Shown here: positions 1 to 64,000 of the stretch, piece by piece
Numbering within the stretch: position 1 is the stretch's first letter
Layout: the number at the start of each line of letters is the position of its first letter
Source: a virus
Direction: 5' to 3' (one strand)
Virus record (IMG/VR): IMGVR_UViG_3300044608_002890
DNA length: 64,000 nucleotides
Made by a program: the position numbers and the translations under genes
The notes under the pieces: generated by a model
Told to the model about the DNA's origin: nothing
Database searches by the model: none
What the model saw: the letters and a program-made list of their open reading frames with translations, nothing else

Positions 1-63
1 ACAGCTGCCATAGATTTCAGATCCAATGAATTAAGACCAAAATTTTCACGCAAGACGTTCTAA
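1..63 (+). CDS. 3' end of an upstream VrlC/DUF4815-like virion structural protein fragment (partial)
   Basis: Frame 1 reads TAAIDFRSNELRPKFSRKTF* (TAA at 61-63). This resembles the 'ID..nELRP' segment that precedes the 'GDiitLPY' segment in VrlC-like proteins, and that segment is found in the next ORF. Confidence 0.45.
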   Translation, partial: TAAIDFRSNELRPKFSRKTF

Positions 64-72
64 GGTCCAGAC

Positions 73-2751
73 ATGTTAAAAGAATTAGGTGTTGTTATTG
101 ATGAACCAAGGTCTCTGATCGATGTAAAATTGCGGAAGGCATATTACAGCCTCGTAGGCCGCGATGTAGATCTAGAGGGACTACAATACTGGGGTAACCT
201 CATTCAGACAGGTTCAATGACCTATGAGCAGGTTATAAATTTCATTGCCAATCCCACAAACTTCCCTTTGGTTGGACAGTATAGAGATCAGGGCAATGGC
301 AATCCGGTTCAAAATTTAATCAGGCGTGATAATGATGGCAATGTTGAATTTCTAGAAGCTGCATTCAATACACAGTTCGATAGGGCCAACCTAGGCTATC
401 AGGTTACGGGCGATATCATTAGTTTGCCATACAATCATGCAATCTATGTTCAAAATAAACTAGCCAGCAGCAACGTAAACATCAATCCCTATGGAATTGT
501 TAGTTTCATAGGTACGATGGTACTAACACCACCAGACAATAGCATACAACCCAAACCTACCAGTGTTCCTCAGGTACAGAATGACCCCAATGACAACTAT
601 ACTACAATTGTAAACAATTTCAAACAAGAAATCGCCAGTAAACAAGGCAAGGTTGTAACCGCAGACAGTGATTCGGGGTTTTATGGTAGTTATTACGGTG
701 AATGGGAACTTCTAGGACAGGGAACACAGGAACTTGATCCCACCGATAACAAATATAAACGTGTTGATACCTATGTAAAATATCGTTATGATTTTAGCAT
801 CAAACCACAGTACCAAACAGTAACCAAAGCAGGGCAGCGTCGCGATGTAGTCTATGATCAGAACATCAGACCCAAAATGAGCGACATAAGAATTAATTTT
901 TCTGCTCAGGGTATGAAACCCAGAACACGTCTCAATGCCTTCTTTGGTGATCGTAATGTAACCAGCGCCTGCATGGCTACTACTTATAGACCCGATGGCC
1001 AACCCATCATTAGCGATCAACTTGTCACAGACGAACGTGGTGAGATACGAGGTACCTTTACCTATAGCGAAAGTGATCTGAACTTCGACGCTGGTTTTTA
1101 CATCTTTGCACTTAGCGACAGTTCTAGAAATGACAATGATAGAAACACCTATGCTTCAGCAGTGTTTAATGGGTCAGGTTTAACTGGATATGCTGAAGAA
1201 ACATTCAGAACTCGCATGGGCGAATTAACAGTCAATAAAACCAGTACTGTTACTGTTTCTGATCCCAGAACTGTTGTAGTAGGTGAAGGTCCAGCAACAC
1301 CACCACCGGTTGTAGCTGGAACGCCAAAAACAGACCTTGATCTTCTTGAAGCGTTTTTCATCTATGGTTTTGGTCGCCGCCCAACGGCCGAAGAAAAAGC
1401 GCATCTCTATGATAAATGGCAAAGTTATGGTGTACATACCATGACTACCTGGAACAACATAGTCATGCAGAATCCTAGCAACGGTGCCAATACCAATGGC
1501 AACGAAATTTTTCGTGAATATGGATTTTTAAGAGTTGATCAAGTACTAAGCTACGTAGATAGGGCCATTTCGGTTGTACCCAATGGTACTGATAATGCTG
1601 ATTTACGAAGCAAGTATCTGGCTGCAGCTACGTATAACTATGGAAAATATGACTGGTACTATGAAAAAGACAAACCCATATTTCCGGCCACCATAAATTA
1701 CATGCAGTTTTTGAACCTAGATCCAACGCAGAGCCTAACACCGCCTTGGCTCACAGATCTAAGCTATGACTGTTTCAATGCCGAAGGTAAAAAAGTTTGG
1801 AATGCTTTGTTTAATTCTTTGGCTGATGTTTATACATTCATAGGTGGTTACAAAACTGCACAGGACTATGGAGGACAAATGGCATGGTATGCGCGTAGTT
1901 ATGGTTTCATAAACTATGATAACAATGGTGTGGTCAGCCTAGGTACACCAAAGATGCCCAAACAACAGATTTATGTTCGCGATACCAGCGACATATCCAA
2001 TTCACATGTTATAACCACCGTCTGGGACAGCACCATAACCGATGATTGCATGCAACCGCATCGAGTGGTAGTTGCTCCGGCAACTGGTGGTACTACGCAA
2101 AGCTCATCTGCATACATTAACATAACCATGTCAAGTGACGCGTTCGAAACTGCTTATAACATTTTTACATCCAATAAATCCACAGGTGCCCTTGCAGCTG
2201 GTAGCGGTGGATCTGGCACTGGACCAGGCTGGAACAAACCCAAGAATGAGTATCCCATAAATGAATTTTCTGGCGCTCCTGAAATGTGGCAACCACTTGC
2301 AACCTACGGCTCCTATACTGGCAACCTTATCATCCCCAATACTCCCTATGTGCTTCAATGCTTACATTATGGAAACCACACAACGCAGATAATTATTGCC
2401 GTAAACAATGGCCAAAACGGCAACACTTCACCAGTTCCCATTCGCATATCCTGTCTAGAGACTGGTACTTTTTATGACACCTGGATACCTCCAGTAAGTG
2501 GTAGTGGATACTGGGATGATGGTAGTTCGAATTCTAATTATGTAGATGTATACACACAATACAAGGGAACGGATCCATTGGGTATTAGCGCACTAGTAAA
2601 CCAATATAAACCAGTAAGTTTACAAATATCAGTTCGTGATGCCAATGAGGTTGTAACTGCTCCGCCAGCCAATGGTGGTTATGGTGGTGGAACTACGGGT
2701 GGTGCTGGTGCAGGCTCAGACAATAATGTGGTCAAAGAAATCCCACGATAA
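73..2751 (+). CDS. VrlC/DUF4815-like virion structural protein, middle part, with DUF4214-like helical inserts
   Basis: Contains VTGDIISLPYNH..QNKLASSNVNINPY..FIGTMVLTP and GMKPRTRLNAFF..LVTDERGEIRGTF. The N-terminal YYSLVGRDVDLEGLQYWGNLIQTG is DUF4214-like. Confidence 0.65.
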   Translation: MLKELGVVIDEPRSLIDVKLRKAYYSLVGRDVDLEGLQYWGNLIQTGSMTYEQVINFIANPTNFPLVGQYRDQGNGNPVQNLIRRDNDGNVEFLEAAFNTQFDRANLGYQVTGDIISLPYNHAIYVQNKLASSNVNINPYGIVSFIGTMVLTPPDNSIQPKPTSVPQVQNDPNDNYTTIVNNFKQEIASKQGKVVTADSDSGFYGSYYGEWELLGQGTQELDPTDNKYKRVDTYVKYRYDFSIKPQYQTVTKAGQRRDVVYDQNIRPKMSDIRINFSAQGMKPRTRLNAFFGDRNVTSACMATTYRPDGQPIISDQLVTDERGEIRGTFTYSESDLNFDAGFYIFALSDSSRNDNDRNTYASAVFNGSGLTGYAEETFRTRMGELTVNKTSTVTVSDPRTVVVGEGPATPPPVVAGTPKTDLDLLEAFFIYGFGRRPTAEEKAHLYDKWQSYGVHTMTTWNNIVMQNPSNGANTNGNEIFREYGFLRVDQVLSYVDRAISVVPNGTDNADLRSKYLAAATYNYGKYDWYYEKDKPIFPATINYMQFLNLDPTQSLTPPWLTDLSYDCFNAEGKKVWNALFNSLADVYTFIGGYKTAQDYGGQMAWYARSYGFINYDNNGVVSLGTPKMPKQQIYVRDTSDISNSHVITTVWDSTITDDCMQPHRVVVAPATGGTTQSSSAYINITMSSDAFETAYNIFTSNKSTGALAAGSGGSGTGPGWNKPKNEYPINEFSGAPEMWQPLATYGSYTGNLIIPNTPYVLQCLHYGNHTTQIIIAVNNGQNGNTSPVPIRISCLETGTFYDTWIPPVSGSGYWDDGSSNSNYVDVYTQYKGTDPLGISALVNQYKPVSLQISVRDANEVVTAPPANGGYGGGTTGGAGAGSDNNVVKEIPR

Positions 2752-2809
2752 TTTTGCCATTGAAAATGAAAGATAATTTGTTTAAAAAATATGCTAGAAA
2801 AGGTCACTA

Positions 2810-5116
2810 ATGTCTACCTATCAGTACGAATACGTTGATGCCTGCACTACCCAAGTCATGAGGGGAGTAGCCACCATATTGTTTTCTGCCTTTGTAGGGT
2901 CTAATTACAAAAGATCTGGAGAAAATAATCCTACGCTTGGTACTACATCACCAGCTGTTGGGGAACGTGGTTATGGTATTTTGCAAGACAATCCTCACTT
3001 GGGTGATGGTCAGGATTTCACACAAGTTACTACGAACTTTGTGGCTAAGAATCGTGGTGCAAATCCGATATTTTGGTACGTAGATAGTCGTAGTGCTTGG
3101 TACAATGGAATAAATCGTACGCATAATCCAGAATTCAAACTCTGCATGCCTGGCAGTAAGTATTCTGTGGCTGATCCCATAGCACAGAGTTTCTTTGTGG
3201 TAGGTCAAACCGTAATGTTGACCAAGATTGATGTGTATTTTAGAAACAAAGATACTACATTGCCTGTGCATCTTGACATTAGACGCAACATCAATGGCGT
3301 GCCTGGTCCAGAAGTTATTCCTTTTAGTAGCGTAGTGCTGTATCCTGAGTTGGTACTTACCAGTGAAGACGCCAGTCTGCCCACGACGTTTTATTTCAAT
3401 GGCATAGTACACCTCGAAGAAGGTGAATACAGCATAGTTCTGAGAAGCGACAGCATAAACTATGAAGCCTGGGTCAGTGTAGTCAATGAACTTGATGTCC
3501 AGCGTAAAGTAAAAATTAACACACAGTCTGTGCTTGGATCGTTGTACAAGAGCCAAAATTTGAGCACCTGGACACCTGACCAATTGGCTGACCTAAAATT
3601 CACGCTGTACCGAGCAGATTTTGATACTTCGGTCTATGGTTGGCCGGTGTTTACCATTCATCCCAATCATTTTGAGTCGCTTTTGCTTGAAGAAAATCCT
3701 CTGGAATTTCATCCAGGTAGCAACAACATTCGAGTATATGCTCCTGGTCATGGACTCAGGACCGGCGATAATGTCTACATAGATGCCAGGAGTTTTACTA
3801 CCAGCACCTTTGTTGACAATCTTGCTAGTGTATCTGGTTCATATATTGTGCGTGGATACACTGCCGATGATTTTGCCATCAGAGGTTTGGCCACAGGCAA
3901 TGCTTCGATCATCACCAAACCAACAAGAACCGGTGGTAAGAGCGTAAGCATAAGAAATTCCCATAATTTACTTTTTGACACTGTTTATGCTGAAGTTCCT
4001 TACTATGCTGCGGGCACCAAAGATGATTATTTGGGCCTGGGCATGGGCAAAGGTGCCTATAAGGTTCTTAATGCCAATACCAGAACCTTTGAATTTGGGC
4101 AGTTCACGTTGAACAAAGAATTAAACTTTGCTTCTACCATGGTCATGTTGAATCCTGCAGCCAATGGGCACATCAACGTACCACTGAATGCTCCGTATCC
4201 AACTGAGCAAAACTATGATACCTTTGCCTTGTATTTTCCCCTCATCACAGACAATAGATATGTAAGCCCTTTGTTGGACAAAGGAAAATTGAAAATCAAT
4301 CTAATTAAAAATCAGGTTGATTCTCAAGATGTTCTGACCAATAATTACATGGTTGAGGACCTGCCCTATGTTGTTGCCAACAGTTATACAACATCCATAA
4401 GCCTGGTTAATAATACCAATACACTGGGAAGAATTTTTACAACAAATGCTTCGGAAGCAGCTAATTTCATGGCACTTGTACCTGGAAATCACCTGGGTGT
4501 GGCCATGGGAGCAAATTTGCATGGTTATTATAGAGTATTAAGAACTGACACCAATGGTACCAATGCCAATATTTTCATATCTGCCATAGAAACACGTAAA
4601 ACTGCTACTGTTGGTAACCAAAATCTCATTTTAAATACTACAACCAATGCACTTAATGCTCCGTATGTTTCAAATGTTTATGCGTACTCGCCCAATATAC
4701 TAGTTGATAACAGTAGCATCTACATTATATACGGAAGAAGATATGTTGATGATCTAGCACCACGCAATAGTTCATCCAAAGCCAAATACATTACACGTGA
4801 AGTTAAATTTGCCAACCCCAGCACCAGTATTTTCCTCAAACTCGATGCCTGCATACCAGAAAAAACCAATCTAAGATTCTACTATAGAACCAAACTCACG
4901 TCGGATACCGAAGAATTAGCAGACAAGCATTTTGAAGAATTTCCTGTTGTAGTGTTACCAACCAGTAAAGACGGTGATGAATACTTTGAAATCGAAACAC
5001 AAATTGATAATTTACCACCGTTCCAAAGTCTGCAGGTCAAAGTTGTGTTCGAAGCCAAAACATATGCTGGTTTGCCACCCAAAGTAAAGAACCTTCGCAT
5101 CATAAGTTTAGCATGA
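2810..5116 (+). CDS. VrlC-like virion structural protein, C-terminal part
   Basis: Contains DPIAQSFFV..LTKIDVYFRNKD..LPVHLDIR..NGVPG, LYKSQNLSTWTPDQ..DLKFTLYRADF, and the C-terminal SSKAKYITREV..PPKVKNLRIISLA typical of this family. Confidence 0.7.
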   Translation: MSTYQYEYVDACTTQVMRGVATILFSAFVGSNYKRSGENNPTLGTTSPAVGERGYGILQDNPHLGDGQDFTQVTTNFVAKNRGANPIFWYVDSRSAWYNGINRTHNPEFKLCMPGSKYSVADPIAQSFFVVGQTVMLTKIDVYFRNKDTTLPVHLDIRRNINGVPGPEVIPFSSVVLYPELVLTSEDASLPTTFYFNGIVHLEEGEYSIVLRSDSINYEAWVSVVNELDVQRKVKINTQSVLGSLYKSQNLSTWTPDQLADLKFTLYRADFDTSVYGWPVFTIHPNHFESLLLEENPLEFHPGSNNIRVYAPGHGLRTGDNVYIDARSFTTSTFVDNLASVSGSYIVRGYTADDFAIRGLATGNASIITKPTRTGGKSVSIRNSHNLLFDTVYAEVPYYAAGTKDDYLGLGMGKGAYKVLNANTRTFEFGQFTLNKELNFASTMVMLNPAANGHINVPLNAPYPTEQNYDTFALYFPLITDNRYVSPLLDKGKLKINLIKNQVDSQDVLTNNYMVEDLPYVVANSYTTSISLVNNTNTLGRIFTTNASEAANFMALVPGNHLGVAMGANLHGYYRVLRTDTNGTNANIFISAIETRKTATVGNQNLILNTTTNALNAPYVSNVYAYSPNILVDNSSIYIIYGRRYVDDLAPRNSSSKAKYITREVKFANPSTSIFLKLDACIPEKTNLRFYYRTKLTSDTEELADKHFEEFPVVVLPTSKDGDEYFEIETQIDNLPPFQSLQVKVVFEAKTYAGLPPKVKNLRIISLA

Positions 5117-5337
5117 AATACAAAGTTGAAGACAGACCTGGTCTCGTTCGCGATTCCAGGTCCAAGGCCATTATTGTTGAAGATCAAGAAGCTCTGAATC
5201 GCTACCTCAAAGAACGAAGCTATAGATTACAGCTGGCATCCACTAATCAGGGACTGGAGGATCAGATAAATAACCTTAAGACCGAAGTAAACGAACTTAA
5301 GAATCTGGTCCAGCAACTGATTAGTCGAGATCGCTGA
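5113..5337 (+). CDS. small coiled-coil hypothetical protein
   Basis: ATGA overlap with the preceding stop. GLVRDSRSKAII followed by a heptad-rich C-terminus is the type of ORF that follows VrlC in T4-like phages. Confidence 0.7.
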   Translation: MKYKVEDRPGLVRDSRSKAIIVEDQEALNRYLKERSYRLQLASTNQGLEDQINNLKTEVNELKNLVQQLISRDR

Positions 5338-8045
5338 TGCCTGTAACCTACCTATATACCGAAAATACTCTTGCTCAATGGCGTACCTATACCAACATCA
5401 TAGGCGCCAACGTTGGTGATCTTGACCGGCTCTACTTGCCTTTTCCAGGTAATGTTGATCTAGTATCTGCCATCAATTCAATCTATAGCATTCTCATCAC
5501 TGTCAATGGTGTTGCCAATGCTACGGCAACAGATTTGGGTAATGTCAAAGGTCTTAATACCAATGCCAATACCAACATCATCATGGCCATCAATGAGCTG
5601 CATGGTAATATTGGTCCTCTGCCCAATCTTCGTACTTCGGCCAACACAAATTTAGTCTATGCCATAAACGAAATTTACGGCAATGTTGGTATTCTGGCCA
5701 ACCTTAAAACCAATGCCAATGCCAATGCAGTAGTTGCCATCAATGAGCTCTGGGGCAACGTTGGCCCACTGCCCAATCTCTACACTACTGCCAATGCCAA
5801 CATTGTCTATGCAGTCAATGAGCTCTATAGCAACATAGGCAATCTTCTTACTCTTAATACCACAAACAAAACAACTATTGTTGGATCTATCAATGACATT
5901 TTGTCCAATGTCATTGGCAATCTTTATACCCTAAACACCACAGTAAACACCAACATAGTTGCCGCCATCAATGATGTCATGGTTGGTGAGAATGATTTCG
6001 TTGTTGGTAATATTGATATACGTGGTGAATTCACTACCAGAGATTCCCTGCTAGAACTAGCATCCAACAATCTTCTCAATCCCGATGATGTCATAGACAT
6101 AGGATTTTTTGGCAAAACACCCGAAACATTCTATCTCTGGTCCGAAGAGTATGGCAATGTTTACATACGTGAAGGATACAGCGATGCACTAGGAAGAATC
6201 ATCCTAGAAGATGCTTCGGGCAATGTAATTTCCGAAGATTATTTGGGTGATGCCAATACCATTGTACGGCACGTAGGGTTGTTCAGAGACGCATCACAGT
6301 TTGACAATAGGTTTGTTTTCTTTGCCAATCTGCTAGCAGAGCCAGAAGCTAACATCATAGACACCAGCAACATCAGCTATGCTCTGGCCAATGTTGCTGC
6401 TGAATACTTCATAGGTAACCTCAGAGGCTGGGCTGATTGGGCTCGACAGATATGGGCCACGAATGTCATAGAAAATGGCAATACCACCTATGGTAATGTA
6501 TTTTTCCAGAATACTCGTTCCAGACAATCCATTGGCGTTACAGGGTTGGGCATTGATTATAATCCCATTTCTGGTATTTTCAGTCTAGACTTCACAGAAA
6601 TAGCCGCAGGCATTTTGGGTTTAGGTAATACCGATGGTTTACCCGAAGGCAATGCCAATCTTTATTACACCAATGCCAGAGCACAGGCCTTTGTTGGGGA
6701 ATGGTTGACCTTTGCTGATCCATTGAATTTTGACAGCGTCAATGGCATAGTAGATTTAAATTTTTTAGACACTGACAATGTACCTGAAGGCAATGTAAAC
6801 TTTTACTTTAGCAATGCTTTGGCTAGAAATGCCATTAGCAACGTTGGAAACATACTGCTCTATGATCCATTGACTGGTGAGCTTTCCATCAATACTGCCA
6901 TCATGGGCAATGTAGTAAGTGTCAATGCCAAAGACGGCGAAGTAACTCTCAATACCGATGAAGTGCCCGAAGGCCCTGCGGGCAATTTGTATTTTACTAC
7001 CAATAATTGGTTGGCCAGACTGGCCTTTGTATATACCAGCAACATTGCCGAAGATCCCAACAGCAATCTAGCCAATACCACCATTGGCAACGTATATTTC
7101 ACCAATGCTCGTGCCAGAGCCGCTGTTGGTAATGCTGGTCCAGAAATAAACTATGACCGAGCCAATGGTTTATTCAGTCTTAATGTGAATGCCATTTTGG
7201 CAGGTGTGAGTTCTGTGAACGGAGCCAATGGTAATGTCATACTTTATACCAGCAACATAGCCGAAAATCCCAACAGCAATCTAGCCAATACCACCATTGG
7301 CAATGTATACTTTACCAATGCCAGAGCACGACATGCTATATCGGTCATAGGTGCTGCTACATATACTTCGGCCAATGGTGAGATTTACGTTCCCGGGCCA
7401 TATGGTCTAGCCTATAAGCGTTTCATTTATACTTTAGGCACAGCTTCAAATGTCATAACCGGCCCTGACGACAACGGTCATACATTGCTGATCGACATGG
7501 CAGCAGCCACAGATGTATATGTCAATGGCATAAGAGCCATTTCTGGCATTGACTTTACCATCAACAATAGCCTTGCTTCCAGTAATGTTTTATTCAATAC
7601 AATATTACCCATTGGAACACGCATACTTACACAGGAAATTACAGGAAATCTTGCAGTAAGTCAGGGTTATGTTACTGAAACAAGAACTGATTATCTTGAA
7701 CCTTTGAATCTACCCACTGTACCGGCTAATGCCAATGTTTTTGTGGATTTGGCATATGGAGCGAATACTGTATTTTCTGTGAATGTAAATAGTTCAATGC
7801 AGTTCAATTTCATAAATCCACCGTTGACCACCAACAAAGCCTTTGTGTTTACTATATTTACTAGAATGAGTTCATACAACGACGGTAGTTATTCTTATAC
7901 CTGGCCGGCCAATGTACATTGGGATGATGATTCAACACCCCCGATAACTGCCATTCCGGATCGTACCGAAGCATATTCTTTTTGGACACTAGACAATGGC
8001 AATGTTTATTATGGTTATAAAAACCTAAGCGCAGCAAGAACGTGA
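5337..8045 (+). CDS. repeat-rich fibre / baseplate-associated structural protein
   Basis: About six ~25-aa GNxGxLxxLxTxANxNIVxAINEL repeats, then about five (E)GNxYFTNARA fibre repeats. The C-terminus (WPANVHW..AYSFWTLDNG) is tail-fibre-like. Confidence 0.7.
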   Translation: MPVTYLYTENTLAQWRTYTNIIGANVGDLDRLYLPFPGNVDLVSAINSIYSILITVNGVANATATDLGNVKGLNTNANTNIIMAINELHGNIGPLPNLRTSANTNLVYAINEIYGNVGILANLKTNANANAVVAINELWGNVGPLPNLYTTANANIVYAVNELYSNIGNLLTLNTTNKTTIVGSINDILSNVIGNLYTLNTTVNTNIVAAINDVMVGENDFVVGNIDIRGEFTTRDSLLELASNNLLNPDDVIDIGFFGKTPETFYLWSEEYGNVYIREGYSDALGRIILEDASGNVISEDYLGDANTIVRHVGLFRDASQFDNRFVFFANLLAEPEANIIDTSNISYALANVAAEYFIGNLRGWADWARQIWATNVIENGNTTYGNVFFQNTRSRQSIGVTGLGIDYNPISGIFSLDFTEIAAGILGLGNTDGLPEGNANLYYTNARAQAFVGEWLTFADPLNFDSVNGIVDLNFLDTDNVPEGNVNFYFSNALARNAISNVGNILLYDPLTGELSINTAIMGNVVSVNAKDGEVTLNTDEVPEGPAGNLYFTTNNWLARLAFVYTSNIAEDPNSNLANTTIGNVYFTNARARAAVGNAGPEINYDRANGLFSLNVNAILAGVSSVNGANGNVILYTSNIAENPNSNLANTTIGNVYFTNARARHAISVIGAATYTSANGEIYVPGPYGLAYKRFIYTLGTASNVITGPDDNGHTLLIDMAAATDVYVNGIRAISGIDFTINNSLASSNVLFNTILPIGTRILTQEITGNLAVSQGYVTETRTDYLEPLNLPTVPANANVFVDLAYGANTVFSVNVNSSMQFNFINPPLTTNKAFVFTIFTRMSSYNDGSYSYTWPANVHWDDDSTPPITAIPDRTEAYSFWTLDNGNVYYGYKNLSAART
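7054..7303 (+). repeat. 37-bp identical direct repeat (7054-7090 and 7267-7303) inside the fibre gene
   Basis: ATCCCAACAGCAATCTAGCCAATACCACCATTGGCAA occurs twice, within two longer near-identical repeat units. Confidence 0.85.
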
Positions 8046-8046
8046 C

Positions 8047-11000
8047 ATGGCAATCAGTCGTTCAAGAAAAAATAGGCCCATAGCTGAAGACGAGCGTTAC
8101 TTTCCGTATTTCCCTAGCGCATATCGAGCCTTCATTAAGAGCTTCCCCATGGAAGCTCGCATACATGTCCGCCAACCAACCTATGTTATCGACAAAGGAT
8201 TCTTGACCTTAGAAGACGACACTGGTTTATTTGTTCTTGAAAATGATGAAAAATATACCCTATTAAATCCCAGAAATGTAGGTGGTGACGATGCTACGGG
8301 CGATGGTTCCTATGAGAAGCCCTTTGCTAATATTACACCGGCTATCAACTATGTAGTTAACCAACAACTGAAACCACCCATGGGTCGTTGGGCCTTTGTA
8401 ATTTATCCTGGTGATTATGTTGAACGTGGTCAAGATGTCATTAGAAAAATTACCTATCCTGATTACAGGCTGGCACTTTTTACCGACACCTTCTATAATC
8501 CCATAACAAAGTTGCCTGCAGATAAACGGTATACCATCAATGGCCGATCAAAAAAAGACAACTATATAGGTCACTGGGCACTATACAACCAATCCTGGAC
8601 CTATGAATTTCACTACATAGGAGCTGGCGGCAACACCAGAGTACTTTATCAGAATTTCCCAGATTACTATGATCCTGTTACGGAAAAATATCGCAACAAT
8701 TATGCCGTAAACGGTTCGAGTAAACTAGGATATTTGGGTCTTTGGCCAACCATTTGGAATAGCCGAACCAAACCACCTACGGGTGGTTTTAATCTCCATG
8801 AAGGCAGCTATACCTTCAATGCCCCTGCTGATGGTTATTATAGAGTTCATTACTATGTTGAACATAGCTATACCAGCACAAGGTCCAACATAGCCAATGC
8901 TGTAACCAATCAAATGCTCATCAATGGAAATATCCATCCAGGCATGTATTGGGAAGAACGCTATAATCATTACTATATTGATTCTACCTGCACCAATCCA
9001 TCTGTTAATGTAGATCTTCATGAAAAAGGCAACATTATTCTGCATGGCATTAGCAACATTGTCACTGACAAGTATCTAAGTGGCACTGGCAGTTATTACA
9101 TCAATTCCGGCGGTGGCGCCATCATACCTTTTGAAGCCAACTCTGGTCTAGATTTAGGAACAAGCGATTTTACCATCGAAGGTCATTTTAATTTTGGCAG
9201 AGGAGGCAGAAGTGGCAGTCTCATAACCAATGGTGCTGGTTTATTGGGTAGACGTGCTTTCGAATTAACCTATTCTGGTAGCGTTTTTAATTTCAAAATT
9301 TATGACAAAAATTCAACAGCCAGAACCACATCATTAAGCAGCCGTACTGTTAATACCAATGTCTGGGTTCATGTTACAGTAATGCGCAAGCAAACCGAAG
9401 TATACATGTTTGTTGATGGTATTCAAATAGATCGTAAACCTACCCAGGTATCAAGTTACGTACGTAACGTGGGCTATGTTCCTAATGTCTTTACCTATGA
9501 TCTTGCCAATGGTCCGGGAAGTTTTTACATAGGCGGCCATCAATCTGGCAGTGTATTCAGCGATTTAAAATATAGCAAAGGTCCTAACGTCTGGATCGAT
9601 AGCGTTCGTGTAAGCAACATAGCAAGGTACGAACTACCCAACATAAATTCGCCAACGGTATTTTTTACAGCTGCCCCCGGTGATGCCAGTAATGCAATGA
9701 TTTTGAATTTATCCAACAACATCATTGATACTGGATATGACGAACGAGCCATGTTGGCCTATGGTGCAGTCTTACCTACCACATATTCACCCTTTGACGA
9801 ATCAACCAATGTCAATGCCAGCATACTATTCACACCAACTAATTGGCTGAGAATCCCTAATCACCCCGCATTCAATCTACCCAATGACTTTACCATAGAT
9901 TTTAGATTATTGCAGAGTGTTGGAAAGCAAGATTCTTTTTGTGTAATTTCCAAAAGTCATCCCAGCATAACCAGTAAAAAAAGCTTCAGCATCATTGCCA
10001 AGAGCACGGGTTGGGATCTAAAGTTTAGCCAGACTGGTACAACCTGGACAACGCGAAGTATCTCTACTGGTAGACCCTGGAACGATTGGAACAGTTACCG
10101 TTTAAGCAAGAATGGCGCCAACATAAGATTTTATGAAAATGGTATCCTACTGTACAGCAACATTCTGCCCTTTTCGAACATCTTTGCCAGTGATGCCAAC
10201 ATAACCCTGGGAAGCGAAGGCGACACATCAACTGCAACTTCTGCAGCAGTTCTTAACAACATAAGAATTGTTTCCAATGCCTATACCACGGTCAATGCCT
10301 ATGTTCCTCTGACAACTGATTATGGTTATGATTTTCTGGAGACAACTGCCAATGGAACGCCAGAATCAGATACCATTTTGTTGATGGGCCAACCTGGAAA
10401 TGTACTTACCGATGCCAGTTTATTTCAGCACAATGTTATTGCCAAGTATCTAAGCTCTACCAATACTGCCAACGGCAATGTATTTGGCATACCATTGAAT
10501 CCTTTTACTGACGTTGGTACAGGTACTAGTTACACCTGGGATTCAACCGACTTGCAGTACGTAAAGTTTGACCCCAGTTCAAGATTTAATATTCTACAAA
10601 ATGGCACATTTACCCTGGAGTTTTGGGTAAGAAATAACAATCCTCGCAAGGCCAATGTAGTTGACATCATTACCACAGGCATAAAAAATCTACCTTCGGT
10701 GAACGGCGATTTAACTCTTGCGCTAGAGGGCTCAAGCTTCAAAATTTACACTAAAAGGCCGTCAGTCAATACTAGAGACTATCCTGGTGTCATAAAAACC
10801 TGGAACTACCCAACAGGATTGTCCTGCGGGTCAGTTAGCAATCCAGCTACCTGGAACCATTTTGCCTGGGTGAGCGATGCTGGACGTTGGACTTTTTATA
10901 TCAATGGTTCCAATGTGGTCAGCAATGTTAATACTGGAATAAATCAGGTCCTGGCCACAACAGGCGATCCAATTAATTTTAACATATCCAATGGTTTGAT

Positions 11001-14000
11001 GGTTTGCCGACCATCCACTCGCCGGGCGTTTAAGGGATCTAGTACATCACAGTTCATAGGTCAGCTTCATGGTCTTAGAATATCCAATTCCATACGCTAT
11101 GCCAATGCTTTTACCAGACCCAGTGAACCCTTTGTAAACGATGCACAAACAGAATTTTTAGAATTCAATGGTCCTCTGACCGGAGCATCACAAAGTATTG
11201 CTTCCTATGCAGTCAATTTACAGCGTGGAAGAATTTACATGTATGATAATCCAGGAATCCTAACTCTGGGTTCCAGTGATTTTACCATAGAAACCTACAT
11301 AAAATTAACTAGGGAACTTCCAAGCTATACGGATCCCAGTGATCCGGGATATATTAGTACGGGTCATGCATTCCATTGGACTTCAACTAGAATAGCATTG
11401 ATCGATCAACTTTTTTTACAAGCTAATTATACTTACTATGCCCAAGCGTACAAAGAAGCCGGCATTTTCATTGGTAGAACCGAATTATATGTTCTAAACA
11501 ACAGCATAAATTTAGGATCGGTGCAACATGGTATGATAGTTGACCTTTGGTATCATGTAGCTGTTGAGCGCGTAGGAAGCACTATTACATTTTACATAGA
11601 TGGCAACTCCGTAGGATCAACATCCATAGCTGGCGACTTTTTCCCACATGCCAACGGTAACCGTCAGTTATGGTTCGGTGCGCAAAAATCTGGTGGGCCT
11701 TTCAGTGCTAAATTTAGTAATTTTAGAGTAAGCACTGTAGCCAGGTACAATGGCAACTTTACTATTCCTCAAGACATTTTTACAAGTGATGCCAGCACAA
11801 GATTTTTGGGTATGAATCAGCCCACACTTACGGCCCGCATAAGAAATACCGACACGGCCTTCTTGTATACTCAAGGCACAGTTGATGTAATTCTTGATGA
11901 TAGCCCATTTCCCGCAGCTGGAGCATCTTCGGCAATAACAGTCTATGGTAAAATACGAACAACAACAAACACACCGTTTGCATCCGATGTAAACAAATCG
12001 CATCTTTTTCTATATGGCAGCATTGACAACCCCAAAGAACCCATTATAGATGGCGGACAGGGTGATTATACCGTTGAATATCAACTCTATAAGTATCGTC
12101 CCTGGGTATCAGGTCAAACATTATTCTATGTAAAAGGTAGCATAAGTGGTTTCAATTATATTGCTCTTACAACAGATTTATCAACTAGTCGTAAGTATAG
12201 GTTAATTTGTCCAACCAATAATAATCTAAGTTGGCGGGATCTTTACCTGGGTGAATTTTTACCAGAATTGAATCGTTGGGTACACGTGGTGCTCATGAAA
12301 AGAAATGATACATTGACCTTGATAGTTGATGGTAAGATTGTATTCAACCTTATAGATGCCGGATTTAAACTAGGCAACATTAGCATAGCCTTGGGTGGCA
12401 GACAGAAAGGTACTAGTACTATTGCAGATGGACTATTGATTAGTAACTACAGATTTTCGCGTGTGGCACAATACGAAGCCCGAATTAACTATCCTAACAA
12501 TGGATTGACTAGCAACGAAGCCTTGTTTGCCAGCAATGTGGTAGCTTTGGCGCAGTTCAACAACGAAAATTATCGCAGACATCCTTCACAATTTGCATAT
12601 CAGAGCTACGCTGATGGTAGAAATCATGGTTTTGAACAAACCATCTATTTGGCCAATGGTCAACATACCATCAATGTAAGTGCCATTACACAAAATCGTC
12701 AGGGTATCTGGGGCGGTGATATCATGACTGCCAATGGACAAATTATCTGGGAAAGTCGCAGAGATGCTCGCGATAATAGCATCAACAATCTAAGACATCC
12801 AGATAGTTCAGTACGTGGCATACACATCAGATATGCAGGCAGCAAACCACTGTATTTTCAGAATGCTCTTGTTAATGCCGTTGACTATGGTTCTAGTGCC
12901 AAAATGCGGTATTTTCCAGCCAATACTTTGTCCAATGTAAATTACAATCCGTTTGAGGTGGAATTTACAATCAAACAAGGCGCTACTAAAACTGTCATAG
13001 TGCCTGATGCTATTAATCCTGATCCTGACCTTAAGAACAGGCGCCGCATAATTTATCAGGGACGTTATCGTGAAATACAGGACATCATGCGTGGGTATTT
13101 CCTCAACGTAGGCATCGAAGGCACTAAACTGAATTTAAATCAGGGTGGTGGTAAAATCACCACGTTTGAAAATTGCACTTTCCTCTATCCCAATGTTACC
13201 TATCTTGGGACTGAATACCTAAGTGCACCAGTAACAAACTTGACAGGATCTGGTGGAACACAAGGTACAGGCCGACTGCTAATCAAACGCAGCATCTTTG
13301 GAGATACTCAACGCAGGTTGACCAAATCCATGTTCCAAAGCAGCCATACAGCATATGGCAATAAATGGTGGTTATACAGAAAATATCCATTGTTTGTTGC
13401 TAACTTGGATGTGGCAGCAGTTCGGAATACCAGCAGAGTGGTCATGAACGATGTAATTTTTAATGCGCAAGTTCAGGCCAATAGCTTTGTAGTCATTAAT
13501 AACAACATACCAGCACAATTAACCGAAGTTGCCATAACCTTTAAATATGGTTCCATTCCAACGCAACGATACACCATTGCGCCCGGAGCAAATTTAACGC
13601 CATCGTTGTTGTTCTATGGTAATGTTGTTACAACAGCATCACCGGAATTCACCAACACTGTTAGCATATATCTACCCTGGAATGGTTACAAGACATCAGC
13701 TCAAGAACAAACCAGCACCATTGTTCAATTGCCTGATATACCCGCAGGCAATTTGCTTGTCGAAGCCGGTGACGAATTTCTTTTAGAAAATAGCGATCCA
13801 TTGATCTATGTTTATTCCGTGCCCGCTGGTGTTGGCAATGTTTATCCCCGTATAGAGACTACTGGTCTGTTGCCAGCCAAATCTAGTTACTGGAGCATTA
13901 AACTAAGCATGTATCGTAATGAACCATTTCAAAGAGTAGCACCTGGTGCTTATGAAAGCATATGGTTCCATGGCAACTATCTACCCAAAGGCACCAAAGG

Positions 14001-14505
14001 TGTAGTCAGCATAGGCAAAATTTTACCCAATAGCTTGGCTCTTTTGGCCTACCCCATAAGTAACCGAACAGTAACTATCTCTGGAGTCAGGAGTACATTG
14101 CCCGGACAAAATTATTTTAAACTATTGCTGTGGCGCTGGGGTACTATTGCTGGTGAAACGGTAACTCTTACCTTAACGCCTCAAAATATATTTGATTTGA
14201 ACACCTGGTATGATGTTGAAGTTGATTATGCCGATGGTTTACTTAAACTCATAGTTAACAATGAAACCATTGCAGAATCCGATCAAAACAATGTATTCCC
14301 GCTAAAACCTGCAGCTGCGTTTAATTTAGATAATAATAATACTGCCAAGTTCATACTAGGAAAACCGCCATTGTTGGATTATTATTCTAGTTACACGACA
14401 TCTAGCTGGCGTGGCTATATACGCAGTCTCGAAGTAAAATCCGGAGCCGATGTGCAAGTAAGCCAGGCTGGTGTATACAACGGAACCTATAGATGGTTCT
14501 TGTAA
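8047..14505 (+). CDS. giant (2152 aa) virion protein with several LamG/concanavalin-A-like domains
   Basis: Repeated GTSDFTIE..WxHVxxxR.....FVDG..DSVRVSNIARY LamG signatures. N-terminal GDDATGDGSYEKPFANI..IYPGDY resembles the start of beta-helix (DUF1565-like) proteins. Confidence 0.75.
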   Translation: MAISRSRKNRPIAEDERYFPYFPSAYRAFIKSFPMEARIHVRQPTYVIDKGFLTLEDDTGLFVLENDEKYTLLNPRNVGGDDATGDGSYEKPFANITPAINYVVNQQLKPPMGRWAFVIYPGDYVERGQDVIRKITYPDYRLALFTDTFYNPITKLPADKRYTINGRSKKDNYIGHWALYNQSWTYEFHYIGAGGNTRVLYQNFPDYYDPVTEKYRNNYAVNGSSKLGYLGLWPTIWNSRTKPPTGGFNLHEGSYTFNAPADGYYRVHYYVEHSYTSTRSNIANAVTNQMLINGNIHPGMYWEERYNHYYIDSTCTNPSVNVDLHEKGNIILHGISNIVTDKYLSGTGSYYINSGGGAIIPFEANSGLDLGTSDFTIEGHFNFGRGGRSGSLITNGAGLLGRRAFELTYSGSVFNFKIYDKNSTARTTSLSSRTVNTNVWVHVTVMRKQTEVYMFVDGIQIDRKPTQVSSYVRNVGYVPNVFTYDLANGPGSFYIGGHQSGSVFSDLKYSKGPNVWIDSVRVSNIARYELPNINSPTVFFTAAPGDASNAMILNLSNNIIDTGYDERAMLAYGAVLPTTYSPFDESTNVNASILFTPTNWLRIPNHPAFNLPNDFTIDFRLLQSVGKQDSFCVISKSHPSITSKKSFSIIAKSTGWDLKFSQTGTTWTTRSISTGRPWNDWNSYRLSKNGANIRFYENGILLYSNILPFSNIFASDANITLGSEGDTSTATSAAVLNNIRIVSNAYTTVNAYVPLTTDYGYDFLETTANGTPESDTILLMGQPGNVLTDASLFQHNVIAKYLSSTNTANGNVFGIPLNPFTDVGTGTSYTWDSTDLQYVKFDPSSRFNILQNGTFTLEFWVRNNNPRKANVVDIITTGIKNLPSVNGDLTLALEGSSFKIYTKRPSVNTRDYPGVIKTWNYPTGLSCGSVSNPATWNHFAWVSDAGRWTFYINGSNVVSNVNTGINQVLATTGDPINFNISNGLMVCRPSTRRAFKGSSTSQFIGQLHGLRISNSIRYANAFTRPSEPFVNDAQTEFLEFNGPLTGASQSIASYAVNLQRGRIYMYDNPGILTLGSSDFTIETYIKLTRELPSYTDPSDPGYISTGHAFHWTSTRIALIDQLFLQANYTYYAQAYKEAGIFIGRTELYVLNNSINLGSVQHGMIVDLWYHVAVERVGSTITFYIDGNSVGSTSIAGDFFPHANGNRQLWFGAQKSGGPFSAKFSNFRVSTVARYNGNFTIPQDIFTSDASTRFLGMNQPTLTARIRNTDTAFLYTQGTVDVILDDSPFPAAGASSAITVYGKIRTTTNTPFASDVNKSHLFLYGSIDNPKEPIIDGGQGDYTVEYQLYKYRPWVSGQTLFYVKGSISGFNYIALTTDLSTSRKYRLICPTNNNLSWRDLYLGEFLPELNRWVHVVLMKRNDTLTLIVDGKIVFNLIDAGFKLGNISIALGGRQKGTSTIADGLLISNYRFSRVAQYEARINYPNNGLTSNEALFASNVVALAQFNNENYRRHPSQFAYQSYADGRNHGFEQTIYLANGQHTINVSAITQNRQGIWGGDIMTANGQIIWESRRDARDNSINNLRHPDSSVRGIHIRYAGSKPLYFQNALVNAVDYGSSAKMRYFPANTLSNVNYNPFEVEFTIKQGATKTVIVPDAINPDPDLKNRRRIIYQGRYREIQDIMRGYFLNVGIEGTKLNLNQGGGKITTFENCTFLYPNVTYLGTEYLSAPVTNLTGSGGTQGTGRLLIKRSIFGDTQRRLTKSMFQSSHTAYGNKWWLYRKYPLFVANLDVAAVRNTSRVVMNDVIFNAQVQANSFVVINNNIPAQLTEVAITFKYGSIPTQRYTIAPGANLTPSLLFYGNVVTTASPEFTNTVSIYLPWNGYKTSAQEQTSTIVQLPDIPAGNLLVEAGDEFLLENSDPLIYVYSVPAGVGNVYPRIETTGLLPAKSSYWSIKLSMYRNEPFQRVAPGAYESIWFHGNYLPKGTKGVVSIGKILPNSLALLAYPISNRTVTISGVRSTLPGQNYFKLLLWRWGTIAGETVTLTLTPQNIFDLNTWYDVEVDYADGLLKLIVNNETIAESDQNNVFPLKPAAAFNLDNNNTAKFILGKPPLLDYYSSYTTSSWRGYIRSLEVKSGADVQVSQAGVYNGTYRWFL

Positions 14506-14511
14506 CCACAT

Positions 14512-14519
14512 CATAAATA
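14512..14519 (+). promoter_or_regulatory. T4-type late promoter variant (CATAAATA)
   Basis: One mismatch to TATAAATA, intergenic, 45 nt upstream of the tail fibre ATG. gp55 is encoded in the window. Confidence 0.6.
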
Positions 14520-14564
14520 TAGAGTATCCATGTATGATTTTTCATTCTATTCAAAGAAAAGCAA

Positions 14565-17500
14565 ATGGCTCTATCACTTAACATAACTGCATCATTTCCG
14601 AGTACGGCAACTTTGCCCAACTATGCCGTTACTCAGTTGGAAATTGCCAACAGTGCAGTTACTGCTAGGATCATTGATCGAAATACGGTCACAACGGATT
14701 ACATTACCGAAGGTTCTGCTAACCTATATTTTACCAATGCTCGTGCTCGTGATGCTTTGACAGTGACCGGTGGAGCATCGTATGATAGCAGCAATGGCAT
14801 ATTGTCTGTAGGTGGTCCAGGCCTATGGCCCAATACCGACAATGTTGCCGAAGGATCTGCAAATCTTTATTTCACCAATGCTCGAGCACGGGCTGCGATA
14901 TCGGCCTTTGACAATTCCATCATCTATGATGATGTCAACGGTACAATCAAAGCCAACTTAGCGGCCATAGGTGCCATAGGTGGAGGACCCAATGTTATAA
15001 GTGTCAATGGTCAGGTTGGCCTGGTTTATCTAACTACTTTGAACATCATCGAAAGTGGTGATAGCAAATATTTTAGCAATGCTCTAGCACAGGCTGCAAT
15101 TTCTGGCGCCTCGGGCATACTGGTTAATGATGGCACTATCAGCATAGATGATACTGTTGACATCTTAGTAAACAACATAACAGCCAACAGCATAACATTG
15201 GTGGATCAAAACAATGCCCTGGCCAATGTCACTATACTTTATGATGCAAATTCTAATTACATTACTGTAGAAGCCAATATTCGCCCCACTGAGGACAATG
15301 TCTTTACTCTGGGCACTGCAGGATCAAAGTGGAATGAGATCAATGCGCATGAATTGACTGTAGATTTCATAACAGCTACCAGCAACATAACCACCACAGG
15401 CGACATTGTAGCACGAAATCTCTTTGGTAACATCACTGGTGAAGTTCTAAAAACCATTACCATTACAGCTACTGGCAGTACGCTCATCATAGACACGGCC
15501 AATGATCCTGATTTGTTTTTACCACAGGGAACTGTGGTTGATTTTAATGCAAGTTCAGATAGCCTCATAGGCATTGGTTTTGATATAGGTATTGTAGATG
15601 GAAGCAATGTACTGGATAGCTCCAACATTACAGGCATAAGCTACACCGTAGGCAATGATTCTGCAGCCACCTATGCAGACTGGGAAGCCAGCTTTACTGG
15701 TCCCAACACCAGAGTATTGAGCTATGTTATTCCGCAGGGAGCTTCTTCGAATCTCATATACTATGCAACCAGCTATGAAAATTCACGTGGTCGCATCGTA
15801 ACTGCTCCGCCATTTACAACCGATGATCTTACTGAGGGTAACCAGAATTTATACTACACTGATGAACGTGTTCAAGCTGTTTTGTCACTTGTAGTCGATG
15901 CCAATGTTGGCATGTTATATGATGAAGTTTTGAATATTATTAGTCTAGAACAAAACATAGGCACTGACGCAGGTCCAATTTTTGCCAATGTTACCGCTAA
16001 TGCTTTCTTTGGTGGTAACTTCTATGGAACATTCATAGGCAATATTCAAGGTGCTGTGGCTAACCTTAATCATCTAACTACCGATGATTTGGCCGAAGGC
16101 AGCACCAATCGATACTATACCACAGACCGCGTGAGGACTGCTGTATTTGCTGGTCCGGGTCTGACTTATTCATCCATAACCGGTGAATTTGAATTACCCT
16201 TTACTGGCGTTGATGCAGGTACTTATGGCAATCCCAATGCCATAGCAAAAATAACCGTAGATGATTTTGGTAGAATTACCAGTGCCAACAGCATCGGCAT
16301 ACTCATTAATTCTGCCAATGTTCTAGAAACTTCTAATGTTTTCTTCACCAATGCCAGAGTTTGGGCCAATGTTGCTCCACGCATAGCCGAACTCACCACC
16401 ACCAACATAGCCGAAGGTGCCAATCTTTATTTTACAAATGCTCGTGCCCGAGCTGCCATAGGTTCTGAAGATGCCAATTTAATTTACTATGAAAACAATG
16501 GTAAATTCCAGGTCAATGTCACAACTTCGGGTGGTGGGGCAGTAACTAGTGTAAACGGACAGACCGGCATTGTTGTTTTAACAACTGCCAACATAGCCGA
16601 AGATTCCAACCTGTATTTTACCACAGATAGAGTCTGGGCCAACATAGGTGCCAACATTGGTAACCTAAATTTCTGGGTTGCATCACACAATACAACAACA
16701 GGCATTGCAGAAGGCACTAAACTATTCTTTACCAATGCTCGAGCTCGCGCCGCCATACAGGCAGCAGACAACAGCATAATCTATTATGAAGCCAATGGTG
16801 GAATTCAGGCCAATCTAACTGCCATCAACAGTGTCTCAAGTGTCAATGGACAGACTGGAACAGTAGTCCTTACTACTAGCAATGTATATGAAGGTGCCAA
16901 TCTATATTTTACCAATACCAGAACACGGGCAGCCGTAGGAACTGCTAATGCTACTGCGCTGATTTATTATGAAGCCAATGGTAACTTCCAGATTAATGTC
17001 GAAGCAGTTGCAGCAGTTACCAGCGTTAATGAACAGATTGGAGCAGTTTCATTATCTACTAGCAACATTGCAGAGGGTGCCAATCTATACTTCACCAATA
17101 CCAGATCACGAGCAGCCGTAGGTACTGCCAACAGTACTTCATTGATCTACTATGAAGGCAATGGTAATTTTCAGGTCAACATACCAGTTGTGGGTGGTGT
17201 TAACAGTGTCAATGGTCAGACCGGTGTTGTTTCATTAACCACCACCAACATAGCCGAAGGCGACAATTTATACTTCACCAATGCCAGAGTTTGGTCCAAC
17301 ATAGCTTCACGCATCTCAGAGCTAACTACCAGCAACATTGCCGAAGGAGCTAATTTATACTTTACCAATGCCAGAGTTTGGTCTAATGTTGGTCCTCGCA
17401 TTGCAGAGTTAACTACCAGCAACATTGCCGAAGGCTCCAATCTATACTTTACCAATGCCAGAACACGCGCAGCTATTTCTGGTGGCACTGGTGTAACTTA

Positions 17501-19928
17501 CATACAAGCCAATGGTCAAATCAACATAGGTCAAGATGTTTCACCAACTACGGATGTAGAATTTAGAAACATCATCATTACAGGTAATTTAAAGGTTCAA
17601 GGAACACAGACCATAATTAATGCCAGTCAATTGGCTATTTCTGATAACATGGTCTACCTAAATGAATCCACACAACAGGCCATTGCCAATGCAGTAGGTG
17701 ATGGTGCAAATGTTGTTTATACTACTGTTCAGGACCATGGCTATCCTGTTGGTACTGTAGTAAGAGTTACTGACATCACCCCAAATACCTTCAATCAGAC
17801 TAGTTATGTGACCATACTGGCCACCACTAGCAATACCTTCACCATAGCCAATGCCACTACTGATACCTATGTAAGCGGAGGCAATGCCTTTGGCAAATCG
17901 TCCATAAATCCAGACCTAGGCTGGGCCGGTGGATACAATGATGGTACCTATCATCATGCTGGCATGTTCAGAGATGCCACAGACGGTGTATTCAAAGTAT
18001 TTGATAGTTATACTCCTGAACCCGATGCCAATATTTACATAGACACTGCGCATATCTCTTTTAGACTGGCCAATCTGGCTGCCAAGGAATTCATAGGCCC
18101 AGTCATAGGCAATGTCAGCAGTCTAGCAAACCATACTACCAGTAATCTAGTTGAGGGTGCCAACCTTTACTTTACTAATGCCAGAAGCCGCGCAACCGTA
18201 GGCACAGCCAATAGTTCTACGCTCATTTATTACGAAGCCAATGGCAACTTCCAGGTCAATACACCTGTGGTTGGTGGTGTAAACAGCGTCAACGGACAAA
18301 CTGGTGTCGTTACCTTAACTACCAGTAACATTGACGAAGGATCAAATCTATATTTCACCAATGCCAGAGCACGAGCAGCCGTAGGCACTGCGGCTGCTAA
18401 TGCCAAAGGACTGAGCTACGTAGAAAGCACAGGCGAATTTAGCCTGGCTGACAGTGGCGCTACTTCGGGCATCTATGGTACCGCATCGCTCATACCACAG
18501 ATAACCGTTGATCGCTATGGTCGCATCACAGCAGTCAGCAACATAGCTTCTATTTCAGGCGTCAGTAGTGTAAACGGTCAGACTGATACTGTTGTTCTCA
18601 CTACGGCCAATATTGCCGAAAGTGGAAACTTATACTTTACCAGTACACGGGCACGAGCAGCTGTTGGTGCTGTTGGTTCAAATCTTACTTACTATGAAGC
18701 CAATGGTAACTATCAGATTACCATGCCTGGTAGTAATCAGCAAATCATATTTAATAATGGTGGTCAGCTAGGTACTTCGGGAAGTTTAACCTGGGATGGT
18801 AGTTCGTTAAAAGCCACTCTTTTGGAGTCTACTCAGAGTTCTGGAGATGAGGGCGGACAATTAACATTGGCCAATGCGGCAACAAATAGTACATTGAACG
18901 GTCCCATAGCCATTGATATCTATCAAAATAGGCTAAGAATCTTTGAGACCGGTGGTTCCAATCGTGGTGCCTTCATTCCATTGGATGCTGCTAGCACAGG
19001 AGTTGGTAGTAATCTATTGGCCGGTGGTGGGGGTGGTTCTGTTTCAAGTGTAAACGGTCAGACTGGTGCTGTTGTACTCACTACAGCCAATGTAGCTGAA
19101 AGCGGAAATCTATATTTCACCAATGCCCGAGCCAGAGCTGCCATTACAACTGCTGCAGCCAATGCCAAGGGACTTAGCTATGTAGAAAGCACTGGTGAAT
19201 TTAGTCTGGCCGACAGTGGCGCTACTTCGGGCATCTATGGTACCGCATCGCTCATACCACAGATAACCGTTGATCGCTATGGTCGCATCACAGCAGTCAG
19301 CAACGTAGCAGCTGCCGGTGGCGGTGCCAGCAGCAATTCATTTAGCACCATAGTAGTAGCCGGTGGCTCCAATGTTGTAGCGACATCGCCCACTGATACA
19401 CTAACACTTGTAGCCGGTGGTAATGTCACCATCACCACCGATGCAGTCACTGACACCATAACCATATCAGCCATAGCCGGAGGTGGTGGGGCCGGTGGAA
19501 ATCCTTTCGACCAAGATCTGAATACTGCCAATGCCGTACAATTTTCTAGCCTGGGCATAGGTACTCCGGCATCAGGCACTACGGGTGAGATTCGCGCCAC
19601 CAACAACATAACGGCCTATTATTCAGACGACCGCCTCAAGAAGAAATTGGGCAACATAGAAAATGCTCTGGATAAAATTCGATCGCTACAGGGCTTTTAT
19701 TACCAAGCCAACGAAGTGGCTCAGAGTCTGGGCTATGATGTGCGCCGAGAAGTTGGTCTTTCTGCACAGCAGGTACAACGCATCATGCCCGAAGTAGTCA
19801 CAGGAGCGCCCATAGATCAGCAATATCTGACCATCTGGTACGAAAGGCTCATACCCTTGATTGTTGAAGCCATCAAAGAAGTCAAAGAAGAACTAGACCA
19901 ACTCAAGAGGAAGGACCATGGCTCTTAA
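14565..19928 (+). CDS. long tail fibre with C-terminal peptidase S74 intramolecular chaperone
   Basis: About 18 copies of TTxNIAEGxNLYFTNARA and many VxSVNGQTGxV repeats. The C-terminal ITAYYSDDRLKK..IENALDKIRSLQG..VGLSAQQVQRIMPEVV..YERLIPLIVEAIKE is an S74 chaperone signature. Confidence 0.85.
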   Translation: MALSLNITASFPSTATLPNYAVTQLEIANSAVTARIIDRNTVTTDYITEGSANLYFTNARARDALTVTGGASYDSSNGILSVGGPGLWPNTDNVAEGSANLYFTNARARAAISAFDNSIIYDDVNGTIKANLAAIGAIGGGPNVISVNGQVGLVYLTTLNIIESGDSKYFSNALAQAAISGASGILVNDGTISIDDTVDILVNNITANSITLVDQNNALANVTILYDANSNYITVEANIRPTEDNVFTLGTAGSKWNEINAHELTVDFITATSNITTTGDIVARNLFGNITGEVLKTITITATGSTLIIDTANDPDLFLPQGTVVDFNASSDSLIGIGFDIGIVDGSNVLDSSNITGISYTVGNDSAATYADWEASFTGPNTRVLSYVIPQGASSNLIYYATSYENSRGRIVTAPPFTTDDLTEGNQNLYYTDERVQAVLSLVVDANVGMLYDEVLNIISLEQNIGTDAGPIFANVTANAFFGGNFYGTFIGNIQGAVANLNHLTTDDLAEGSTNRYYTTDRVRTAVFAGPGLTYSSITGEFELPFTGVDAGTYGNPNAIAKITVDDFGRITSANSIGILINSANVLETSNVFFTNARVWANVAPRIAELTTTNIAEGANLYFTNARARAAIGSEDANLIYYENNGKFQVNVTTSGGGAVTSVNGQTGIVVLTTANIAEDSNLYFTTDRVWANIGANIGNLNFWVASHNTTTGIAEGTKLFFTNARARAAIQAADNSIIYYEANGGIQANLTAINSVSSVNGQTGTVVLTTSNVYEGANLYFTNTRTRAAVGTANATALIYYEANGNFQINVEAVAAVTSVNEQIGAVSLSTSNIAEGANLYFTNTRSRAAVGTANSTSLIYYEGNGNFQVNIPVVGGVNSVNGQTGVVSLTTTNIAEGDNLYFTNARVWSNIASRISELTTSNIAEGANLYFTNARVWSNVGPRIAELTTSNIAEGSNLYFTNARTRAAISGGTGVTYIQANGQINIGQDVSPTTDVEFRNIIITGNLKVQGTQTIINASQLAISDNMVYLNESTQQAIANAVGDGANVVYTTVQDHGYPVGTVVRVTDITPNTFNQTSYVTILATTSNTFTIANATTDTYVSGGNAFGKSSINPDLGWAGGYNDGTYHHAGMFRDATDGVFKVFDSYTPEPDANIYIDTAHISFRLANLAAKEFIGPVIGNVSSLANHTTSNLVEGANLYFTNARSRATVGTANSSTLIYYEANGNFQVNTPVVGGVNSVNGQTGVVTLTTSNIDEGSNLYFTNARARAAVGTAAANAKGLSYVESTGEFSLADSGATSGIYGTASLIPQITVDRYGRITAVSNIASISGVSSVNGQTDTVVLTTANIAESGNLYFTSTRARAAVGAVGSNLTYYEANGNYQITMPGSNQQIIFNNGGQLGTSGSLTWDGSSLKATLLESTQSSGDEGGQLTLANAATNSTLNGPIAIDIYQNRLRIFETGGSNRGAFIPLDAASTGVGSNLLAGGGGGSVSSVNGQTGAVVLTTANVAESGNLYFTNARARAAITTAAANAKGLSYVESTGEFSLADSGATSGIYGTASLIPQITVDRYGRITAVSNVAAAGGGASSNSFSTIVVAGGSNVVATSPTDTLTLVAGGNVTITTDAVTDTITISAIAGGGGAGGNPFDQDLNTANAVQFSSLGIGTPASGTTGEIRATNNITAYYSDDRLKKKLGNIENALDKIRSLQGFYYQANEVAQSLGYDVRREVGLSAQQVQRIMPEVVTGAPIDQQYLTIWYERLIPLIVEAIKEVKEELDQLKRKDHGS
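18450..19304 (+). repeat. 93-bp identical direct repeat (18450-18542 and 19212-19304) in the tail fibre gene
   Basis: GACAGTGGCGCTACTTCGGG...GCAGTCAGCAAC is identical in both copies and encodes DSGATSGIYGTASLIPQITVDRYGRITAVSN. Confidence 0.9.
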
Positions 19929-22122
19929 TCCGTCGGGTCCGCTTAGCGCCGGCGGACCAGCCACAGGCATCAGCATAAACCTCGAGCTCGTAGGCCTGCT
20001 CAACGAACGTTCCAATGTGTCTGCAGCCAGTCTAGGCGACAATGTATTCAGATGTCTGGCCAACGTATCCAATGGCACCAGACCTGGCGATGGCAGTTTT
20101 CATATCAATACCACAAGTTCCATTAGCATGAGCAACTTTTATGGTCGTGGTCTGCCCACCAGCGTAGAATACCTTGTTGTTGCTGGGGGTGGTGGTGGAC
20201 ACTCTGGTACGATTTTTGGGGGCGGTGGTGGTGCTGGCGGATTTCTCTGGGGCAATGCCAACATAGTAGCTGGTTGCAATTACGAGGTTATAGTTGGTGC
20301 CGGTGGTTCTGGCACGGCTCCATCCAACTTTTTCTGTACGTATGCATTTCGCTCAAGGGGTGGCAACAGTGTTTTTGGAAGTGTCACGGCCTGTGGTGGA
20401 GGTGGTGGCGGCGGTCATCAAATAACAGGTCCTGCTGCTGTAAACTGGCAAGCCTATCCAGCTGAAACCGGCGGCAGTGGTGGCGGTGGTGGCTACTGTA
20501 GACCGGGTTGCGCAGTTAACCCCAAACCCGGTGCTGCAGGTACGCCTGGTCAGGGTAATAGTGGAGGAAGTGCCCTAAGTGCACCTTCTAGTCTGTTGGC
20601 TGCTGGTGGTGGCGGTGGAGCTTGCTCAGCTGGAAGCAATGGTTCAGCGTTTCCAGTGGTCCTGGGTGGTGCCGGCGGCGCTGGCTGTTATTCGACCATT
20701 ACAGGATCCAACGTAGCCTATGCCGGTGGCGGTGGTGGCGGTGCTAGCATTGCCCCAGCGGCTTCTCCGGGAGGTGTGGGTGGTGGAGGTCAAGGATCAA
20801 GGGCAAGCCCGGTCATAAGCAATGCTACGGCTGGAACTGTCAATACCGGTGGTGGTGGCGGAGGTGGCAGTATAACACCAGGTCTAGCAAATCATCAAAT
20901 GAGTCAATCAGGGGGATCGGGCATTGTTGTGTTGGCCTATTCAAGCAACATAGGACCCATACCCTACATCAGTCCATCTTTGACTTTCACTGTAAGTTGT
21001 ACCAGCCGACCAGGTTTTCATGTATATTGTTTTACTTCGGGTCGTGGTGTGGTGCGTTGGGGCATAGATCCCGGCAACATAAGAGCCGATGTATTGGTTG
21101 TAGCCGGTGGCGGCAGTGGTGGTTCAGCAGCACCAGCCATCGAACATGCTATGGGTGGCGGTGGTGCTGGTGGATTAATTCTTACCGGAGCAGTGCTCAG
21201 ACCCAATGTTCTTTATACAGTCACAGTGGGTGCTGGAGCTCCGGGCACCACTGTCTCCCCCAGCCCAGTTGCTGTCGTCGCACCTGGATCAACAGGGAGC
21301 AACAGCGTGTTCGCCAACACTGCAGTAGGTCTTGCTTTTTGTGCCAAAGGTGGTGGGGGTGGTGCTGCAGGCCTATTTTGTGCGCCACTGTATCCCACTG
21401 TGGCCTGTCCAGGCCAAGATGGTGGTAGTGGTGGCGGTATGGGTGGTGGAGGACCTGCAAATTTTCAAGCCGGTGGTAGACCAATTGATACAGCCGGAGC
21501 ATTCATAGGCAATGGCATACAGGGTTACGAAGGTGGCAACAGGACTGTAGCGGGTCCTGCAGGTAATGGCGGCGGAGGAGGTGGAGGAGCTTCACAATGC
21601 GGGCAACATGCAGCTGTTCCGCCATCAACAAGTTCCAATGGCGGCAATGGTGGTGCCGGTCGTGCCACCACCATAGCGGGCCCGTCGACCACCTATGGTG
21701 GCGGCGGCGGAGGTGGCGGTGGTGCGCTGAGACCAACCTTTCCAAACTTCAATGCGAGCTCAGCTCCCGGTGGCATAGGTGGTGCCGGTGGCGGTGGCAA
21801 TGGTGGCGGTCCCAGAGTTTCTACACCAGCTCCCCTGCAAGGATGCACTACCTGGGGTTGTCCGGGTACAGTCAATACCGGTGGTGGCGGTGGTGGTGGT
21901 GGCGGACAATGGCCATCGACTCCATTTCCTGCTCACGTAAACTGTGGTGGTGGTGGAGGTTCAGGCATAGTCATAGTAGCTTACCCAGACTGCTGGGGCA
22001 ACATTGCCAGTGTGACGCCTGGTTTGACATACACAGCCAAAATGCCCGGAGCTCCGGGTTGCAGAGCCGGCTACAGAGTGTACTGTTTTACTGCAGGAAC
22101 AGGCACAATTTGCTGGTCATAA
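19918..22122 (+). CDS. glycine-rich (polyglycine II-type) tail protein / putative adhesin with two tandem domains
   Basis: Two modules, each beginning (E/D)xLVVAGGG and ending NTGGGGGG..GGSGIVxxAY, with Pro/Cys-rich loops between the Gly runs. Overlaps the end of the fibre gene. Confidence 0.75.
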   Translation: MALNPSGPLSAGGPATGISINLELVGLLNERSNVSAASLGDNVFRCLANVSNGTRPGDGSFHINTTSSISMSNFYGRGLPTSVEYLVVAGGGGGHSGTIFGGGGGAGGFLWGNANIVAGCNYEVIVGAGGSGTAPSNFFCTYAFRSRGGNSVFGSVTACGGGGGGGHQITGPAAVNWQAYPAETGGSGGGGGYCRPGCAVNPKPGAAGTPGQGNSGGSALSAPSSLLAAGGGGGACSAGSNGSAFPVVLGGAGGAGCYSTITGSNVAYAGGGGGGASIAPAASPGGVGGGGQGSRASPVISNATAGTVNTGGGGGGGSITPGLANHQMSQSGGSGIVVLAYSSNIGPIPYISPSLTFTVSCTSRPGFHVYCFTSGRGVVRWGIDPGNIRADVLVVAGGGSGGSAAPAIEHAMGGGGAGGLILTGAVLRPNVLYTVTVGAGAPGTTVSPSPVAVVAPGSTGSNSVFANTAVGLAFCAKGGGGGAAGLFCAPLYPTVACPGQDGGSGGGMGGGGPANFQAGGRPIDTAGAFIGNGIQGYEGGNRTVAGPAGNGGGGGGGASQCGQHAAVPPSTSSNGGNGGAGRATTIAGPSTTYGGGGGGGGGALRPTFPNFNASSAPGGIGGAGGGGNGGGPRVSTPAPLQGCTTWGCPGTVNTGGGGGGGGGQWPSTPFPAHVNCGGGGGSGIVIVAYPDCWGNIASVTPGLTYTAKMPGAPGCRAGYRVYCFTAGTGTICWS

Positions 22123-22125
22123 ATA
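22118..22125 (+). promoter_or_regulatory. late promoter variant (CATAAATA)
   Basis: Overlaps the stop of the Gly-rich gene and lies just upstream of the AAGGA RBS and ATG at 22138. Confidence 0.55.
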
Positions 22126-22137
22126 CAAGGAATAAAC

Positions 22138-22512
22138 ATGGCTCATTATGCAATTCTGGATGAGAACAATGTTGTTGTCCAGGTCATAACCGGTAAAGAT
22201 GAACATGAAGGTGATGAAGACTGGGAAGCAGTTTATGCTGAATTCTCTGGTGCAACGGTCAAAAGAACCAGTTATAACACCAGCTTGGGCGTGCATAAAC
22301 ATGGTGGTACGCCTTTTAGAAAAAACTATGCTGGCATAGGCTATAGTTATGATGCAGAAAGAGATGCATTCATTCCACCCAAGCCCTTTGCCAGCTGGAT
22401 ATTGGATGAATTTAGCTGTACCTGGCAACCGCCCGTGGCATATCCCACTGATGTAACACCTGGTGAAATTTGGGTCTGGGATGAAGAACTCATAAACTGG
22501 AGAAAACTCTAG
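22138..22512 (+). CDS. conserved phage hypothetical protein (partner of Gly-rich tail proteins)
   Basis: MAHYAILDENNVVVQVI..RTSYN..FRKNYAGIGYSYD..DAFIPPKPFASWILDE..WQPPVAYP; good RBS. Confidence 0.75.
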   Translation: MAHYAILDENNVVVQVITGKDEHEGDEDWEAVYAEFSGATVKRTSYNTSLGVHKHGGTPFRKNYAGIGYSYDAERDAFIPPKPFASWILDEFSCTWQPPVAYPTDVTPGEIWVWDEELINWRKL

Positions 22513-22530
22513 TATTTTTTGGATATAATC

Positions 22531-23133
22531 ATGCAACAAACCATGAATTTTGACCTAAAACATTATGTATACAGGATAGACAATTTTCTAGATCATGATT
22601 TTTGTCGTTCTCTGATAAAAAAAATAAAAAAATATGATTATTCGGTCAACACCGACAAGAAAACCTGGCACAAGCATTCTTACTATGATAACATAACCGA
22701 AAAAAATATTTCGCATGACAATGATCTAAGCGTTTGTTATGATGATTCTCAAGAAACCAAATACATCCATGACAAGCTCAACCAAGCCGTAGCCGATTAT
22801 CCCAAGCATGTTGGTGTTCGGGACTGGTGTGGTCCAGTCAAAGAATTGTCACATCTGCGTTACAATGGCTACGGTGTCAATACCGAAATGCGACTTCATG
22901 TTGATCATATTCATTCCCTGTTCGATGGACAACGCAAAGGCGTGCCTGTATTGACCTGTTTGGGCACTCTCAACGATAATTATGAAGGTGGAGAATTTCT
23001 GATGTTCAATGGTATGCAATATCCCATGCCTACGGGTACCCTTTTGATTTTTCCCAGCAATTTCCTGTATCCACATGCAGTCAAACCCGTGAAGCGCGGC
23101 ATTCGTTATAGCTATGTAAGTTGGGGGTGGTGA
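22531..23133 (+). CDS. 2OG-Fe(II) oxygenase, prolyl-4-hydroxylase-like
   Basis: HVD facial-triad motif, LNDNYEGGEF, FPSNFLYPHAVKPVKRGIRYS. Start moved from the TTG at 22519 to the ATG at 22531. Confidence 0.85.
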   Translation: MQQTMNFDLKHYVYRIDNFLDHDFCRSLIKKIKKYDYSVNTDKKTWHKHSYYDNITEKNISHDNDLSVCYDDSQETKYIHDKLNQAVADYPKHVGVRDWCGPVKELSHLRYNGYGVNTEMRLHVDHIHSLFDGQRKGVPVLTCLGTLNDNYEGGEFLMFNGMQYPMPTGTLLIFPSNFLYPHAVKPVKRGIRYSYVSWGW

Positions 23134-23134
23134 T

Positions 23135-23731
23135 ATGATCATAAACCCAGTATTTCCCACACCTGTTGGTATTGAAAAATTTGAATCTGGTCTTAGCAAC
23201 AAGGAAATAGATTTCATTAAGAACCTGGAAAAAAGACCCAACATGGGCAATTTAACCAGTGTTGATACATATTTGCTGAGTTTGAAACCCATGGCCAGAC
23301 TCAAGAAATTTTTCACAGAAGCTGTGAACAGCTATTTTCAAGAAGTTTATCAGCCCAAGTTTGATGTAGAATTGCGCATCACACAAACCTGGGCCAATTA
23401 TTCCGAACGTGGCATGTTTCATCATTATCATGCCCATCCCAATAGTTTTGTAAGCGGTGTCTTTTATGTACAGACCAATGAATCGGATAAGATTTTCTTT
23501 AATAAAAATATCTACGAAAATATTCAAATCCCAACAGAGAATTTTAATCTTTTCAACAGCATGAGCTGGTGGTTTCCGGCCGAAGTCAACAATCTCATCA
23601 TGTTCCCTTCGGGTCTACATCACAATGTGCCCGAAGTATCCGAAGAACATACTCGCATCAGCATCAGTTTCAATACCTTTCCCCAGGGTATTCTTGGCAA
23701 CATACACAACTTGACGGAGTGCAAATTGTAA
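23135..23731 (+). CDS. 2OG-Fe(II) oxygenase, TIGR02466-like
   Basis: VFPTP N-terminus, HHYHAHPNSFVSGVFYV, MFPSGLHHNVP..RISISFN. Confidence 0.85.
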   Translation: MIINPVFPTPVGIEKFESGLSNKEIDFIKNLEKRPNMGNLTSVDTYLLSLKPMARLKKFFTEAVNSYFQEVYQPKFDVELRITQTWANYSERGMFHHYHAHPNSFVSGVFYVQTNESDKIFFNKNIYENIQIPTENFNLFNSMSWWFPAEVNNLIMFPSGLHHNVPEVSEEHTRISISFNTFPQGILGNIHNLTECKL

Positions 23732-24636
23732 TGAAAACATCATTCATCATCAACGGTGGTTTAGGCAGAGTAATCACATCCATTCCTGCTCTGGAAAAAT
23801 ACGTAACTCGCAACCCCGAAACTTATGTTTTGGTCTATGCCTGGGCACCCATCATCATGGGCAATAAAATTTTAACCAAACATGTTTATGATGCCTATTC
23901 GGTCAAGGGCATGTTCGACATCATCAAACATACACGCATACAGCAGCCTGAGCCCTATTACAACAGCGATTATCTCAATGGTAGAATCAGCCTGGCCGAT
24001 GCCTGGAACCAGGAAATCAATGCCGATACTGAACCCATGCCCATACCCAGAATTGTGCTGAGAAAAGATGAATTGGTCAATGGTCAGCAAATACGCAAGA
24101 ATTATTATAGGAAAATCATTGCCTTTCAGCCTTTTGGCAGCACCGCAAACATCACAGACAAAGAAGTTGCTGACAATACTAAAAGGTCATTATCGATAAA
24201 TACTACTAGGAGTCTGGTTAAATTTCTCAAGAAGCAGGGCTATGGTATTTGGCTCATGACCGATAAGAACATACCTTTTCTAGAGGCATCGGATTTCATA
24301 AATTATTATACGCAGAATGTAAGAGAAGTAGCAGCTGCGTTGCATGCCTGTGATTATTTCTTGGGCATAGATAGTTCTGGGCAGCACCTGGCCAGGAGTT
24401 TTGATATACCTGGCACCATAATCATGGGCGGTACCAATACAAAAAACGTTACCTATGCCGATCATTTCAACATCTACAATGATGTTCCGGATCGAGCCTA
24501 TATGCCCTATAGATTAACGGATCATGATTGGTGGATAAGCGAGACGCTTAACGAAAACATCATGGAATTTGATGACAAACGAATTAAAGATCTTTGTAAT
24601 AATGTATTGAAACATCTTAGAAAAACGACAAAGTAG
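23731..24636 (+). CDS. GT9/heptosyltransferase-like glycosyltransferase
   Basis: Starts at the ATG overlapping the upstream TAA (MKTSFIINGGLGRVITSIP). Contains IAFQPFGS and AAALHACDYFLGIDSSGQHLARSFDIPG, a GT9-like GT-B signature. Confidence 0.6.
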   Translation: MKTSFIINGGLGRVITSIPALEKYVTRNPETYVLVYAWAPIIMGNKILTKHVYDAYSVKGMFDIIKHTRIQQPEPYYNSDYLNGRISLADAWNQEINADTEPMPIPRIVLRKDELVNGQQIRKNYYRKIIAFQPFGSTANITDKEVADNTKRSLSINTTRSLVKFLKKQGYGIWLMTDKNIPFLEASDFINYYTQNVREVAAALHACDYFLGIDSSGQHLARSFDIPGTIIMGGTNTKNVTYADHFNIYNDVPDRAYMPYRLTDHDWWISETLNENIMEFDDKRIKDLCNNVLKHLRKTTK

Positions 24637-24642
24637 ACTTTA

Positions 24643-24978
24643 ATGGCACGATACCTAGACTTCAGCTTAGACCAAGGCGCATCATTCAGTCGAATCATAA
24701 ACTATCAGGATGCCAACAAGAGTAATCTTAGCCTTGCAGGCTATGATCTAAGAGCACAGATGCGCAGAAGCTATTATAGCTCCAATGCCAATGTCATAAC
24801 TGCTGCGGTATCGGATGCTGCAACCGGTCAGTTTACCCTGAGCATGTTAGCCAATGTAACCAGCAATCTCAAGGCCGGTCGTTGGTTCTATGATGTCGAA
24901 GCCAATACTGCTAATGATGCATCGGTTATAAGAATCATTGAAGGCATCATAACTGTTTTGCCTGGAGTAACTCGATGA
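24643..24978 (+). CDS. conserved structural hypothetical protein upstream of the neck genes
   Basis: LDQGASFS..LAGYDLRAQMRRSYYSS..GRWFYDVE..RIIEGIITVLPGVTR; this type of ORF precedes gp13 in marine T4-like phages. Confidence 0.7.
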   Translation: MARYLDFSLDQGASFSRIINYQDANKSNLSLAGYDLRAQMRRSYYSSNANVITAAVSDAATGQFTLSMLANVTSNLKAGRWFYDVEANTANDASVIRIIEGIITVLPGVTR

Positions 24979-25718
24979 ACCCAACCAATCGTCAAGAACT
25001 AGTAGACTATTGTCTAAGAAGACTGGGGCATCCAGTCATAGAAATCAACGTTGACGACGACCAGATCGAAGATCGCATCGATGATGCCTTTCAATTCTAC
25101 AGAGAATTTCATTACGATGCCGTTGAAATGGTGTATCTCAAACATGAGATGACAGCCAATGACATCAGCAATACCTATGTAACTCTTAGCGATGCCGTAG
25201 TTGGAGTGAATCGCATTCTGCCGTTCAGCAGCAAGACCACCAGCGGCATGAACATCTTTGATATACGCTATCAGATTCTAATAAATGATCTGTACAGCAT
25301 CATGAGTACGGATCTGATTTACTACCAGCAAGTCAAGGGTCAATTGGAATTGATTCAGCAAGTGCTGGTGGGCACCAAACCTGTGCGTTTCAATCGCCAC
25401 ATGAATCGAGTCTACATAGACATGAGCTGGAGCTCGGACATCAAGGCCGGAGAGTTCTTGATCTTTGAATGCTGGCGCATACTGGATCCCAGTACCTATG
25501 CCGATGTATACAATGACATGTGGTTAAAACGCTATGCGACAGCTCTCATCAAACGACAGTGGGGCGACAATCTCAAGAAGTTTGCGGGCATGCAGTTACC
25601 AGGTGGCGTTCAGCTCAATGGACAGCAAATCTACGATGAAGCCATCGAAGACATAAAAAACATTGAAGCTGAAATACGCAGTACCTTTGAGATGCCTGTG
25701 GATTTCTTTACGGGTTAA
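24975..25718 (+). CDS. gp13: neck protein gp13
   Basis: RQELVDYCLRRLGHPVIEINVDDDQIEDRIDDAFQFY..KRQWGDNLKKF..LPGGVQLNG. Confidence 0.92.
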   Translation: MNPTNRQELVDYCLRRLGHPVIEINVDDDQIEDRIDDAFQFYREFHYDAVEMVYLKHEMTANDISNTYVTLSDAVVGVNRILPFSSKTTSGMNIFDIRYQILINDLYSIMSTDLIYYQQVKGQLELIQQVLVGTKPVRFNRHMNRVYIDMSWSSDIKAGEFLIFECWRILDPSTYADVYNDMWLKRYATALIKRQWGDNLKKFAGMQLPGGVQLNGQQIYDEAIEDIKNIEAEIRSTFEMPVDFFTG

Positions 25719-25780
25719 TGAAGTCTTTTTCTTCATTCCCACAGTACCATTGTATGCAGATCTTAGAAGGGTGTCGATAA
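25718..25780 (+). CDS. possible 20-aa micro-ORF MKSFSSFPQYHCMQILEGCR
   Basis: ATG overlaps the gp13 stop (TAATG) and the ORF fills the gp13-gp14 gap; very short. Confidence 0.25.
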   Translation: MKSFSSFPQYHCMQILEGCR

Positions 25781-25784
25781 TCAA

Positions 25785-26549
25785 ATGCCAGTAAACCCAT
25801 ATTTCCATAGCGGCGTGCCCATGGGTAGGCGTTCGGAGCAGAGTCTCTATGAGGATCTGATCATTGAGACACTCAAGATATACGGTCATGAGACCTACTA
25901 TGTGCCGCGTTCTAAATTCAACCAGGACCAGATCTTGACCGAAGATCCCCTGCAGACCTATGAGCATTTTTACCCCCTGGAAATGTATCTGGAAAATGTT
26001 CAGGGCTTTGAGGGTGAAGGTGAACTACTGAGTAAATTCGGAGTTGAGTTGCGTGATACTGCTACTTTCATCGTAAGTCGAAGACGCTGGCAACAACTGG
26101 TAGGAAACTTTGGTCAGACCATCCTACAACGCCCTAGCGAAGGTGATGTCATATATTTTCCTTTGACCAAAAGTTATTTTGAAATCAGGAAGGTCATTGG
26201 CAATGAACCCTTTTACCAGGCCGGTGCGCTGTATGTGTATAAATTGGTCTGTGAACTCATGCAGTACAGCCTGGAGCGCTTCGATACCGGCAATGAAGAA
26301 GTTGATGAATATGCTGATACGGTCATTGCAGCACAGACAACTGCCAATTTTGAAATACAACTAGAAACTGGCGATAGATTCCTCAATGAAAACGGTGAAT
26401 TCATGCTGCTAGAAAGTTATAGCCCCGACAGCTTTGTGCTGGAAGGCCAGACCACAGTAGTATCTCAGAACGCAGCCTTTGATACCGACATTGATGACAT
26501 ACTAGACTTTACGGAACGAAATCCGTTCGGGGAGGTGGCACGTGCTTGA
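25785..26549 (+). CDS. gp14: neck protein gp14
   Basis: EQSLYEDLIIETLKIYG..YYVPR..EMYLENVQGFEGEGELLSKFG..RPSEGDVIYFPL..NPFGE. Confidence 0.92.
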   Translation: MPVNPYFHSGVPMGRRSEQSLYEDLIIETLKIYGHETYYVPRSKFNQDQILTEDPLQTYEHFYPLEMYLENVQGFEGEGELLSKFGVELRDTATFIVSRRRWQQLVGNFGQTILQRPSEGDVIYFPLTKSYFEIRKVIGNEPFYQAGALYVYKLVCELMQYSLERFDTGNEEVDEYADTVIAAQTTANFEIQLETGDRFLNENGEFMLLESYSPDSFVLEGQTTVVSQNAAFDTDIDDILDFTERNPFGEVARA

Positions 26550-27300
26550 TAGAACCTGGTACTGGGGTACTACTCGCAAGGCCATCATTGCCTTTGGTAA
26601 CCTGTTCAACGACATCTATATTCAGCGTCGCAATAGTGCTGGAACTTTAATTCAGAACTTCAAGGTGCCCTTGGCCTATGCTCCACGGCAAAAAATGATT
26701 GCCAGAATTGAGCAACAGCCCAGCATAGACGATCAACGAGCGCAAATAACATTGCCCAGAATGAGTTTTGAAATACTGGGCATGGACTATGATCCTCAGA
26801 GAAAAATAAGTCCCATACAAAGCAATCGTGCAATCTTTAGCAACGATCCTACCAAGATAACACAGCAATACGCACCCACGCCCTACAATCTCAACATAAA
26901 CCTCTATGTCTATGCCAAGAATCAGGATGACGGTCTACAAATCATAGAACAAATTCTTCCTTACTTTAATCCAGACTTCAATCTAAGCCTCAAAGCCATA
27001 CCACAGCTAAACATACAAAACGATCTACCGGTCATCCTGAACAATGTTTCGTACGAAGACGAATACGAAGGTGATTTTGCAGTTCGTAGAGCAATAATTT
27101 GGACACTTGCTTATACGGTTAAGATTAACTACTATGGACCAGCACAACAATCTGGTATCATACGCCGAGTTTATGCCAATACCTTTAGTGATGTTGCTTT
27201 GACTACCAATCTGTCAAACTACTCAGTTTCGGTTACACCGGGCAATGCACAGCCCAATGGCAATTTTGAATTCAGCGAGACGTTTACGGATTTTGAATGA
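26542..27300 (+). CDS. gp15: tail sheath stabiliser / terminator gp15
   Basis: AFGNLFNDI..VPLAYAPRQK..LPRMSFE..QIIEQILPYFNP; GTG start. Confidence 0.92.
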   Translation: MLDRTWYWGTTRKAIIAFGNLFNDIYIQRRNSAGTLIQNFKVPLAYAPRQKMIARIEQQPSIDDQRAQITLPRMSFEILGMDYDPQRKISPIQSNRAIFSNDPTKITQQYAPTPYNLNINLYVYAKNQDDGLQIIEQILPYFNPDFNLSLKAIPQLNIQNDLPVILNNVSYEDEYEGDFAVRRAIIWTLAYTVKINYYGPAQQSGIIRRVYANTFSDVALTTNLSNYSVSVTPGNAQPNGNFEFSETFTDFE

Positions 27301-27710
27301 AGAACATACCCGAGCTCAATGCTCTGTTCAATACCGAACCCATGACCAAGGAAAGCCTGCCCATACCCATGGACAAGCCTGGCCTGAGCATGGATCAACA
27401 AGATGATTTTGACCTGGCTAGACAGACTCTCAGGAGAGTCATACTCAAAGGTCAGGATGTTCTGGACGACATCAGCGAATTGAGTCGCAACAGCGAACAT
27501 CCACGCAACTACGAAGTCACTGGACAGATCATGAAAGCACTAAGTGATACTGCTAAAGATCTTTTGGAACTCCAGAAACGAGCACAGGCACTCAAGACAC
27601 CCGATACCGCAGAAAAACCTGCAGGCAGCATAGGCACACAGAACAACGTAGTATTCGCAGGATCAACCACAGAACTGCTAAAGCTGCTTAGAAACGAAAA
27701 GAGTATCTAA
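27297..27710 (+). CDS. gp16: terminase small subunit gp16
   Basis: DDFDLARQTL..SEHPRNYEVTGQIMK..NNVVFAGSTTELLKLL. Confidence 0.9.
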   Translation: MKNIPELNALFNTEPMTKESLPIPMDKPGLSMDQQDDFDLARQTLRRVILKGQDVLDDISELSRNSEHPRNYEVTGQIMKALSDTAKDLLELQKRAQALKTPDTAEKPAGSIGTQNNVVFAGSTTELLKLLRNEKSI

Positions 27711-29398
27711 TGCAGGCCTCCTACATGGGCAATTCCAACCTCAAGCAGGTTGGGTATAGCATAGATTACACTCCGCATCAGGTTCGGGAAATCATCAAGT
27801 GTAGCCAGGACTACATCTATTTCATAGAAACCTATTGCCAGATTGTGACTCTGGATCATGGCCTGCAACCCTTTAAGCTCTATGATTGCCAGAAACGCAA
27901 GGTGCATACCATCATAGGTAACCGCAAGGTCATACTCATGGAAGGGCGCCAGCAGGGCAAGACCATTACTGCTGCGGCCTGCATACTCTGGTATACACTT
28001 TTCCAGGAAAGCAAAACTGTAGCCATTCTAGCCAACAAGAGTTCCAGTGCTCGTGAAGTTCTGTATCGCTATCAACTCATGTATGAAATGCTGCCCATAT
28101 GGTTGCAACAGGGTGTCAAGACCTGGAACAAGGGCGACATAGAGCTAGAAAATGGTTCTAGAATTTTCACAGCAGCTACAACATCATCTGGTATACGTGG
28201 TAAATCCGTAAACTGGTTATACATAGACGAAGCTGCCATCATACCCAACAATGTAGCCGAAGATTTCTTTACCTCAGTTTATCCTACCATCAGTGCCGGT
28301 GAAACCACAAAGATTCTGCTTACCTCTACGCCCTTGGGCTACAACCATTTCTGGAAGTTCTGGAACGAAGCTGAAGAAGGTCGCAATGGCTTTGTGAATC
28401 TTTTCATACCCTATACAGAGATACCTGGTCGTGATGAAAAATGGGCGCAAGAGCAACGATCCTTGTTGGGAGAACTTCGCTTCAACCAAGAAGTTTTGTG
28501 CAAGTTCCTGGGGTCGAGTCTTACCCTCATTAACGCTGACACCATTGGTCGCCTCAGTCCCAAGACGCCTATCTTCAGCAACGATGGTCTGGACATCTAC
28601 GAAGAACCGCAGCGATCTGTGATGATTGACGGAAAAATGGAAGGCCGCAACCATAACTATGTCATAGTAGCCGATGTCAGTCGTGGTGTGGGTGGTGACT
28701 ACAGCGCATTCGTTGTCATAGATGTTACTGAATACCCGCACAAACTGGTGGCCAAATATAGAAACAACAAAATACATCCCTTGCTTTATACAGATGTCAT
28801 ACACAAAGTAGCCAGGGATTTCAACAAGGCCATGGTGCTCATAGAACTCAATGATAATGGTCAACAGGTAGCCGATACACTCTGGGCCGATCTAGAATAT
28901 GAAAATGTTCTATATGTAAACAATGATTCTAGATCTGGTCAGCACTTGAGCATGGGCGGTAATGGCGCAGTTCCTGGTGTCAGAACCAGCAAACAGGTCA
29001 AACGTCTGGGATGTACATTGATCAAAGGCATCATAGAAAACACCAAGCTATTGATTTTCGATGCAGATGTCATTAGCGAAATGAGTACCTTCATAGAGAA
29101 AAAGAATAGCTATGAAGCCGATGAAGGTTATCATGATGATTTAATCATGTGTCTGGTGTTGTATGGCTGGTTGAGCAATGATACCTACTTCAAAGAAATA
29201 TTGAACAGTAATTTGAAGAAAGAATTGTTTGAAAATCAGACAGCTCTTATCGAAGCCGAATTGACACCGTTCGGCATCATAGATACAGGTTTGAACAACA
29301 GCAATCAGCCCGTAGTAGAAGCCGGTGATGTATGGTTCAACTCTGATCCGTTTTCTGAAATTGACAAAATGAAGCGAAAGTGGTTAGAAAATGTCTAA
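27710..29398 (+). CDS. gp17: terminase large subunit gp17
   Basis: Walker A GRQQGKT, Walker B LYIDE, TSTPLGYNHF, ADVSRGVGGDYSAF nuclease domain, HDDLIM. Confidence 0.97.
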   Translation: MQASYMGNSNLKQVGYSIDYTPHQVREIIKCSQDYIYFIETYCQIVTLDHGLQPFKLYDCQKRKVHTIIGNRKVILMEGRQQGKTITAAACILWYTLFQESKTVAILANKSSSAREVLYRYQLMYEMLPIWLQQGVKTWNKGDIELENGSRIFTAATTSSGIRGKSVNWLYIDEAAIIPNNVAEDFFTSVYPTISAGETTKILLTSTPLGYNHFWKFWNEAEEGRNGFVNLFIPYTEIPGRDEKWAQEQRSLLGELRFNQEVLCKFLGSSLTLINADTIGRLSPKTPIFSNDGLDIYEEPQRSVMIDGKMEGRNHNYVIVADVSRGVGGDYSAFVVIDVTEYPHKLVAKYRNNKIHPLLYTDVIHKVARDFNKAMVLIELNDNGQQVADTLWADLEYENVLYVNNDSRSGQHLSMGGNGAVPGVRTSKQVKRLGCTLIKGIIENTKLLIFDADVISEMSTFIEKKNSYEADEGYHDDLIMCLVLYGWLSNDTYFKEILNSNLKKELFENQTALIEAELTPFGIIDTGLNNSNQPVVEAGDVWFNSDPFSEIDKMKRKWLENV

Positions 29399-29409
29399 TT
29401 ATGGCTTTC

Positions 29410-29417
29410 TATAAATA
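29410..29417 (+). promoter_or_regulatory. T4 late promoter (TATAAATA)
   Basis: Exact consensus, intergenic, upstream of gp18. Confidence 0.85.
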
Positions 29418-29458
29418 AATGGTAATTAATTCGCTATGTCAACTTTAAGGAGAATAAG

Positions 29459-31186
29459 ATGGCATTTCAGCTTTCACCAGGTGTACTGGTAACTGAAAGG
29501 GACCTTACCGATGTAGTCCCAGCAGTCGCCACCACTGCTGGTGGGTATGCCGGGCATTTTAACTGGGGACCAGTTAACAAGGTCGTAGCTGTTGATAGCG
29601 AGAGATCGCTAACCAAGAGCCACGGAACTCCCGACAGCTCCACCTACGAATCATTTTTTACAGCAGCAAATTTCCTTAGCTATGGCAACAACCTTCAAGT
29701 TGTTAGAGCCGGAGCGACAGCACATAGAAATGCAGTGGCGGCTGTGAACCTAAGCAACACCGGTGGTACAGCCACCATCATCAATAACCAAGATTCTTAC
29801 GAAGCAAATGCTTCGTTTTTTGCTGGCACCATAGCCTTTGATACTGGTATTTTTGCAGCCAAGTATCCTGGTACCTGGGGCAACAGTTTGAAAATAAGCA
29901 TGGCTGATGCCAATACATTTTCTAGCTGGACCTATGCTGCTCAGTTTGATGGCAATCCCGGCACCAGTGACTATGCTAGTGTCAGAGGCGGTTCCTTGGA
30001 TGGACTGCATGTCATTGTCATTGACGAAGATGGTTTGTTCAGTGGCACTCCTGGAACGGTGTTGGAAAAATTCCCATACCTTAGCAAAGCAAGCGACGCC
30101 AAGAAAAGCGATGGCAGCTCTGCATACTATAAAGATGTGCTAAGAGACCAGAGTGGATATGTGTATGCCATTGCACATCCAGCATCAGCCAACCTAGCAC
30201 CAGGAGCAAATACAGCCTGGGGTACTACAGTTGTTAGCACTACTTTTGGTAACCTCATAACAGCAGTAACATCAAGCTTTGTTGGTGGTGCTCTTGGTAC
30301 TCCAACCGACGGTGATGTAACTACTGCATACGACGAGTTCAAGCAAGACGGTTTATATGACCTAAGTTTGGTACCCATTGGTAGTTATGGTGCTAACGTA
30401 ATAAGCTATGTAGTAAATAACATCTGTGAAGTGCGCAAAGATTGTGTAGCGTTCTTTGGACCACCTCTTAGCAATGTATTGAACCGTACCAGCACAACTG
30501 TTGCTACTACTGCAGTTACTGGCTACAGAGATGCCATTAACCTTAATACCAGCTATGCTGTCATGGACAGTGGTTGGAAATATCAGTACGATCGTTACAA
30601 TGACACTTATCGTTGGGTTCCATTAAACGGCGATATTGCTGGTTTATGCGCCAGAACAGATTTTGTAGCTGATCCATGGTATAGCCCTGCAGGTTATAGT
30701 CGCGGCGTTATCAAGAACGTAGTCAAGTTGGCATACAGCCCAACACTTACCGATCGTGATAACCTCTATAAGAAGGGCGTTAACCCTGTTGTTAGCTTCC
30801 CTGGTCAAGGTACGGTATTGTTTGGTGACAAGACTCAGCTTACCAAGCCCAGTGCATTTGATCGCATCAACGTTCGTAGATTGTTCATTGTGCTAGAAAA
30901 AGCCATTGCGACCGCAGCCAAGTATCAGCTGTTTGAGTTCAATGATGCATTTACACGTGCACAGTTCCGCAATCTCGTAGAACCATTCCTGCGTGATGTA
31001 CAGGGTCGCAGAGGCATTACGGACTTCAAGGTAGTTTGTGACGAAACAAACAACACCGGTGAGGTCATAGATCGTAATGAATTTGTGGCTGACATCTTCA
31101 TCAAGCCAGCTCGTTCCATCAACTTCATTACCCTGAACTTCATTGCTACCCGCACAGGCATAGCATTCGAAGAAGTTGGCGCCTAA
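29459..31186 (+). CDS. gp18: tail sheath protein gp18
   Basis: MAFQLSPGVLVTERDLT..FNWGPV..WVPLNGDIAGLCAR..FDRINVRRLF..FIKPARSINFITLNFIATRTG. Confidence 0.97.
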   Translation: MAFQLSPGVLVTERDLTDVVPAVATTAGGYAGHFNWGPVNKVVAVDSERSLTKSHGTPDSSTYESFFTAANFLSYGNNLQVVRAGATAHRNAVAAVNLSNTGGTATIINNQDSYEANASFFAGTIAFDTGIFAAKYPGTWGNSLKISMADANTFSSWTYAAQFDGNPGTSDYASVRGGSLDGLHVIVIDEDGLFSGTPGTVLEKFPYLSKASDAKKSDGSSAYYKDVLRDQSGYVYAIAHPASANLAPGANTAWGTTVVSTTFGNLITAVTSSFVGGALGTPTDGDVTTAYDEFKQDGLYDLSLVPIGSYGANVISYVVNNICEVRKDCVAFFGPPLSNVLNRTSTTVATTAVTGYRDAINLNTSYAVMDSGWKYQYDRYNDTYRWVPLNGDIAGLCARTDFVADPWYSPAGYSRGVIKNVVKLAYSPTLTDRDNLYKKGVNPVVSFPGQGTVLFGDKTQLTKPSAFDRINVRRLFIVLEKAIATAAKYQLFEFNDAFTRAQFRNLVEPFLRDVQGRRGITDFKVVCDETNNTGEVIDRNEFVADIFIKPARSINFITLNFIATRTGIAFEEVGA

Positions 31187-31196
31187 GGAGATATAG

Positions 31197-31781
31197 ATGT
31201 CCACCGTATTTAACGTAGATAGATTCAAGGCTGCGCTGACAAACGGTGGGGTTCGCCCCAACCAGTTTGCCGTGTTCCTTAGCTTTCCGACCTATGTTGG
31301 AGCACAGGCCGTTGCAGTTGCACGTGCTCCATTCCTGGTAACTGCTGCTGAGCTGCCAGGTCAGGACATTGGTCCGGCCACAGTATTTTACCGTGGTCGT
31401 GAAGTTAAGTTTGCTGGCGATCGTATATTTGCTCCCTGGACCATCACAGTATTGAATGACTCAGATTTCAGCATTCGTACTGCCATGGAACAGTGGATGA
31501 ACGGCATGGAAGACTTGGTCAACAAGTCCGGCCGTTTGAACCCATCAACCTATCAGCGCGATTTGGATGTATTCCAACTGGATCGCAATGGTGCGGTGCT
31601 TAAGGGTTATAAGCTAGTCAGCGCATTCCCCTCAAACCTTGCTCCAGTACCTCTGGACTTTGGTGCCAATGACCAGATCAGTAACTTTACTGTGACCTGG
31701 CAGTATCAGCACTTTACTGTGACCAATGCCAGCACTACGCAGACACTTAGCATTGCCAGTGTCTTTAGTGGTGCTCTTTAA
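31197..31781 (+). CDS. gp19: tail tube protein gp19
   Basis: GVRPNQFAV..YRGREVKFAGDRIFAPWTITVLND..QLDRNG..FTVTWQY. Confidence 0.95.
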   Translation: MSTVFNVDRFKAALTNGGVRPNQFAVFLSFPTYVGAQAVAVARAPFLVTAAELPGQDIGPATVFYRGREVKFAGDRIFAPWTITVLNDSDFSIRTAMEQWMNGMEDLVNKSGRLNPSTYQRDLDVFQLDRNGAVLKGYKLVSAFPSNLAPVPLDFGANDQISNFTVTWQYQHFTVTNASTTQTLSIASVFSGAL

Positions 31782-31797
31782 TTAGTTTGGATTAGTT

Positions 31798-33426
31798 ATG
31801 GCCATATCATTGTTTGGTTTTACCATCAGCCGTGCAAGTCCGGAGGATACGACCAATAGAGCCCAAAGCTTTATTACGCCGACTCCGGATGACGGCGCCA
31901 GTACCGTGCAGGCCGGCGGTTACTTCGGCACCTTTGTTGATTTAGATGCAACGGCCAAGTCAGAGTCAGAACTCATAACACGTTATCGCGAAGCCAGCAT
32001 GTATCCGGATTGCTCCAGTGCCATTGACGAAATTGTCAGTGAAGCCATAGCAGCCGTAGATGATGAAAATCCTGTTGACATCAACCTCGACGAAATTGAT
32101 CTGGACGAAGGCATCAAGAAAACCATAAGCAAAGAATTCAAAGAAGTATTGCGTTTGCTGGAATTCAACAGCAAGGGATTCGACATCTTTCGTCGTTGGT
32201 ACATCGATGGCCGCCTGTATTTTCAGAAAGTCATTGACATTAAAGCACCCAAACGTGGTGTGCTAGAACTTAGACAGATCGATCCACGCAAGATTCGCAA
32301 GGTTCGAAATGTCAGCAAAGAAAAGTTGCCTACAGGTGTTGAAGTCATCAAGAACATCGAAGAATTTTTCATATACAATGATAAAGGCATTCAGTTCAAT
32401 GCCAACTATTTTTCCGGTGGACCCAGCCATACCAATCAGGGCATCAAGATTGCACCGGACAGCATTACCTTTGTTCCCAGTGGATTGCTGGACCTGGAAA
32501 AGAACGTAGTTCTAAGCTATTTGCACAAGGCCATCAAACCCGTAAACCAGTTGAAGATGATGGAAGACGCTCTGGTCATCTATCGCCTCAGCCGTGCACC
32601 GGAACGCAGAATATTCTATATTGATGTGGGTAACCTGCCCAAGATCAAGGCCGAGCAATACATGAAAGACATCATGGCTCGGTATCGCAACAAAATCATC
32701 TATGACTCCAGCACCGGTGAAATACGTGATGATCGCAAAGTCATGAGCATGCTGGAAGACTTTTGGTTGCCTCGCCGCGAAGGTGGACGTGGCACAGAAA
32801 TTACTACCTTGCCTGGCGGTGAAAATCTGGGCCAGATCGATGACATTAACTACTTTCAGAATAAACTTTATCAGTCTCTGAATGTACCCGTAAGTCGCAT
32901 GCAATCACAGACTGGTCTGAATTTTGGTCGTGTTGCCGAAGTTACCAGAGACGAACTAAAATTTGCCAAATTTGTCAGCAGACTTCGTAAAAAGTTTAAC
33001 GATCTATTCAATGATGTGCTGAGAACACAGCTCATACTCAAGGGCATCATTACACAAGCTGACTGGGAAATCTTACAAGAAGGCATACAGTATCAGTATG
33101 CGCAGGATCAGTATTTCCAAGAACTCAAAGAAGCCGAGACCATGCGCAACCGCATCGATCTGCTCAATCAAGTACAGCCCTATGTTGGCTTTTACTTTAG
33201 CAAGAAATACGTACAGCGCAACATCTTGCGTCTAAGTGATGACGACATCGAGGACATGGACGAAGAGATTGGTGAAGAACCTCAGATGGTGGCACCTGCA
33301 GATGGTGCACCTTTACCCTCGGCTACAGCAGTGCAAGCAGCCAGCTCAGAAAACCGGCCTGCGAGCCAAATAAATACTCAGAATGAATCAGTTGCGGAGA
33401 ATGTAAAATGGATTTCAGCCAAGTAA
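31798..33426 (+). CDS. gp20: portal protein gp20
   Basis: WYIDGRLYF..LHKAIKPVNQLKMMEDALVIYRLSRAPERRIFYIDVGNLPK..MLEDFWLPRREGGRGTEITTLPGG. Confidence 0.98.
   Translation: MAISLFGFTISRASPEDTTNRAQSFITPTPDDGASTVQAGGYFGTFVDLDATAKSESELITRYREASMYPDCSSAIDEIVSEAIAAVDDENPVDINLDEIDLDEGIKKTISKEFKEVLRLLEFNSKGFDIFRRWYIDGRLYFQKVIDIKAPKRGVLELRQIDPRKIRKVRNVSKEKLPTGVEVIKNIEEFFIYNDKGIQFNANYFSGGPSHTNQGIKIAPDSITFVPSGLLDLEKNVVLSYLHKAIKPVNQLKMMEDALVIYRLSRAPERRIFYIDVGNLPKIKAEQYMKDIMARYRNKIIYDSSTGEIRDDRKVMSMLEDFWLPRREGGRGTEITTLPGGENLGQIDDINYFQNKLYQSLNVPVSRMQSQTGLNFGRVAEVTRDELKFAKFVSRLRKKFNDLFNDVLRTQLILKGIITQADWEILQEGIQYQYAQDQYFQELKEAETMRNRIDLLNQVQPYVGFYFSKKYVQRNILRLSDDDIEDMDEEIGEEPQMVAPADGAPLPSATAVQAASSENRPASQINTQNESVAENVKWISAK
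33369..33376 (+). promoter_or_regulatory. late promoter variant (AATAAATA) inside the 3' end of gp20
   Basis: One mismatch to consensus, ~30 nt upstream of the ORF at 33408. Confidence 0.45.
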
Positions 33427-33611
33427 TCGACACCATGGTCACAGACATCATGAACAATAGCAGCTCAGATGCGCGTTCTAAGTTCAATGATGTTATGGCA
33501 TCTAAACTGACCGATGCCCTTGATGCCAAAAAACAAGAACTACAACAGACGTTGTACAGAAGCGAACCCGCAGCAGCCGAACCGGAGTCCACTGAAAATG
33601 TTCCAGCTTAG
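33408..33611 (+). CDS. small prohead core protein (gp67-like position)
   Basis: Acidic 67-aa ORF directly after the portal; ARSKFNDVMASKLTDALDAKKQE. Confidence 0.65.
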   Translation: MDFSQVIDTMVTDIMNNSSSDARSKFNDVMASKLTDALDAKKQELQQTLYRSEPAAAEPESTENVPA

Positions 33612-33819
33612 AGATTTCAGACAACTACAGATTGAAAAAGAACTCGAAGGACTGGATGAGCTCTTAGAAAAGCTCAAGCCTTCGGATCCTACCAGCAAGT
33701 ATATTCACGATTTCGTTCATAGTGACAATCCAAAGTTTGCTGGCAAAAGCAAAAAGGAACGCATTCGCATGGCCTTGGGTGCCAAGTATGGCGCCATGCG
33801 CAAGATGAAACAAGGATAA
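33598..33819 (+). CDS. small head/prohead-associated protein
   Basis: MFQLRDF..HDFVHSDNPKFAGKSKKERIRMALGAKY, a motif recurrent in T4-like head proteins. Start placed at ATG 33598. Confidence 0.6.
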   Translation: MFQLRDFRQLQIEKELEGLDELLEKLKPSDPTSKYIHDFVHSDNPKFAGKSKKERIRMALGAKYGAMRKMKQG

Positions 33820-33823
33820 AAAA

Positions 33824-34219
33824 ATGCCTCAGCACATCCTAAAAAAGGTCAGACAACAGGCCGTAGTACAGTACATAGGTTCAGGTTCTAGTACTGTGGA
33901 CCTAGCAGCCTTGGCCTTGGCTGATGAAACTTTCGATAGAGCCAACAGTAAAGTAACTCTGGCCCATGTATATTTTAACTTTGTAACCGCAGGCAACATA
34001 CAAAGAGCCGATGGTACAACCATTCTAGAAGTTGGTGCAGGTGCTCTGGATAACTGGGACATGAGCCAGCAAGGCGGATTTGTACTAAGCCAAAGTGCCA
34101 ACACCAATGTCATTGTTAACATGGGTGCTAGTGCTGGTACTGTCATACTTACCCTGCATAAATCTGCAGGCTATGCTGAGCCAGATAATCAATCCAGAAC
34201 AACCGCCAATAAGTGGTAA
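33824..34219 (+). CDS. prohead core / hypothetical protein between gp20 and gp21
   Basis: Position upstream of gp21; ends VILTLHKSAGY. Confidence 0.6.
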   Translation: MPQHILKKVRQQAVVQYIGSGSSTVDLAALALADETFDRANSKVTLAHVYFNFVTAGNIQRADGTTILEVGAGALDNWDMSQQGGFVLSQSANTNVIVNMGASAGTVILTLHKSAGYAEPDNQSRTTANKW

Positions 34220-34222
34220 GCC

Positions 34223-34873
34223 ATGAAACTAATCAGAGAAAGTACTCAGGAACTGCAGTACATTACCGAAGATGCCAAAAGTGGCGGCAAAAGCTACTTC
34301 ATCGAAGGTATCTTCATGCAGTCCGATCAACAGAACAGAAATGGTCGAGTATATCCTTACTCGGTCATGGAAAAAGAGCTCCAGCGTTATCAGAACATGA
34401 TAGCCGAAAAGCGAAGCTTGGGTGAATTAGGACATCCTGACAACCCTAGCATAAACTTAAATCAGGTAAGCCACCTGATCACCAGCCTAAAATTCGAAGG
34501 CAAGGACGTCATAGGTCGTGCTAAGATTTTAGAAACACCCATGGGCAAGATTGCCCGCAACTTTATTGATGAGGGTGTGCGCCTTGGTGTTAGCAGTCGT
34601 GGACTAGGTAGTCTCAAAGAGAACAGGGATGGCATCATGGAAGTGCAGGATGATTTTCATCTTGCTACTGTAGACATTGTTGCTGATCCTAGTGCTCCAG
34701 ATGCCTTTGTTGCTGGCATCATGGAAGGCAAGGAATGGATTCTGGAAAATGGTCGTTGGACCAGCGTGCAGGTAGAAAAAGCACAGGCGACCATTAAAAA
34801 AGCATCCAAGGCAGCATTGGACGAAACCAAGATTAAAATCTGGGAACAGTTCATGGCAGGCCTTTCAAGGTAA
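34223..34873 (+). CDS. gp21: prohead protease gp21
   Basis: IEGIFMQ..NRNGRVYP..LGELGHP..GVSSRGLGS..DIVADPSAPDAFV. Confidence 0.97.
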   Translation: MKLIRESTQELQYITEDAKSGGKSYFIEGIFMQSDQQNRNGRVYPYSVMEKELQRYQNMIAEKRSLGELGHPDNPSINLNQVSHLITSLKFEGKDVIGRAKILETPMGKIARNFIDEGVRLGVSSRGLGSLKENRDGIMEVQDDFHLATVDIVADPSAPDAFVAGIMEGKEWILENGRWTSVQVEKAQATIKKASKAALDETKIKIWEQFMAGLSR

Positions 34874-34880
34874 TCATTCT

Positions 34881-34888
34881 TATAAATA
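34881..34888 (+). promoter_or_regulatory. T4 late promoter (TATAAATA)
   Basis: Exact consensus upstream of gp22. Confidence 0.85.
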
Positions 34889-34921
34889 AACAATAGCAAA
34901 AAATCATTTAGGAGACTCTAA

Positions 34922-36079
34922 ATGTCGGTAGATAGTAAAATTAAACAGTTGCTGGAGCGTCTAGAGGCTCGCAAACTTGATGAGGCCGAAACCATGGGTG
35001 CCGGAAGCGTTACCAAGGACAGCACAATGAAGACTCAAGTATCAGGCGATGCAACTAACCCCATGCAAGGTTCTAGCGAAAAGGCTAGCTTTGAAACCAG
35101 GGATGAAAAAGAGCCCAATCAAGGTGCCGTTGCTGCTAAGCCACTGGGCATGAAGAATACACTTACGGCTCAGGGACCTGGCCAAGCTCCTAACTTTACA
35201 ACAGTTGCCAATCAGCCAGCCAATGCGGTGAATCAATCCACCAGTAAGGGCAATGTTCATCAGGAAGAAACCGAAGTAGAAGCTGATCTCGTCGAAGAAA
35301 TTACCGACGATGAAGTAGCTGCTAGCGCCGAAACAGCTGAGCCAACCCAGGTACAGGCCATCGACCTTAGCCCAATCTTTGGTGCTGATCTTAGCGAAGA
35401 ATTCAGAGAAAAAGCAACCAGCATTTTTGAAGCTGCTGTTGTTGCTCGTGTAAACCACGAAATGGAAAAAATCAATGCAGCCCTCGATGAGAAGTTTGCC
35501 GAGGATGTAGCTGAATTCCAGAAACAAATCGTGGAAAAAGTAGATTCCTACCTCAACTATGTGGTAGAAAATTGGATGAAGGAAAACGAAGTTGCGATTG
35601 AACAAGGTCTCCGCACCGAAATCGCCGAGGACTTTATCCAAGGTCTCCAGGTACTATTCAAAGAACACTATATTGAAGTGCCTGAAGAAAAATATGATGT
35701 ACTAGGTGAACTAGAAGCAACAGCATTGGAACTTCAGACTCAAGTAGACGAAGTCATGAACGAAAATGTTGAGCTCAAACAACAGGTTGTTGAGATGCAA
35801 CGCCTGGCTGTTATTGCCGAGATGAGCAAAGATCTCGCCGACACCGAAAAGTCAAAGCTGAACAAGCTCTTGGAAGGTGTTCAATTCGAAGATGAGCAGT
35901 TATTCAAAGACAAAGTAAATGTCATCAAAGAAAATTACTTTCCTAAGAATGCACCTGCTGCAGCATCGTCAGTTCAGAATCTGGTCGAAGACGCTTCACA
36001 AGCACCGGCCAACATGAGTGCTGATAGTGTTGTAAACCAGTATGCTCAGGCTCTCTCAAGAACCGTCAAGAAAAAGTAA
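34922..36079 (+). CDS. gp22: prohead scaffolding protein gp22
   Basis: LSEEFREKATSIFEAAV..VDSYLNYVVENWMKENEVAIEQGLRTEIAEDF..IKENYF. Confidence 0.95.
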   Translation: MSVDSKIKQLLERLEARKLDEAETMGAGSVTKDSTMKTQVSGDATNPMQGSSEKASFETRDEKEPNQGAVAAKPLGMKNTLTAQGPGQAPNFTTVANQPANAVNQSTSKGNVHQEETEVEADLVEEITDDEVAASAETAEPTQVQAIDLSPIFGADLSEEFREKATSIFEAAVVARVNHEMEKINAALDEKFAEDVAEFQKQIVEKVDSYLNYVVENWMKENEVAIEQGLRTEIAEDFIQGLQVLFKEHYIEVPEEKYDVLGELEATALELQTQVDEVMNENVELKQQVVEMQRLAVIAEMSKDLADTEKSKLNKLLEGVQFEDEQLFKDKVNVIKENYFPKNAPAAASSVQNLVEDASQAPANMSADSVVNQYAQALSRTVKKK

Positions 36080-36081
36080 GT

Positions 36082-36089
36082 AATAAATA
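36082..36089 (+). promoter_or_regulatory. late promoter variant (AATAAATA) upstream of gp23
   Basis: Intergenic, followed by an AGGAG RBS and the gp23 start. Confidence 0.65.
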
Positions 36090-36115
36090 TTACAAAGATC
36101 CTTTAGGAGACCTTA

Positions 36116-37414
36116 ATGTTTTTGTCCGAACAACTTCAAAGCAAATGGGCACAGATTCTGGACCATCCAGATCTCCCCGAAATCAAAGACAGCTATAAGC
36201 GTCAAGTAACCAGTGTTCTTCTTGAGAACCAAGAAAAAGCACTGCGTGAAGAGCGTAGCTCAATGTTGACCGAAACTCCTGCTAACAGCATTGGTGACGG
36301 TACAGTTGGTGTTGCCAAGTATGACCCCATCCTTATTGGATTGGTTCGTCGTGCCATGCCTAACCTCATGGCCTATGACATCTGCGGTGTTCAGCCCATG
36401 ACTGGTCCTACGGGCCTGATTTTTGCAATGCGTGCCATGTATGGTTCAAACCGTACAGCCACCGACCGTGGTCAGTACGAAGCACTGTACAACGAAGCCG
36501 ACACCGACTTCAGTGGTGACGCAACTAGCACCCACAGTGGTTCTATTAGCAACATCCTGGCAACTGGCAGCTATACCACTGGTACAGCTAATAGCACAGC
36601 CAACATGGAAGCTGCTCAAGACTACAATGAAATGTCTTTTGCAATTGACAAGACAACTGTTACTGCCAAGAGCCGTGCGCTTAAAGCAGAATACACAGTT
36701 GAACTTGCTCAGGACCTGAAAGCCATTCATGGTTTGGATGCTGAGGCTGAGCTAAGCAACATCCTTAGCCAAGAGTTCATGTTTGAGATCAACCGCGAAG
36801 TAGTTCGTTTGATCTACAAAGTAGCCAAAATTGGTAGCCCAGCTACTGCAGCTCCTGGTACTTTTGACCTTGACGTTGATTCCAACGGTCGTTGGAGCGT
36901 AGAGCGTTTCAAAGGTCTGTTGTTCAACATTGAGCGTGATGCCAACCATATTGCCCAAGACACACGTCGTGGCAAAGGTAACATCATTGTTTGCTCTGCA
37001 GACGTAGCTAGCGCCCTGGCCATGGCTGGTGTGCTTGATTATGCTCCTGCACTGAGCACCAACCTCACAGTTGACGATACAGGCAATACTTTTGCTGGTG
37101 TATTGAACGGTCGTTTCCGTGTATACATCGACCCATATACTGGCAACCTTGGTGCTGCTAACCAGTTTTACATGGTAGGTTATAAGGGTGCAAGTCCTTA
37201 TGACGCTGGTATTTTCTATTGCCCATACGTGCCTCTGCAAATGGTTCGTGCCATCGATCCTAACAGCTTCCAGCCAAAGATTGGCTTCAAGACTCGTTAC
37301 GGTCTAATCGCTAACCCATATGTAACTGCTGCTAACGGTGCTAACGATGCAGATAGCTTCACCGCTAACCGCAATCAGTACTATCGCAAGACCCGTGTTG
37401 TAAACCTCATGTAA
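36116..37414 (+). CDS. gp23: major capsid protein gp23
   Basis: LVRRAMPNLMAYDICGVQPMTGPTGLIFAMR..AKSRALKAEYTVELAQDLKAIHGLDAEAELSNIL..FQPKIGFKTRYG. Confidence 0.98.
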   Translation: MFLSEQLQSKWAQILDHPDLPEIKDSYKRQVTSVLLENQEKALREERSSMLTETPANSIGDGTVGVAKYDPILIGLVRRAMPNLMAYDICGVQPMTGPTGLIFAMRAMYGSNRTATDRGQYEALYNEADTDFSGDATSTHSGSISNILATGSYTTGTANSTANMEAAQDYNEMSFAIDKTTVTAKSRALKAEYTVELAQDLKAIHGLDAEAELSNILSQEFMFEINREVVRLIYKVAKIGSPATAAPGTFDLDVDSNGRWSVERFKGLLFNIERDANHIAQDTRRGKGNIIVCSADVASALAMAGVLDYAPALSTNLTVDDTGNTFAGVLNGRFRVYIDPYTGNLGAANQFYMVGYKGASPYDAGIFYCPYVPLQMVRAIDPNSFQPKIGFKTRYGLIANPYVTAANGANDADSFTANRNQYYRKTRVVNLM

Positions 37415-37464
37415 TAAAGTTGGTCTTGCGGGACCGACTATGAAGTCGACACAGATCGACGATT

Positions 37465-37489
37465 GGGGCGCTTAGGCGCCCCTTTTTTT
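37465..37489 (+). terminator. rho-independent terminator after gp23
   Basis: GGGGCGC-TTAG-GCGCCCC followed by TTTTTTT. Confidence 0.9.
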
Positions 37490-37492
37490 CAA

Positions 37493-37500
37493 TATAAATA
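37493..37500 (+). promoter_or_regulatory. T4 late promoter (TATAAATA)
   Basis: Exact consensus immediately after the terminator, upstream of the AGGAG RBS of the 37525 ORF. Confidence 0.85.
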
Positions 37501-37524
37501 TTGATATTACATTAGGAGATTTTT

Positions 37525-38181
37525 ATGCTATGGCGTAATGATTTGGTAAAAGATATAAGATTTCATGATTCAGATGATGATGTTGATGAACCCCTACGTG
37601 CAAGAATGAATGTATCTTGGAATATTCCGCCCGATCAGGCTGGACCATATTCGCACTTTACATTGGATAATCACAGAGCTTTGCAGTTTTCCATAGATAA
37701 CTTCAAACAACGAACTGGCAGACCTCTTAGAACAATTTTAGAAATTGGTGTTGGTATAAAGTTTTTCATGGATCATGGATCAGCATCTACTTCGACTCTT
37801 TTGAAAAACCTAGATGCTGATGGTAAGTATTTGGGTATCGATATTCAAGATTCAAGTCATGTGCATGATCCCAACAAGGGGATTCATACCATGATTGTTA
37901 GGTCTGAAGACATAGCAACAGTTCGTAAAAAAATGCTAGAAATTGGTATCAATGAAATTGATTATTTGTTTATTGATGGATGGCACAGTATTAATCAGGT
38001 TTTAAAAGAATGGGAATATACACAATTCCTTAGTCCTGGCGCTGTAGTCGGCTGGCACGATACCAAGGCTCATCCTGGACCATATTTGTTTTTGCGAAAT
38101 CTAGATAAAAACAAATGGGTGTCCTATGAAAACCTATGCCCAAACGACTATGGATTTGGATACTGCTATAGAAAGAATTAA
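37525..38181 (+). CDS. class I SAM-dependent methyltransferase (Methyltransf_24-like)
   Basis: ILEIGVG motif I, YLGIDI, DYLFIDGWHS..GAVVGWHDT. Confidence 0.8.
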   Translation: MLWRNDLVKDIRFHDSDDDVDEPLRARMNVSWNIPPDQAGPYSHFTLDNHRALQFSIDNFKQRTGRPLRTILEIGVGIKFFMDHGSASTSTLLKNLDADGKYLGIDIQDSSHVHDPNKGIHTMIVRSEDIATVRKKMLEIGINEIDYLFIDGWHSINQVLKEWEYTQFLSPGAVVGWHDTKAHPGPYLFLRNLDKNKWVSYENLCPNDYGFGYCYRKN

Positions 38182-38750
38182 TGTACACAAGCAACGCCAC
38201 AATAATCAAAGAAAATTGGACACGCACACGTCCAAGTACGGTCAATTTCCTTAGACCGAATAGTTTTCTATTCAGCATCAAAGATTTGCCCAATACCAAT
38301 TTTACATGTCAGAGTGCTAACCTACCGGCCTTGAATTTAGGCTTTGCAGTTCAATCGACACCTTTTACGGACTTGCCTAGAATAGGCGATAAGATAAATT
38401 TTGGAGAATTTACTGTTCGTTTCATCATAACCGAAGACATGGGCAATTATCTTGAGCTCTATCGTTGGCTCATAGCTCTTGGTTTTCCCTATGACTTCAA
38501 CCAATTTGGTAGTTTTGTTCAATCGCGTCGCGACATCTTCCCATTCAATACTGGTGATGGTGGAGCCTATAGTGACGGTACTTTGACCATACTAAATAGT
38601 AGTAACCTACCACAGACCAGAATTTTGTTCAGGGATTTATTCCCTATTAGCCTAGAAGCACTTGACTTCGATGTCACAGGTGCTACACTAGAGTATTTTA
38701 CTGCCATTGCATCATTCAAATATAAGTATTTTGATGTAGAGGTTCTTTAG
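38181..38750 (+). CDS. gp3: tail completion / tube terminator gp3
   Basis: NFLRPNSFLFSI..CQSANLP..FTVRFIITEDMGNYLELYRW..FRDLFPISL..YFTAIASFKY; position before uvsY. Confidence 0.85.
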   Translation: MYTSNATIIKENWTRTRPSTVNFLRPNSFLFSIKDLPNTNFTCQSANLPALNLGFAVQSTPFTDLPRIGDKINFGEFTVRFIITEDMGNYLELYRWLIALGFPYDFNQFGSFVQSRRDIFPFNTGDGGAYSDGTLTILNSSNLPQTRILFRDLFPISLEALDFDVTGATLEYFTAIASFKYKYFDVEVL

Positions 38751-38772
38751 TTATTTTTGAATTGGAGATATT

Positions 38773-39696
38773 ATGTCTGATCAAGTTCCTACCTCTGTCC
38801 CGCCAGTAGAGGTAAGTAGTTTCCCACCAGGTTTTACGCCTGAAGAATTCAAACAAGCCACACCACAACTCCCCCCGGCCCCAGGTCAAAATACCATTCA
38901 GGTCAATATTGGTGATCTACAGAAAGAGCGTATCTTCGTAGCAACTCCTTGTTATGGTGGTGCTTTGACCGAACCCTACTTCCGTAGTACGGTAAAATTG
39001 TTGACTTTCTGCAATCAACATAAAATTCCCCTGGCTTTTGGTACCATTGCCAACGAGAGTCTGGTGACTCGTGCTCGTAATGTTTTGGTTGCATATTTCC
39101 TGCAGTCTAACTTTACCAAGCTCTTGTTCATTGATGCTGATATCGAATATCAGATCGAAGATGTCATCAAGCTCATGTATCACGACAAAGATATTGTTGT
39201 TGGTGCCTATCCCAAGAAAGGCGTCAACTGGCAGCGCATCAAGGAAGCTGTATCAGACCAGAAAGATGTACGGCACGATGATCGTCAAATTGCTGCTTTT
39301 GGTTCGGATTATGCCATCAACTTTCAGTTTGTAAATCGTGATCTTAAACAGATTGCCATTGAGCGTGGACTCATTAAATTGCATGATGCTGGAACAGGTT
39401 TCATGATGATCAAACGTACAGCCATTGACAAGATGATAGCTGCATATCCTGAACTCAAATACAACAACGACCTCAACATCGGTCAGGATTTGAATGACAT
39501 GTTCTATGCGTTGTTCGATACCATGATTGATCCCAAGGATCGCCGTTATCTGAGTGAGGACTATACATTCTGTCGTCGTTGGCAGAGCATGGGTGGTGAT
39601 ATTTGGTTGGATCCTAGCATCAGTCTTAACCATTATGGCAGCTTCTGCTTCCAGGGCAATCCTGCTCAGATCATTAACTTTGGTCCGCAGTCATAA
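38773..39696 (+). CDS. GT-A fold glycosyltransferase-like protein
   Basis: IFVATPCYGG..LLFIDADI (DxD)..VVGAYPKK..AGTGFMMIKR..YLSEDYTFCRRW. Confidence 0.65.
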   Translation: MSDQVPTSVPPVEVSSFPPGFTPEEFKQATPQLPPAPGQNTIQVNIGDLQKERIFVATPCYGGALTEPYFRSTVKLLTFCNQHKIPLAFGTIANESLVTRARNVLVAYFLQSNFTKLLFIDADIEYQIEDVIKLMYHDKDIVVGAYPKKGVNWQRIKEAVSDQKDVRHDDRQIAAFGSDYAINFQFVNRDLKQIAIERGLIKLHDAGTGFMMIKRTAIDKMIAAYPELKYNNDLNIGQDLNDMFYALFDTMIDPKDRRYLSEDYTFCRRWQSMGGDIWLDPSISLNHYGSFCFQGNPAQIINFGPQS

Positions 39697-39711
39697 TTTT
39701 GCTTTTTTGTT

Positions 39712-40152
39712 ATGAAACTCAGTGAACTCCAGGATGCCTGGTCCCAAGATAGTCGCATTGACGAAACCAATTTAGGTCGCGAAGCAGTTCGTACACCACA
39801 ACTGCATGCCAAGTACCTAAATTGGCTGGGCAGCGCCAGGCTCAATCTCCGCAAAGCCGAAAGTGACTACCTAAATCTTCGTAGAAAAAAGTATAAGTAT
39901 TACAGAGGTGAAATGACTCGTGAAGAGCTGGCTGCCGAAGAATGGCAGCAGTTTCAGGGCAACAAACCGCTCAAGAACGAAATGGATGAGATCCTAACCA
40001 CCGATGCCGATCTCATTGCTCTGGAAGACAAGGTAGAATATTTTAAAACTGTTCTGAATCAACTAGAACAAATTGTGCGCAGCATCAACAGTCGAACCTG
40101 GGACGTTAAAAACAGCATAGAATGGCATAAGTTTACCAATGGCATGATCTAA
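39712..40152 (+). CDS. uvsY: recombination mediator UvsY
   Basis: DSRIDETNL..TPQLHAKYL..KYKYYRGE..INSRTWDVKNSIEWHKFTNG. Confidence 0.92.
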   Translation: MKLSELQDAWSQDSRIDETNLGREAVRTPQLHAKYLNWLGSARLNLRKAESDYLNLRRKKYKYYRGEMTREELAAEEWQQFQGNKPLKNEMDEILTTDADLIALEDKVEYFKTVLNQLEQIVRSINSRTWDVKNSIEWHKFTNGMI

Positions 40153-41630
40153 TGATTCGAGTTCGACAAAAAGACGCAGTCTACATACAAATCGATACAG
40201 ACCCAGGCATTAGCCAAGAGCTAAATGATCATTTCAGTTTCGAAGTACCTGGAGCAAAATTTCATCCCCTGTACAAGTCCAGAATGTGGGATGGACGTGT
40301 TCGATTGTTTAGTATGTTTACTCGCGAGCTTTATGTGGGTCTTCTGCCCTATGTCAGAAAATTCTGCAAGGAAAGAGACTATGAACTCGATGAATCCGAA
40401 CTTATTATTCCAACAGACGCTCCTAGTCGTGAAGAAGTTGAAGAATTTTGTCGTGGCCTAAATCTTGGTTCCCGTGGATCCACTCTGGACATACGAGACT
40501 ATCAGATCGATGCAGTGTGGATGGCTCTTAGTGAAGGTCGGAAACTCTTGCTCAGTCCTACAGGGTCGGGCAAGAGTCTGATCATCTATAGTCTGATGCG
40601 TTGGAATCTAGAACGTAATCGCAATCAACTTATCATTGTTCCAACTACCAGTCTGGTAGAACAGTTATTTGCTGACTTTCAGGACTATAGTTGCCTGAAC
40701 AATTTCAAAGTTCCAGATCATGTCTATAGAATCTATGCTGGACATGAACGTTCTAATCTTTATCCTGTGGTGATCAGTACCTGGCAGAGCCTCTACAAAT
40801 TACCCAAGGCATTCTTTGCACCCTTCCATTGTGTGTATGGTGATGAGGCGCATTTATTCAAAGCCAAAAGCCTTAGCAACATCATGCACAAGTGTGTGAA
40901 TGCCCACCATAGATTTGGTACTACGGGTACATTGGATGGTTCTAAAACTCATAAACTGGTGCTAGAAGGTTTGTTCAATCCAGTCTATAAGGTCACCACC
41001 ACCAAAAAGCTCATGGACAACCAACAGTTGGCTGAGCTAAAAATCTACAACATCATTCTAGAATATCCCGATGACGTTCGAAAGGCTGTCAAAGACCACA
41101 GCTATCAGGAAGAAATGGATTTCATAGTCCAACACGAACGTCGTAATCGGTTTATTCGTAACCTGGCTCTGGATCAAAAGGGCAATACTCTGGTATTGTT
41201 TCAGTTCGTAGAAAAACATGGCAACATACTCTATGACATGATTGCAGGCAAGGCCGATGCCAACCGTATGATAAAATTTGTCTATGGTGGTACCGAAACC
41301 GAACAAAGAGAACAGGTACGGCAATTGACAGAAACTGCGTCGGATGCCATAATAGTAGCAAGTTTTGGGACCTTTAGCACGGGAATAAATATTCGTAACC
41401 TGCATAATATTATCTTTGCCAGCCCTAGCAAGAGTCGTATCCGAAACCTCCAGAGCATTGGTCGTGGTCTGAGAACCAGTGAGAGCAAGACCAGTTGCAA
41501 CCTATATGACATCGCCGACGACCTAAGTTGGAAGTCTCGTAAAAACTATACATTATTACATATGATTGAACGAATTCGCATATACAACGAAGAATCCTTC
41601 GACTATAATCTAGTAAAGGTGCAACTATGA
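40152..41630 (+). CDS. uvsW: UvsW DNA/RNA helicase
   Basis: SPTGSGKS, DEAH, GTTGT, FSTGINIRNLHN, QSIGRGLR. Confidence 0.96.
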   Translation: MIRVRQKDAVYIQIDTDPGISQELNDHFSFEVPGAKFHPLYKSRMWDGRVRLFSMFTRELYVGLLPYVRKFCKERDYELDESELIIPTDAPSREEVEEFCRGLNLGSRGSTLDIRDYQIDAVWMALSEGRKLLLSPTGSGKSLIIYSLMRWNLERNRNQLIIVPTTSLVEQLFADFQDYSCLNNFKVPDHVYRIYAGHERSNLYPVVISTWQSLYKLPKAFFAPFHCVYGDEAHLFKAKSLSNIMHKCVNAHHRFGTTGTLDGSKTHKLVLEGLFNPVYKVTTTKKLMDNQQLAELKIYNIILEYPDDVRKAVKDHSYQEEMDFIVQHERRNRFIRNLALDQKGNTLVLFQFVEKHGNILYDMIAGKADANRMIKFVYGGTETEQREQVRQLTETASDAIIVASFGTFSTGINIRNLHNIIFASPSKSRIRNLQSIGRGLRTSESKTSCNLYDIADDLSWKSRKNYTLLHMIERIRIYNEESFDYNLVKVQL

Positions 41631-42091
41631 CACAACCATCATCGTTGTTCTGCAAATACATCAAATTCTCCAATGGCGACAACATTGTGTGTCTGACCGA
41701 TGATAACTGCGATGATCTTGGAAATTTACGCAGCATCGTAGTCATGGAACCCATGAGCGTTGTTCCCATACGCATACCTAGATTTGGTAAACTCATGGAA
41801 ACCTATGTATTGCATCCCTGGTTGCCCTTGACTGATGAGAAGGTAGTTGAAATAAGCACTGGCAGCATCATCAGTGCTGTTGAAGCTCGTAATTCTTTCA
41901 GGGAACAATACGAGCAATTCATAGAACAACAAAACCAATCTCCGGACATTGAAGAAAATCAAGAACTTGAAATCGAAGAAGACCTATCACGCGCACAAGA
42001 ACTTTTGAAAACACTTGCCACAACCGAACACGAGGAAGATGATGACAACGACGACGGACACTGGAATCCAACCAGTAGAACCCTCCACTAA
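41627..42091 (+). CDS. hypothetical protein (conserved between uvsW and gp55)
   Basis: YIKFSNGDNIVC..PWLPLTDEKV..acidic tail ending RTLH; ATGA overlap with uvsW. Confidence 0.65.
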   Translation: MTQPSSLFCKYIKFSNGDNIVCLTDDNCDDLGNLRSIVVMEPMSVVPIRIPRFGKLMETYVLHPWLPLTDEKVVEISTGSIISAVEARNSFREQYEQFIEQQNQSPDIEENQELEIEEDLSRAQELLKTLATTEHEEDDDNDDGHWNPTSRTLH

Positions 42092-42632
42092 AAAAGCCAA
42101 TGCACATTATGTTGACAACAAGAAATTCTATGATGCTCTTGTTGACTACAGAAACCAAGTCATAGCTGCATTGAGCGAAGGGCGTGAAAAACCTCAGATT
42201 AGCAATTACCTAGGCGATTGTTTCATAAAGATTGCCACGCATTTGAGCTACAAGGCAAACTTCATTAACTATACCTTTAAAGATGACATGATCAGCGACG
42301 GCATAGAAAATTGTCTGGCGGCTGCTGATAAATTTGATCCCACAAAAAGCACCAATCCTTTTGCCTATTATACGCAGATCGTTTACTTTGCCTTTATTCG
42401 AAGAATTCAGAAGGAAAAGAAACAGCAAGCCACCAAATACAAGATCATAGAAAATCTGGATCTAGAAGATCTTTTGAACAACGAAACTGATTTAAATGAA
42501 TTCAATAACCAGTTTCTTGACTACATGAAGAAACAATTGGATCAGGTAGACATTGAAAAGCGCATCATCAAGAAACCAAAAAATAATGTTTTGGCAGAAG
42601 AAATAGATACACCCATTGACAACGACAACTAA
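42039..42632 (+). CDS. gp55: late sigma factor gp55
   Basis: HYVDNKKFY..YLGDCFIKIATHLSYKANFINYT..MISDGIENC..FDPTKSTNPFAYYTQI..AFIRRIQKEKKQ. Start set at ATG 42039 after a GAGG RBS. Confidence 0.96.
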   Translation: MMTTTTDTGIQPVEPSTKKANAHYVDNKKFYDALVDYRNQVIAALSEGREKPQISNYLGDCFIKIATHLSYKANFINYTFKDDMISDGIENCLAAADKFDPTKSTNPFAYYTQIVYFAFIRRIQKEKKQQATKYKIIENLDLEDLLNNETDLNEFNNQFLDYMKKQLDQVDIEKRIIKKPKNNVLAEEIDTPIDNDN

Positions 42633-42644
42633 ATATACTACAAT
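42616..42644 (+). promoter_or_regulatory. sigma70-type promoter (TTGACA-17 bp-TACAAT) with an overlapping late-like ACTAAATA, upstream of queE
   Basis: TTGACA 42616-21, TACAAT 42639-44, ACTAAATA 42628-35, AGGAG RBS before ATG 42668. Confidence 0.7.
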
Positions 42645-42667
42645 TCAGTATATTCAGGAGATATATT

Positions 42668-43513
42668 ATGAGCAAGATTAAAATATCAGAATTATTCTAT
42701 AGCATTCAAGGTGAAGGTCGATTCATGGGTGTGCCCAGTGTGTTCTTGAGAACCTTTGGATGTAATTTTACCTGTGATGGCTTTGGCATGCCCCGAGGAG
42801 AAAAAAGTGACGAGCGAGAAATCATTGCACAACATGCGGATCAGTACAAAAATTATAAATCTTTGCCTCTGGTTACTACAGGTTGTGATAGTTACGCTAG
42901 TTGGGATGTTAGGTTCAAGCATCTTAGCCCTGTTGTGTCTGTTGATGTTATTGTTGATGCCATTCTACATATGCTACCTCATGGCAAGTGGACAAGTGAG
43001 CATCTCGTTATTACAGGAGGAGAACCACTGCTTGGGTGGCAAAGGTCGTATCCTGATCTCCTCTCGCACCCCGATATGGTCAATCTTCAAGAACTCACAT
43101 TCGAGACCAACGGAACCCAAAAACTAGAACCTAAATTTTCTGAATATCTCAAGACTCATTGGCGCAAGGGCTGGGATCGACTTACTTTCAGTGTGAGTCC
43201 CAAACTAAGTGTCAGTGGTGAGAAATGGTCGGATGCCATCAAGCCCGAAATAATCATGCAGTATCAGGAACATGGGTTTGTATATCTGAAGTTTGTTGTA
43301 GCCACCGAAGATGATGTCGCCGAAGCATCCCAGGCAGTTCAGGAATATGTTGATGCAGGGTTTACGGGTCCTGTGTACCTCATGCCCGTAGGTGGTGTTG
43401 AATCAGTTTATGCCATGAACAATAAAAATGTCGCGCTCATGGCCATGAAGAAAGGCTGGCGATATTCAGACAGACTTCAGGTGCCATTGTTTAAGAATGA
43501 ATGGGGTACCTGA
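42668..43513 (+). CDS. queE: 7-carboxy-7-deazaguanine synthase (radical SAM)
   Basis: ISELFYSIQGEG..VFLRTFGCNFTC..GCDS..ITGGEPLL..ETNGT..SPKL..LMPVG..SDRLQ. Confidence 0.92.
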   Translation: MSKIKISELFYSIQGEGRFMGVPSVFLRTFGCNFTCDGFGMPRGEKSDEREIIAQHADQYKNYKSLPLVTTGCDSYASWDVRFKHLSPVVSVDVIVDAILHMLPHGKWTSEHLVITGGEPLLGWQRSYPDLLSHPDMVNLQELTFETNGTQKLEPKFSEYLKTHWRKGWDRLTFSVSPKLSVSGEKWSDAIKPEIIMQYQEHGFVYLKFVVATEDDVAEASQAVQEYVDAGFTGPVYLMPVGGVESVYAMNNKNVALMAMKKGWRYSDRLQVPLFKNEWGT

Positions 43514-43650
43514 TGCAACGTTTTCCGAGTTACTGTTGCCAAAAGTGTGGAGAACATATAGGTTGGTTAGGCAGATTTTTTAACGCTCTTTTACCCGGGT
43601 GGCACAAGTGTCCACCAACTGAAAGAGATTCAAACAATTGGGGTATTTAA
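43513..43650 (+). CDS. 45-aa Cys/His-rich micro-protein (possible Zn finger)
   Basis: MQRFPSYCCQKCGEHIGWLGRFFNALLPGWHKCPPTERDSNNWGI*. Coupled to queE by TGATG and to folE by TAATG. Not in the ORF track. Confidence 0.6.
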   Translation: MQRFPSYCCQKCGEHIGWLGRFFNALLPGWHKCPPTERDSNNWGI

Positions 43651-44384
43651 TGAGTAATAAACTAGTAGAACAAGCACCATATCATCCAGGCTACGAAGGT
43701 GCTGTGTTTGGTCGTCCCATGAGTGAAGTCATCCGTGAACGCATTCAACAAGGGCAGGCAAGATTTTTCGCCAATGACAACATTTCTCCATTTATTCATG
43801 ATGAAGAAGAAATCGATCGGTTGGTAGATGAAGTAGCCGATAAGTTTCAAGGCGTATTACGCAGTCTCATCATTGATACCAGCAACGATCATAACACGCA
43901 AGATACTGCACGTCGTGTAGCCAAGATGTTTGTTCGTGAAACATTCAGTGGTCGATATGCCAATCCACCCAAGGTAACTGCTTTTCCTAACGTAACAGAA
44001 TACGATCAGCTTTATGTCACAGGTCCTATCACTATTCGGAGCACTTGCGCGCATCATTTCCAAAATATTGTTGGCAGGGCTTATATTGGTGTTTTTCCTG
44101 GTCGCAATGTTATTGGGCTTAGTAAGTTTAATCGTATAACCGATTGGATTGCTAGCCGCCCACAGATCCAGGAAGAAATGACCGTACAGATTGCCGATGC
44201 CATTGAGCGCGAAACCGAAGCCGATGGTGTAGCAGTATTGATTCAAGCCGAGCATCATTGCATGACTCATCGTGGAGTCAAAGAGCATGAATCAGACATG
44301 ACCACCAGTGTCATGCGTGGCAAGTTCCGTGACGACCATGCCCTCAAGCAGGAATTTTTCAGCATTGTTGGAAAGATGAAATGA
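43650..44384 (+). CDS. folE: GTP cyclohydrolase I
   Basis: TARRVAKMF..IRSTCAHH..IGLSKFNR..RPQIQEEMT..HHCMTHRGV. Start moved to ATG 43650. Confidence 0.95.
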   Translation: MSNKLVEQAPYHPGYEGAVFGRPMSEVIRERIQQGQARFFANDNISPFIHDEEEIDRLVDEVADKFQGVLRSLIIDTSNDHNTQDTARRVAKMFVRETFSGRYANPPKVTAFPNVTEYDQLYVTGPITIRSTCAHHFQNIVGRAYIGVFPGRNVIGLSKFNRITDWIASRPQIQEEMTVQIADAIERETEADGVAVLIQAEHHCMTHRGVKEHESDMTTSVMRGKFRDDHALKQEFFSIVGKMK

Positions 44385-44884
44385 CGCAAGTCATGATTGA
44401 CCTAGAAACGCTAAGTACGCAATACAATGCCACCATACTTAGCATAGGCGCCGTAAAGTTCCAGGATCAAAGTATCCTGGATACTTTTTACGTAAACATA
44501 GATCCGGCTTCGTGCAAACAAGCCGGTCTGCATGTGGAACGTAAGACCATAGAATGGTGGAGCAAGCAAAACGCCGAAGCCCGCAAAGCCATCATGAAGG
44601 ACCAACGGTCATTGACAGATGCGCTCAAAGCATTTAGAATCTGGTATGGTAGCCAAAGCGTACCAACCTGGGGCAACGGAGCAGCATTTGATCTGGTCAT
44701 CATGACCAGCGCATTTCGCAGCATCGATACCGAACCTCCCTGGAAGCCCTGGGAAGAACGCTGCTACAGAACCATCAACGCCATTGTAAAGATACCGCAA
44801 GATGAACGGCAAGGAACATACCATAATGCACTTGATGATGCTCTGCACCAGACACGTCATCTCATGAAGATTCTAGGAAGTTAA
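44381..44884 (+). CDS. DEDDh 3'-5' exonuclease (DUF5051/Rv2179c-like)
   Basis: MIDLETL..ILSIGAV..WGNGAAFD..RCYRT..HNALDDA. Confidence 0.85.
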   Translation: MTQVMIDLETLSTQYNATILSIGAVKFQDQSILDTFYVNIDPASCKQAGLHVERKTIEWWSKQNAEARKAIMKDQRSLTDALKAFRIWYGSQSVPTWGNGAAFDLVIMTSAFRSIDTEPPWKPWEERCYRTINAIVKIPQDERQGTYHNALDDALHQTRHLMKILGS

Positions 44885-44885
44885 C

Positions 44886-46175
44886 ATGTACGAATACGTA
44901 GCCAGTGGTACCAGCTATTTCAAGCTCATGTACCAGGAAAGTTATAGACGAGAGAATCTCGAAGTCTTTGAAAAGACCTTTGCCAGTCTCAATGGACAGC
45001 ATAAGCACAACATCAGTCTATTGTACAATGCCTTTACGGAATCCAGGACCGGTCCACGCATCAGAGAAAACTATGGATCAATGATTCATAGTGTGCATGC
45101 AGACTCCGGTGGCTTGCAGGTCATCACTCTAGGCAAGCAGATTACCCCAGAGCTCAAAGAGCAGGTCTATGCCAATCAGGCTCTGAATTCCACCATTGCC
45201 ATGTGCTTTGACATGATTCCAGTATCTACCCGAAGTGGCGATCGCAGTGGTCGATTGGATTTAGAAAATCGTTATTTTGATCATGACAAGCTGGAAGCCT
45301 GTGCACGTGAGACCGGAAAGAACCTAAGACGTCAGATTGACCATTTCGATGAGAAAAAGAGTCAGGCTCGCCCCATGCTCATTGCACAGGGCAACTGTTA
45401 TGACACCTACATGCGTTGGGTGGACTATATTGTTCAAGAATTAACTCCCTATCACATAAGTCGCATCGGCGGCATAGCCATGGGAGCTGCGGCTCTGGGC
45501 AAAGGTCCTCTGGAGGACATCAAGCGAGCATTTTACTTTACCAAGTTGCCCATTGAACTACAGAGTCCGCACATGCACTTGTTGGGCGTGGGCAGTGTTT
45601 ATAGACTGTTGCCCAACATCATATTCTTTCAGAACGGACTATACGAAGGCGTTGAACTAAGCTATGACAGCACAACGCATACCAGCGGAGTAACGCAGGG
45701 TCGTTATTACTTGACTGGTGATAGAGTCATCAATGGCAAGTATCGTACCAGCGAATATCAGTTGTCGTTCACCAGAACCTTTGACGATAACTATAGAATC
45801 GTCTGGGAAGATATCTGCGCAATCTTTCCGTTCATGTCTCGTTACAGTCTCAACACCTTTTATGAAGTTCTTCAGATCAGCGCTCGTGATTACGAAGCCA
45901 AACATGGCAGCATAGATCCCAGCATTCAGATCTATATTGCCTATGTCAGTGCCTGCATCAAGAACTTCATGCGGCACGTAGAGCATGTTACTGAGAGTCG
46001 TGAAAATCTCATAGACTTTGCTCGCGGTGATGACAAGAATGCGTTTCATTTTCTATACGAAGTACAAAGCACCGATGATTTCAATCATTGGCTAAACAAC
46101 ATAGGCAAGACCATTGATAGTGAACCCGTAGCTGTCTCACAATCAAGCGTCGATTTAATGGAGATGATGTCATGA
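44886..46175 (+). CDS. dpdA: TGT-superfamily guanine transglycosylase, DpdA-like (probable DNA 7-deazaguanine insertase)
   Basis: DSGGLQ, AMCFD, IAQG, HLLGVG and SYDSTT match the TGT/DpdA catalytic motifs. No CxCxxC zinc site, unlike tRNA TGTs. Embedded in Que genes. Confidence 0.75.
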   Translation: MYEYVASGTSYFKLMYQESYRRENLEVFEKTFASLNGQHKHNISLLYNAFTESRTGPRIRENYGSMIHSVHADSGGLQVITLGKQITPELKEQVYANQALNSTIAMCFDMIPVSTRSGDRSGRLDLENRYFDHDKLEACARETGKNLRRQIDHFDEKKSQARPMLIAQGNCYDTYMRWVDYIVQELTPYHISRIGGIAMGAAALGKGPLEDIKRAFYFTKLPIELQSPHMHLLGVGSVYRLLPNIIFFQNGLYEGVELSYDSTTHTSGVTQGRYYLTGDRVINGKYRTSEYQLSFTRTFDDNYRIVWEDICAIFPFMSRYSLNTFYEVLQISARDYEAKHGSIDPSIQIYIAYVSACIKNFMRHVEHVTESRENLIDFARGDDKNAFHFLYEVQSTDDFNHWLNNIGKTIDSEPVAVSQSSVDLMEMMS

Positions 46176-46576
46176 ATATCCGTAGATGGATCGAAGTAAG
46201 TTTTCAGAAAGAAGGTATACACAAGTATCCTGCAGCAGCCGAAGATCCCAAACTAGCTACTGGCGGTTGGGATGATGTTAGTTTCCTGGCAAATCCACAT
46301 CGTCACATGTTCCATTTCAATGTTAGGCTCGAAGTAGAACACAACGATCGCGATGTTGAATTCATTCAGTTCAAGCGCTGGCTGGAGAGGCTGTATTCAC
46401 AGGGTACGCTGGAGCTTGATTATCACAGTTGTGAAATGATGGCCGAAGAACTAATCGAACAAATCATGACGACCTATCCAAATCGTGACATTGAGGTTCG
46501 AGTATTCGAAGATGGTGAAAATGGCGCCATACTGACTGCCAGTCGCGATCGTCAGTGGAGAATTGTTGAACTATGA
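46172..46576 (+). CDS. QueD-like T-fold protein, DpdL-like (putative CDG decarboxylase)
   Basis: EGIHKYP..FLANPHRHMFHF carries the LxxxHRHxF signature I recall for DpdL. Also DRDVEFIQFKR, SCEMMAE and EDGENGA. Lacks the QueD catalytic Cys. Confidence 0.7.
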   Translation: MNIRRWIEVSFQKEGIHKYPAAAEDPKLATGGWDDVSFLANPHRHMFHFNVRLEVEHNDRDVEFIQFKRWLERLYSQGTLELDYHSCEMMAEELIEQIMTTYPNRDIEVRVFEDGENGAILTASRDRQWRIVEL

Positions 46577-46944
46577 TAGCCGAACCAATGACCGATGACT
46601 TTAGCATCGAAGGACATAAGGTTGTTAGAGTTGCCAGGAATTGGGGGCACTACAAAGTATTGCAGGAGTATCCTGGCGTAAAGGTCAAAGAACTTCTGGT
46701 TGAGCCCGGTCAGAGTCTTAGCCTGCAACGGCATTTCCACAGAGCAGAATTTTGGATTGTAGTTGATGGTAACGGTATGCTAGAACTAGACAATAAAAAA
46801 CTAGAGCTCAAGCCACAGACAACCGTTACCATTAAACCACTCCAATGGCACAAATTGTGGAACACCAGCAATCGACTTTTACGCCTAGTTGAGATACAAT
46901 ATGGGTCTGAATGTGACGAAGCCGATATTGAAAGGAAAACATGA
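46573..46944 (+). CDS. cupin, type II mannose-6-phosphate isomerase C-terminal domain-like
   Basis: RNWGHYKVL..VKELLVEPGQSLSLQRHFHRAEFWIVVDG..WHKLWN..EIQYG..EADIER. Confidence 0.85.
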   Translation: MIAEPMTDDFSIEGHKVVRVARNWGHYKVLQEYPGVKVKELLVEPGQSLSLQRHFHRAEFWIVVDGNGMLELDNKKLELKPQTTVTIKPLQWHKLWNTSNRLLRLVEIQYGSECDEADIERKT

Positions 46945-48020
46945 AGAACTTTTATATTGTGGACATTGAGCCCTTGGATAATAGGTACACCAAGCAATGG
47001 CGTACCTGGATTCCTAAGGTCGCCCAAGAGTATCTGGGCGAAGGGTTCAAAGTGGTGAACATAGCCGGCGAAGAAGGTGAATACAAGAAGCCCGAACCCG
47101 GCGCATTTTTTGACTTTTTAGGTACTTGCAAATACAAGGCCAGTCAGACCATTCGTATTGCCGAGCTCTTTGAGCAAGGCAAAGTTCGGGATGGTGATAT
47201 CTTCTACTTTACTGATGCCTGGAATCAGACCATTCACTTCCTGAAGTACATGGCTGAACTCAAAGACATACAAATCTATACTGCAGGTATCTGGCATGCT
47301 GGTGCCTATGATCCTACAGACATCTTGGGTGTTAAGATCAAGAATAAGCCCTGGGTCTATGGTTTTGAAGCATCTAGTTATTATGCTTTTGACATTAACT
47401 TCTTTGGTTCACATTACAATAAAAACCTTTTCTTGCAAACACTAGGGCTGGAATCCCAAGAAAGAGTACTAGGTAGATGTGTAAGTCCTGGAGCCTATTG
47501 TCTGGAATGGATTCGTGACCTTAAGAACGACCATGCCAAAGAGAACATAGTTGTATTTCCGCATCGGCTGAATTACGACAAAGCACCCTATGTGTTCGAT
47601 GAAATTGCTGCTGAAGTGCAAAAGACCAGACCTGATATTCGGTTCATCAAGACACAAGAACAGAACTTCAGCAAAGAAGAATACTATGACTTCCTCAAGA
47701 CCTGCAAGGTAATCTTTAGTGCCAACAAGCACGAAAATCTTGGCATTGGTACCTTCGAAGCCATGTGCTCGGGTTGCATTCCCTTGTTGCCTGACAAACT
47801 AAGCTATCATGAAATGTATGATCCAGTTTTCAAATATGAAGTTCAAGATAACCTTTATGACGTTGGTGCCAACAGAGAATATCTAGCACGTCGCATCATT
47901 TACTATGTTGACTACTATGAAAATTATAGAGCCGACTTAAATAATAACATCGATAGGCTTCATGACACCTATTTCAGTGGTCGTAACATGTTTGAAATTA
48001 TGAAAAGGACCTTTGTATGA
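46941..48020 (+). CDS. GT4-family glycosyltransferase, GTDC1/DUF3524-like
   Basis: VVFPHRLNYDKAP..SKEEYYDFL..IFSANKHENLGIGTFEAMCSGCIPLLPDKLSYHEM, containing the GT4 ExxGxxxxEA motif. Confidence 0.85.
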   Translation: MKNFYIVDIEPLDNRYTKQWRTWIPKVAQEYLGEGFKVVNIAGEEGEYKKPEPGAFFDFLGTCKYKASQTIRIAELFEQGKVRDGDIFYFTDAWNQTIHFLKYMAELKDIQIYTAGIWHAGAYDPTDILGVKIKNKPWVYGFEASSYYAFDINFFGSHYNKNLFLQTLGLESQERVLGRCVSPGAYCLEWIRDLKNDHAKENIVVFPHRLNYDKAPYVFDEIAAEVQKTRPDIRFIKTQEQNFSKEEYYDFLKTCKVIFSANKHENLGIGTFEAMCSGCIPLLPDKLSYHEMYDPVFKYEVQDNLYDVGANREYLARRIIYYVDYYENYRADLNNNIDRLHDTYFSGRNMFEIMKRTFV

Positions 48021-49036
48021 GAGCAGTAATTACGGGCGTGACCGGCCAGGATGGAGCCTATCTAGCCAAACTACTTCTAGAGAAAAACTATAAGGTCTAT
48101 GGAGCCTATAGGCGTACAAGTACTCCAAACTTTCATCGCATGCAAGAATTGAACATTCTTGATCATGAAAATTTAAAACTTGTAGAATGCGATTTGACAG
48201 ATCTAGGAAGTTGCATAAGACTTTTGGATCAGGCCAAACCCAAAGAGGTCTATAATCTTGCAGCACAGAGTTTTGTGGGAGCTAGCTTCAACAGTCCAGC
48301 AACCACAACACTCATCAATACCATGGGCCCGTTGAATTTGCTGGAAGCCATTCGTACCCTGGATCGCAAGATTAAATTCTATCAGGCCAGCACCAGTGAA
48401 ATGTTTGGCAAAGTACAGACTGTACCACAGAACGAACATACGCCTTTCTATCCTCGCAGTCCCTATGGTGTCAGCAAACTCTATGGACATTGGATTACAG
48501 TTAATTATCGAGAAAGCTATGACATTCATGCCAACAGCGGCATCTTATTCAATCATGAAAGTCCCTTGCGCGGTCTGGAATTTGTAACCAGAAAAATTAC
48601 CGATGGCCTGGCTAGAATTCACAACAGGCAACAGCAGGTGCTTAAGTTAGGGTTCCTGGATGTCAAGCGAGATTGGGGGCACGCCGAAGATTATGTCCAT
48701 GCCATGTGGCTCATGCTCCAACAATCCCAACCACGAGACTTTGTTGTATCCACTGGAACACAATACAGTGTAAGGCAATTCTGTGAAGCCAGTGCACGTG
48801 CTCTGGATTATGACCTTATCTGGGAAGGCAGCGGTGTTGACGAAGTTGGCATCAATGCCAAGTCCGGCAAAGTAGTTATTCGCATTGATCCAGAATTCTA
48901 TCGTCCAGCCGAAGTAAATACCCTGTTGGGTGATAGTTCCGAAGCTCGAAAAGTCCTGGGCTGGATGCCCAAGCATACTTTTGATAGTATGGTTACCAGC
49001 ATGGTCGAAGCTGACCTTCGACGCACTGCTAAATAA
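48017..49036 (+). CDS. gmd: GDP-mannose 4,6-dehydratase
   Basis: ITGVTGQDGAYLA, YNLAAQSFV, FYQASTSEMFG, PRSPYGVSK, ILFNHESPLRG, FVTRKI, RDWGHAEDYV. Confidence 0.96.
   Translation: MRAVITGVTGQDGAYLAKLLLEKNYKVYGAYRRTSTPNFHRMQELNILDHENLKLVECDLTDLGSCIRLLDQAKPKEVYNLAAQSFVGASFNSPATTTLINTMGPLNLLEAIRTLDRKIKFYQASTSEMFGKVQTVPQNEHTPFYPRSPYGVSKLYGHWITVNYRESYDIHANSGILFNHESPLRGLEFVTRKITDGLARIHNRQQQVLKLGFLDVKRDWGHAEDYVHAMWLMLQQSQPRDFVVSTGTQYSVRQFCEASARALDYDLIWEGSGVDEVGINAKSGKVVIRIDPEFYRPAEVNTLLGDSSEARKVLGWMPKHTFDSMVTSMVEADLRRTAK
49029..49035 (+). promoter_or_regulatory. possible late promoter variant (CTAAATA) overlapping the gmd stop
   Basis: Matches the TAAATA core and would start transcription at the structured leader of queD. 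Confidence 0.4.
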
Positions 49037-49084
49037 CAGAAGCGGCCTTAAGACGCTCATCCCGCTCTATAAATTCTGCGTGTC
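49037..49084 (+). ncRNA. candidate cis-regulatory pseudoknot / riboswitch-like leader of queD-yhhQ
   Basis: AGCGG (49041-45) pairs with CCGCT (49062-66). An A-rich TATAAA linker follows, then GCGTGTC (49078-84), which can pair with loop GACGC (49052-56). CAGAA/TTCTG is an alternative pairing. Confidence 0.35.
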
Positions 49085-49110
49085 ATCAAACTTACTCCAA
49101 GAGGCAAGAG

Positions 49111-49617
49111 ATGGCTTTAATAAATACATCACATCCTTACAAATACGTTAGTACCAAAGAATATCATGATGCATTTCCCTGCGCATATCGCCAATGGCGA
49201 GCCGACAGTCATTGCAACATGATTCATGGTTATAGTTTTAGCATGAAATTTTACTTTGGTACCGATGATCTCGATGTTCGTAACTGGGCAGCTGATTATG
49301 GCGGCCTAAAAGAACTAAAAAAGATTCTCGAAGACCAATTCGATCATACCCTGTTGGTTGCCGAAGATGATCCTGAACTAGAAACCTTTAAACTCCTGCA
49401 AGCCAAGAAGATGGCTAAACTAACTATACTACCAAGACTGGGTTGTGAAGGTTTGGCTGATATGTTATATAAGTATGTCAATGGTGTTTATATACCAGAT
49501 ATGTGGGGCCTGGGCGAACACAATCGCTTATGGTGTTTCCGAGTAGAAGTTCGCGAAACACAAGCCAACATGGCCTATCGTGAAGGTCACAGACATTGGA
49601 ACGAACAACTACTCTAA
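49111..49617 (+). CDS. queD: QueD-like 6-carboxy-tetrahydropterin synthase (divergent)
   Basis: CAYRQWRADSHCNMIHGYS..DYGGLKELK..FDHTLLVAEDDP..GCEGLA..EVRETQANMA. Confidence 0.8.
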   Translation: MALINTSHPYKYVSTKEYHDAFPCAYRQWRADSHCNMIHGYSFSMKFYFGTDDLDVRNWAADYGGLKELKKILEDQFDHTLLVAEDDPELETFKLLQAKKMAKLTILPRLGCEGLADMLYKYVNGVYIPDMWGLGEHNRLWCFRVEVRETQANMAYREGHRHWNEQLL

Positions 49618-49626
49618 GGAACCATT

Positions 49627-50250
49627 ATGCTCAGTAAATTATTAGACGGTGTAGATCGAAGTTTAGTATATAAGTTGATGGCAGCTCATGTCATCATCAT
49701 AGCCATTAGCAATTACATAGTTCAGTTCAAGATCGATGTCCTGGGGCATCCTCTGGCTCTGGCTGCGTTTACTTTCCCTCTGGTTGTTGTTCTTACTGAC
49801 CTAACAGTTAGGTTGCTGGGCAAACAGACCGGTAGAGCTGTCATTGGTCTGGCGTTCATCCCTGCTATCCTGGTCAGCATGGCTGTTGTTAAACTAGGCG
49901 GCGCACCAGACTCAGTGGCATTCAGAATTGGCTTGGGCAGTGGCATGGCCTATTTTGTAAGCAATCTGCTGGATGTCTATGTGTTCCAATACTTCAGAGA
50001 AAAGTATACATCATGGTGGATTGCTCCTGCTTTAAGTTGCATAGTCAGTACTTTTATTGACACCTATGTATTCTTCTTTACGGCCTTTGCCTATGGCGCC
50101 AACGAATTCATGGCAGCAAATTGGCACATTGTAGCGACCAACAATAGTTGGGCAAAGATTTTAGTCAGCCTCCTGGTCATTTTACCATCATATGGCATCT
50201 TGCTGAGCCATTTGCAAAAGAAATTGAGCCATGAGCAAGCAACAGCATAA
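49627..50250 (+). CDS. yhhQ: YhhQ / VUT-family preQ0 (queuosine precursor) transporter
   Basis: Multi-TM protein: ISNYIVQF..AAFTFPLVVVLTDLTVRLLG..FRIGLGSGMAYFVSNLLDVYVF..STFIDTYVFF. Confidence 0.88.
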   Translation: MLSKLLDGVDRSLVYKLMAAHVIIIAISNYIVQFKIDVLGHPLALAAFTFPLVVVLTDLTVRLLGKQTGRAVIGLAFIPAILVSMAVVKLGGAPDSVAFRIGLGSGMAYFVSNLLDVYVFQYFREKYTSWWIAPALSCIVSTFIDTYVFFFTAFAYGANEFMAANWHIVATNNSWAKILVSLLVILPSYGILLSHLQKKLSHEQATA

Positions 50251-50584
50251 CGTTAAATGGGAACGTTACGACACCATTAACTTTGTTGCTGACCAAGAAG
50301 TTTTGGTCAGCAATACCCGTGAGTACGTTGATCGTGCCTATGATTTTTGTCGTAACAATAACATAGACAATCCTTCGGCCATCATAAGTTGTGCAATCAT
50401 GACGGCTGCTTGGGTGTATAGCAACATGGGCTATGTTCTGAGCAAAGGCATCATACCAGACATTCTGGGTCTCAAAGAATATGAACCCAATCCCAATGCC
50501 GTCATACATCTAAGCAAGAAGTACCAGGATATGTCGCACGATGAATTGCTGGCATGTGTCATAGAAGCTTTTTATGAAGGATAA
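50231..50584 (+). CDS. hypothetical protein
   Basis: 117-aa ORF overlapping the end of yhhQ; no recognised motif. Confidence 0.55.
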   Translation: MSKQQHNVKWERYDTINFVADQEVLVSNTREYVDRAYDFCRNNNIDNPSAIISCAIMTAAWVYSNMGYVLSKGIIPDILGLKEYEPNPNAVIHLSKKYQDMSHDELLACVIEAFYEG

Positions 50585-50589
50585 AGATC

Positions 50590-51762
50590 ATGAAAGTACT
50601 CGTAGTAGGTGCTGGTATTACGGGTGTGATGTTGGCATACTATGCCTACAAAAAGGGCTTTGATGTTACCATAGTAGACCAACACGGCATAGCTACCAAG
50701 TGTAGTTATGCCAACGGTGGTCAAATCAGTGTATGCAATAGTCAGGTTTGGAATACCTGGAGTAACTTGGCCAAAGCCATAACCTGGCTAGGTCGAGAAA
50801 ATGCTCCATTGTTGATTAGGCCTGATCTTGATCTAGAAAAATATTCTTGGCTCATGAAATTCTCCCGGGAAATCATCATGGGCACAGCCGATGTCAATAC
50901 AGCTCGCACCATAGATCTTGGCCTACAGAGTCGCAAACTGTATGCTGAAATCATGCTGGAAATAGACAAACTTGAACAGCTAAGCAACATAGAATACAAT
51001 GGCATCCTGCACATCTATACTGATCTTGCAGACTACAAACAGGCTCTAAATCGAACTACATTCTTCAAAAATCTAGGACTGTCCTGGCAAGACGTGCCAG
51101 CCAGCAAACTTAGCAAAATAGAACCTTCGCTCATAGGGTTCGGCAGTAACTTGATGGGTGGAATTTTTACGCCCGAAGATTTTACTGGTGACATACATAG
51201 ATTCTGTGTGCATGTTCTTACCTGGCTACAGGCCAAGGGCGTAAGATACATACCTGCCATGATAAGCACCAAAGATGAATTGCTGGATAAGTTTCCAAGC
51301 AACTTTTACATATTGAGCACTGGAACCGAACTTCAACAGCAGGCTCAATGGTTTGATACTAATTTGGATATCTATCCAGTCAAAGGATATAGCCTAACCA
51401 TTGAAGCTCCAGCCAACAACATACCTAAGGTCAGCCTGCTTGATGAAAAGGCCAAGATCGTAAGCAGCAGATTGGGCAATAGATTTCGTGTAGCCGGTAC
51501 CGCAGAGTTTACTGGGCACAATGATGCCATTAATTCAAATCGTCTTAAACCTTTGTATGCATGGGTGCAAAAGAACTTTTCGCTTATAGATACTAGTAAG
51601 GCCAAGGAATGGGCCTGTCTAAGACCCATGCGTCCCAACATGTTGCCTGTGTGGGGCAAATTCAAATCTAGTAGCAATGTATTTTATCATGGCGGTCATG
51701 GACATTTGGGCTGGACTCTGGCACCCGCAACTGCAAAGAATTTAATTGATCAACTATTATGA
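50590..51762 (+). CDS. FAD-dependent oxidoreductase, D-amino acid dehydrogenase (DadA)-like
   Basis: VVGAGITG dinucleotide-binding motif, SYANGG, PVKGYSLT, RVAGTAEF, WACLRPM, GHGHLGWTL. Confidence 0.88.
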   Translation: MKVLVVGAGITGVMLAYYAYKKGFDVTIVDQHGIATKCSYANGGQISVCNSQVWNTWSNLAKAITWLGRENAPLLIRPDLDLEKYSWLMKFSREIIMGTADVNTARTIDLGLQSRKLYAEIMLEIDKLEQLSNIEYNGILHIYTDLADYKQALNRTTFFKNLGLSWQDVPASKLSKIEPSLIGFGSNLMGGIFTPEDFTGDIHRFCVHVLTWLQAKGVRYIPAMISTKDELLDKFPSNFYILSTGTELQQQAQWFDTNLDIYPVKGYSLTIEAPANNIPKVSLLDEKAKIVSSRLGNRFRVAGTAEFTGHNDAINSNRLKPLYAWVQKNFSLIDTSKAKEWACLRPMRPNMLPVWGKFKSSSNVFYHGGHGHLGWTLAPATAKNLIDQLL

Positions 51763-52817
51763 AAATTGCCTTGATTACGGACACCCATTTCGGTGCCCGA
51801 AGTGATAATCTGACCTTTGATGGCTTCTTTAGGGACTTTTATACACATGTATTTTTTCCGACGCTCGAAAAAAACAACATCGACACCATCATACACCTGG
51901 GTGATATCTTTGATCGTCGCAAGTATATCAATTTTAATACCCTAAAAAATTGTCGTGAATATTTCTTCGACGAACTACAGCGTCGTGGAATCTTCATGCA
52001 TCTGCTGGTAGGCAATCACGATACCTTCTTTAAGAACACCAACGACGTAAACAGTCCAGGCTTGTTGCTGGACAGTTACGACAACATCAAATGCTACGCA
52101 GAACCTTTTGAGTTGGTAGGACTCAAAGACAACATCTTGCTCATGCCCTGGATTTGTTCTGATAACTATCAGCAGTGCATGGACATGATTGAACGCACCG
52201 AAGCCAAACGATTGTTCGGTCATTTGGAAATAGCAGGCTTTGTCATGCATCGTGGTCAGGAAAGCGAAGGTGGCTTTGACCCCAAAATCTTTGCCAAGTT
52301 TGAACAGGTTTTTAGCGGGCACTTTCATCATCGCAGCACCAAGGGCAACATTACCTATCTGGGCAATCCCTATGAAATGACCTGGAATGATTATGATGAT
52401 CCGCGAGGGTTTCATCTTTACGATACCAAAACACATGAACTTGAGTTCATAGAAAACCCTTATAGAATGTTTCATAGAATCGTCTATGATGATAGCAACG
52501 ACATCAACAAGAACATGGAACTTAGTAACCTGAAAGAACGCATGGTGAAATTAGTGGTTGCCAACAAGACAGATTTTTCGGAATTCGATAGGTTTGTGGA
52601 TCGACTCTATGCACAGAATCCCTTAGAATTAAAAATCATCGAAGACTTTTCAGAGTTTGAATCCGAAGCACTAGACGAAGAAAATTTAAATCTCGAAGAT
52701 ACCATGACACTGTTAAGTCAATACGTAGACAGTCTAGAGACCGATGCCAACAAGGATCGCATAAAAACCATTCTAAAAACTCTATATGTCGAAGCACAGG
52801 ATTATGAAGGCGCATGA
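51759..52817 (+). CDS. gp47: recombination endonuclease gp47 (Mre11/SbcD-like)
   Basis: ITDTHFG, HLGDIFD, VGNHD, FGHLE, SGHFH, YLGNPYE. Confidence 0.96.
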   Translation: MKIALITDTHFGARSDNLTFDGFFRDFYTHVFFPTLEKNNIDTIIHLGDIFDRRKYINFNTLKNCREYFFDELQRRGIFMHLLVGNHDTFFKNTNDVNSPGLLLDSYDNIKCYAEPFELVGLKDNILLMPWICSDNYQQCMDMIERTEAKRLFGHLEIAGFVMHRGQESEGGFDPKIFAKFEQVFSGHFHHRSTKGNITYLGNPYEMTWNDYDDPRGFHLYDTKTHELEFIENPYRMFHRIVYDDSNDINKNMELSNLKERMVKLVVANKTDFSEFDRFVDRLYAQNPLELKIIEDFSEFESEALDEENLNLEDTMTLLSQYVDSLETDANKDRIKTILKTLYVEAQDYEGA

Positions 52818-54529
52818 TAAAATTTTCCAAAATACGCTGGCGAAACTTTCTAAGTACTGGCAGTAACTTTACTGAGATACAACTAAATCGCAGTCCTAGC
52901 ACTCTGATCATAGGTGAGAATGGAGCCGGTAAAAGCACCATATTGGATGCCATTTGTTTTGCATTGTTCGGAAAACCCTTTCGCAGCATCAACAAGCCAC
53001 AGCTGGTAAACAGCATCAACGGTAAAAATTGCGAAGTAGAAATAGAATTCAGCATAGGCAGAAAAAACTATAGCATTGTTCGTGGCATCAAGCCTGCGAT
53101 TTTTGAAATTACCTGTGATGGTGAAGTGCTTAATCAGGATGCTGCCAGCCGGGACTATCAAAAGATTCTCGAAGAACAAATACTAAAATTAAACTATAAG
53201 TCTTTCACACAGATTGTCATACTAGGCAGTGCCAGCTTTACACCCTTCATGCAGTTGCCACCATCGCACAGACGCGAAATCATCGAAGACATTTTGGATA
53301 TTCAGATCTTTACGGTCATGAATACTGTGCTAAAAGATAAAATAAGCATTGTCAAGGACAGCATCAAAACCATTGATGGTCAGATCGAAGTAGGCAAGCA
53401 AAAAGTCAAAGTTCAAGGCGAGTATGTAAAAAAGTTAGAAGATGACAAAAAGAAACGAGAAGCAGATGCAAACCTGGCCATCACCGAATCACAAGCAACT
53501 ATTAATAGATTACAACAAGAGGCAGCGCAGCTGGCTGAAAATCTACAGACTCTCAAAGAATCAACAGCGGACGAGTCAACTGTCTCGCAAAGAAGAACTG
53601 AGATGGTTACTTTACTTAAATCACTCAATCAGCGTATCAACTCTGCCAGGGATCAGATTACCTTCTACGAGGAACATGATAATTGTCCAACATGCGCTCA
53701 GCTTCTTACTGGAGAGCTTAAGTCTACAGCGATTGAGAAACACTCGCATAAAATCGAAGAAATCAACGCGGCACTTGATTCCCTTAACCATAAAATCTCA
53801 GAAGTTGAAGCAAGAATTGATGCAATATCTGCTATCAAAAACACGATTGCCGATGTACAGGATTCGATCGTTGACATCAACAGTAAAATTATCAGCGAGC
53901 AAACCTTTATCCGTAAGATACAGACTGAAGCAGAGAAATCGGTTGATACAGAAAACAGTTTGGATAGCGCTAAATCAACCCTCAAAGAACTTGCCAAAGA
54001 AGTTGTATCGGCGTCAGAAAGTAAAAGTAAGTTCCGCGAGGACTCGTATTATCTTGAAGCCTGTGCCACGTTACTCAAGGATACTGGAATCAAAACTAGA
54101 ATTATAAAACAGTATCTGCCCGTAATCAACAAGCTGGTAAATAAATATCTAGCAGCCATGGACTTCTTTGTGAGCTTTGAGTTGGATGAAACCTTCAAAG
54201 AAGTCATTCGCAGTCGTCACCGAGACGATTTTAGCTATGCCAGCTTTAGTGAAGGGGAAAAGCAACGCATTGACCTTGCTCTCCTATTCACCTGGCGTAC
54301 CATAGCCAAGATGAAGAACAGTGCAGCCACCAACCTTCTCATACTCGATGAAGTATTCGATTCTAGTCTTGACAACAACGGTACTGATTACGTCATGGGT
54401 CTTTTGAACACTCTGGGCGAAGAAACCAATACATTTGTCATTAGCCATAAAGGTGATCAGCTCTTTGATAAGTTTAGAAGTCTGATCAAATTCGAAAAAC
54501 ACCAAAATTTTAGCCAGATGAAATTATGA
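52814..54529 (+). CDS. gp46: recombination ATPase gp46 (Rad50/SbcC-like)
   Basis: GENGAGKST, CPTC zinc hook, FSEGEKQRIDLAL signature, LILDEVFD, VISH. Confidence 0.97.
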   Translation: MIKFSKIRWRNFLSTGSNFTEIQLNRSPSTLIIGENGAGKSTILDAICFALFGKPFRSINKPQLVNSINGKNCEVEIEFSIGRKNYSIVRGIKPAIFEITCDGEVLNQDAASRDYQKILEEQILKLNYKSFTQIVILGSASFTPFMQLPPSHRREIIEDILDIQIFTVMNTVLKDKISIVKDSIKTIDGQIEVGKQKVKVQGEYVKKLEDDKKKREADANLAITESQATINRLQQEAAQLAENLQTLKESTADESTVSQRRTEMVTLLKSLNQRINSARDQITFYEEHDNCPTCAQLLTGELKSTAIEKHSHKIEEINAALDSLNHKISEVEARIDAISAIKNTIADVQDSIVDINSKIISEQTFIRKIQTEAEKSVDTENSLDSAKSTLKELAKEVVSASESKSKFREDSYYLEACATLLKDTGIKTRIIKQYLPVINKLVNKYLAAMDFFVSFELDETFKEVIRSRHRDDFSYASFSEGEKQRIDLALLFTWRTIAKMKNSAATNLLILDEVFDSSLDNNGTDYVMGLLNTLGEETNTFVISHKGDQLFDKFRSLIKFEKHQNFSQMKL

Positions 54530-55116
54530 TTATAATCCGTAAAGACCTAATCAACATTGTTGATCCTGCTAGCGACATCATGCGTACTCCCTTGCAGGAC
54601 TTTAATTTTGATGAACACGCTCAAGCTGAAATCGACATGATGGTAAATGTTCTAACCAATAAAATGGTAGAGCTTGGTGGTGTTGGTCTTAGTGCCAACC
54701 AGGTTGGTTTGCCATATAGAGTGTTCGTCATGGGCATCAAAGAATATCATGGAGCATTTTTCAATCCTCGAATCATTGAAACCATTGGTGAGCCCCAGGC
54801 TTTCAAGGAAGGTTGTCTAAGTTATCCCGGCCTGTTCATGTACATCAAACGTCCAGATTCAGTGCGTGTAGGTTATCAGAATCAACGAGGAGAGCATCGT
54901 GAAACTACATTTTCAGGTTTGACGGCAAGAATTTTTCAACATGAATATGATCATATGGAAGGCAGAGATTTTACCATGGGCGCTAGCAAGCTAAAAATGA
55001 AAATGGCCAAGGATCGATACGAAAAGAAAAAGAAGCAACTAATCAGGCAACATGCCATAGCCACCATGCGAAAGGCCATCGAAGATGGACACCAAGAAAA
55101 TACTAAAGCAGTATGA
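54526..55116 (+). CDS. def: peptide deformylase
   Basis: All three motifs present: GVGLSANQVG, EGCLS, QHEYDH. Confidence 0.93.
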   Translation: MIIIRKDLINIVDPASDIMRTPLQDFNFDEHAQAEIDMMVNVLTNKMVELGGVGLSANQVGLPYRVFVMGIKEYHGAFFNPRIIETIGEPQAFKEGCLSYPGLFMYIKRPDSVRVGYQNQRGEHRETTFSGLTARIFQHEYDHMEGRDFTMGASKLKMKMAKDRYEKKKKQLIRQHAIATMRKAIEDGHQENTKAV

Positions 55117-55360
55117 AGAACATGACTTCGGTTTCACGACCGAAGACGACCTCGAAGAAAAATTAGACAATCTTCATGGTCAATATCTGGACGAAGTGTC
55201 GGCTCTCAAGGCCGACATTCAACAATTAGAAAAGTTAATCATGCCCTTGCTGGTCAATCTCATGAAGAACCCCGACAAGCCTACCATTAAATGGCCTAAT
55301 CGCAAGGAACAGATCGAAGGGCAAATTGAGAAAATCCTAGCCATAACGAGGAAATCATGA
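55085..55360 (+). CDS. hypothetical protein
   Basis: DFGFTTED..IMPLLVNLMKNPDKPTIKWPNR, a type of ORF seen in T4-like phages. Confidence 0.6.
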   Translation: MDTKKILKQYEEHDFGFTTEDDLEEKLDNLHGQYLDEVSALKADIQQLEKLIMPLLVNLMKNPDKPTIKWPNRKEQIEGQIEKILAITRKS

Positions 55361-55557
55361 ATCACGAAGTTGAAAAATACGAAGGTGAACTAAGGGAATT
55401 ACGCGAACAAGTAAGAATGTTATGCACAGAAAACAAGGACTATGTTCTCATAGCTGCCAACAAAAAAATGATAAGGTACAATTCTAATCGTCCTATCAAA
55501 CAAATTTTAGCTGACTTGCCCTATGAAGTCACCGAGGTTTATGCGAGGATCCTATAA
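55357..55557 (+). CDS. hypothetical protein
   Basis: 66 aa, coupled by start/stop overlaps on both sides. Confidence 0.5.
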   Translation: MNHEVEKYEGELRELREQVRMLCTENKDYVLIAANKKMIRYNSNRPIKQILADLPYEVTEVYARIL

Positions 55558-55877
55558 TGGCAAATCAATTATTGATGTGGGATCTGGATCATGGTACTAA
55601 GGTTACATATGAAACTTTGGCCATCAAAGGAAGCATGCAGACTGTTGAGTACTATCTTAGTAATACGCAATTAGTACAGTTTGAAGATGATGATGAAGCC
55701 AAACGCTATGTAAAGGAGGAGCTTGCCAAGCTTGTAGCTAAACAGATCATGGAAAACCAAGATTTGGTTAGCTTTGTAAAATCCGAAGATTATAACCAGG
55801 GCATAACCAGGTACAAGGCAAGGTTTTGTTTGGTACCTGGAGAAATGGTTCAAGAAATGATAAAGTTAAAACATTGA
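55557..55877 (+). CDS. hypothetical protein
   Basis: 106 aa, TAATG overlap with the upstream ORF. Confidence 0.5.
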   Translation: MANQLLMWDLDHGTKVTYETLAIKGSMQTVEYYLSNTQLVQFEDDDEAKRYVKEELAKLVAKQIMENQDLVSFVKSEDYNQGITRYKARFCLVPGEMVQEMIKLKH

Positions 55878-55898
55878 TTTCAAAGCAGAAAATAGTGC

Positions 55899-55927
55899 TT
55901 GACTCTAGGTTGCAAAGGTGCTAGAAT
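55899..55927 (+). promoter_or_regulatory. sigma70-type (early) promoter TTGACT-17 bp-TAGAAT with extended -10 TG
   Basis: Intergenic, upstream of AAGGAG and ATG 55950; near-identical architecture to the 58166 promoter. Confidence 0.8.
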
Positions 55928-55949
55928 AGCAGTATAGTAAGGAGAACAC

Positions 55950-58169
55950 ATGGAAAACCGAGGTATTCTAGCCCGTCTCATGGCTGTGGAGAACATTACA
56001 GTCGAACATCGCAACATCGAAACTGCTAGTTTCGATGTACTAAATCGTGTGCTCACCCTTCCGACCTGGAAGGCCATGAGCCCCGAGCTCTATGACATGT
56101 TGAGAGCTCATGAAGTTGGTCATGCTCTGGAGACGCCTGCACAGGGTTGGCATGGTACGGTCATTGCTGATCGACGCCTAAAAAGTTTCCTCAACGTAGT
56201 CGAAGATGCTCGCATTGAACGTTTGATCAAGAATCGTTTTCCTGGTCTGCGTCCTAGTTTCGTCAAAGGCTACAAGGAATTGTACGACCAAGACTTTTTT
56301 GGTACGGCCAATAAAAAACTAGACACTCTGCTGCTGGTTGACCGCATCAATTTGCATTTCAAGATTGGCAGTCATCTAAATGTTCCCTTTGACGACTACG
56401 AACAGACCATTGTCGATCGTGTAGCACAAGCTCGTACCTGGGATGATGTTGTGGCCCTGGCCAAGGAAATCTATGACTTCGATGCCGAAGAGCTCAAGCG
56501 TCAAATCGAAGAAAGTCTTGATGCTCAACGCATGCTTTCGGATGGTTTGGGTGATTTGGAATACGACGAAGATGCCGAAGGCCTAGAATCCGAAGAAGAA
56601 GCCGAAGGCGAAACTTCCGATGAACGCCACAAGGTTGGCGGCGATGGTGCCAGTGGTAATGTACATACTCCTGGTCGCAAGGTACTAGATGATTGGTATG
56701 AGTTTAGAAGCGAAACTGATGGTCCAGAAAGCATGACCGACACCATATTCAGACAACGCGAAACAGAACTGCTGGATGAAAAAACTCTGCCCAGAATCTA
56801 TGTTGACGTTCCAACGGCTAACCTAGACAACATCATTGTTCCGCATAAAGTCGTAGCCGATCAATTTAAATTTGTTGCTCTGGAAGGCGCAGAAATTGAC
56901 CAGCATCTCAAGAACAACTTGAAATTTCCAGAGTACAAGGCAGACTTCATGTTGCGCAACAGTAGATTTGTTGATCACATGGTGCGCGAATTCGAGATCA
57001 AACGCAATGCTCGTCAGATGGCCAGAGCCGGCAGTGCCAAGACAGGTGCATTGAACCTCAAGAAGGTACATCAATACAAGTTGACCGATGACCTGTTCCA
57101 ACGGCTAACAGTTGTACCCAAAGGCAAGAATCATGGCATGATCATGATGTTTGATCAGAGCGGCAGCATGGGCGAATACTATGGCCAGACTTTGGAACAG
57201 ATAGTTGTACTCAGCATGTTCTGTCGTAAGATTAATGTACCATTCCATGTCTATGGGTTTACCGACAATACCGATCATCTTCCCAACAACCAAAGATATG
57301 TTGAGCGTGCAAGTTTCTCAAGCAACGTTGGTGAAATTGCTTTCCATGGTCGGAATTATTTTACTCTGCGCGAATATTTTTCACATACACAGACATCAAC
57401 AGAATTCAAAGCCATGGTGGACAGAGTTTTGATATTGGCTGCTAGTTGGCGTAGGCGTAGTAGCTACATGGTTAGCATGTTGCCCTTGAGCGAACGTCTG
57501 TGTGGTACTCCCTTGAACGAAGCCATTGCCAGTCTCATAGAAATGGTTCCGGCCTTCAAAAAAGCTCATAGGTTGGACATTGTAAACACCATTCTGCTTA
57601 CCGATGGTGAAAGCAACAATGCTCTGAGTTCTTTTGTTGCCAATACAGATACCACTGAAAATTCACGACCCAAGACCGCAAACTATGTACATCGTTATGC
57701 TGGCTCAACTTATCTTTGCTTTAGGCACAAGGTCAGCAAATTAGAAGTGCAGACTTTGACCCATCACGACAATCGTGATGCAAGAACTACTGCGGCCTTG
57801 CTGCGGTTGATGTCCTCAATTACGGGTGCCCGTACCATTGGCTACTTTATTTCCGAAGGACACCGCAATCGTTTGCGTGAATGGTACAAAAGCAATCATG
57901 AACTATCCAATCCTAATTCCGAAGAAACTTTTGCCGAGTCAGCCGCTCTTGAAATTAGAAAACATGGTTATTGGTTATCCAAGGATGAACTGTTGACTGG
58001 TTACAAGAACTATTTCAGAGTAAGCGGTAAGTTCCTGGACTTCAAAGAAGAATCGTTGGAAGTTGATAGTGCAAATACCAAGGATCTTCGCAAGGCATTT
58101 GCCAAGTTACATGGTGACAAACGCAAGCATCGTTTACTTCTTAGTAATTTTATTGAGCAGATTGCTTGA
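55950..58169 (+). CDS. HExxH-containing vWA-domain protein (CobT-like partner of a MoxR-type ATPase)
   Basis: N-terminal HEVGH and LNVVEDARIE; MIDAS elements DQSGS, GTP and LTDGE. Confidence 0.8.
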   Translation: MENRGILARLMAVENITVEHRNIETASFDVLNRVLTLPTWKAMSPELYDMLRAHEVGHALETPAQGWHGTVIADRRLKSFLNVVEDARIERLIKNRFPGLRPSFVKGYKELYDQDFFGTANKKLDTLLLVDRINLHFKIGSHLNVPFDDYEQTIVDRVAQARTWDDVVALAKEIYDFDAEELKRQIEESLDAQRMLSDGLGDLEYDEDAEGLESEEEAEGETSDERHKVGGDGASGNVHTPGRKVLDDWYEFRSETDGPESMTDTIFRQRETELLDEKTLPRIYVDVPTANLDNIIVPHKVVADQFKFVALEGAEIDQHLKNNLKFPEYKADFMLRNSRFVDHMVREFEIKRNARQMARAGSAKTGALNLKKVHQYKLTDDLFQRLTVVPKGKNHGMIMMFDQSGSMGEYYGQTLEQIVVLSMFCRKINVPFHVYGFTDNTDHLPNNQRYVERASFSSNVGEIAFHGRNYFTLREYFSHTQTSTEFKAMVDRVLILAASWRRRSSYMVSMLPLSERLCGTPLNEAIASLIEMVPAFKKAHRLDIVNTILLTDGESNNALSSFVANTDTTENSRPKTANYVHRYAGSTYLCFRHKVSKLEVQTLTHHDNRDARTTAALLRLMSSITGARTIGYFISEGHRNRLREWYKSNHELSNPNSEETFAESAALEIRKHGYWLSKDELLTGYKNYFRVSGKFLDFKEESLEVDSANTKDLRKAFAKLHGDKRKHRLLLSNFIEQIA

Positions 58170-58194
58170 CAGTCGAAGAAATTCGTGCTAGAAT
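58166..58194 (+). promoter_or_regulatory. sigma70-type (early) promoter TTGACA-17 bp-TAGAAT with extended -10 TG
   Basis: Overlaps the vWA gene stop; upstream of GGAG and ATG 58221. Confidence 0.8.
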
Positions 58195-58220
58195 AGCATT
58201 ACATATATCATGGAGCCTGT

Positions 58221-59402
58221 ATGAAATACACTGATCTTAGCAAAAAGTCCCTGGTTGAAAAGCTTCTTTCGGACAATGGTCCCAGGGTCGATCGCCGTAC
58301 CATCGAAGCCGCAGCCCAGGCCATGGGCTTGCCTTTTCCCAGATTCATCATCGACAACAACAATCTTAAGGTTGGTCGTGGCATTTGGGATCTTGGTAAT
58401 TTTGATCCCGCTGTCCCTGCACCTGTTGCTAGTTATGAGCAACTAGCTGCACCAGCCCTGGCTGCTTCGGTTACGGCCATTGAGACTGTGCGCCAAAAGC
58501 GACTCATGAATGAGTTTGTTGATCTAGTTCCCGAAGAAGATGCTAACTTTGTTAGCCATGGCTTCTTCAGGGACCTTACTCAGATCATTCGCAGCAAGGA
58601 TTTCTTTCCGGTGTTCATTACGGGCCTGAGCGGCAATGGCAAAACCAGCATGGTTGAGCAGGTATGTGCTCGCCTAAAACGCGAAATGTTTCGTGTGAAC
58701 ATCAGCATTGAGACCGACGAAGACGATCTCATTGGTGGTGCTACGCTGGTGGATGGTAACGTTGTATATCGTGAAGGTCCAGTGTTGACTGCCATGCGTC
58801 GTGGTGCAGTGTTGTTGCTTGACGAAGTCGATCGTGGCAGCAACAAGTTGCTTTGCTTGCAGAGTGTGCTAGAAGGTAAGTCCTACCTGAATAAAAAGAC
58901 TGGTGAAGTAGTTCGTCCAGCTCCGGGCTTTACGGTGGTTGCCACAGCCAATACCAAGGGTCGTGGTACTGAAGATGGCAAGTACATTGCTGCGCAGATC
59001 CTGGACGAAGCATTCCTGGAGCGTTTCAGCATCACAGTCGAGCAAGAATATGCTGAACCCAAGGTAGAGAAAAAGATAGTCATGAACTACATGGCTAAAT
59101 ACAACATATCAGATGAAGATTTTGCTTCGAAGCTTGTGGCTTGGGCCGATATCATTCGCCGTACTCATTCCGAAGGCGGTGTGGATGAAATTATTAGTAC
59201 CCGCCGTCTGGTGGATGTGGTCAAGACCTTCAGTAAGTTCAATGATCGTAAAAAAGCCATTGAGCTCTGTACCAACCGTTTCGATGAAGAAACCAAGTTA
59301 GCCTTCCGTGAACTGTATGCCAAATTGGAAGCTCCTCCGGTCCCCGAAGAAGTTGCTCCAGCAGCTCCTTCTGTAGACCCCAGTGTAGAGATTCCTTTCT
59401 AA
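58221..59402 (+). CDS. MoxR/CobS-like AAA+ ATPase
   Basis: GLSGNGKT, LLLDE, ATANTKGRG, DEAFLERF, STRRL; typical 'cobS' of T4-like marine phages. Confidence 0.9.
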   Translation: MKYTDLSKKSLVEKLLSDNGPRVDRRTIEAAAQAMGLPFPRFIIDNNNLKVGRGIWDLGNFDPAVPAPVASYEQLAAPALAASVTAIETVRQKRLMNEFVDLVPEEDANFVSHGFFRDLTQIIRSKDFFPVFITGLSGNGKTSMVEQVCARLKREMFRVNISIETDEDDLIGGATLVDGNVVYREGPVLTAMRRGAVLLLDEVDRGSNKLLCLQSVLEGKSYLNKKTGEVVRPAPGFTVVATANTKGRGTEDGKYIAAQILDEAFLERFSITVEQEYAEPKVEKKIVMNYMAKYNISDEDFASKLVAWADIIRRTHSEGGVDEIISTRRLVDVVKTFSKFNDRKKAIELCTNRFDEETKLAFRELYAKLEAPPVPEEVAPAAPSVDPSVEIPF

Positions 59403-59410
59403 GGAGTATT

Positions 59411-60127
59411 ATGCAAAGTCTTAAGAATGATAAACATGTTCTGACGGTCATCACGCCCACCATTGGGCGTGATATTTTGGATCGTCAGATTGAGAGCATT
59501 GATGCACAGACCGTAGCCGGTCAAATTTTTCACCTCATCATGTGGGATGAAAAGCGAATCGATGCAGGCATAGACCCCATGTCCTACAACGGTCCCAATC
59601 GTTACAGCATGGTCTTGCCCTGGGGGTTGGGACGGTACAAAGGAGCTCCAGGATCTAGTTTGAGAGCCGTAGCACTCATGGCTGCTAATACTACTTGGGT
59701 AACATTCGCTGACGATGATGTAGTATGGCGACCGACGCATGCTGAAAGCATGCTTAGAGCTGCCAACGGCCATCATTGGGCCGCTTGTCTGCGTCACATC
59801 TATGCACCAGGATCAGGTACCAGATTCCAAGAACAAGGGCGTGGTGAATATCTGGGCATAGACAGATTTGAGAGTGTGGGCGATGATCCAAATCGCAACG
59901 TACCCTATGAAATGATAGATAATAATTGCCTGATGTTCAATCGCATTCTGGGTGTGCATGCTGCACATCTGTATCGCCTGATCGAAGGTCCTGGTGATGA
60001 CCGACACTTTTATGCCTTCATGAAGCAAAATGCCGGACCCTTGGCACGTACCAACGAAGCCACCATCGAACATACATGCCCAGACCATCTCATAGACTTC
60101 TTTAGTCAAAACTGCAGCAAGGAATAG
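59411..60127 (+). CDS. GT2-like glycosyltransferase
   Basis: LTVITPTIGR..WVTFADDD (DxD)..GDD. Confidence 0.75.
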   Translation: MQSLKNDKHVLTVITPTIGRDILDRQIESIDAQTVAGQIFHLIMWDEKRIDAGIDPMSYNGPNRYSMVLPWGLGRYKGAPGSSLRAVALMAANTTWVTFADDDVVWRPTHAESMLRAANGHHWAACLRHIYAPGSGTRFQEQGRGEYLGIDRFESVGDDPNRNVPYEMIDNNCLMFNRILGVHAAHLYRLIEGPGDDRHFYAFMKQNAGPLARTNEATIEHTCPDHLIDFFSQNCSKE

Positions 60128-60129
60128 AC

Positions 60130-60840
60130 ATGTCCAACAAATACATTTGCTATAGCTTCTGGGGAGAAGACGAGCGTTTCAGTCTAGGCGCAGTTAAAAA
60201 TGCCGAACTAGCTCGTACACATCTGCCAGACTGGCAGGTCATCATGTATCATGATGACACTGTTCCCACCAAGTATATTCGTATACTTAACAACATGAGT
60301 CATGTAGAGGTTCGCAACATAGCCACCATAGATCCAGGCTATAAGATGGTGCACGGAGCATTCTGGCGTTTCTTGCCCATGTTTGAACGCGAAGGCCATT
60401 TTATCATGCGAGACACCGACAGCCGACTGACCAAGCGTGAAGCAAGGGCCGTTGAAGAATGGGTGAGCTCGGATCGTACCTTTCATGTAATTCGCGATCA
60501 TGAAGCCCATTATGAATGGCCAGTATTGGCAGGCATGTGGGGCATCAAAGGTGTAGTACATCCTTTCTTTCATGAACAAATGAAAAAGTATTGGCTGGCC
60601 AACTTTTATACAGTTGACCAGGTTTATTTGGCACAGGTACTTTGGCCAGCAGTCCAGCAGAGTGTGCTGGTTCATGGCATGCGTGAAGGTGGTTGGTTTG
60701 CCGACACCAGAAAGAATGTTGGCTACAATTTTGTTGGTGAGGGTTGGTATGAAGATGACACACCAATCTATAGCTTTGACATGCCCAGCCGTAAGTTCAA
60801 CAAGGGGCAAGAGAAAAACGTCTATAATTCGAGTCTGTAA
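60130..60840 (+). CDS. conserved glycosyltransferase-like hypothetical protein
   Basis: ICYSFWG..GAVKNA..FWRFLP..RDTDSRL..EARAVEEW..HVIRDH..LAGMWG..DQVYL; lies in a glycan cluster. Confidence 0.55.
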   Translation: MSNKYICYSFWGEDERFSLGAVKNAELARTHLPDWQVIMYHDDTVPTKYIRILNNMSHVEVRNIATIDPGYKMVHGAFWRFLPMFEREGHFIMRDTDSRLTKREARAVEEWVSSDRTFHVIRDHEAHYEWPVLAGMWGIKGVVHPFFHEQMKKYWLANFYTVDQVYLAQVLWPAVQQSVLVHGMREGGWFADTRKNVGYNFVGEGWYEDDTPIYSFDMPSRKFNKGQEKNVYNSSL

Positions 60841-61529
60841 TGTTCAAAAGATTATTAGTCTACCATCATTTAGGTCTTGGTGACCATTTTATTTGCAACG
60901 CACTTGTACATCATTTTGCGGAAAACTTTGCCGAAGAAATATGGTTGCCAGTCAAAGAAGCTAATCTACCAACTGTCAAGCATCTCTATGAAGATCATGA
61001 AAACATCAAAATCATAAGTACTTCGGAAAATGAATATCATAAAGAGATTCTTGGTATAAATAACCTCAGCACCCAATACAATGTACCTTTGCTTAAAATT
61101 GGTTTCAATGGCGACAACAGCAAAGAATTTGATCGCTCATTCTATGACCAAGTTGGTTTGGATTTTGACCTTAGATGGGCCGGATTCAAAGCTCCGTATA
61201 ATGATCAATCAGCCATGGATTTCTACAATGAGATCATAGGCAATGGTGAGCCCTATGCTCTGGTTCATGATACTGGCAGCATAGGATCTTTCAATTTGAA
61301 TCTAGATACAAATCTACGCATCATTAAAATACAGGCTGGTCTCACCGACAGTCTTTTGAACTGGAAATCTATCATAGAAAATGCCGAAGAAATTCATTGC
61401 ATAGACAGCAGCGTAATTCATCTTGTTGATAGTCTTAGGGTTGGGGCTTCTAGGTTAGTATTTCATGATGTTGGTCGACCAAGTAAATTCAACTTATTTT
61501 ATGAGTGGGAGCGAAAGACATATAAATGA
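60840..61529 (+). CDS. GT-B-like glycosyltransferase-like hypothetical protein
   Basis: HHLGLGDHFICNALV..IIENAEEIHCIDSSVIHL resembles GT9-like GLGD and xDSS motifs. Confidence 0.5.
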   Translation: MFKRLLVYHHLGLGDHFICNALVHHFAENFAEEIWLPVKEANLPTVKHLYEDHENIKIISTSENEYHKEILGINNLSTQYNVPLLKIGFNGDNSKEFDRSFYDQVGLDFDLRWAGFKAPYNDQSAMDFYNEIIGNGEPYALVHDTGSIGSFNLNLDTNLRIIKIQAGLTDSLLNWKSIIENAEEIHCIDSSVIHLVDSLRVGASRLVFHDVGRPSKFNLFYEWERKTYK

Positions 61530-62248
61530 TGAACATTGTCATACCCATGGCCGGACTGGGCAGTAGATTTGCCGAAGCTGGTTTTAGTATCCCCAAGCCG
61601 CTGATTCCGGTCAATGGCGAAGCAATGATCAGCAAAGCAGTTAAAAGCCTAAACCTACAGGGCCAGTATTATTTTATACTGTCAAGTAATTCTTATACCA
61701 AGCACATAATAGAAGTACTTGAAAGCATCGTCAAAAAACCGCATTTTTGCATCATAGATTATGTTACAAACGGTCCAGCTTCCTCAGTGCAGTTGGTTAG
61801 CGAACATATAAATAATTCTGATGAACTAGTTGTTGCCAACTGTGACCAGATCATGACCTGGAACAGTGCAGCATTTTTACATAATGCCAGACTATACGAT
61901 GGTTGTTTAGTGACCTATCATTCGGATACTACTAAAAATAGTTATGCTAAACTCAATGCCAAGGGTCTAGTAACTGAAGTCCGAGAAAAACAAGTTATTA
62001 GTAACGTAAGTCTTAACGGTATCCACTATTGGAAGCAGGGTCGGTATTTTTGCGACTCATATGAAGCCATGGTCCAAAATAATGATACAGCACCTAATGG
62101 TGAGTTTTATGTAGGACCTTCGTACAACTATATGATTAGAAATAACAGGATAGTAGGTATCTATCATATTCCTAACGAACAACATCATCCAGTAGGTGTG
62201 CCCGATGATCTTAAAGCATATCTACAGTTTGAGAATAACACCTTATGA
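61526..62248 (+). CDS. sugar-phosphate nucleotidyltransferase-like protein (NTP_transferase fold)
   Basis: IVIPMAGLGSRF..PKPLI..TNGPA..ANCDQ..SYAK..EVREK..NGEFYVGPSYN. Confidence 0.85.
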   Translation: MMNIVIPMAGLGSRFAEAGFSIPKPLIPVNGEAMISKAVKSLNLQGQYYFILSSNSYTKHIIEVLESIVKKPHFCIIDYVTNGPASSVQLVSEHINNSDELVVANCDQIMTWNSAAFLHNARLYDGCLVTYHSDTTKNSYAKLNAKGLVTEVREKQVISNVSLNGIHYWKQGRYFCDSYEAMVQNNDTAPNGEFYVGPSYNYMIRNNRIVGIYHIPNEQHHPVGVPDDLKAYLQFENNTL

Positions 62249-62260
62249 AAGAAGGAGAAG

Positions 62261-62953
62261 ATGGCAACAGATCTTGAAAAAATTGAAGCGTTTTTAGTCT
62301 ATGAGGTTGGAATTTGTCCAACCAATGACAATCATTTTGGTGGCAATCCAGAAGCACAGGCACAGTTAAATTTAAAAATTCAACAGCGTCCAGCTGAGCT
62401 AGCCAATTTGATTTATTTTCTTTTTAACAGAAAAGCGGCCGGTGAAAAGCTAGACTATTATGCTGAGATAGGTGCCTGTTCTGGTGGTACTACATTCTCC
62501 ATAAACAAATTTTTAAACTTCAAAGAGTTGTTGATTATTGATGACGGTGGAGCTGAAGCCGTTCATTATATCAATGCACGTGGCAATCAACTAAGAAGTC
62601 AAAATCTAGGTACAATTCCTCGCATAGAAATCATAGGTTCCTCTGCTGAACAGCGTGTCATTGACATGAGCAAACATATAGCTAGCAAACAACTATATGA
62701 CATTCTTTTTATTGATGGTGATCATAGCTATGAAGGTGTAAAAAATGATACTATTAATTACCTATCCATAGTTAGGTCTGGCGGTTATGTAATTTTTCAT
62801 GACACTAACCACATCAAAGGCATCATGGATTGGATGCAAGAAATACCATCGAGAGTTCCTGAATTAGAATTTGTTAATAAATTTAGTTTTAAAGACTCAT
62901 ACACAGATAGATTTCCAACTGGTATAGGAATTACTATTTTCAGAAAGTCATAG
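62261..62953 (+). CDS. class I SAM methyltransferase (Methyltransf_24-like)
   Basis: AEIGACSGGT, DILFIDGDHSYEGVKND, GGYVIFHD. Confidence 0.85.
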   Translation: MATDLEKIEAFLVYEVGICPTNDNHFGGNPEAQAQLNLKIQQRPAELANLIYFLFNRKAAGEKLDYYAEIGACSGGTTFSINKFLNFKELLIIDDGGAEAVHYINARGNQLRSQNLGTIPRIEIIGSSAEQRVIDMSKHIASKQLYDILFIDGDHSYEGVKNDTINYLSIVRSGGYVIFHDTNHIKGIMDWMQEIPSRVPELEFVNKFSFKDSYTDRFPTGIGITIFRKS

Positions 62954-62954
62954 C

Positions 62955-63278
62955 ATGCAAGTAATGAAGTTGACAGATTTTACTAGAGGATGGTTCATAG
63001 GAAATTTTGACCCTAGTATTTTAAAAACCAAAGATTTCGAAGTTGGCGTTCTCACGCACAAAAAACATGAAGTATGGCCCAGACACTATCATAAAATTGG
63101 TACAGAGTATAATGTATTAGTTTCAGGAAGTATGACAGTGGCCAATACCCTTATTGGTCCTGGTGATGTATTTGTGTTTAATCCCCTGGACGTTGCTGAT
63201 CCTGTTTTTCATGAAGATTGTATTGTGGTATGCGTAAAGGTACCCAGTATACCTGGAGATAAGTATGAACTTGTTTAA
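62955..63278 (+). CDS. small cupin-fold protein
   Basis: FTRGWFIGNFDPS..FEVGV..HYHKIGTEYN..GDVFVFNP..VCVKVPS. Confidence 0.7.
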   Translation: MQVMKLTDFTRGWFIGNFDPSILKTKDFEVGVLTHKKHEVWPRHYHKIGTEYNVLVSGSMTVANTLIGPGDVFVFNPLDVADPVFHEDCIVVCVKVPSIPGDKYELV

Positions 63279-64000
63279 AGAAAAGAGTGAAATAGATTCA
63301 TCCAAATACTTTATAGCTACCTATGCTGCTATTTCAAAAACTACGCTCAAAGAATTGGCCTGGGATATAGCGGTTGGACAAAGTGTAGGTAACCCCAATG
63401 TTAGAAGTAAATGGGAAGACGATGCGTTATTTGAAACACATAGCTGTCTCATCCTAAACAATCAACAAGAGCTTGAAAACACTAACCGTGGCATCATAGA
63501 GATTGCTTTTCCGGTAGCCAACATAGACCTAGAGACCGACGGCGTTAATCATTTAATCTGTCAGCTCATGGGTGGGCATACTGACATAGATATCGTTCAG
63601 AGATGCAGGCTCATTGATCTAGACTTGCCCGATTGCATGAAAACAGTTTTCAAAGGACCTAAATTTGGTCTTTCAGGGCTAAGAAAAATAACTGGTAATT
63701 ATAACAAGCCCTTGTTGGGCGGCATAATTAAACCTAAAATTGTACATAAGAAACATGTGCTTGAAGATATGGTCAGAGCACTCATAGATGGAGGTGTCGA
63801 TTTCATCAAAGAAGATGAAATCATGAGCAGTGTACCTCATCTTCCTCTGGAGCAACGTGTAGACATAGTTGCCAATCTACTTGCCAAAGCAAACTATAAG
63901 CTGGCCTATTGTCATACCATCAATTGCGATCCGCATGATTTACAAAATCGCATCAACACAGTTGTTGAATTGGGCGGCAATGGGGTTCATATCAACATTT
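63265..64000 (+). CDS. RuBisCO-like protein (form IV-type), 5' part, truncated by the window edge
   Basis: Open from ATG 63265 to the end of the window: MNLFKEK..IAVGQSVG..IAFPVANID..GPKFGLSGLR..PLLGGIIKPK..GGVDFIKEDEIM..GVHINI. Missed by the ORF track because it has no stop. Confidence 0.88.
   Translation, partial: MNLFKEKSEIDSSKYFIATYAAISKTTLKELAWDIAVGQSVGNPNVRSKWEDDALFETHSCLILNNQQELENTNRGIIEIAFPVANIDLETDGVNHLICQLMGGHTDIDIVQRCRLIDLDLPDCMKTVFKGPKFGLSGLRKITGNYNKPLLGGIIKPKIVHKKHVLEDMVRALIDGGVDFIKEDEIMSSVPHLPLEQRVDIVANLLAKANYKLAYCHTINCDPHDLQNRINTVVELGGNGVHINI

Follow-up and report, generated by a model that had tools for sequence, protein, structure and literature searches.

What is the target of a glycosyltransferase (GT) whose gene lies inside a phage 7-deazaguanine island? 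The gene was found at 46941-48020 on the + strand of the window, i.e., the whole 64,000-nucleotide stretch of IMG/VR virus record IMGVR_UViG_3300044608_002890 that was analysed. The carrier of the island is a T4-like aquatic phage, and no match to the island was obtained by megablast against GenBank phages.

The other genes of the island were also predicted on the + strand. The QueE-like radical SAM protein, i.e., 7-carboxy-7-deazaguanine synthase, was assigned to 42668..43513 with a weak Pfam Radical_SAM match, and its homologs are annotated as QueE in ACP17, PAC2, and BUCT-ZZ01. FolE, GTP cyclohydrolase I, was recognized at 43638..44384 (Pfam GTP_cyclohydroI, E 1e-49), and an Rv2179c-like 3'-5' exonuclease at 44381..44884 (Pfam PF16473, E 7e-47). 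At the other end of the island, QueD, 6-carboxytetrahydropterin synthase, was found at 49111..49617 (Pfam PTPS, E 7e-15) and a YhhQ/Vut_1 transporter of the queuosine-precursor transporter family at 49627..50250 (Pfam Vut_1, E 2e-20). No QueC was detected among the window ORFs scanned, and no SGGxDS PP-loop in ORFs of 120 aa or longer. Rfam search of positions 42000-51000 returned nothing at E<=1, so there is no recognizable preQ1 riboswitch before queD.

The DpdA-like DNA guanine transglycosylase, a DpdA3-type protein of 429 aa, was predicted at 44886..46175. It was matched by Pfam TGT (E 7e-4), TIGR00449 (E 1e-6), and phrog_10773 (E 4e-94), and showed 32% identity to ACP17 DpdA over the full length. 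In the DpdA alignment, D73-S74-G75-G76 and Q78 were nearly invariant (90% or more) and D261 was invariant. DpdL, a QueD paralog proposed to be a decarboxylase of 7-carboxy-7-deazaguanine (CDG), was located at 46172..46576 (phrog_17812, E 2e-34). It has LANPHRHMF, fitting the DpdL signature LxxxHRHxF (PMC10516641), and shares 37% identity with CGPG_00067 of phage phiST; the motif was present in 87 of the 88 members of the DpdL cluster. A stand-alone type II phosphomannose isomerase (PMI) cupin was found at 46573..46944 (Pfam MannoseP_isomer, E 2e-25), aligning to positions 355-460 of the 467 in TIGR01479. Gmd, GDP-mannose 4,6-dehydratase, was assigned to 48017..49036 (TIGR01472, E 3e-134, above its cut-off). 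Four ATGA overlaps chain DpdA, DpdL, PMI, GT, and Gmd, with the PMI gene overlapped on both sides.

The GT product, P0001, is a stop-free translation of 359 aa with an N-terminal domain (approximately residues 1-195) and a C-terminal domain (approximately 196-359), and was assigned as a GT-B glycosyltransferase with a QTMAN-like donor domain. Both C-terminal motifs quoted in the earlier note are present in the translation as quoted; residues 205-220 read VVFPHRLNYDKAPYVF and residues 243-292 read FSKEEYYDFLKTCKVIFSANKHENLGIGTFEAMCSGCIPLLPDKLSYHEM. In the alignment of 32 diverse relatives (A1), R209 and K214 of the PHRxxxDK motif and the EX7E glutamates E265 and E273 were invariant. Domain search found little. 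Pfam Glycos_transf_1 matched only residues 244-336 with 23.8 bits (E 3.5e-5; gathering cut-off 26.4), and nothing beyond this sub-threshold match was obtained in Pfam, NCBIfam, PHROGs, and PADLOC scans.

The AlphaFold2 model of P0001 (pLDDT 91, pTM 0.88) was compared with the PDB and has the two-Rossmann GT-B fold. It was aligned to sucrose-phosphate synthase 6kih with Z 25.6 (rmsd 3.2, 317 residues), BshA (6n1x) with Z 25.1, PimB' with Z 22.5, and PimA with Z 21.5. The fold, the EX7E motif, and the Arg/Lys phosphate binders are shared with canonical GT4 enzymes, i.e., BshA, MshA, PimA/PimB', WaaG, and sucrose-phosphate synthase, which matched the structure best (Z 20-25.6). These enzymes are, however, invisible to profiles of the P0001 family (best PDB match E 0.02), and where they have a Gly-rich N-terminal loop, the P0001 family has E-P-L-D-x-R-Y-T-K-Q-W. 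With the fold and the intact donor-binding and catalytic motifs established, P0001 is predicted to be an active retaining-type, GT4-like GT-B enzyme. Its family is very large and mostly viral, comprising at least 579 clusters (50% identity, E<=1e-30), and its members were found on at least 589 IMG/VR contigs. The best 150 matches of the A1 profile to protein representatives all belonged to P0001's own family. Feature-based searches of the ESM Atlas, over all and over named clusters, and a structure-based search recovered only this viral family and no QTMAN_N cluster.

QTMAN (GTDC1) transfers mannose from GDP-mannose onto queuosine-34 of tRNA-Asp. For comparison, a reference set of 24-26 bacterial proteins (A2) of Pfam PF12038, i.e., QTMAN_N, formerly DUF3524, was used. 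Twenty-six bacterial reference proteins match PF12038 at E 1e-43 to 1e-62, and three of the references are named 'DUF3524 domain-containing' or 'tRNA-queuosine alpha-mannosyltransferase' in NCBI/UniRef. In hhalign, A1 and A2 were aligned over 280 columns (99.4%, E 5.3e-22), and the phage family and QTMAN profiles overall at 99.4-99.6% (E 5e-22 to 2.5e-24). When the C-domains were aligned alone, the match was 99.7-99.8% with E 2.6e-26 to 1.8e-27. The N-domains alone gave no significant match (E 0.047; with a profile of 138 sequences, E 0.017). The likeness to the GTDC1 family beyond the generic GT4 motif, claimed in the earlier note and examined here with bacterial members, was thus borne out, and is confined to the C-domain. 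PF12038 itself gave no hmmscan match to P0001 even at E<=10, and none in three GT-carrying phage genomes.

The affinity was specific and reciprocal. All 26 QTMAN proteins scored 76-126 as single sequences against the phage profile, vs 36 for the best of 73 ORFs from 30 canonical GT4 loci of five genomes, which together with all PDB chains served as controls. In hmmsearch with A1, QTMAN proteins were found at E 3e-17 to 6e-7, and the best PDB chain, at equal database size, at E 0.02; the reverse search agrees. In reciprocal hmmsearch the match was E 1e-9 to 1e-17, whereas PDB chains and canonical GT4 proteins reached only 0.02 or worse; the ORFs of the 30 loci and all solved GT4 structures were at chance level. 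PimA and PimB', which are GDP-mannose users, were absent from the A1 hmmsearch at E<=1, so the QTMAN signal is not merely GDP-mannose binding. In the tree, a branch with SH-aLRT 99 separates QTMAN and the phage GTs from the rest. By reciprocal profiles and tree, the nearest neighbors of the P0001 family among the GT4 subfamilies sampled are QTMAN/DUF3524 proteins, and not LPS-type or other canonical GT4 clades, in agreement with the earlier note. The P0001 family therefore shares its donor domain with QTMAN/GTDC1.

The shared features can be read in the C-domain. In both families HR-x3-DK-x-P replaces the usual GRL-x3-KG, and H-[ED]-x2-G-x4-EA and GC-x-P-x2-P-[DN]-[KR]-L-[SA]-Y-x-E are found. 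The bacterial QTMAN consensus, i.e., WNHRWEYDKxP and STALHDFQGLAxLEAxAxGCxPxxPDRLAYPE, resembles in pattern the human GTDC1 strings given in the earlier note. In bacterial QTMAN the residue aligned with K214 is K199, which is invariant (WNHRWEYDK). The lysine K296 of human QTMAN is reported to be required for manQ formation (K296A; preprint 10.64898/2026.06.28.735034), and judging from the motif K214 may be its counterpart.

Comparison of structures was less informative. Solved GT4 structures were about equally distant from P0001 in Foldseek and VIA-align against the PDB, where the matches were generic GT4/GT5/GT20 structures and included no solved QTMAN. When a bacterial QTMAN model was compared with viral models, the ACP17 GT ranked no higher than 13th, which shows that likeness of fold is not discriminating here. 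The gene neighborhoods of bacterial QTMAN (3.5-kb loci) contained no conserved partner.

A GT-B fold, a likely mannose-type donor, and a tie to a TGT-inserted 7-deazaguanine of nucleic acid are common to P0001 and QTMAN. In contrast, the partner of P0001 is the DNA transglycosylase DpdA and not a tRNA TGT, the bases expected here (CDG and 7-deazaguanine) are without the cyclopentenediol that QTMAN mannosylates, and the N-terminal acceptor domain is unrecognizable as QTMAN_N in comparison with bacterial members. Donor-domain likeness without a detectably shared N-domain argues for a shared donor and ancestry, and not for a deazaguanine acceptor. Because the P0001 N-domain has no significant QTMAN_N similarity, its sequence is silent on such an acceptor. 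The suggestion that deazaguanine recognition is an ancient activity of this family is not supported by the resemblance, which is confined to the donor C-domain.

The strongest evidence for what the GT does is its gene context. In a survey of 118 related GT loci, a DpdA-like transglycosylase was found in the same locus in 109, usually one or two genes from the GT, and eight of the nine loci without it are cut contigs. DpdL homologs were present in 94 loci, usually as the adjacent gene, FolE in 79, and QueE in 57-62. The Rv2179c-like exonuclease was found in 13 loci and adjoins the GT in BUCT-ZZ01. Two further genes of these clusters encode a xanthine/guanine-type phosphoribosyltransferase, found in 59 loci, and a HIT protein, found in 37. 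The pairing of GT and DpdA occurs in unrelated cultured phages, i.e., ACP17, the PA5oct group, Xanthomonas X1/BUDD, BCSR5, Phosso, and BUCT-ZZ01, and it spans the unrelated backbones of T4-like phages, PA5oct-type jumbo phages, and Busanvirus. On alphaproteobacterial chromosomes, where the reading frames often overlap, the gene order was YhhQ-like, GT, and DpdA, with the Vut_1-like gene directly before the GT. Rhodobacterales loci kept the GT-DpdA pair but have none of DpdL, FolE, and QueE, and the base may therefore not be the same in every context. No family was found for the 585-aa and 840-aa neighbors in the alphaproteobacterial loci or for the 175-aa 'c6' protein.

Genes of sugar supply recur beside the GT as well. 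A PMI cupin (26), SDR (26), PMM (15), or GFO/ADH pair (13) was carried by 50 of the 118 loci, and an NDP-sugar dehydrogenase by 11. In over half of the loci, no sugar gene was detected within 8 kb. In one locus, L181, PMM and a nucleotidyltransferase-PMI fusion are encoded so that the GT start is overlapped. In three lineages, whose GTs are 97%, 66%, and 59% identical to P0001, the GT is directly followed by Gmd. As a general partner Gmd was rejected, since a tblastn search of the 118 loci, which are more distant, did not find it. The coupling of the GT to DpdA and a GDP-mannose enzyme, as described in the earlier note, therefore stands for DpdA, bacterial chromosomes included, and is lineage-specific for Gmd. 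A mannose-type donor is supported by the recurring PMI, PMM, Gmd, and nucleotidyltransferase genes. The window also has a second sugar module at 59.4-63 kb.

Two known phage systems can be compared with the island. 7-Deazaguanine (dDG) was measured in the DNA of Cellulophaga phage phiST, and the same study points out that the phage ACP17, a carrier of the GT, has both dpdL and dpdA (Cui, Hutinet et al., NAR 2023, PMC10516641). The phiST system shares FolE, QueD, QueE, DpdL, and a DpdA-family enzyme with the island, and both are without QueC (PMC10516641). However, phiST has no GT of the P0001 family, its DpdL and DpdA are separated by an AAA_18 kinase-like ORF, and its DpdA is 259 aa vs 429 aa here, where the GT and sugar-supply genes are in the operon. 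T4 AGT and BGT are phage GT-B enzymes which likewise decorate a modified DNA base from an NDP-sugar and protect it from restriction. Their acceptor is a pyrimidine hydroxymethyl group and their donor UDP-glucose, whereas here a purine analog and a GDP-sugar are probable. T4 AGT (1y6f) matched the P0001 model at rank 43 (Z 17.5), which is a likeness of fold level only, and had no sequence match.

We infer the donor, DNA as the acceptor, the order of the steps, and the biological role as follows. FolE, QueD, and QueE would make CDG. DpdL would act on CDG, and decarboxylation to 7-deazaguanine is its proposed step. DpdA would exchange guanine in phage DNA for the deazaguanine base, and once this base is in place, the GT would use a GDP-sugar to attach a mannose-derived sugar to it. 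This last step is modelled on QTMAN, acting on queuosine in tRNA, and on the T4 glucosyltransferases, acting on hydroxymethylcytosine in DNA. The PMI cupin may supply mannose-6-phosphate to the GDP-mannose pathway of the host, and the translationally coupled Gmd would convert GDP-mannose to GDP-4-keto-6-deoxymannose; the transferred sugar may therefore be a 6-deoxyhexose in this phage. The phage would gain a bulkier mark, by which restriction enzymes and other nucleases would be blocked. That the GT and DpdA jointly place a mannose-derived sugar on deazaguanine in phage DNA is the reading towards which we lean, with somewhat better than even confidence.

The GT might also act before insertion, glycosylating free 7-deazaguanine or its nucleotide form, and DpdA would then insert a sugar-bearing base. 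Eukaryotic TGT inserts the bulky base queuine, and the DpdA proteins associated with the GT are long, with a median of ~504 aa vs 259 aa of phiST DpdA3, so that a larger pocket or extra domains are possible. The phosphoribosyltransferase and HIT protein genes hint at base or nucleotide chemistry, although the phosphoribosyltransferase is equally explained as salvage of the guanine released by DpdA. In addition, no dDG was obtained with heterologous ACP17 DpdL and DpdA, a result that led the authors to suggest a possible requirement for additional enzymes (PMC10516641). The known analogs, however, act post-insertion, i.e., QTMAN on tRNA and T4 AGT/BGT on DNA, and glycosylation before insertion is considered unlikely, while no sequence feature tells the two orders apart. 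Slightly lower probability is given to a target unrelated to deazaguanine, such as a host envelope glycan, a protein of phage or host, or the queuosine of host tRNA, with DpdA merely sharing an early/replication block. Surface glycans are a frequent substrate of GT4-like enzymes from phages, the acceptor cannot be read from the N-domain, sugar-supply genes are missing from the vicinity in over half of the loci, and the module at 59.4-63 kb shows that sugar genes occur elsewhere in the window. Nevertheless, the GT-DpdA pair persists across unrelated phage backbones and in the different setting of alphaproteobacterial chromosomes, and a pairing in 109 of 118 loci is more than would arise if the two genes shared a replication module by chance.

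BGluT, a cyanobacterial GT4 enzyme, is a tetrahydrobiopterin alpha-glucosyltransferase, and P0001 could act in a similar way on a pterin intermediate of the FolE and PTPS-type enzymes. FolE and two PTPS-fold proteins, QueD and DpdL, flank the GT, and BGluT was among the structural matches (Z 20.8; Foldseek rank 27). It was, however, no closer than dozens of GT4 structures and had no sequence match, the GT-DpdA pair remains in Rhodobacterales where FolE and PTPS genes are absent, and QueE and DpdA indicate deazapurines and DNA; a pterin acceptor is regarded as very improbable. The lowest probability, close to negligible, is assigned to a GT-fold protein that serves DpdA as a non-catalytic partner, e.g., in DNA handling. 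Bacterial DpdA is reported to require its partner DpdB for insertion (PMC10164549). Against such a role, the phosphate-binding Arg and Lys and both EX7E glutamates are invariant in the 32 relatives, and sugar-activation genes recur beside the GT.

Under the preferred reading, i.e., transfer of the sugar onto the base inserted by DpdA, the linkage needs consideration. 7-Deazaguanine has no side-chain hydroxyl, and DpdL, if it works as in phiST, yields 7-deazaguanine, so there would be no ordinary O-acceptor in the base. Because neither 7-deazaguanine nor CDG has a hydroxyl, the linkage would be chemically unusual, i.e., an N-, C-, or acyl-glycoside, or one formed after an unrecognized hydroxylation. 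The GT carrier PA5oct is resistant to G-site restriction enzymes and has a G modification that awaits chemical identification (PMC12191111). It is tentatively proposed, at somewhat less than even confidence, that the island phages, some alphaproteobacterial islands, PA5oct, and ACP17 carry glycosylated 7-deazaguanine made by a DNA-acting sister of QTMAN, with an unusual linkage and a sugar that varies by lineage. As part of this proposal, the varying sugar (mannose, 6-deoxyhexose, or uronic acid) would be an arms-race trait.

To our knowledge, the known sugar-bearing DNA bases, e.g., glucosyl-hmC, are pyrimidines. None of the eight 7-deazaguanine derivatives known from phage DNA bears a sugar (PMC10516641). 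No report of glycosylated deazaguanine in DNA was found in the literature searched, of which the coverage was incomplete. A sugar-bearing deazaguanine, if true, would define a previously unknown class of DNA hypermodification, and would bear on restriction, END and other modification-dependent nucleases, CRISPR, and virome sequencing. The proposal is testable with phages in culture, i.e., PA5oct, ACP17, Xanthomonas X1/BUDD, and Burkholderia BCSR5. If true, it would also give QTMAN, a tRNA enzyme of animals, an origin tied to a broader group of deazaguanine-linked glycosyltransferases.

The window belongs to a T4-like aquatic myovirus. Every long ORF lies on the + strand, and genes were recognized for UvsW and UvsY, gp46/gp47, a gp55-like sigma factor, gp15, a neck protein, and a prohead protease. 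The gp46 protein showed 49% identity to gp46 of Methylophilales phage Melnitz. A co-oriented gene block spans 42668-50250. It runs from a QueE-like radical SAM enzyme through FolE, an Rv2179c-type exonuclease, a DpdA-like transglycosylase (429 aa), a 134-aa protein, and a stand-alone type II phosphomannose isomerase (PMI) cupin to the glycosyltransferase (GT; 46941-48020, + strand, 359 aa), which is followed by Gmd, QueD, and a YhhQ/Vut_1 transporter. Four ATGA start/stop overlaps connect the DpdA, 134-aa, cupin, GT, and Gmd genes. The 134-aa protein contains LANPHRHMF, matching LxxxHRHxF, the DpdL signature of Cui, Hutinet et al. (PMC10516641). In the dDG pathway, CDG decarboxylation is the proposed, unproven role of DpdL (PMC10516641). 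No QueC was found in the window, i.e., the SGGxDS PP-loop occurred in no ORF of at least 120 aa and no QueC was among the ORFs scanned. Rfam search over 42000-51000, including 49037-49110 before queD, gave nothing at E ≤ 1, and thus no recognisable preQ1 riboswitch. A DAO-family FAD oxidoreductase (50590-51762), kept in a 97% relative, ends the block directly before gp47.

The GT ORF is a clean translation and contains the strings quoted in the earlier note. In Pfam search, only Glycos_transf_1 was found, below threshold (residues 244-336, 23.8 bits against a cut-off of 26.4). The QTMAN_N domain (PF12038, formerly DUF3524), which defines the tRNA-queuosine mannosyltransferases (QTMAN/GTDC1) in Pfam, gave no match even at E ≤ 10, and membership of the QTMAN family by this domain was ruled out. 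In an alignment of 32 relatives of the phage GT family (A1), R209 and K214 (FPHRxxxDK) and E265 and E273 (EX7E motif) were invariant. The N-domain was also strongly conserved, e.g., E10, R15-Y16-T17, W20, D92, W94, and H119-A120-G121. The AlphaFold2 model, of high confidence (pLDDT 91, pTM 0.88), showed a two-Rossmann GT-B fold. Its top solved structures were generic GT4/GT5/GT20 retaining enzymes, i.e., sucrose-phosphate synthase (Z 25.6), BshA (Z 25.1), PimB' (Z 22.5), PimA (Z 21.5), tetrahydrobiopterin glucosyltransferase (Z 20.8), and T4 alpha-glucosyltransferase (Z 17.5).

The affinity to QTMAN proposed in the earlier note was examined on the bacterial side of that family, with 26 proteins carrying full-length Pfam QTMAN_N matches (E 1e-43 to 1e-62). 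Three of them are named DUF3524 or tRNA-queuosine alpha-mannosyltransferase by NCBI and UniRef, and 24 were used for a QTMAN alignment (A2). By hhalign, A1 matched A2 at 99.4% (E 5.3e-22, 280 columns), and a 138-sequence family profile matched QTMAN at 99.6% (E 2.5e-24). In hmmsearch, A1 recovered all 26 QTMAN proteins at E 3e-17 to 6e-7, against a best E of 0.02 for all PDB chains at equal database size, and found no control among the ORFs of 30 canonical GT4 loci from five genomes. In the reverse search, A2 recovered 32/32 phage GTs at E 1e-16 to 1e-9, against 8e-6 for the best PDB match and 1e-3 for the best control ORF. Against single sequences, hhalign of A1 scored 76-126 for QTMAN proteins (probability 96.7-98.9%) and 36 (24%) for the best control, with full separation. 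Because the GDP-mannose-using GT4s PimA and PimB' were not recovered by A1 sequence search, the QTMAN signal exceeds shared GDP-mannose binding. A maximum-likelihood tree split 17 controls from QTMAN, phage, and alphaproteobacterial GTs at SH-aLRT 99. This split of three groups with long branches is consistent with, and does not prove, a sister relation of QTMAN and phage GTs. By profile searches, hhalign, and tree, the unrelated GT4 clades sampled are thus not the nearest neighbours.

The resemblance is confined to one domain. The C-domains alone matched at 99.7-99.8% (E 2.6e-26 to 1.8e-27), whereas the N-domains gave E 0.047 to 0.017 with a probability of 1-3%. GT-B enzymes bind the nucleotide sugar mainly by the C-domain and the acceptor by the N-domain. 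Therefore, the sequence speaks for a common origin and probably a common type of donor, and not for a common acceptor. Of the earlier interpretation, the QTMAN-type kinship of the C-domain stands, but the N-domain, and with it the acceptor side, is not recognisably QTMAN; a deazaguanine acceptor shared by both enzymes gains no backing from sequence. As judged from these comparisons, the GTs form a putative sister family of QTMAN that has a donor domain of the QTMAN type. This link does not stand out in fold searches: ESM Atlas search with the GT returned solely its own viral family, and a bacterial QTMAN model (pLDDT 89) placed the orthologue of Acidovorax phage ACP17 at rank 13 among viral models. 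Among 401 sampled genomes of a single phylum, 28 carried bacterial QTMAN_N/DUF3524 proteins, which were also found in a Marinimicrobia MAG and had no conserved neighbour inside 3.5 kb. To our knowledge, no function has been reported for them.

Most members of the GT family, a very large one, are viral. The family gave 3110 matches in a 90%-clustered collection; 579, 1478, and 3351 representatives in a 50%-clustered library at E ≤ 1e-30, 1e-10, and 1e-3; at least 589 IMG/VR contigs; and 35 loci in GTDB genomes. Gene context is the strongest evidence on the GT. When neighbour genes were clustered across 118 retrieved GT loci, a DpdA-like gene was found in 109. Eight of the nine loci without it are cut contigs, and Sinorhizobium phage Phosso is the sole full-context exception. 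The DpdA-like proteins retain the TGT motif DSGGxQ and the second Asp. A DpdL homologue, mostly the adjacent gene, was present in 94/118 loci (LxxxHRHxF in 87 of 88 clustered members), FolE in 79/118, and QueE in 57-62/118. The pairing was found in unrelated cultured phages, i.e., ACP17, the PA5oct group, Xanthomonas X1/BUDD, Burkholderia BCSR5, Phosso, and Synechococcus BUCT-ZZ01. The 388-aa ORF after DpdL in BUCT-ZZ01 is a divergent family member (hhalign 99.1%). Phage phiST, the source of the dDG measurement, carries DpdL and DpdA without a GT; the GT is therefore an addition to the dDG pathway and not a requirement for it.

Other arrangements were observed. In BUCT-ZZ01 (L146, 3364-7518), DpdA and DpdL lie between two GT-like ORFs; a 447-aa Glyco_trans_1_4-like ORF precedes DpdA, and an Rv2179c-type exonuclease, as in the window, follows the divergent GT. 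A conserved 175-aa protein between DpdA and DpdL, 'c6', occurs in 63 loci (e.g., L040, 6775-7299), is absent from the window, and belongs to no known family, as Pfam, NCBIfam, and PDB sequence searches gave no match. The pairing also occurs in alphaproteobacterial chromosomes, where a YhhQ-like gene, the GT, a DpdA-like gene, and the gene of an unknown 585-aa protein lie together, close to an integrase. A two-component system, a second, oppositely oriented GT4-like gene, and often an integrase border this operon (L014-L036; Shimia ponticola L019, 7498-13477). FolE, QueE, and DpdL are all absent from the Rhodobacterales loci, and the operon may represent the system in a bacterial or prophage form that uses salvaged bases.

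Sugar-activation genes recur beside the GT, i.e., a PMI cupin (26/118 loci), eukaryotic-type phosphomannomutase (15/118), SDR epimerase/dehydratase/reductase (26/118), a GFO/IDH oxidoreductase and ADH pair (13/118), and NDP-sugar dehydrogenase (11/118). In a 54%-identical relative, phosphomannomutase and a nucleotidyltransferase-PMI fusion, which overlaps the GT start, lie in the operon. Gmd directly follows the GT in the window, in the 97% relative (three samples), and in relatives at 66% and 59% whose backbones differ. The coupling to a GDP-mannose enzyme described earlier thus holds for the window and its closer relatives, but no Gmd was found in the more distant 118 loci. From these distributions, the donor of the family is inferred to be of the GDP-mannose type, with tailoring that differs by lineage. 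The window phage may use the Gmd product, or a 6-deoxyhexose made from it; neither reductase nor aminotransferase was found in the 42668-50250 block. A separate module at 59.4-63 kb, in which a GT2-like ORF (59411-60127) is followed by genes for a sugar-phosphate nucleotidyltransferase (61526-62248) and a protein like Methyltransf_24/rhamnosyl-O-methyltransferase (62261-62953), could serve NDP-sugar supply or tailoring.

In the proposed pathway, CDG would be made by FolE, QueD, and QueE and converted by DpdL, and DpdA would put the product in place of guanine in DNA. The inserted base would then be decorated by the GT with sugar from a GDP-sugar. DG and CDG lack a hydroxyl as acceptor; 2OG-Fe(II) oxygenases are present in some GT loci and not in the block of the window. 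A xanthine/guanine-type phosphoribosyltransferase, present in 59 GT loci, may fit salvage or recycling of the guanine released by DpdA. In marine T4-like phages (L040, L052, and L098, with some 59 further viral loci), this gene (59 loci) lies between GT and FolE, as does the gene of a HinT-like HIT protein (37 loci).

Glycosylation of the free base prior to insertion would reverse the last two steps of this pathway and is unlikely. A GT target unrelated to deazaguanine is quite improbable. Pterin glycosylation by the GT is very improbable, and we hardly expect the GT to be a non-catalytic partner of DpdA. Decoration of the inserted base is the preferred reading.

The DNA of PA5oct is resistant to G-site restriction enzymes and bears a chemically undefined modification (PMC12191111). 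DpdL and DpdA of ACP17 gave no dDG in E. coli, and the authors suggested a possible need for further enzymes (PMC10516641). With GDP-mannose as donor, QTMAN forms an alpha-glycoside at queuosine's allylic hydroxyl, and its K296A mutation abolishes manQ (10.64898/2026.06.28.735034). No description of glycosylated deazaguanine in DNA was found in the literature, the coverage of which was incomplete and is no proof of absence. The gene block would be a deazaguanine DNA-modification system with a built-in putative glycosyltransferase.

What the first reader, a model, noticed from the sequence alone, without database searches (positions are those of the whole stretch)
63265..64000. Phage-encoded RuBisCO-like protein missed by the ORF track
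Seen: a 245-codon open frame to the window edge with GPKFGLSGLR, IIKPK (K175/K177 equivalents) and FIKEDE (carbamylated K201/D203/E204 equivalents, 63808-63819). The N-terminal AAESSTG motif reads AVGQSVG and the GN(123) motif reads GGH, so it is a form IV RLP and not a carboxylase. Its start overlaps the cupin stop, in an operon with a nucleotidyltransferase, a methyltransferase and GTs. Established: characterised RLPs catalyse enolisation, transcarboxylation or decarboxylation on sugar-phosphate-like substrates (methionine salvage, apionate and hamamelose-related catabolism). Inference: this is a biosynthetic use of the RuBisCO fold, making an unusual and possibly branched-chain or carboxylated sugar for a phage glycan.
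Basis: partly seen in the sequence, partly recalled or inferred. Interest (0 to 1): 0.8.

Follow-up and report, generated by a model that had tools for sequence, protein, structure and literature searches.

The report
Phage RuBisCO-like enzyme in sugar-activation cassette
A T4-like phage carries a RuBisCO relative that lacks the residues needed to fix CO2 and that sits beside, and in other genomes is fused to, a sugar-activating enzyme and a small cupin, so it probably helps build an unusual activated sugar, a job never tested for this enzyme family.

Summary
Window 63265-63999 (+) is an open 245-codon frame cut by the window edge. It is the first 245 of about 397 residues of a RuBisCO-like protein (RLP).

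- **Active site:** it keeps K175, K177, K201, D203 and E204. E60 and N123 are both Gly. Full-length relatives also lack H294 (Gln), K334 (Tyr) and R295, so it is not a carboxylase.
- **Family:** it falls far below the NCBIfam cut-offs for MtnW, OiaX and form III. It lies in a well-supported separate clade with viral, Patescibacteria and Beckwithbacteria sequences. This is the "form IV-like" phage clade reported by Jaffe et al. 2019, whose function is unknown.
- **Partners:** a homologue of the window's nucleotidyltransferase is present in 76 of 80 viral loci and the cupin in 55 of 80. Natural fusions exist: 29 RLP-NTase, 3 NTase-RLP and 2 RLP-NTase-cupin.
- **A fourth partner:** a miniature GDPD-like phosphodiesterase follows the RLP in 62 of 80 loci. 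Here it would lie beyond the window.

My best reading is Mg/carbamate-dependent enolisation of a monophosphorylated keto-sugar that feeds the nucleotidyltransferase in a glycan island. The "carboxylated or branched sugar" idea has no support. This scan has already noted the same cassette on other DNA (87 notes, at least 54 genomes). The clade is published; I found no paper on the cassette or a biosynthetic role.

The parts
63265..64000 (+). RuBisCO-like protein, first 245 of about 397 residues, cut by the window edge. It holds the KPK lysines (63724-63738) and the K-E-D-E metal/carbamate motif (63808-63819).
62955..63278 (+). 107-aa minimal cupin with invariant H44, H46, E51 and G58 (motif HxHx4Ex6G, nt 63084-63128). 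It is a cassette partner, and its stop overlaps the RLP start by 14 nt.
   Evidence: Present in 55 of 80 viral loci. Alignment A1. Model pLDDT 95. Nearest folds are the about 100-aa Thermococcus phosphomannose isomerases, Z 12.4, but many cupins tie. Matches phrog_24762, function unknown.
62261..62953 (+). Methyltransf_24 / CmcI-like SAM methyltransferase, inserted between the nucleotidyltransferase and the cupin. It is an accessory gene, not part of the core cassette.
   Evidence: Pfam E = 1.1e-11. A homologue is present in only 7 of 80 loci.
61526..62248 (+). Sugar-phosphate nucleotidyltransferase (GLGSRF loop at 61553-61570), the obligate cassette partner of the RLP.
   Evidence: Pfam NTP_transf_3 and NTP_transferase. 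Present in 76 of 80 viral loci. Fused to the RLP in 34 proteins. Nearest solved structure is 4evw, function unknown.
60840..61529 (+). 229-aa protein of a mostly viral family. A GT9-like identity is only a weak lead.
   Evidence: No Pfam, NCBIfam or PHROG match. Atlas: clusters 83-95% viral; the GT9 cluster scores 0.91.
60130..60840 (+). 236-aa protein of a mostly viral family, a probable GT-A type glycosyltransferase (lead only).
   Evidence: No Pfam match. Atlas neighbours are named putative glycosyltransferase; GT8 and Nucleotid_trans clusters score 0.92-0.93.
59411..60127 (+). GT2-like glycosyltransferase (weak match), the first gene of the island after the CobS-like gene.
   Evidence: Pfam Glycos_transf_2, E = 3.8e-4, below the cut-off. 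NCBIfam TuaG, E = 2e-4. phrog_14775 glycosyltransferase.

Best explanation
The frame is the N-terminal 62% of an intact, non-carboxylating RuBisCO-like protein. It belongs to the 'form IV-like' clade found in phages and in Patescibacteria and Beckwithbacteria.

It is one enzyme of a mobile cassette made of a nucleotidyltransferase, a cupin and the RLP, often followed by a mini GDPD-like phosphodiesterase. The cassette sits inside glycan islands rich in glycosyltransferases and methyltransferases.

The most likely mechanism has these steps:
1. The carbamylated Lys (K201 equivalent) together with D203 and E204 binds Mg2+.
2. K175 and K177 abstract a proton next to the carbonyl of a monophosphorylated keto-sugar. 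The P1 phosphate site (S379, G381, G403, G404) is kept. The P2 site is remodelled.
3. The enediolate is reprotonated, giving an isomerised or epimerised sugar phosphate.
4. The small metal-type cupin, best read as a sugar-phosphate isomerase, completes the rearrangement.
5. The nucleotidyltransferase converts the product into a nucleotide-activated donor used by the neighbouring transferases.

Shown: family, clade, residue pattern, synteny and fusions. Inferred: the substrate class, the order of steps and the glycan destination.
For: - **Family:** PF00016 match for the window copy and at E = 1.4e-30 for the full-length orthologue.
- **Residue table:** K175, K177, K201, D203, E204, S379, G381, G403 and G404 are kept. 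G60, N65, N66, G123, I173, Q294, K/S295, H/Q327 and Y334 replace the carboxylase set.
- **Separate clade:** 47 sequences, SH-aLRT 99, stem length 1.89. The window copy is sister to L001, support 100.
- **Synteny:** nucleotidyltransferase in 76 of 80 and cupin in 55 of 80 viral loci, on the same strand, typically at -1010 and -310 nt from the RLP start.
- **Fusions:** 29 RLP-NTase, 3 NTase-RLP and 2 RLP-NTase-cupin chains, whose NTase and cupin domains are homologous to the window's genes.
- **Cellular copies:** the same cassette occurs in a Verrucomicrobiae chromosome, Patescibacteria, Beckwithbacteria, Balneola and Sphingobacteriales. In Patescibacteria it lies among six GT2 genes and methyltransferases.
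- **Neighbours:** recurrent viral neighbours are GT2, GT17, GT1, FkbM and Methyltransf_24 methyltransferases and an SDR epimerase/dehydratase.
- **No redox enzyme in the core:** the core cassette holds no oxidoreductase, so a ready-made ketose phosphate is the most economical substrate (inference).
- **Cupin fold:** nearest to the about 100-aa archaeal phosphomannose isomerases.
Against: - No substrate or product is known for any clade member. Everything about chemistry is inference from residues and neighbours.
- The cupin fold match is generic, with many cupins within 1 Z unit.
- H294, a catalytic His kept in MtnW and RuBisCO, is Gln here. The proton-transfer machinery may therefore differ from known RLPs.
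- The role of the mini GDPD-like partner does not follow from this scheme. That partner is absent from two cellular genomes that carry the rest of the cassette.
- The C-terminal 152 residues of this copy could not be seen.
Confidence: 0.55

Rival explanations
1. The nucleotidyltransferase acts first. The RLP and cupin then remodel a nucleotide-linked keto-sugar by epimerisation or keto-isomerisation, with the RLP 'P1' site holding the diphosphate.
For: Fusion chains in both domain orders do not fix the order of steps. An SDR 4,6-dehydratase/epimerase-type gene, which could supply an NDP-keto-sugar, neighbours the cassette in 25 of 80 loci. The CapF cupin domain, which acts on nucleotide sugars, is among the fold matches.
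Against: The core cassette has no oxidoreductase to create the keto group. The SDR is missing from most loci and from the visible part of this window. All characterised RLPs and RuBisCOs act on sugar phosphate monoesters (established knowledge; Carter et al. 2018, cited in PMC6389311).
Confidence: 0.15
2. The cassette is an analogue of the methionine-salvage steps MtnW-MtnX-MtnD: an enolase (RLP), a phosphoesterase (mini GDPD) and an acireductone-type dioxygenase (cupin). It would cleave a diketo-sugar phosphate, with the nucleotidyltransferase running in the pyrophosphorolysis direction.
For: RLP, phosphoesterase and metal-type cupin (H44, H46, E51) co-occur. The MtnW model is among the best NCBIfam matches.
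Against: MtnW cut-offs are missed by a wide margin: 142 against 409 bits and 120 against 514 bits. No other mtn genes are nearby. The neighbours are glycosyltransferases and methyltransferases. The cupin lacks the conserved motif-2 His. The mini GDPD is dispensable in some genomes.
Confidence: 0.07
3. One reading: the RLP carboxylates, transcarboxylates or decarboxylates a sugar phosphate, as OiaT and OiaX do, to make a branched or carboxylated sugar.
For: OiaX is the top NCBIfam hit for the 245-aa fragment, E = 2.3e-28. K175, K177, K201, D203 and E204 are retained.
Against: K334, E60, N123 and H294 are all replaced. The full-length orthologue scores 124 bits against the OiaX cut-off of 700. 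The OiaX reference keeps H294, R295 and K334 and lies in another clade.
Confidence: 0.06
4. It is an auxiliary metabolic gene that boosts host carbon fixation or nucleotide salvage (the AMP/form III pathway), unrelated to glycans.
For: Form III is the top NCBIfam model for the full-length orthologue, at 153 bits. Jaffe et al. raised host-metabolism augmentation as a possibility.
Against: The carboxylase residues are missing. The form III cut-off of 497 bits is not met. No AMP phosphorylase, R15P isomerase or phosphoribulokinase is among the recurrent neighbours. The partners are a nucleotidyltransferase and a cupin instead.
Confidence: 0.03
5. This copy is a decaying remnant (pseudogene), and the open frame up to the window edge is fortuitous.
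For: The C-terminal third is not visible in the window.
Against: There are 245 codons without a stop. The copy is 72-78% identical to intact 397-aa relatives. Every clade-invariant motif in the visible part is present. The start is translationally coupled to the cupin gene. An unchecked note on an overlapping window of the same genome describes the gene as continuing into later motifs.
Confidence: 0.02

Closest known systems
'Form IV-like' RuBisCO-related proteins of phages and Beckwithbacteria (Jaffe, Castelle, Dupont and Banfield 2019, Mol Biol Evol 36:435; PMC6389311)
   Same: It is a divergent RLP on Myoviridae-type and large phage contigs, grouping with Beckwithbacteria and set apart from the other RLP clades. 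Here the window protein falls in a clade with 26 viral sequences plus Beckwithbacteria and Patescibacteria MAG sequences.
   Different: The paper left the function 'unclear'. In the passages I read, it reports no nucleotidyltransferase or cupin partners, no fusions and no glycan context. I did not compare against the paper's own sequences.
MtnW / YkrW, 2,3-diketo-5-methylthiopentyl-1-phosphate enolase (methionine salvage)
   Same: Same fold. Mg2+ site on a carbamylated Lys plus D203 and E204. Only one phosphate site is kept. E60 and N123 are lost. The S-x-G and GG..HGHP phosphate loops are similar.
   Different: It scores 142 and 120 bits against cut-offs of 409 and 514. It keeps K177. It has Gln where the form I reference has H294. 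It has no mtn neighbours. The nearest MtnW-like sequences (P0041-P0050) form a separate, well-supported clade.
OiaX / OiaT RLPs of D-apiose catabolism (Carter et al. 2018, Nat Chem Biol)
   Same: RLPs that act on a phosphorylated oxo-sugar acid through an enediolate. OiaX is the best NCBIfam match of the 245-aa fragment.
   Different: 124 bits against a cut-off of 700. OiaX keeps H294, R295 and K334 and sits next to a four-carbon acid-sugar kinase in catabolic operons. The phage clade sits next to a nucleotidyltransferase in glycan islands.
Type II phosphomannose isomerase / GDP-mannose pyrophosphorylase (AlgA, XanB type: nucleotidyltransferase domain plus cupin isomerase domain)
   Same: A sugar-phosphate nucleotidyltransferase is paired, or in P0002 and P0005 fused, with a small metal-type cupin whose nearest folds are mini phosphomannose isomerases.
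   Different: The likeness to AlgA/XanB rests on my own knowledge and was not tested by alignment. Here an RLP is the third, constant member, and no phosphomutase is present.

Membership tests
RuBisCO large-subunit superfamily (PF00016 / PF02788) | Significant match to the catalytic-domain HMM above the gathering score | tested here: met
   PF00016: 52.4 bits for the fragment (cut-off 30.1) and 107 bits for the full-length orthologue L001. The N-domain PF02788 match is weak: 17.2 bits against 20.7.
Bona fide carboxylating RuBisCO (forms I-III) | Full catalytic set: E60, N123, K175, K177, K201, D203, E204, H294, H327, K334 | tested here: not met
   G60 and G123 are seen in the window. Q294 and Y334 hold in all clade members. 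H327 is Gln in the window's subclade. TIGR03326 scores 153 bits against a cut-off of 497.
MtnW (TIGR03332 / NF007095 equivalogs) | Score above the curated equivalog cut-off | tested here: not met
   142.5 against 409 bits and 119.9 against 513.6 bits for the full-length orthologue. 97 and 77 bits for the fragment.
MtnW (TIGR03332 / NF007095 equivalogs) | Methionine-salvage gene neighbourhood (mtnA, mtnB, mtnX, mtnD, mtnK) | tested here: not met
   The recurrent neighbours are a nucleotidyltransferase, cupin, mini GDPD, methyltransferases and GTs. None of the neighbour clusters I annotated is an mtn family.
OiaX (NF042437) | Score above the curated equivalog cut-off, and a four-carbon acid-sugar kinase neighbour | tested here: not met
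   123.7 against 700 bits. The reference OiaX locus has the kinase. The phage loci do not, among the clusters annotated.
Phage/Beckwithbacteria 'form IV-like' RLP clade (Jaffe et al. 2019) | Phylogenetic grouping with phage and Beckwithbacteria sequences, apart from the other RLP clades | tested here: met
   Clade of 47 sequences (SH-aLRT 99) holding the window copy, 26 viral sequences and the Beckwithbacteria and Patescibacteria MAG copies. It is separate from the OiaX, Ykr-like and form I references.
Nucleotidyltransferase-cupin-RLP(-mini GDPD) cassette (operational definition from this scan) | Homologous nucleotidyltransferase within about 3 kb on the same strand | tested here: met
   Window NTase at 61526-62248, 1.0 kb upstream of the RLP. 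Homologues are in 76 of 80 viral loci.
Nucleotidyltransferase-cupin-RLP(-mini GDPD) cassette (operational definition from this scan) | Small H-x-H...E cupin directly adjacent | tested here: met
   Window cupin at 62955-63278 overlaps the RLP start. Present in 55 of 80 loci.
Nucleotidyltransferase-cupin-RLP(-mini GDPD) cassette (operational definition from this scan) | About 148-aa GDPD-like protein after the RLP | not testable with these tools
   No homologue lies inside the window. It would sit beyond the window end. In the closest relative, L001, it follows an FkbM methyltransferase. An unchecked note on an overlapping window of the same genome reports that same order.

The most novel reading that the evidence does not exclude
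This branch of the RuBisCO superfamily is an anabolic enzyme. Working with, or fused to, a nucleotidyltransferase and a mini cupin isomerase, it would turn a central-metabolism ketose phosphate into a so-far undescribed nucleotide-activated sugar or phospho-sugar donor. That donor would serve glycans made by phages, CPR bacteria and a few other bacteria. This would be the first glycan-building role for the RuBisCO fold.
Probability: 0.5. Interest if true: 0.75.

Novelty: new variant of a known kind. Interest (0 to 1): 0.6.

Why it matters
Every characterised RuBisCO-like protein works in catabolism or salvage: methionine salvage, apiose breakdown and related routes. A clade that is locked to, and repeatedly fused with, a sugar-activating enzyme points to an anabolic use of the enolisation chemistry, and possibly to an unknown nucleotide sugar.

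The clade is large. About 1,250 clusters at 90% identity score E <= 1e-60 against the fragment, and 175 viral contigs in IMG/VR encode a relative. A functional assignment would therefore annotate many phage and CPR genes at once.

The natural single-chain RLP-NTase-cupin fusions make the hypothesis directly testable in vitro. For phage biology, it would identify what the variable glycan islands of aquatic T4-like phages actually make.

Tried and rejected
- **Recovering the rest of the gene failed.**
  - No whole genome is held for this window.
  - A 60-mer from the window end has no exact match in metagenome contigs or viral contigs.
  - The near-length protein search found nothing closer than 78% identity.
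- **GenBank phages:** no DNA or protein match. PHROGs has no family for the RLP, so no cultured-phage homologue was found.
- **Plasmids:** only distant RLPs below 32% identity, namely OiaX and form I. I used these as references.
- **MtnW, OiaX and form III membership:** rejected on the curated cut-offs.
- **His of 'GGH' as catalytic residue:** rejected, because it is conserved in under 70% of viral orthologues. The two Gly and the following D-I are invariant.
not found among the 20 most recurrent neighbour clusters I annotated.
- **SAR11 as a regular carrier:** only the single-cell assembly itself, 1 of 151 Pelagibacteraceae genomes sampled, has the gene, on a 6.3-kb contig. That copy may be phage DNA.
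- **Literature:** searches for RLP with nucleotidyltransferase and cupin, or with glycosyltransferase and nucleotide sugar, found no functional study.
- **Promoter/terminator scan and base composition of the island:** nothing informative.

Full report
**Observation.** Window 63265-63999 (+) is an ATG-started frame of 245 codons that runs off the window end without a stop. The quoted motifs are all present:
- AVGQSVGNP at residues 36-44
- MGGHTDID at 102-109
- GPKFGLSGLR at 131-140
- IIKPK at 154-158

The ATG lies 14 nt inside the preceding cupin ORF (62955-63278). The match to RuBisCO_large is significant: Pfam E = 6e-14, NCBIfam models E = 1e-22 to 1e-28, and 175 IMG/VR contigs encode a relative at E down to 8e-119.

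**Is the gene whole?** The frame stops only because the window does. All 77 complete viral orthologues are 374-419 aa, median 397. The 120 best database relatives are 369-399 aa, nearly all 395-399. About 152 residues are therefore missing. I could not recover them:
- No genome is held for the window.
- A 60-mer from the window end is absent from the metagenome and viral collections.
- The nearest database protein is 78% identical.

An unchecked first-reader note on an overlapping window of the same genome describes the gene continuing into the later motifs, followed by an FkbM methyltransferase and a phosphodiesterase-like gene. That is the order seen in the closest relative, L001.

**Genomic setting.** The window is from a T4-like myophage. 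PHROGs matches include large terminase, tail sheath, portal, scaffold, major head protein, helicase, an SbcC-like nuclease and a CobT/CobS-like pair. After the CobS-like gene, seven genes run head to tail on the + strand with gaps or overlaps of 12 nt or less:
- a GT2-like gene
- two genes of mostly viral families, with weak GT-A and GT9 leads
- a sugar-phosphate nucleotidyltransferase
- a Methyltransf_24 enzyme
- a 107-aa cupin
- the RLP

**What kind of RLP.** I aligned it to a form I reference taken from an annotated plasmid.
- Kept across the clade: K175, K177, K201, D203, E204, S379, G381, G403, G404.
- Replaced: E60 to G, T65 and W66 to N and mostly N, N123 to G, T173 to I, H294 to Q, K334 to Y, G380 to C.
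- R295 is Lys in most members and Ser in the window's subclade. H327 is His in most members and Gln in that subclade.

The metal/carbamate site, the two lysines and the P1 phosphate cradle therefore survive. The residues that position and add CO2, and most of the P2 phosphate site, do not. It is not a carboxylase.

The full-length orthologue misses every curated equivalog cut-off by a wide margin: form III 153 against 497 bits, MtnW 142 against 409 bits, OiaX 124 against 700 bits.

In a maximum-likelihood tree, 47 sequences form one clade with SH-aLRT 99 and a stem of 1.89 changes per column. The clade holds the window copy, viral orthologues, fusion proteins and cellular copies from Verrucomicrobiae, Patescibacteria, Beckwithbacteria and others. 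It is separate from the OiaX, MtnW-like and form I references. The window copy is sister to L001 inside an all-viral subclade, and viral and cellular sequences are interleaved.

This is the 'form IV-like' phage/Beckwithbacteria clade already reported by Jaffe et al. 2019, who called its function unclear.

**Functional partners.**
- Among 80 viral loci, a homologue of the window's nucleotidyltransferase is present in 76 and the cupin in 55. They are on the same strand, typically starting 1010 and 310 nt before the RLP. The window differs only in having the methyltransferase inserted between them.
- In the large protein database, 34 proteins fuse these genes: 29 RLP-NTase, 3 NTase-RLP and 2 RLP-NTase-cupin. 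The fused domains are 30-54% identical to the window's separate genes.
- Clustering of neighbours revealed a fourth partner, a protein of about 148 aa directly after the RLP in 62 of 80 loci. It has no Pfam match. It carries the invariant HR, EN, ExD and GH(D) motifs. Its confident model (pLDDT 96) matches GDPD/PLD-family chains in 21 of the top 22 rows (Z 8.0-11.3) before a drop to Z 7.2.
- That partner is not in the window. It is also absent from two cellular genomes that hold RLP, NTase and cupin, so it is not obligatory.
- The cupin has the metal-type motif H44-x-H46-x4-E51-x6-G58. Its model (pLDDT 95) lies nearest the about 100-aa Thermococcus phosphomannose isomerases (Z 12.4, rmsd 1.8 Å, 91 residues aligned). 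Many other cupins tie within one Z unit, so this is a lead only.
- Other recurrent neighbours are GT2, GT17 and GT1 transferases, FkbM and Methyltransf_24 methyltransferases, an SDR epimerase/dehydratase and radical-SAM proteins. No kinase, HAD phosphatase or mutase appeared among the clusters I annotated.
- In a Patescibacteria genome the cassette is embedded among six GT2 genes and methyltransferases. In the Verrucomicrobiae chromosome it stands alone.

**Mobility.** The window's major head protein is only 38% identical to that of the phage carrying the closest RLP, which is 72% identical. The cassette therefore moves between distantly related phages.

**Mechanism.** The retained residues are those that all RuBisCO-family enzymes use to bind Mg2+ and stabilise an enediolate next to a carbonyl. 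One phosphate site is kept. The core cassette has no oxidoreductase.

The most economical reading has three steps:
1. Enolisation, meaning isomerisation or epimerisation, of a monophosphorylated ketose taken from central metabolism.
2. Further isomerisation by the cupin.
3. Nucleotide activation for the neighbouring transferases.

The family, the residue pattern and the linkage are shown. The substrate, the order of steps and the acceptor are inferred.

The rival readings are given separately with their odds:
- remodelling at the nucleotide-sugar level
- a MtnW-MtnX-MtnD-like cleavage module
- carboxylation or branching
- a carbon-fixation auxiliary gene
- a pseudogene

**Novelty and score.** The clade is published. 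The searched literature, about 8.4 million papers and preprints, holds no paper that links RLPs to a nucleotidyltransferase and a cupin. This scan has noted the same cassette repeatedly on other DNA: 87 notes in at least 54 genomes. I tested its main claims here.

One earlier claim needs care. Only 1 of 151 Pelagibacteraceae genomes sampled has the gene, on a 6.3-kb contig of a single-cell assembly.

I rate this a new variant of a known kind, interest 0.6.

Noticed in passing
window 55950-59402: A CobT-like vWA 'peptidase' (phrog_459) and a CobS-like AAA ATPase (phrog_249) sit directly upstream of the glycan island. From memory, this pair is typical of aquatic T4-like phages.
   Followed up: no
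window 8047-14505 and 14565-19928: Two very long ORFs of 2152 and 1787 aa lie upstream of the terminase/structural block. I did not annotate them.
   Followed up: no
L082 (Pelagibacteraceae single-cell assembly, 6.3-kb contig): The only SAR11-labelled copy of the cassette lies on a short contig. 150 other Pelagibacteraceae genomes sampled have no match at E <= 1e-40. It may be DNA of an infecting phage rather than a SAR11 gene.
   Followed up: partly
L088 (Verrucomicrobiae chromosome) and L090 (Sphingobacteriales): These genomes hold RLP, nucleotidyltransferase and cupin but no mini GDPD-like gene anywhere. The phosphodiesterase is therefore an optional cassette member.
   Followed up: yes
RLP clade, columns equivalent to R295 and H327: There are two active-site subtypes. 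Most members, including all the cellular copies, have K (or R) at 295 and H at 327. The window's subclade (L001, L004, L015 and others) has S295/Q327. This may reflect a different distal group on the substrate.
   Followed up: partly
P0042 (534 aa): A transketolase N-terminal domain is fused to an RLP of the separate MtnW-like clade. This is a different fusion from the cassette fusions.
   Followed up: no
P0200 (397 aa, 78% identical to the window fragment): The closest database relative is labelled 'Chitinophagia bacterium' MAG in NCBI and lies on a contig of up to 63 kb. It may be a phage contig binned into a bacterial MAG.
   Followed up: no
L001 / G001: The phage with the closest RLP has a 399,796-bp genome that CheckV rates complete. 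Its major head protein is only 38% identical to the window's, so the cassette is shared by distantly related large phages.
   Followed up: partly
window 60130-60840 and 60840-61529: Both island proteins belong to mostly viral families (83-97% viral members) with no Pfam family. The Atlas holds both sequences letter for letter.
   Followed up: partly
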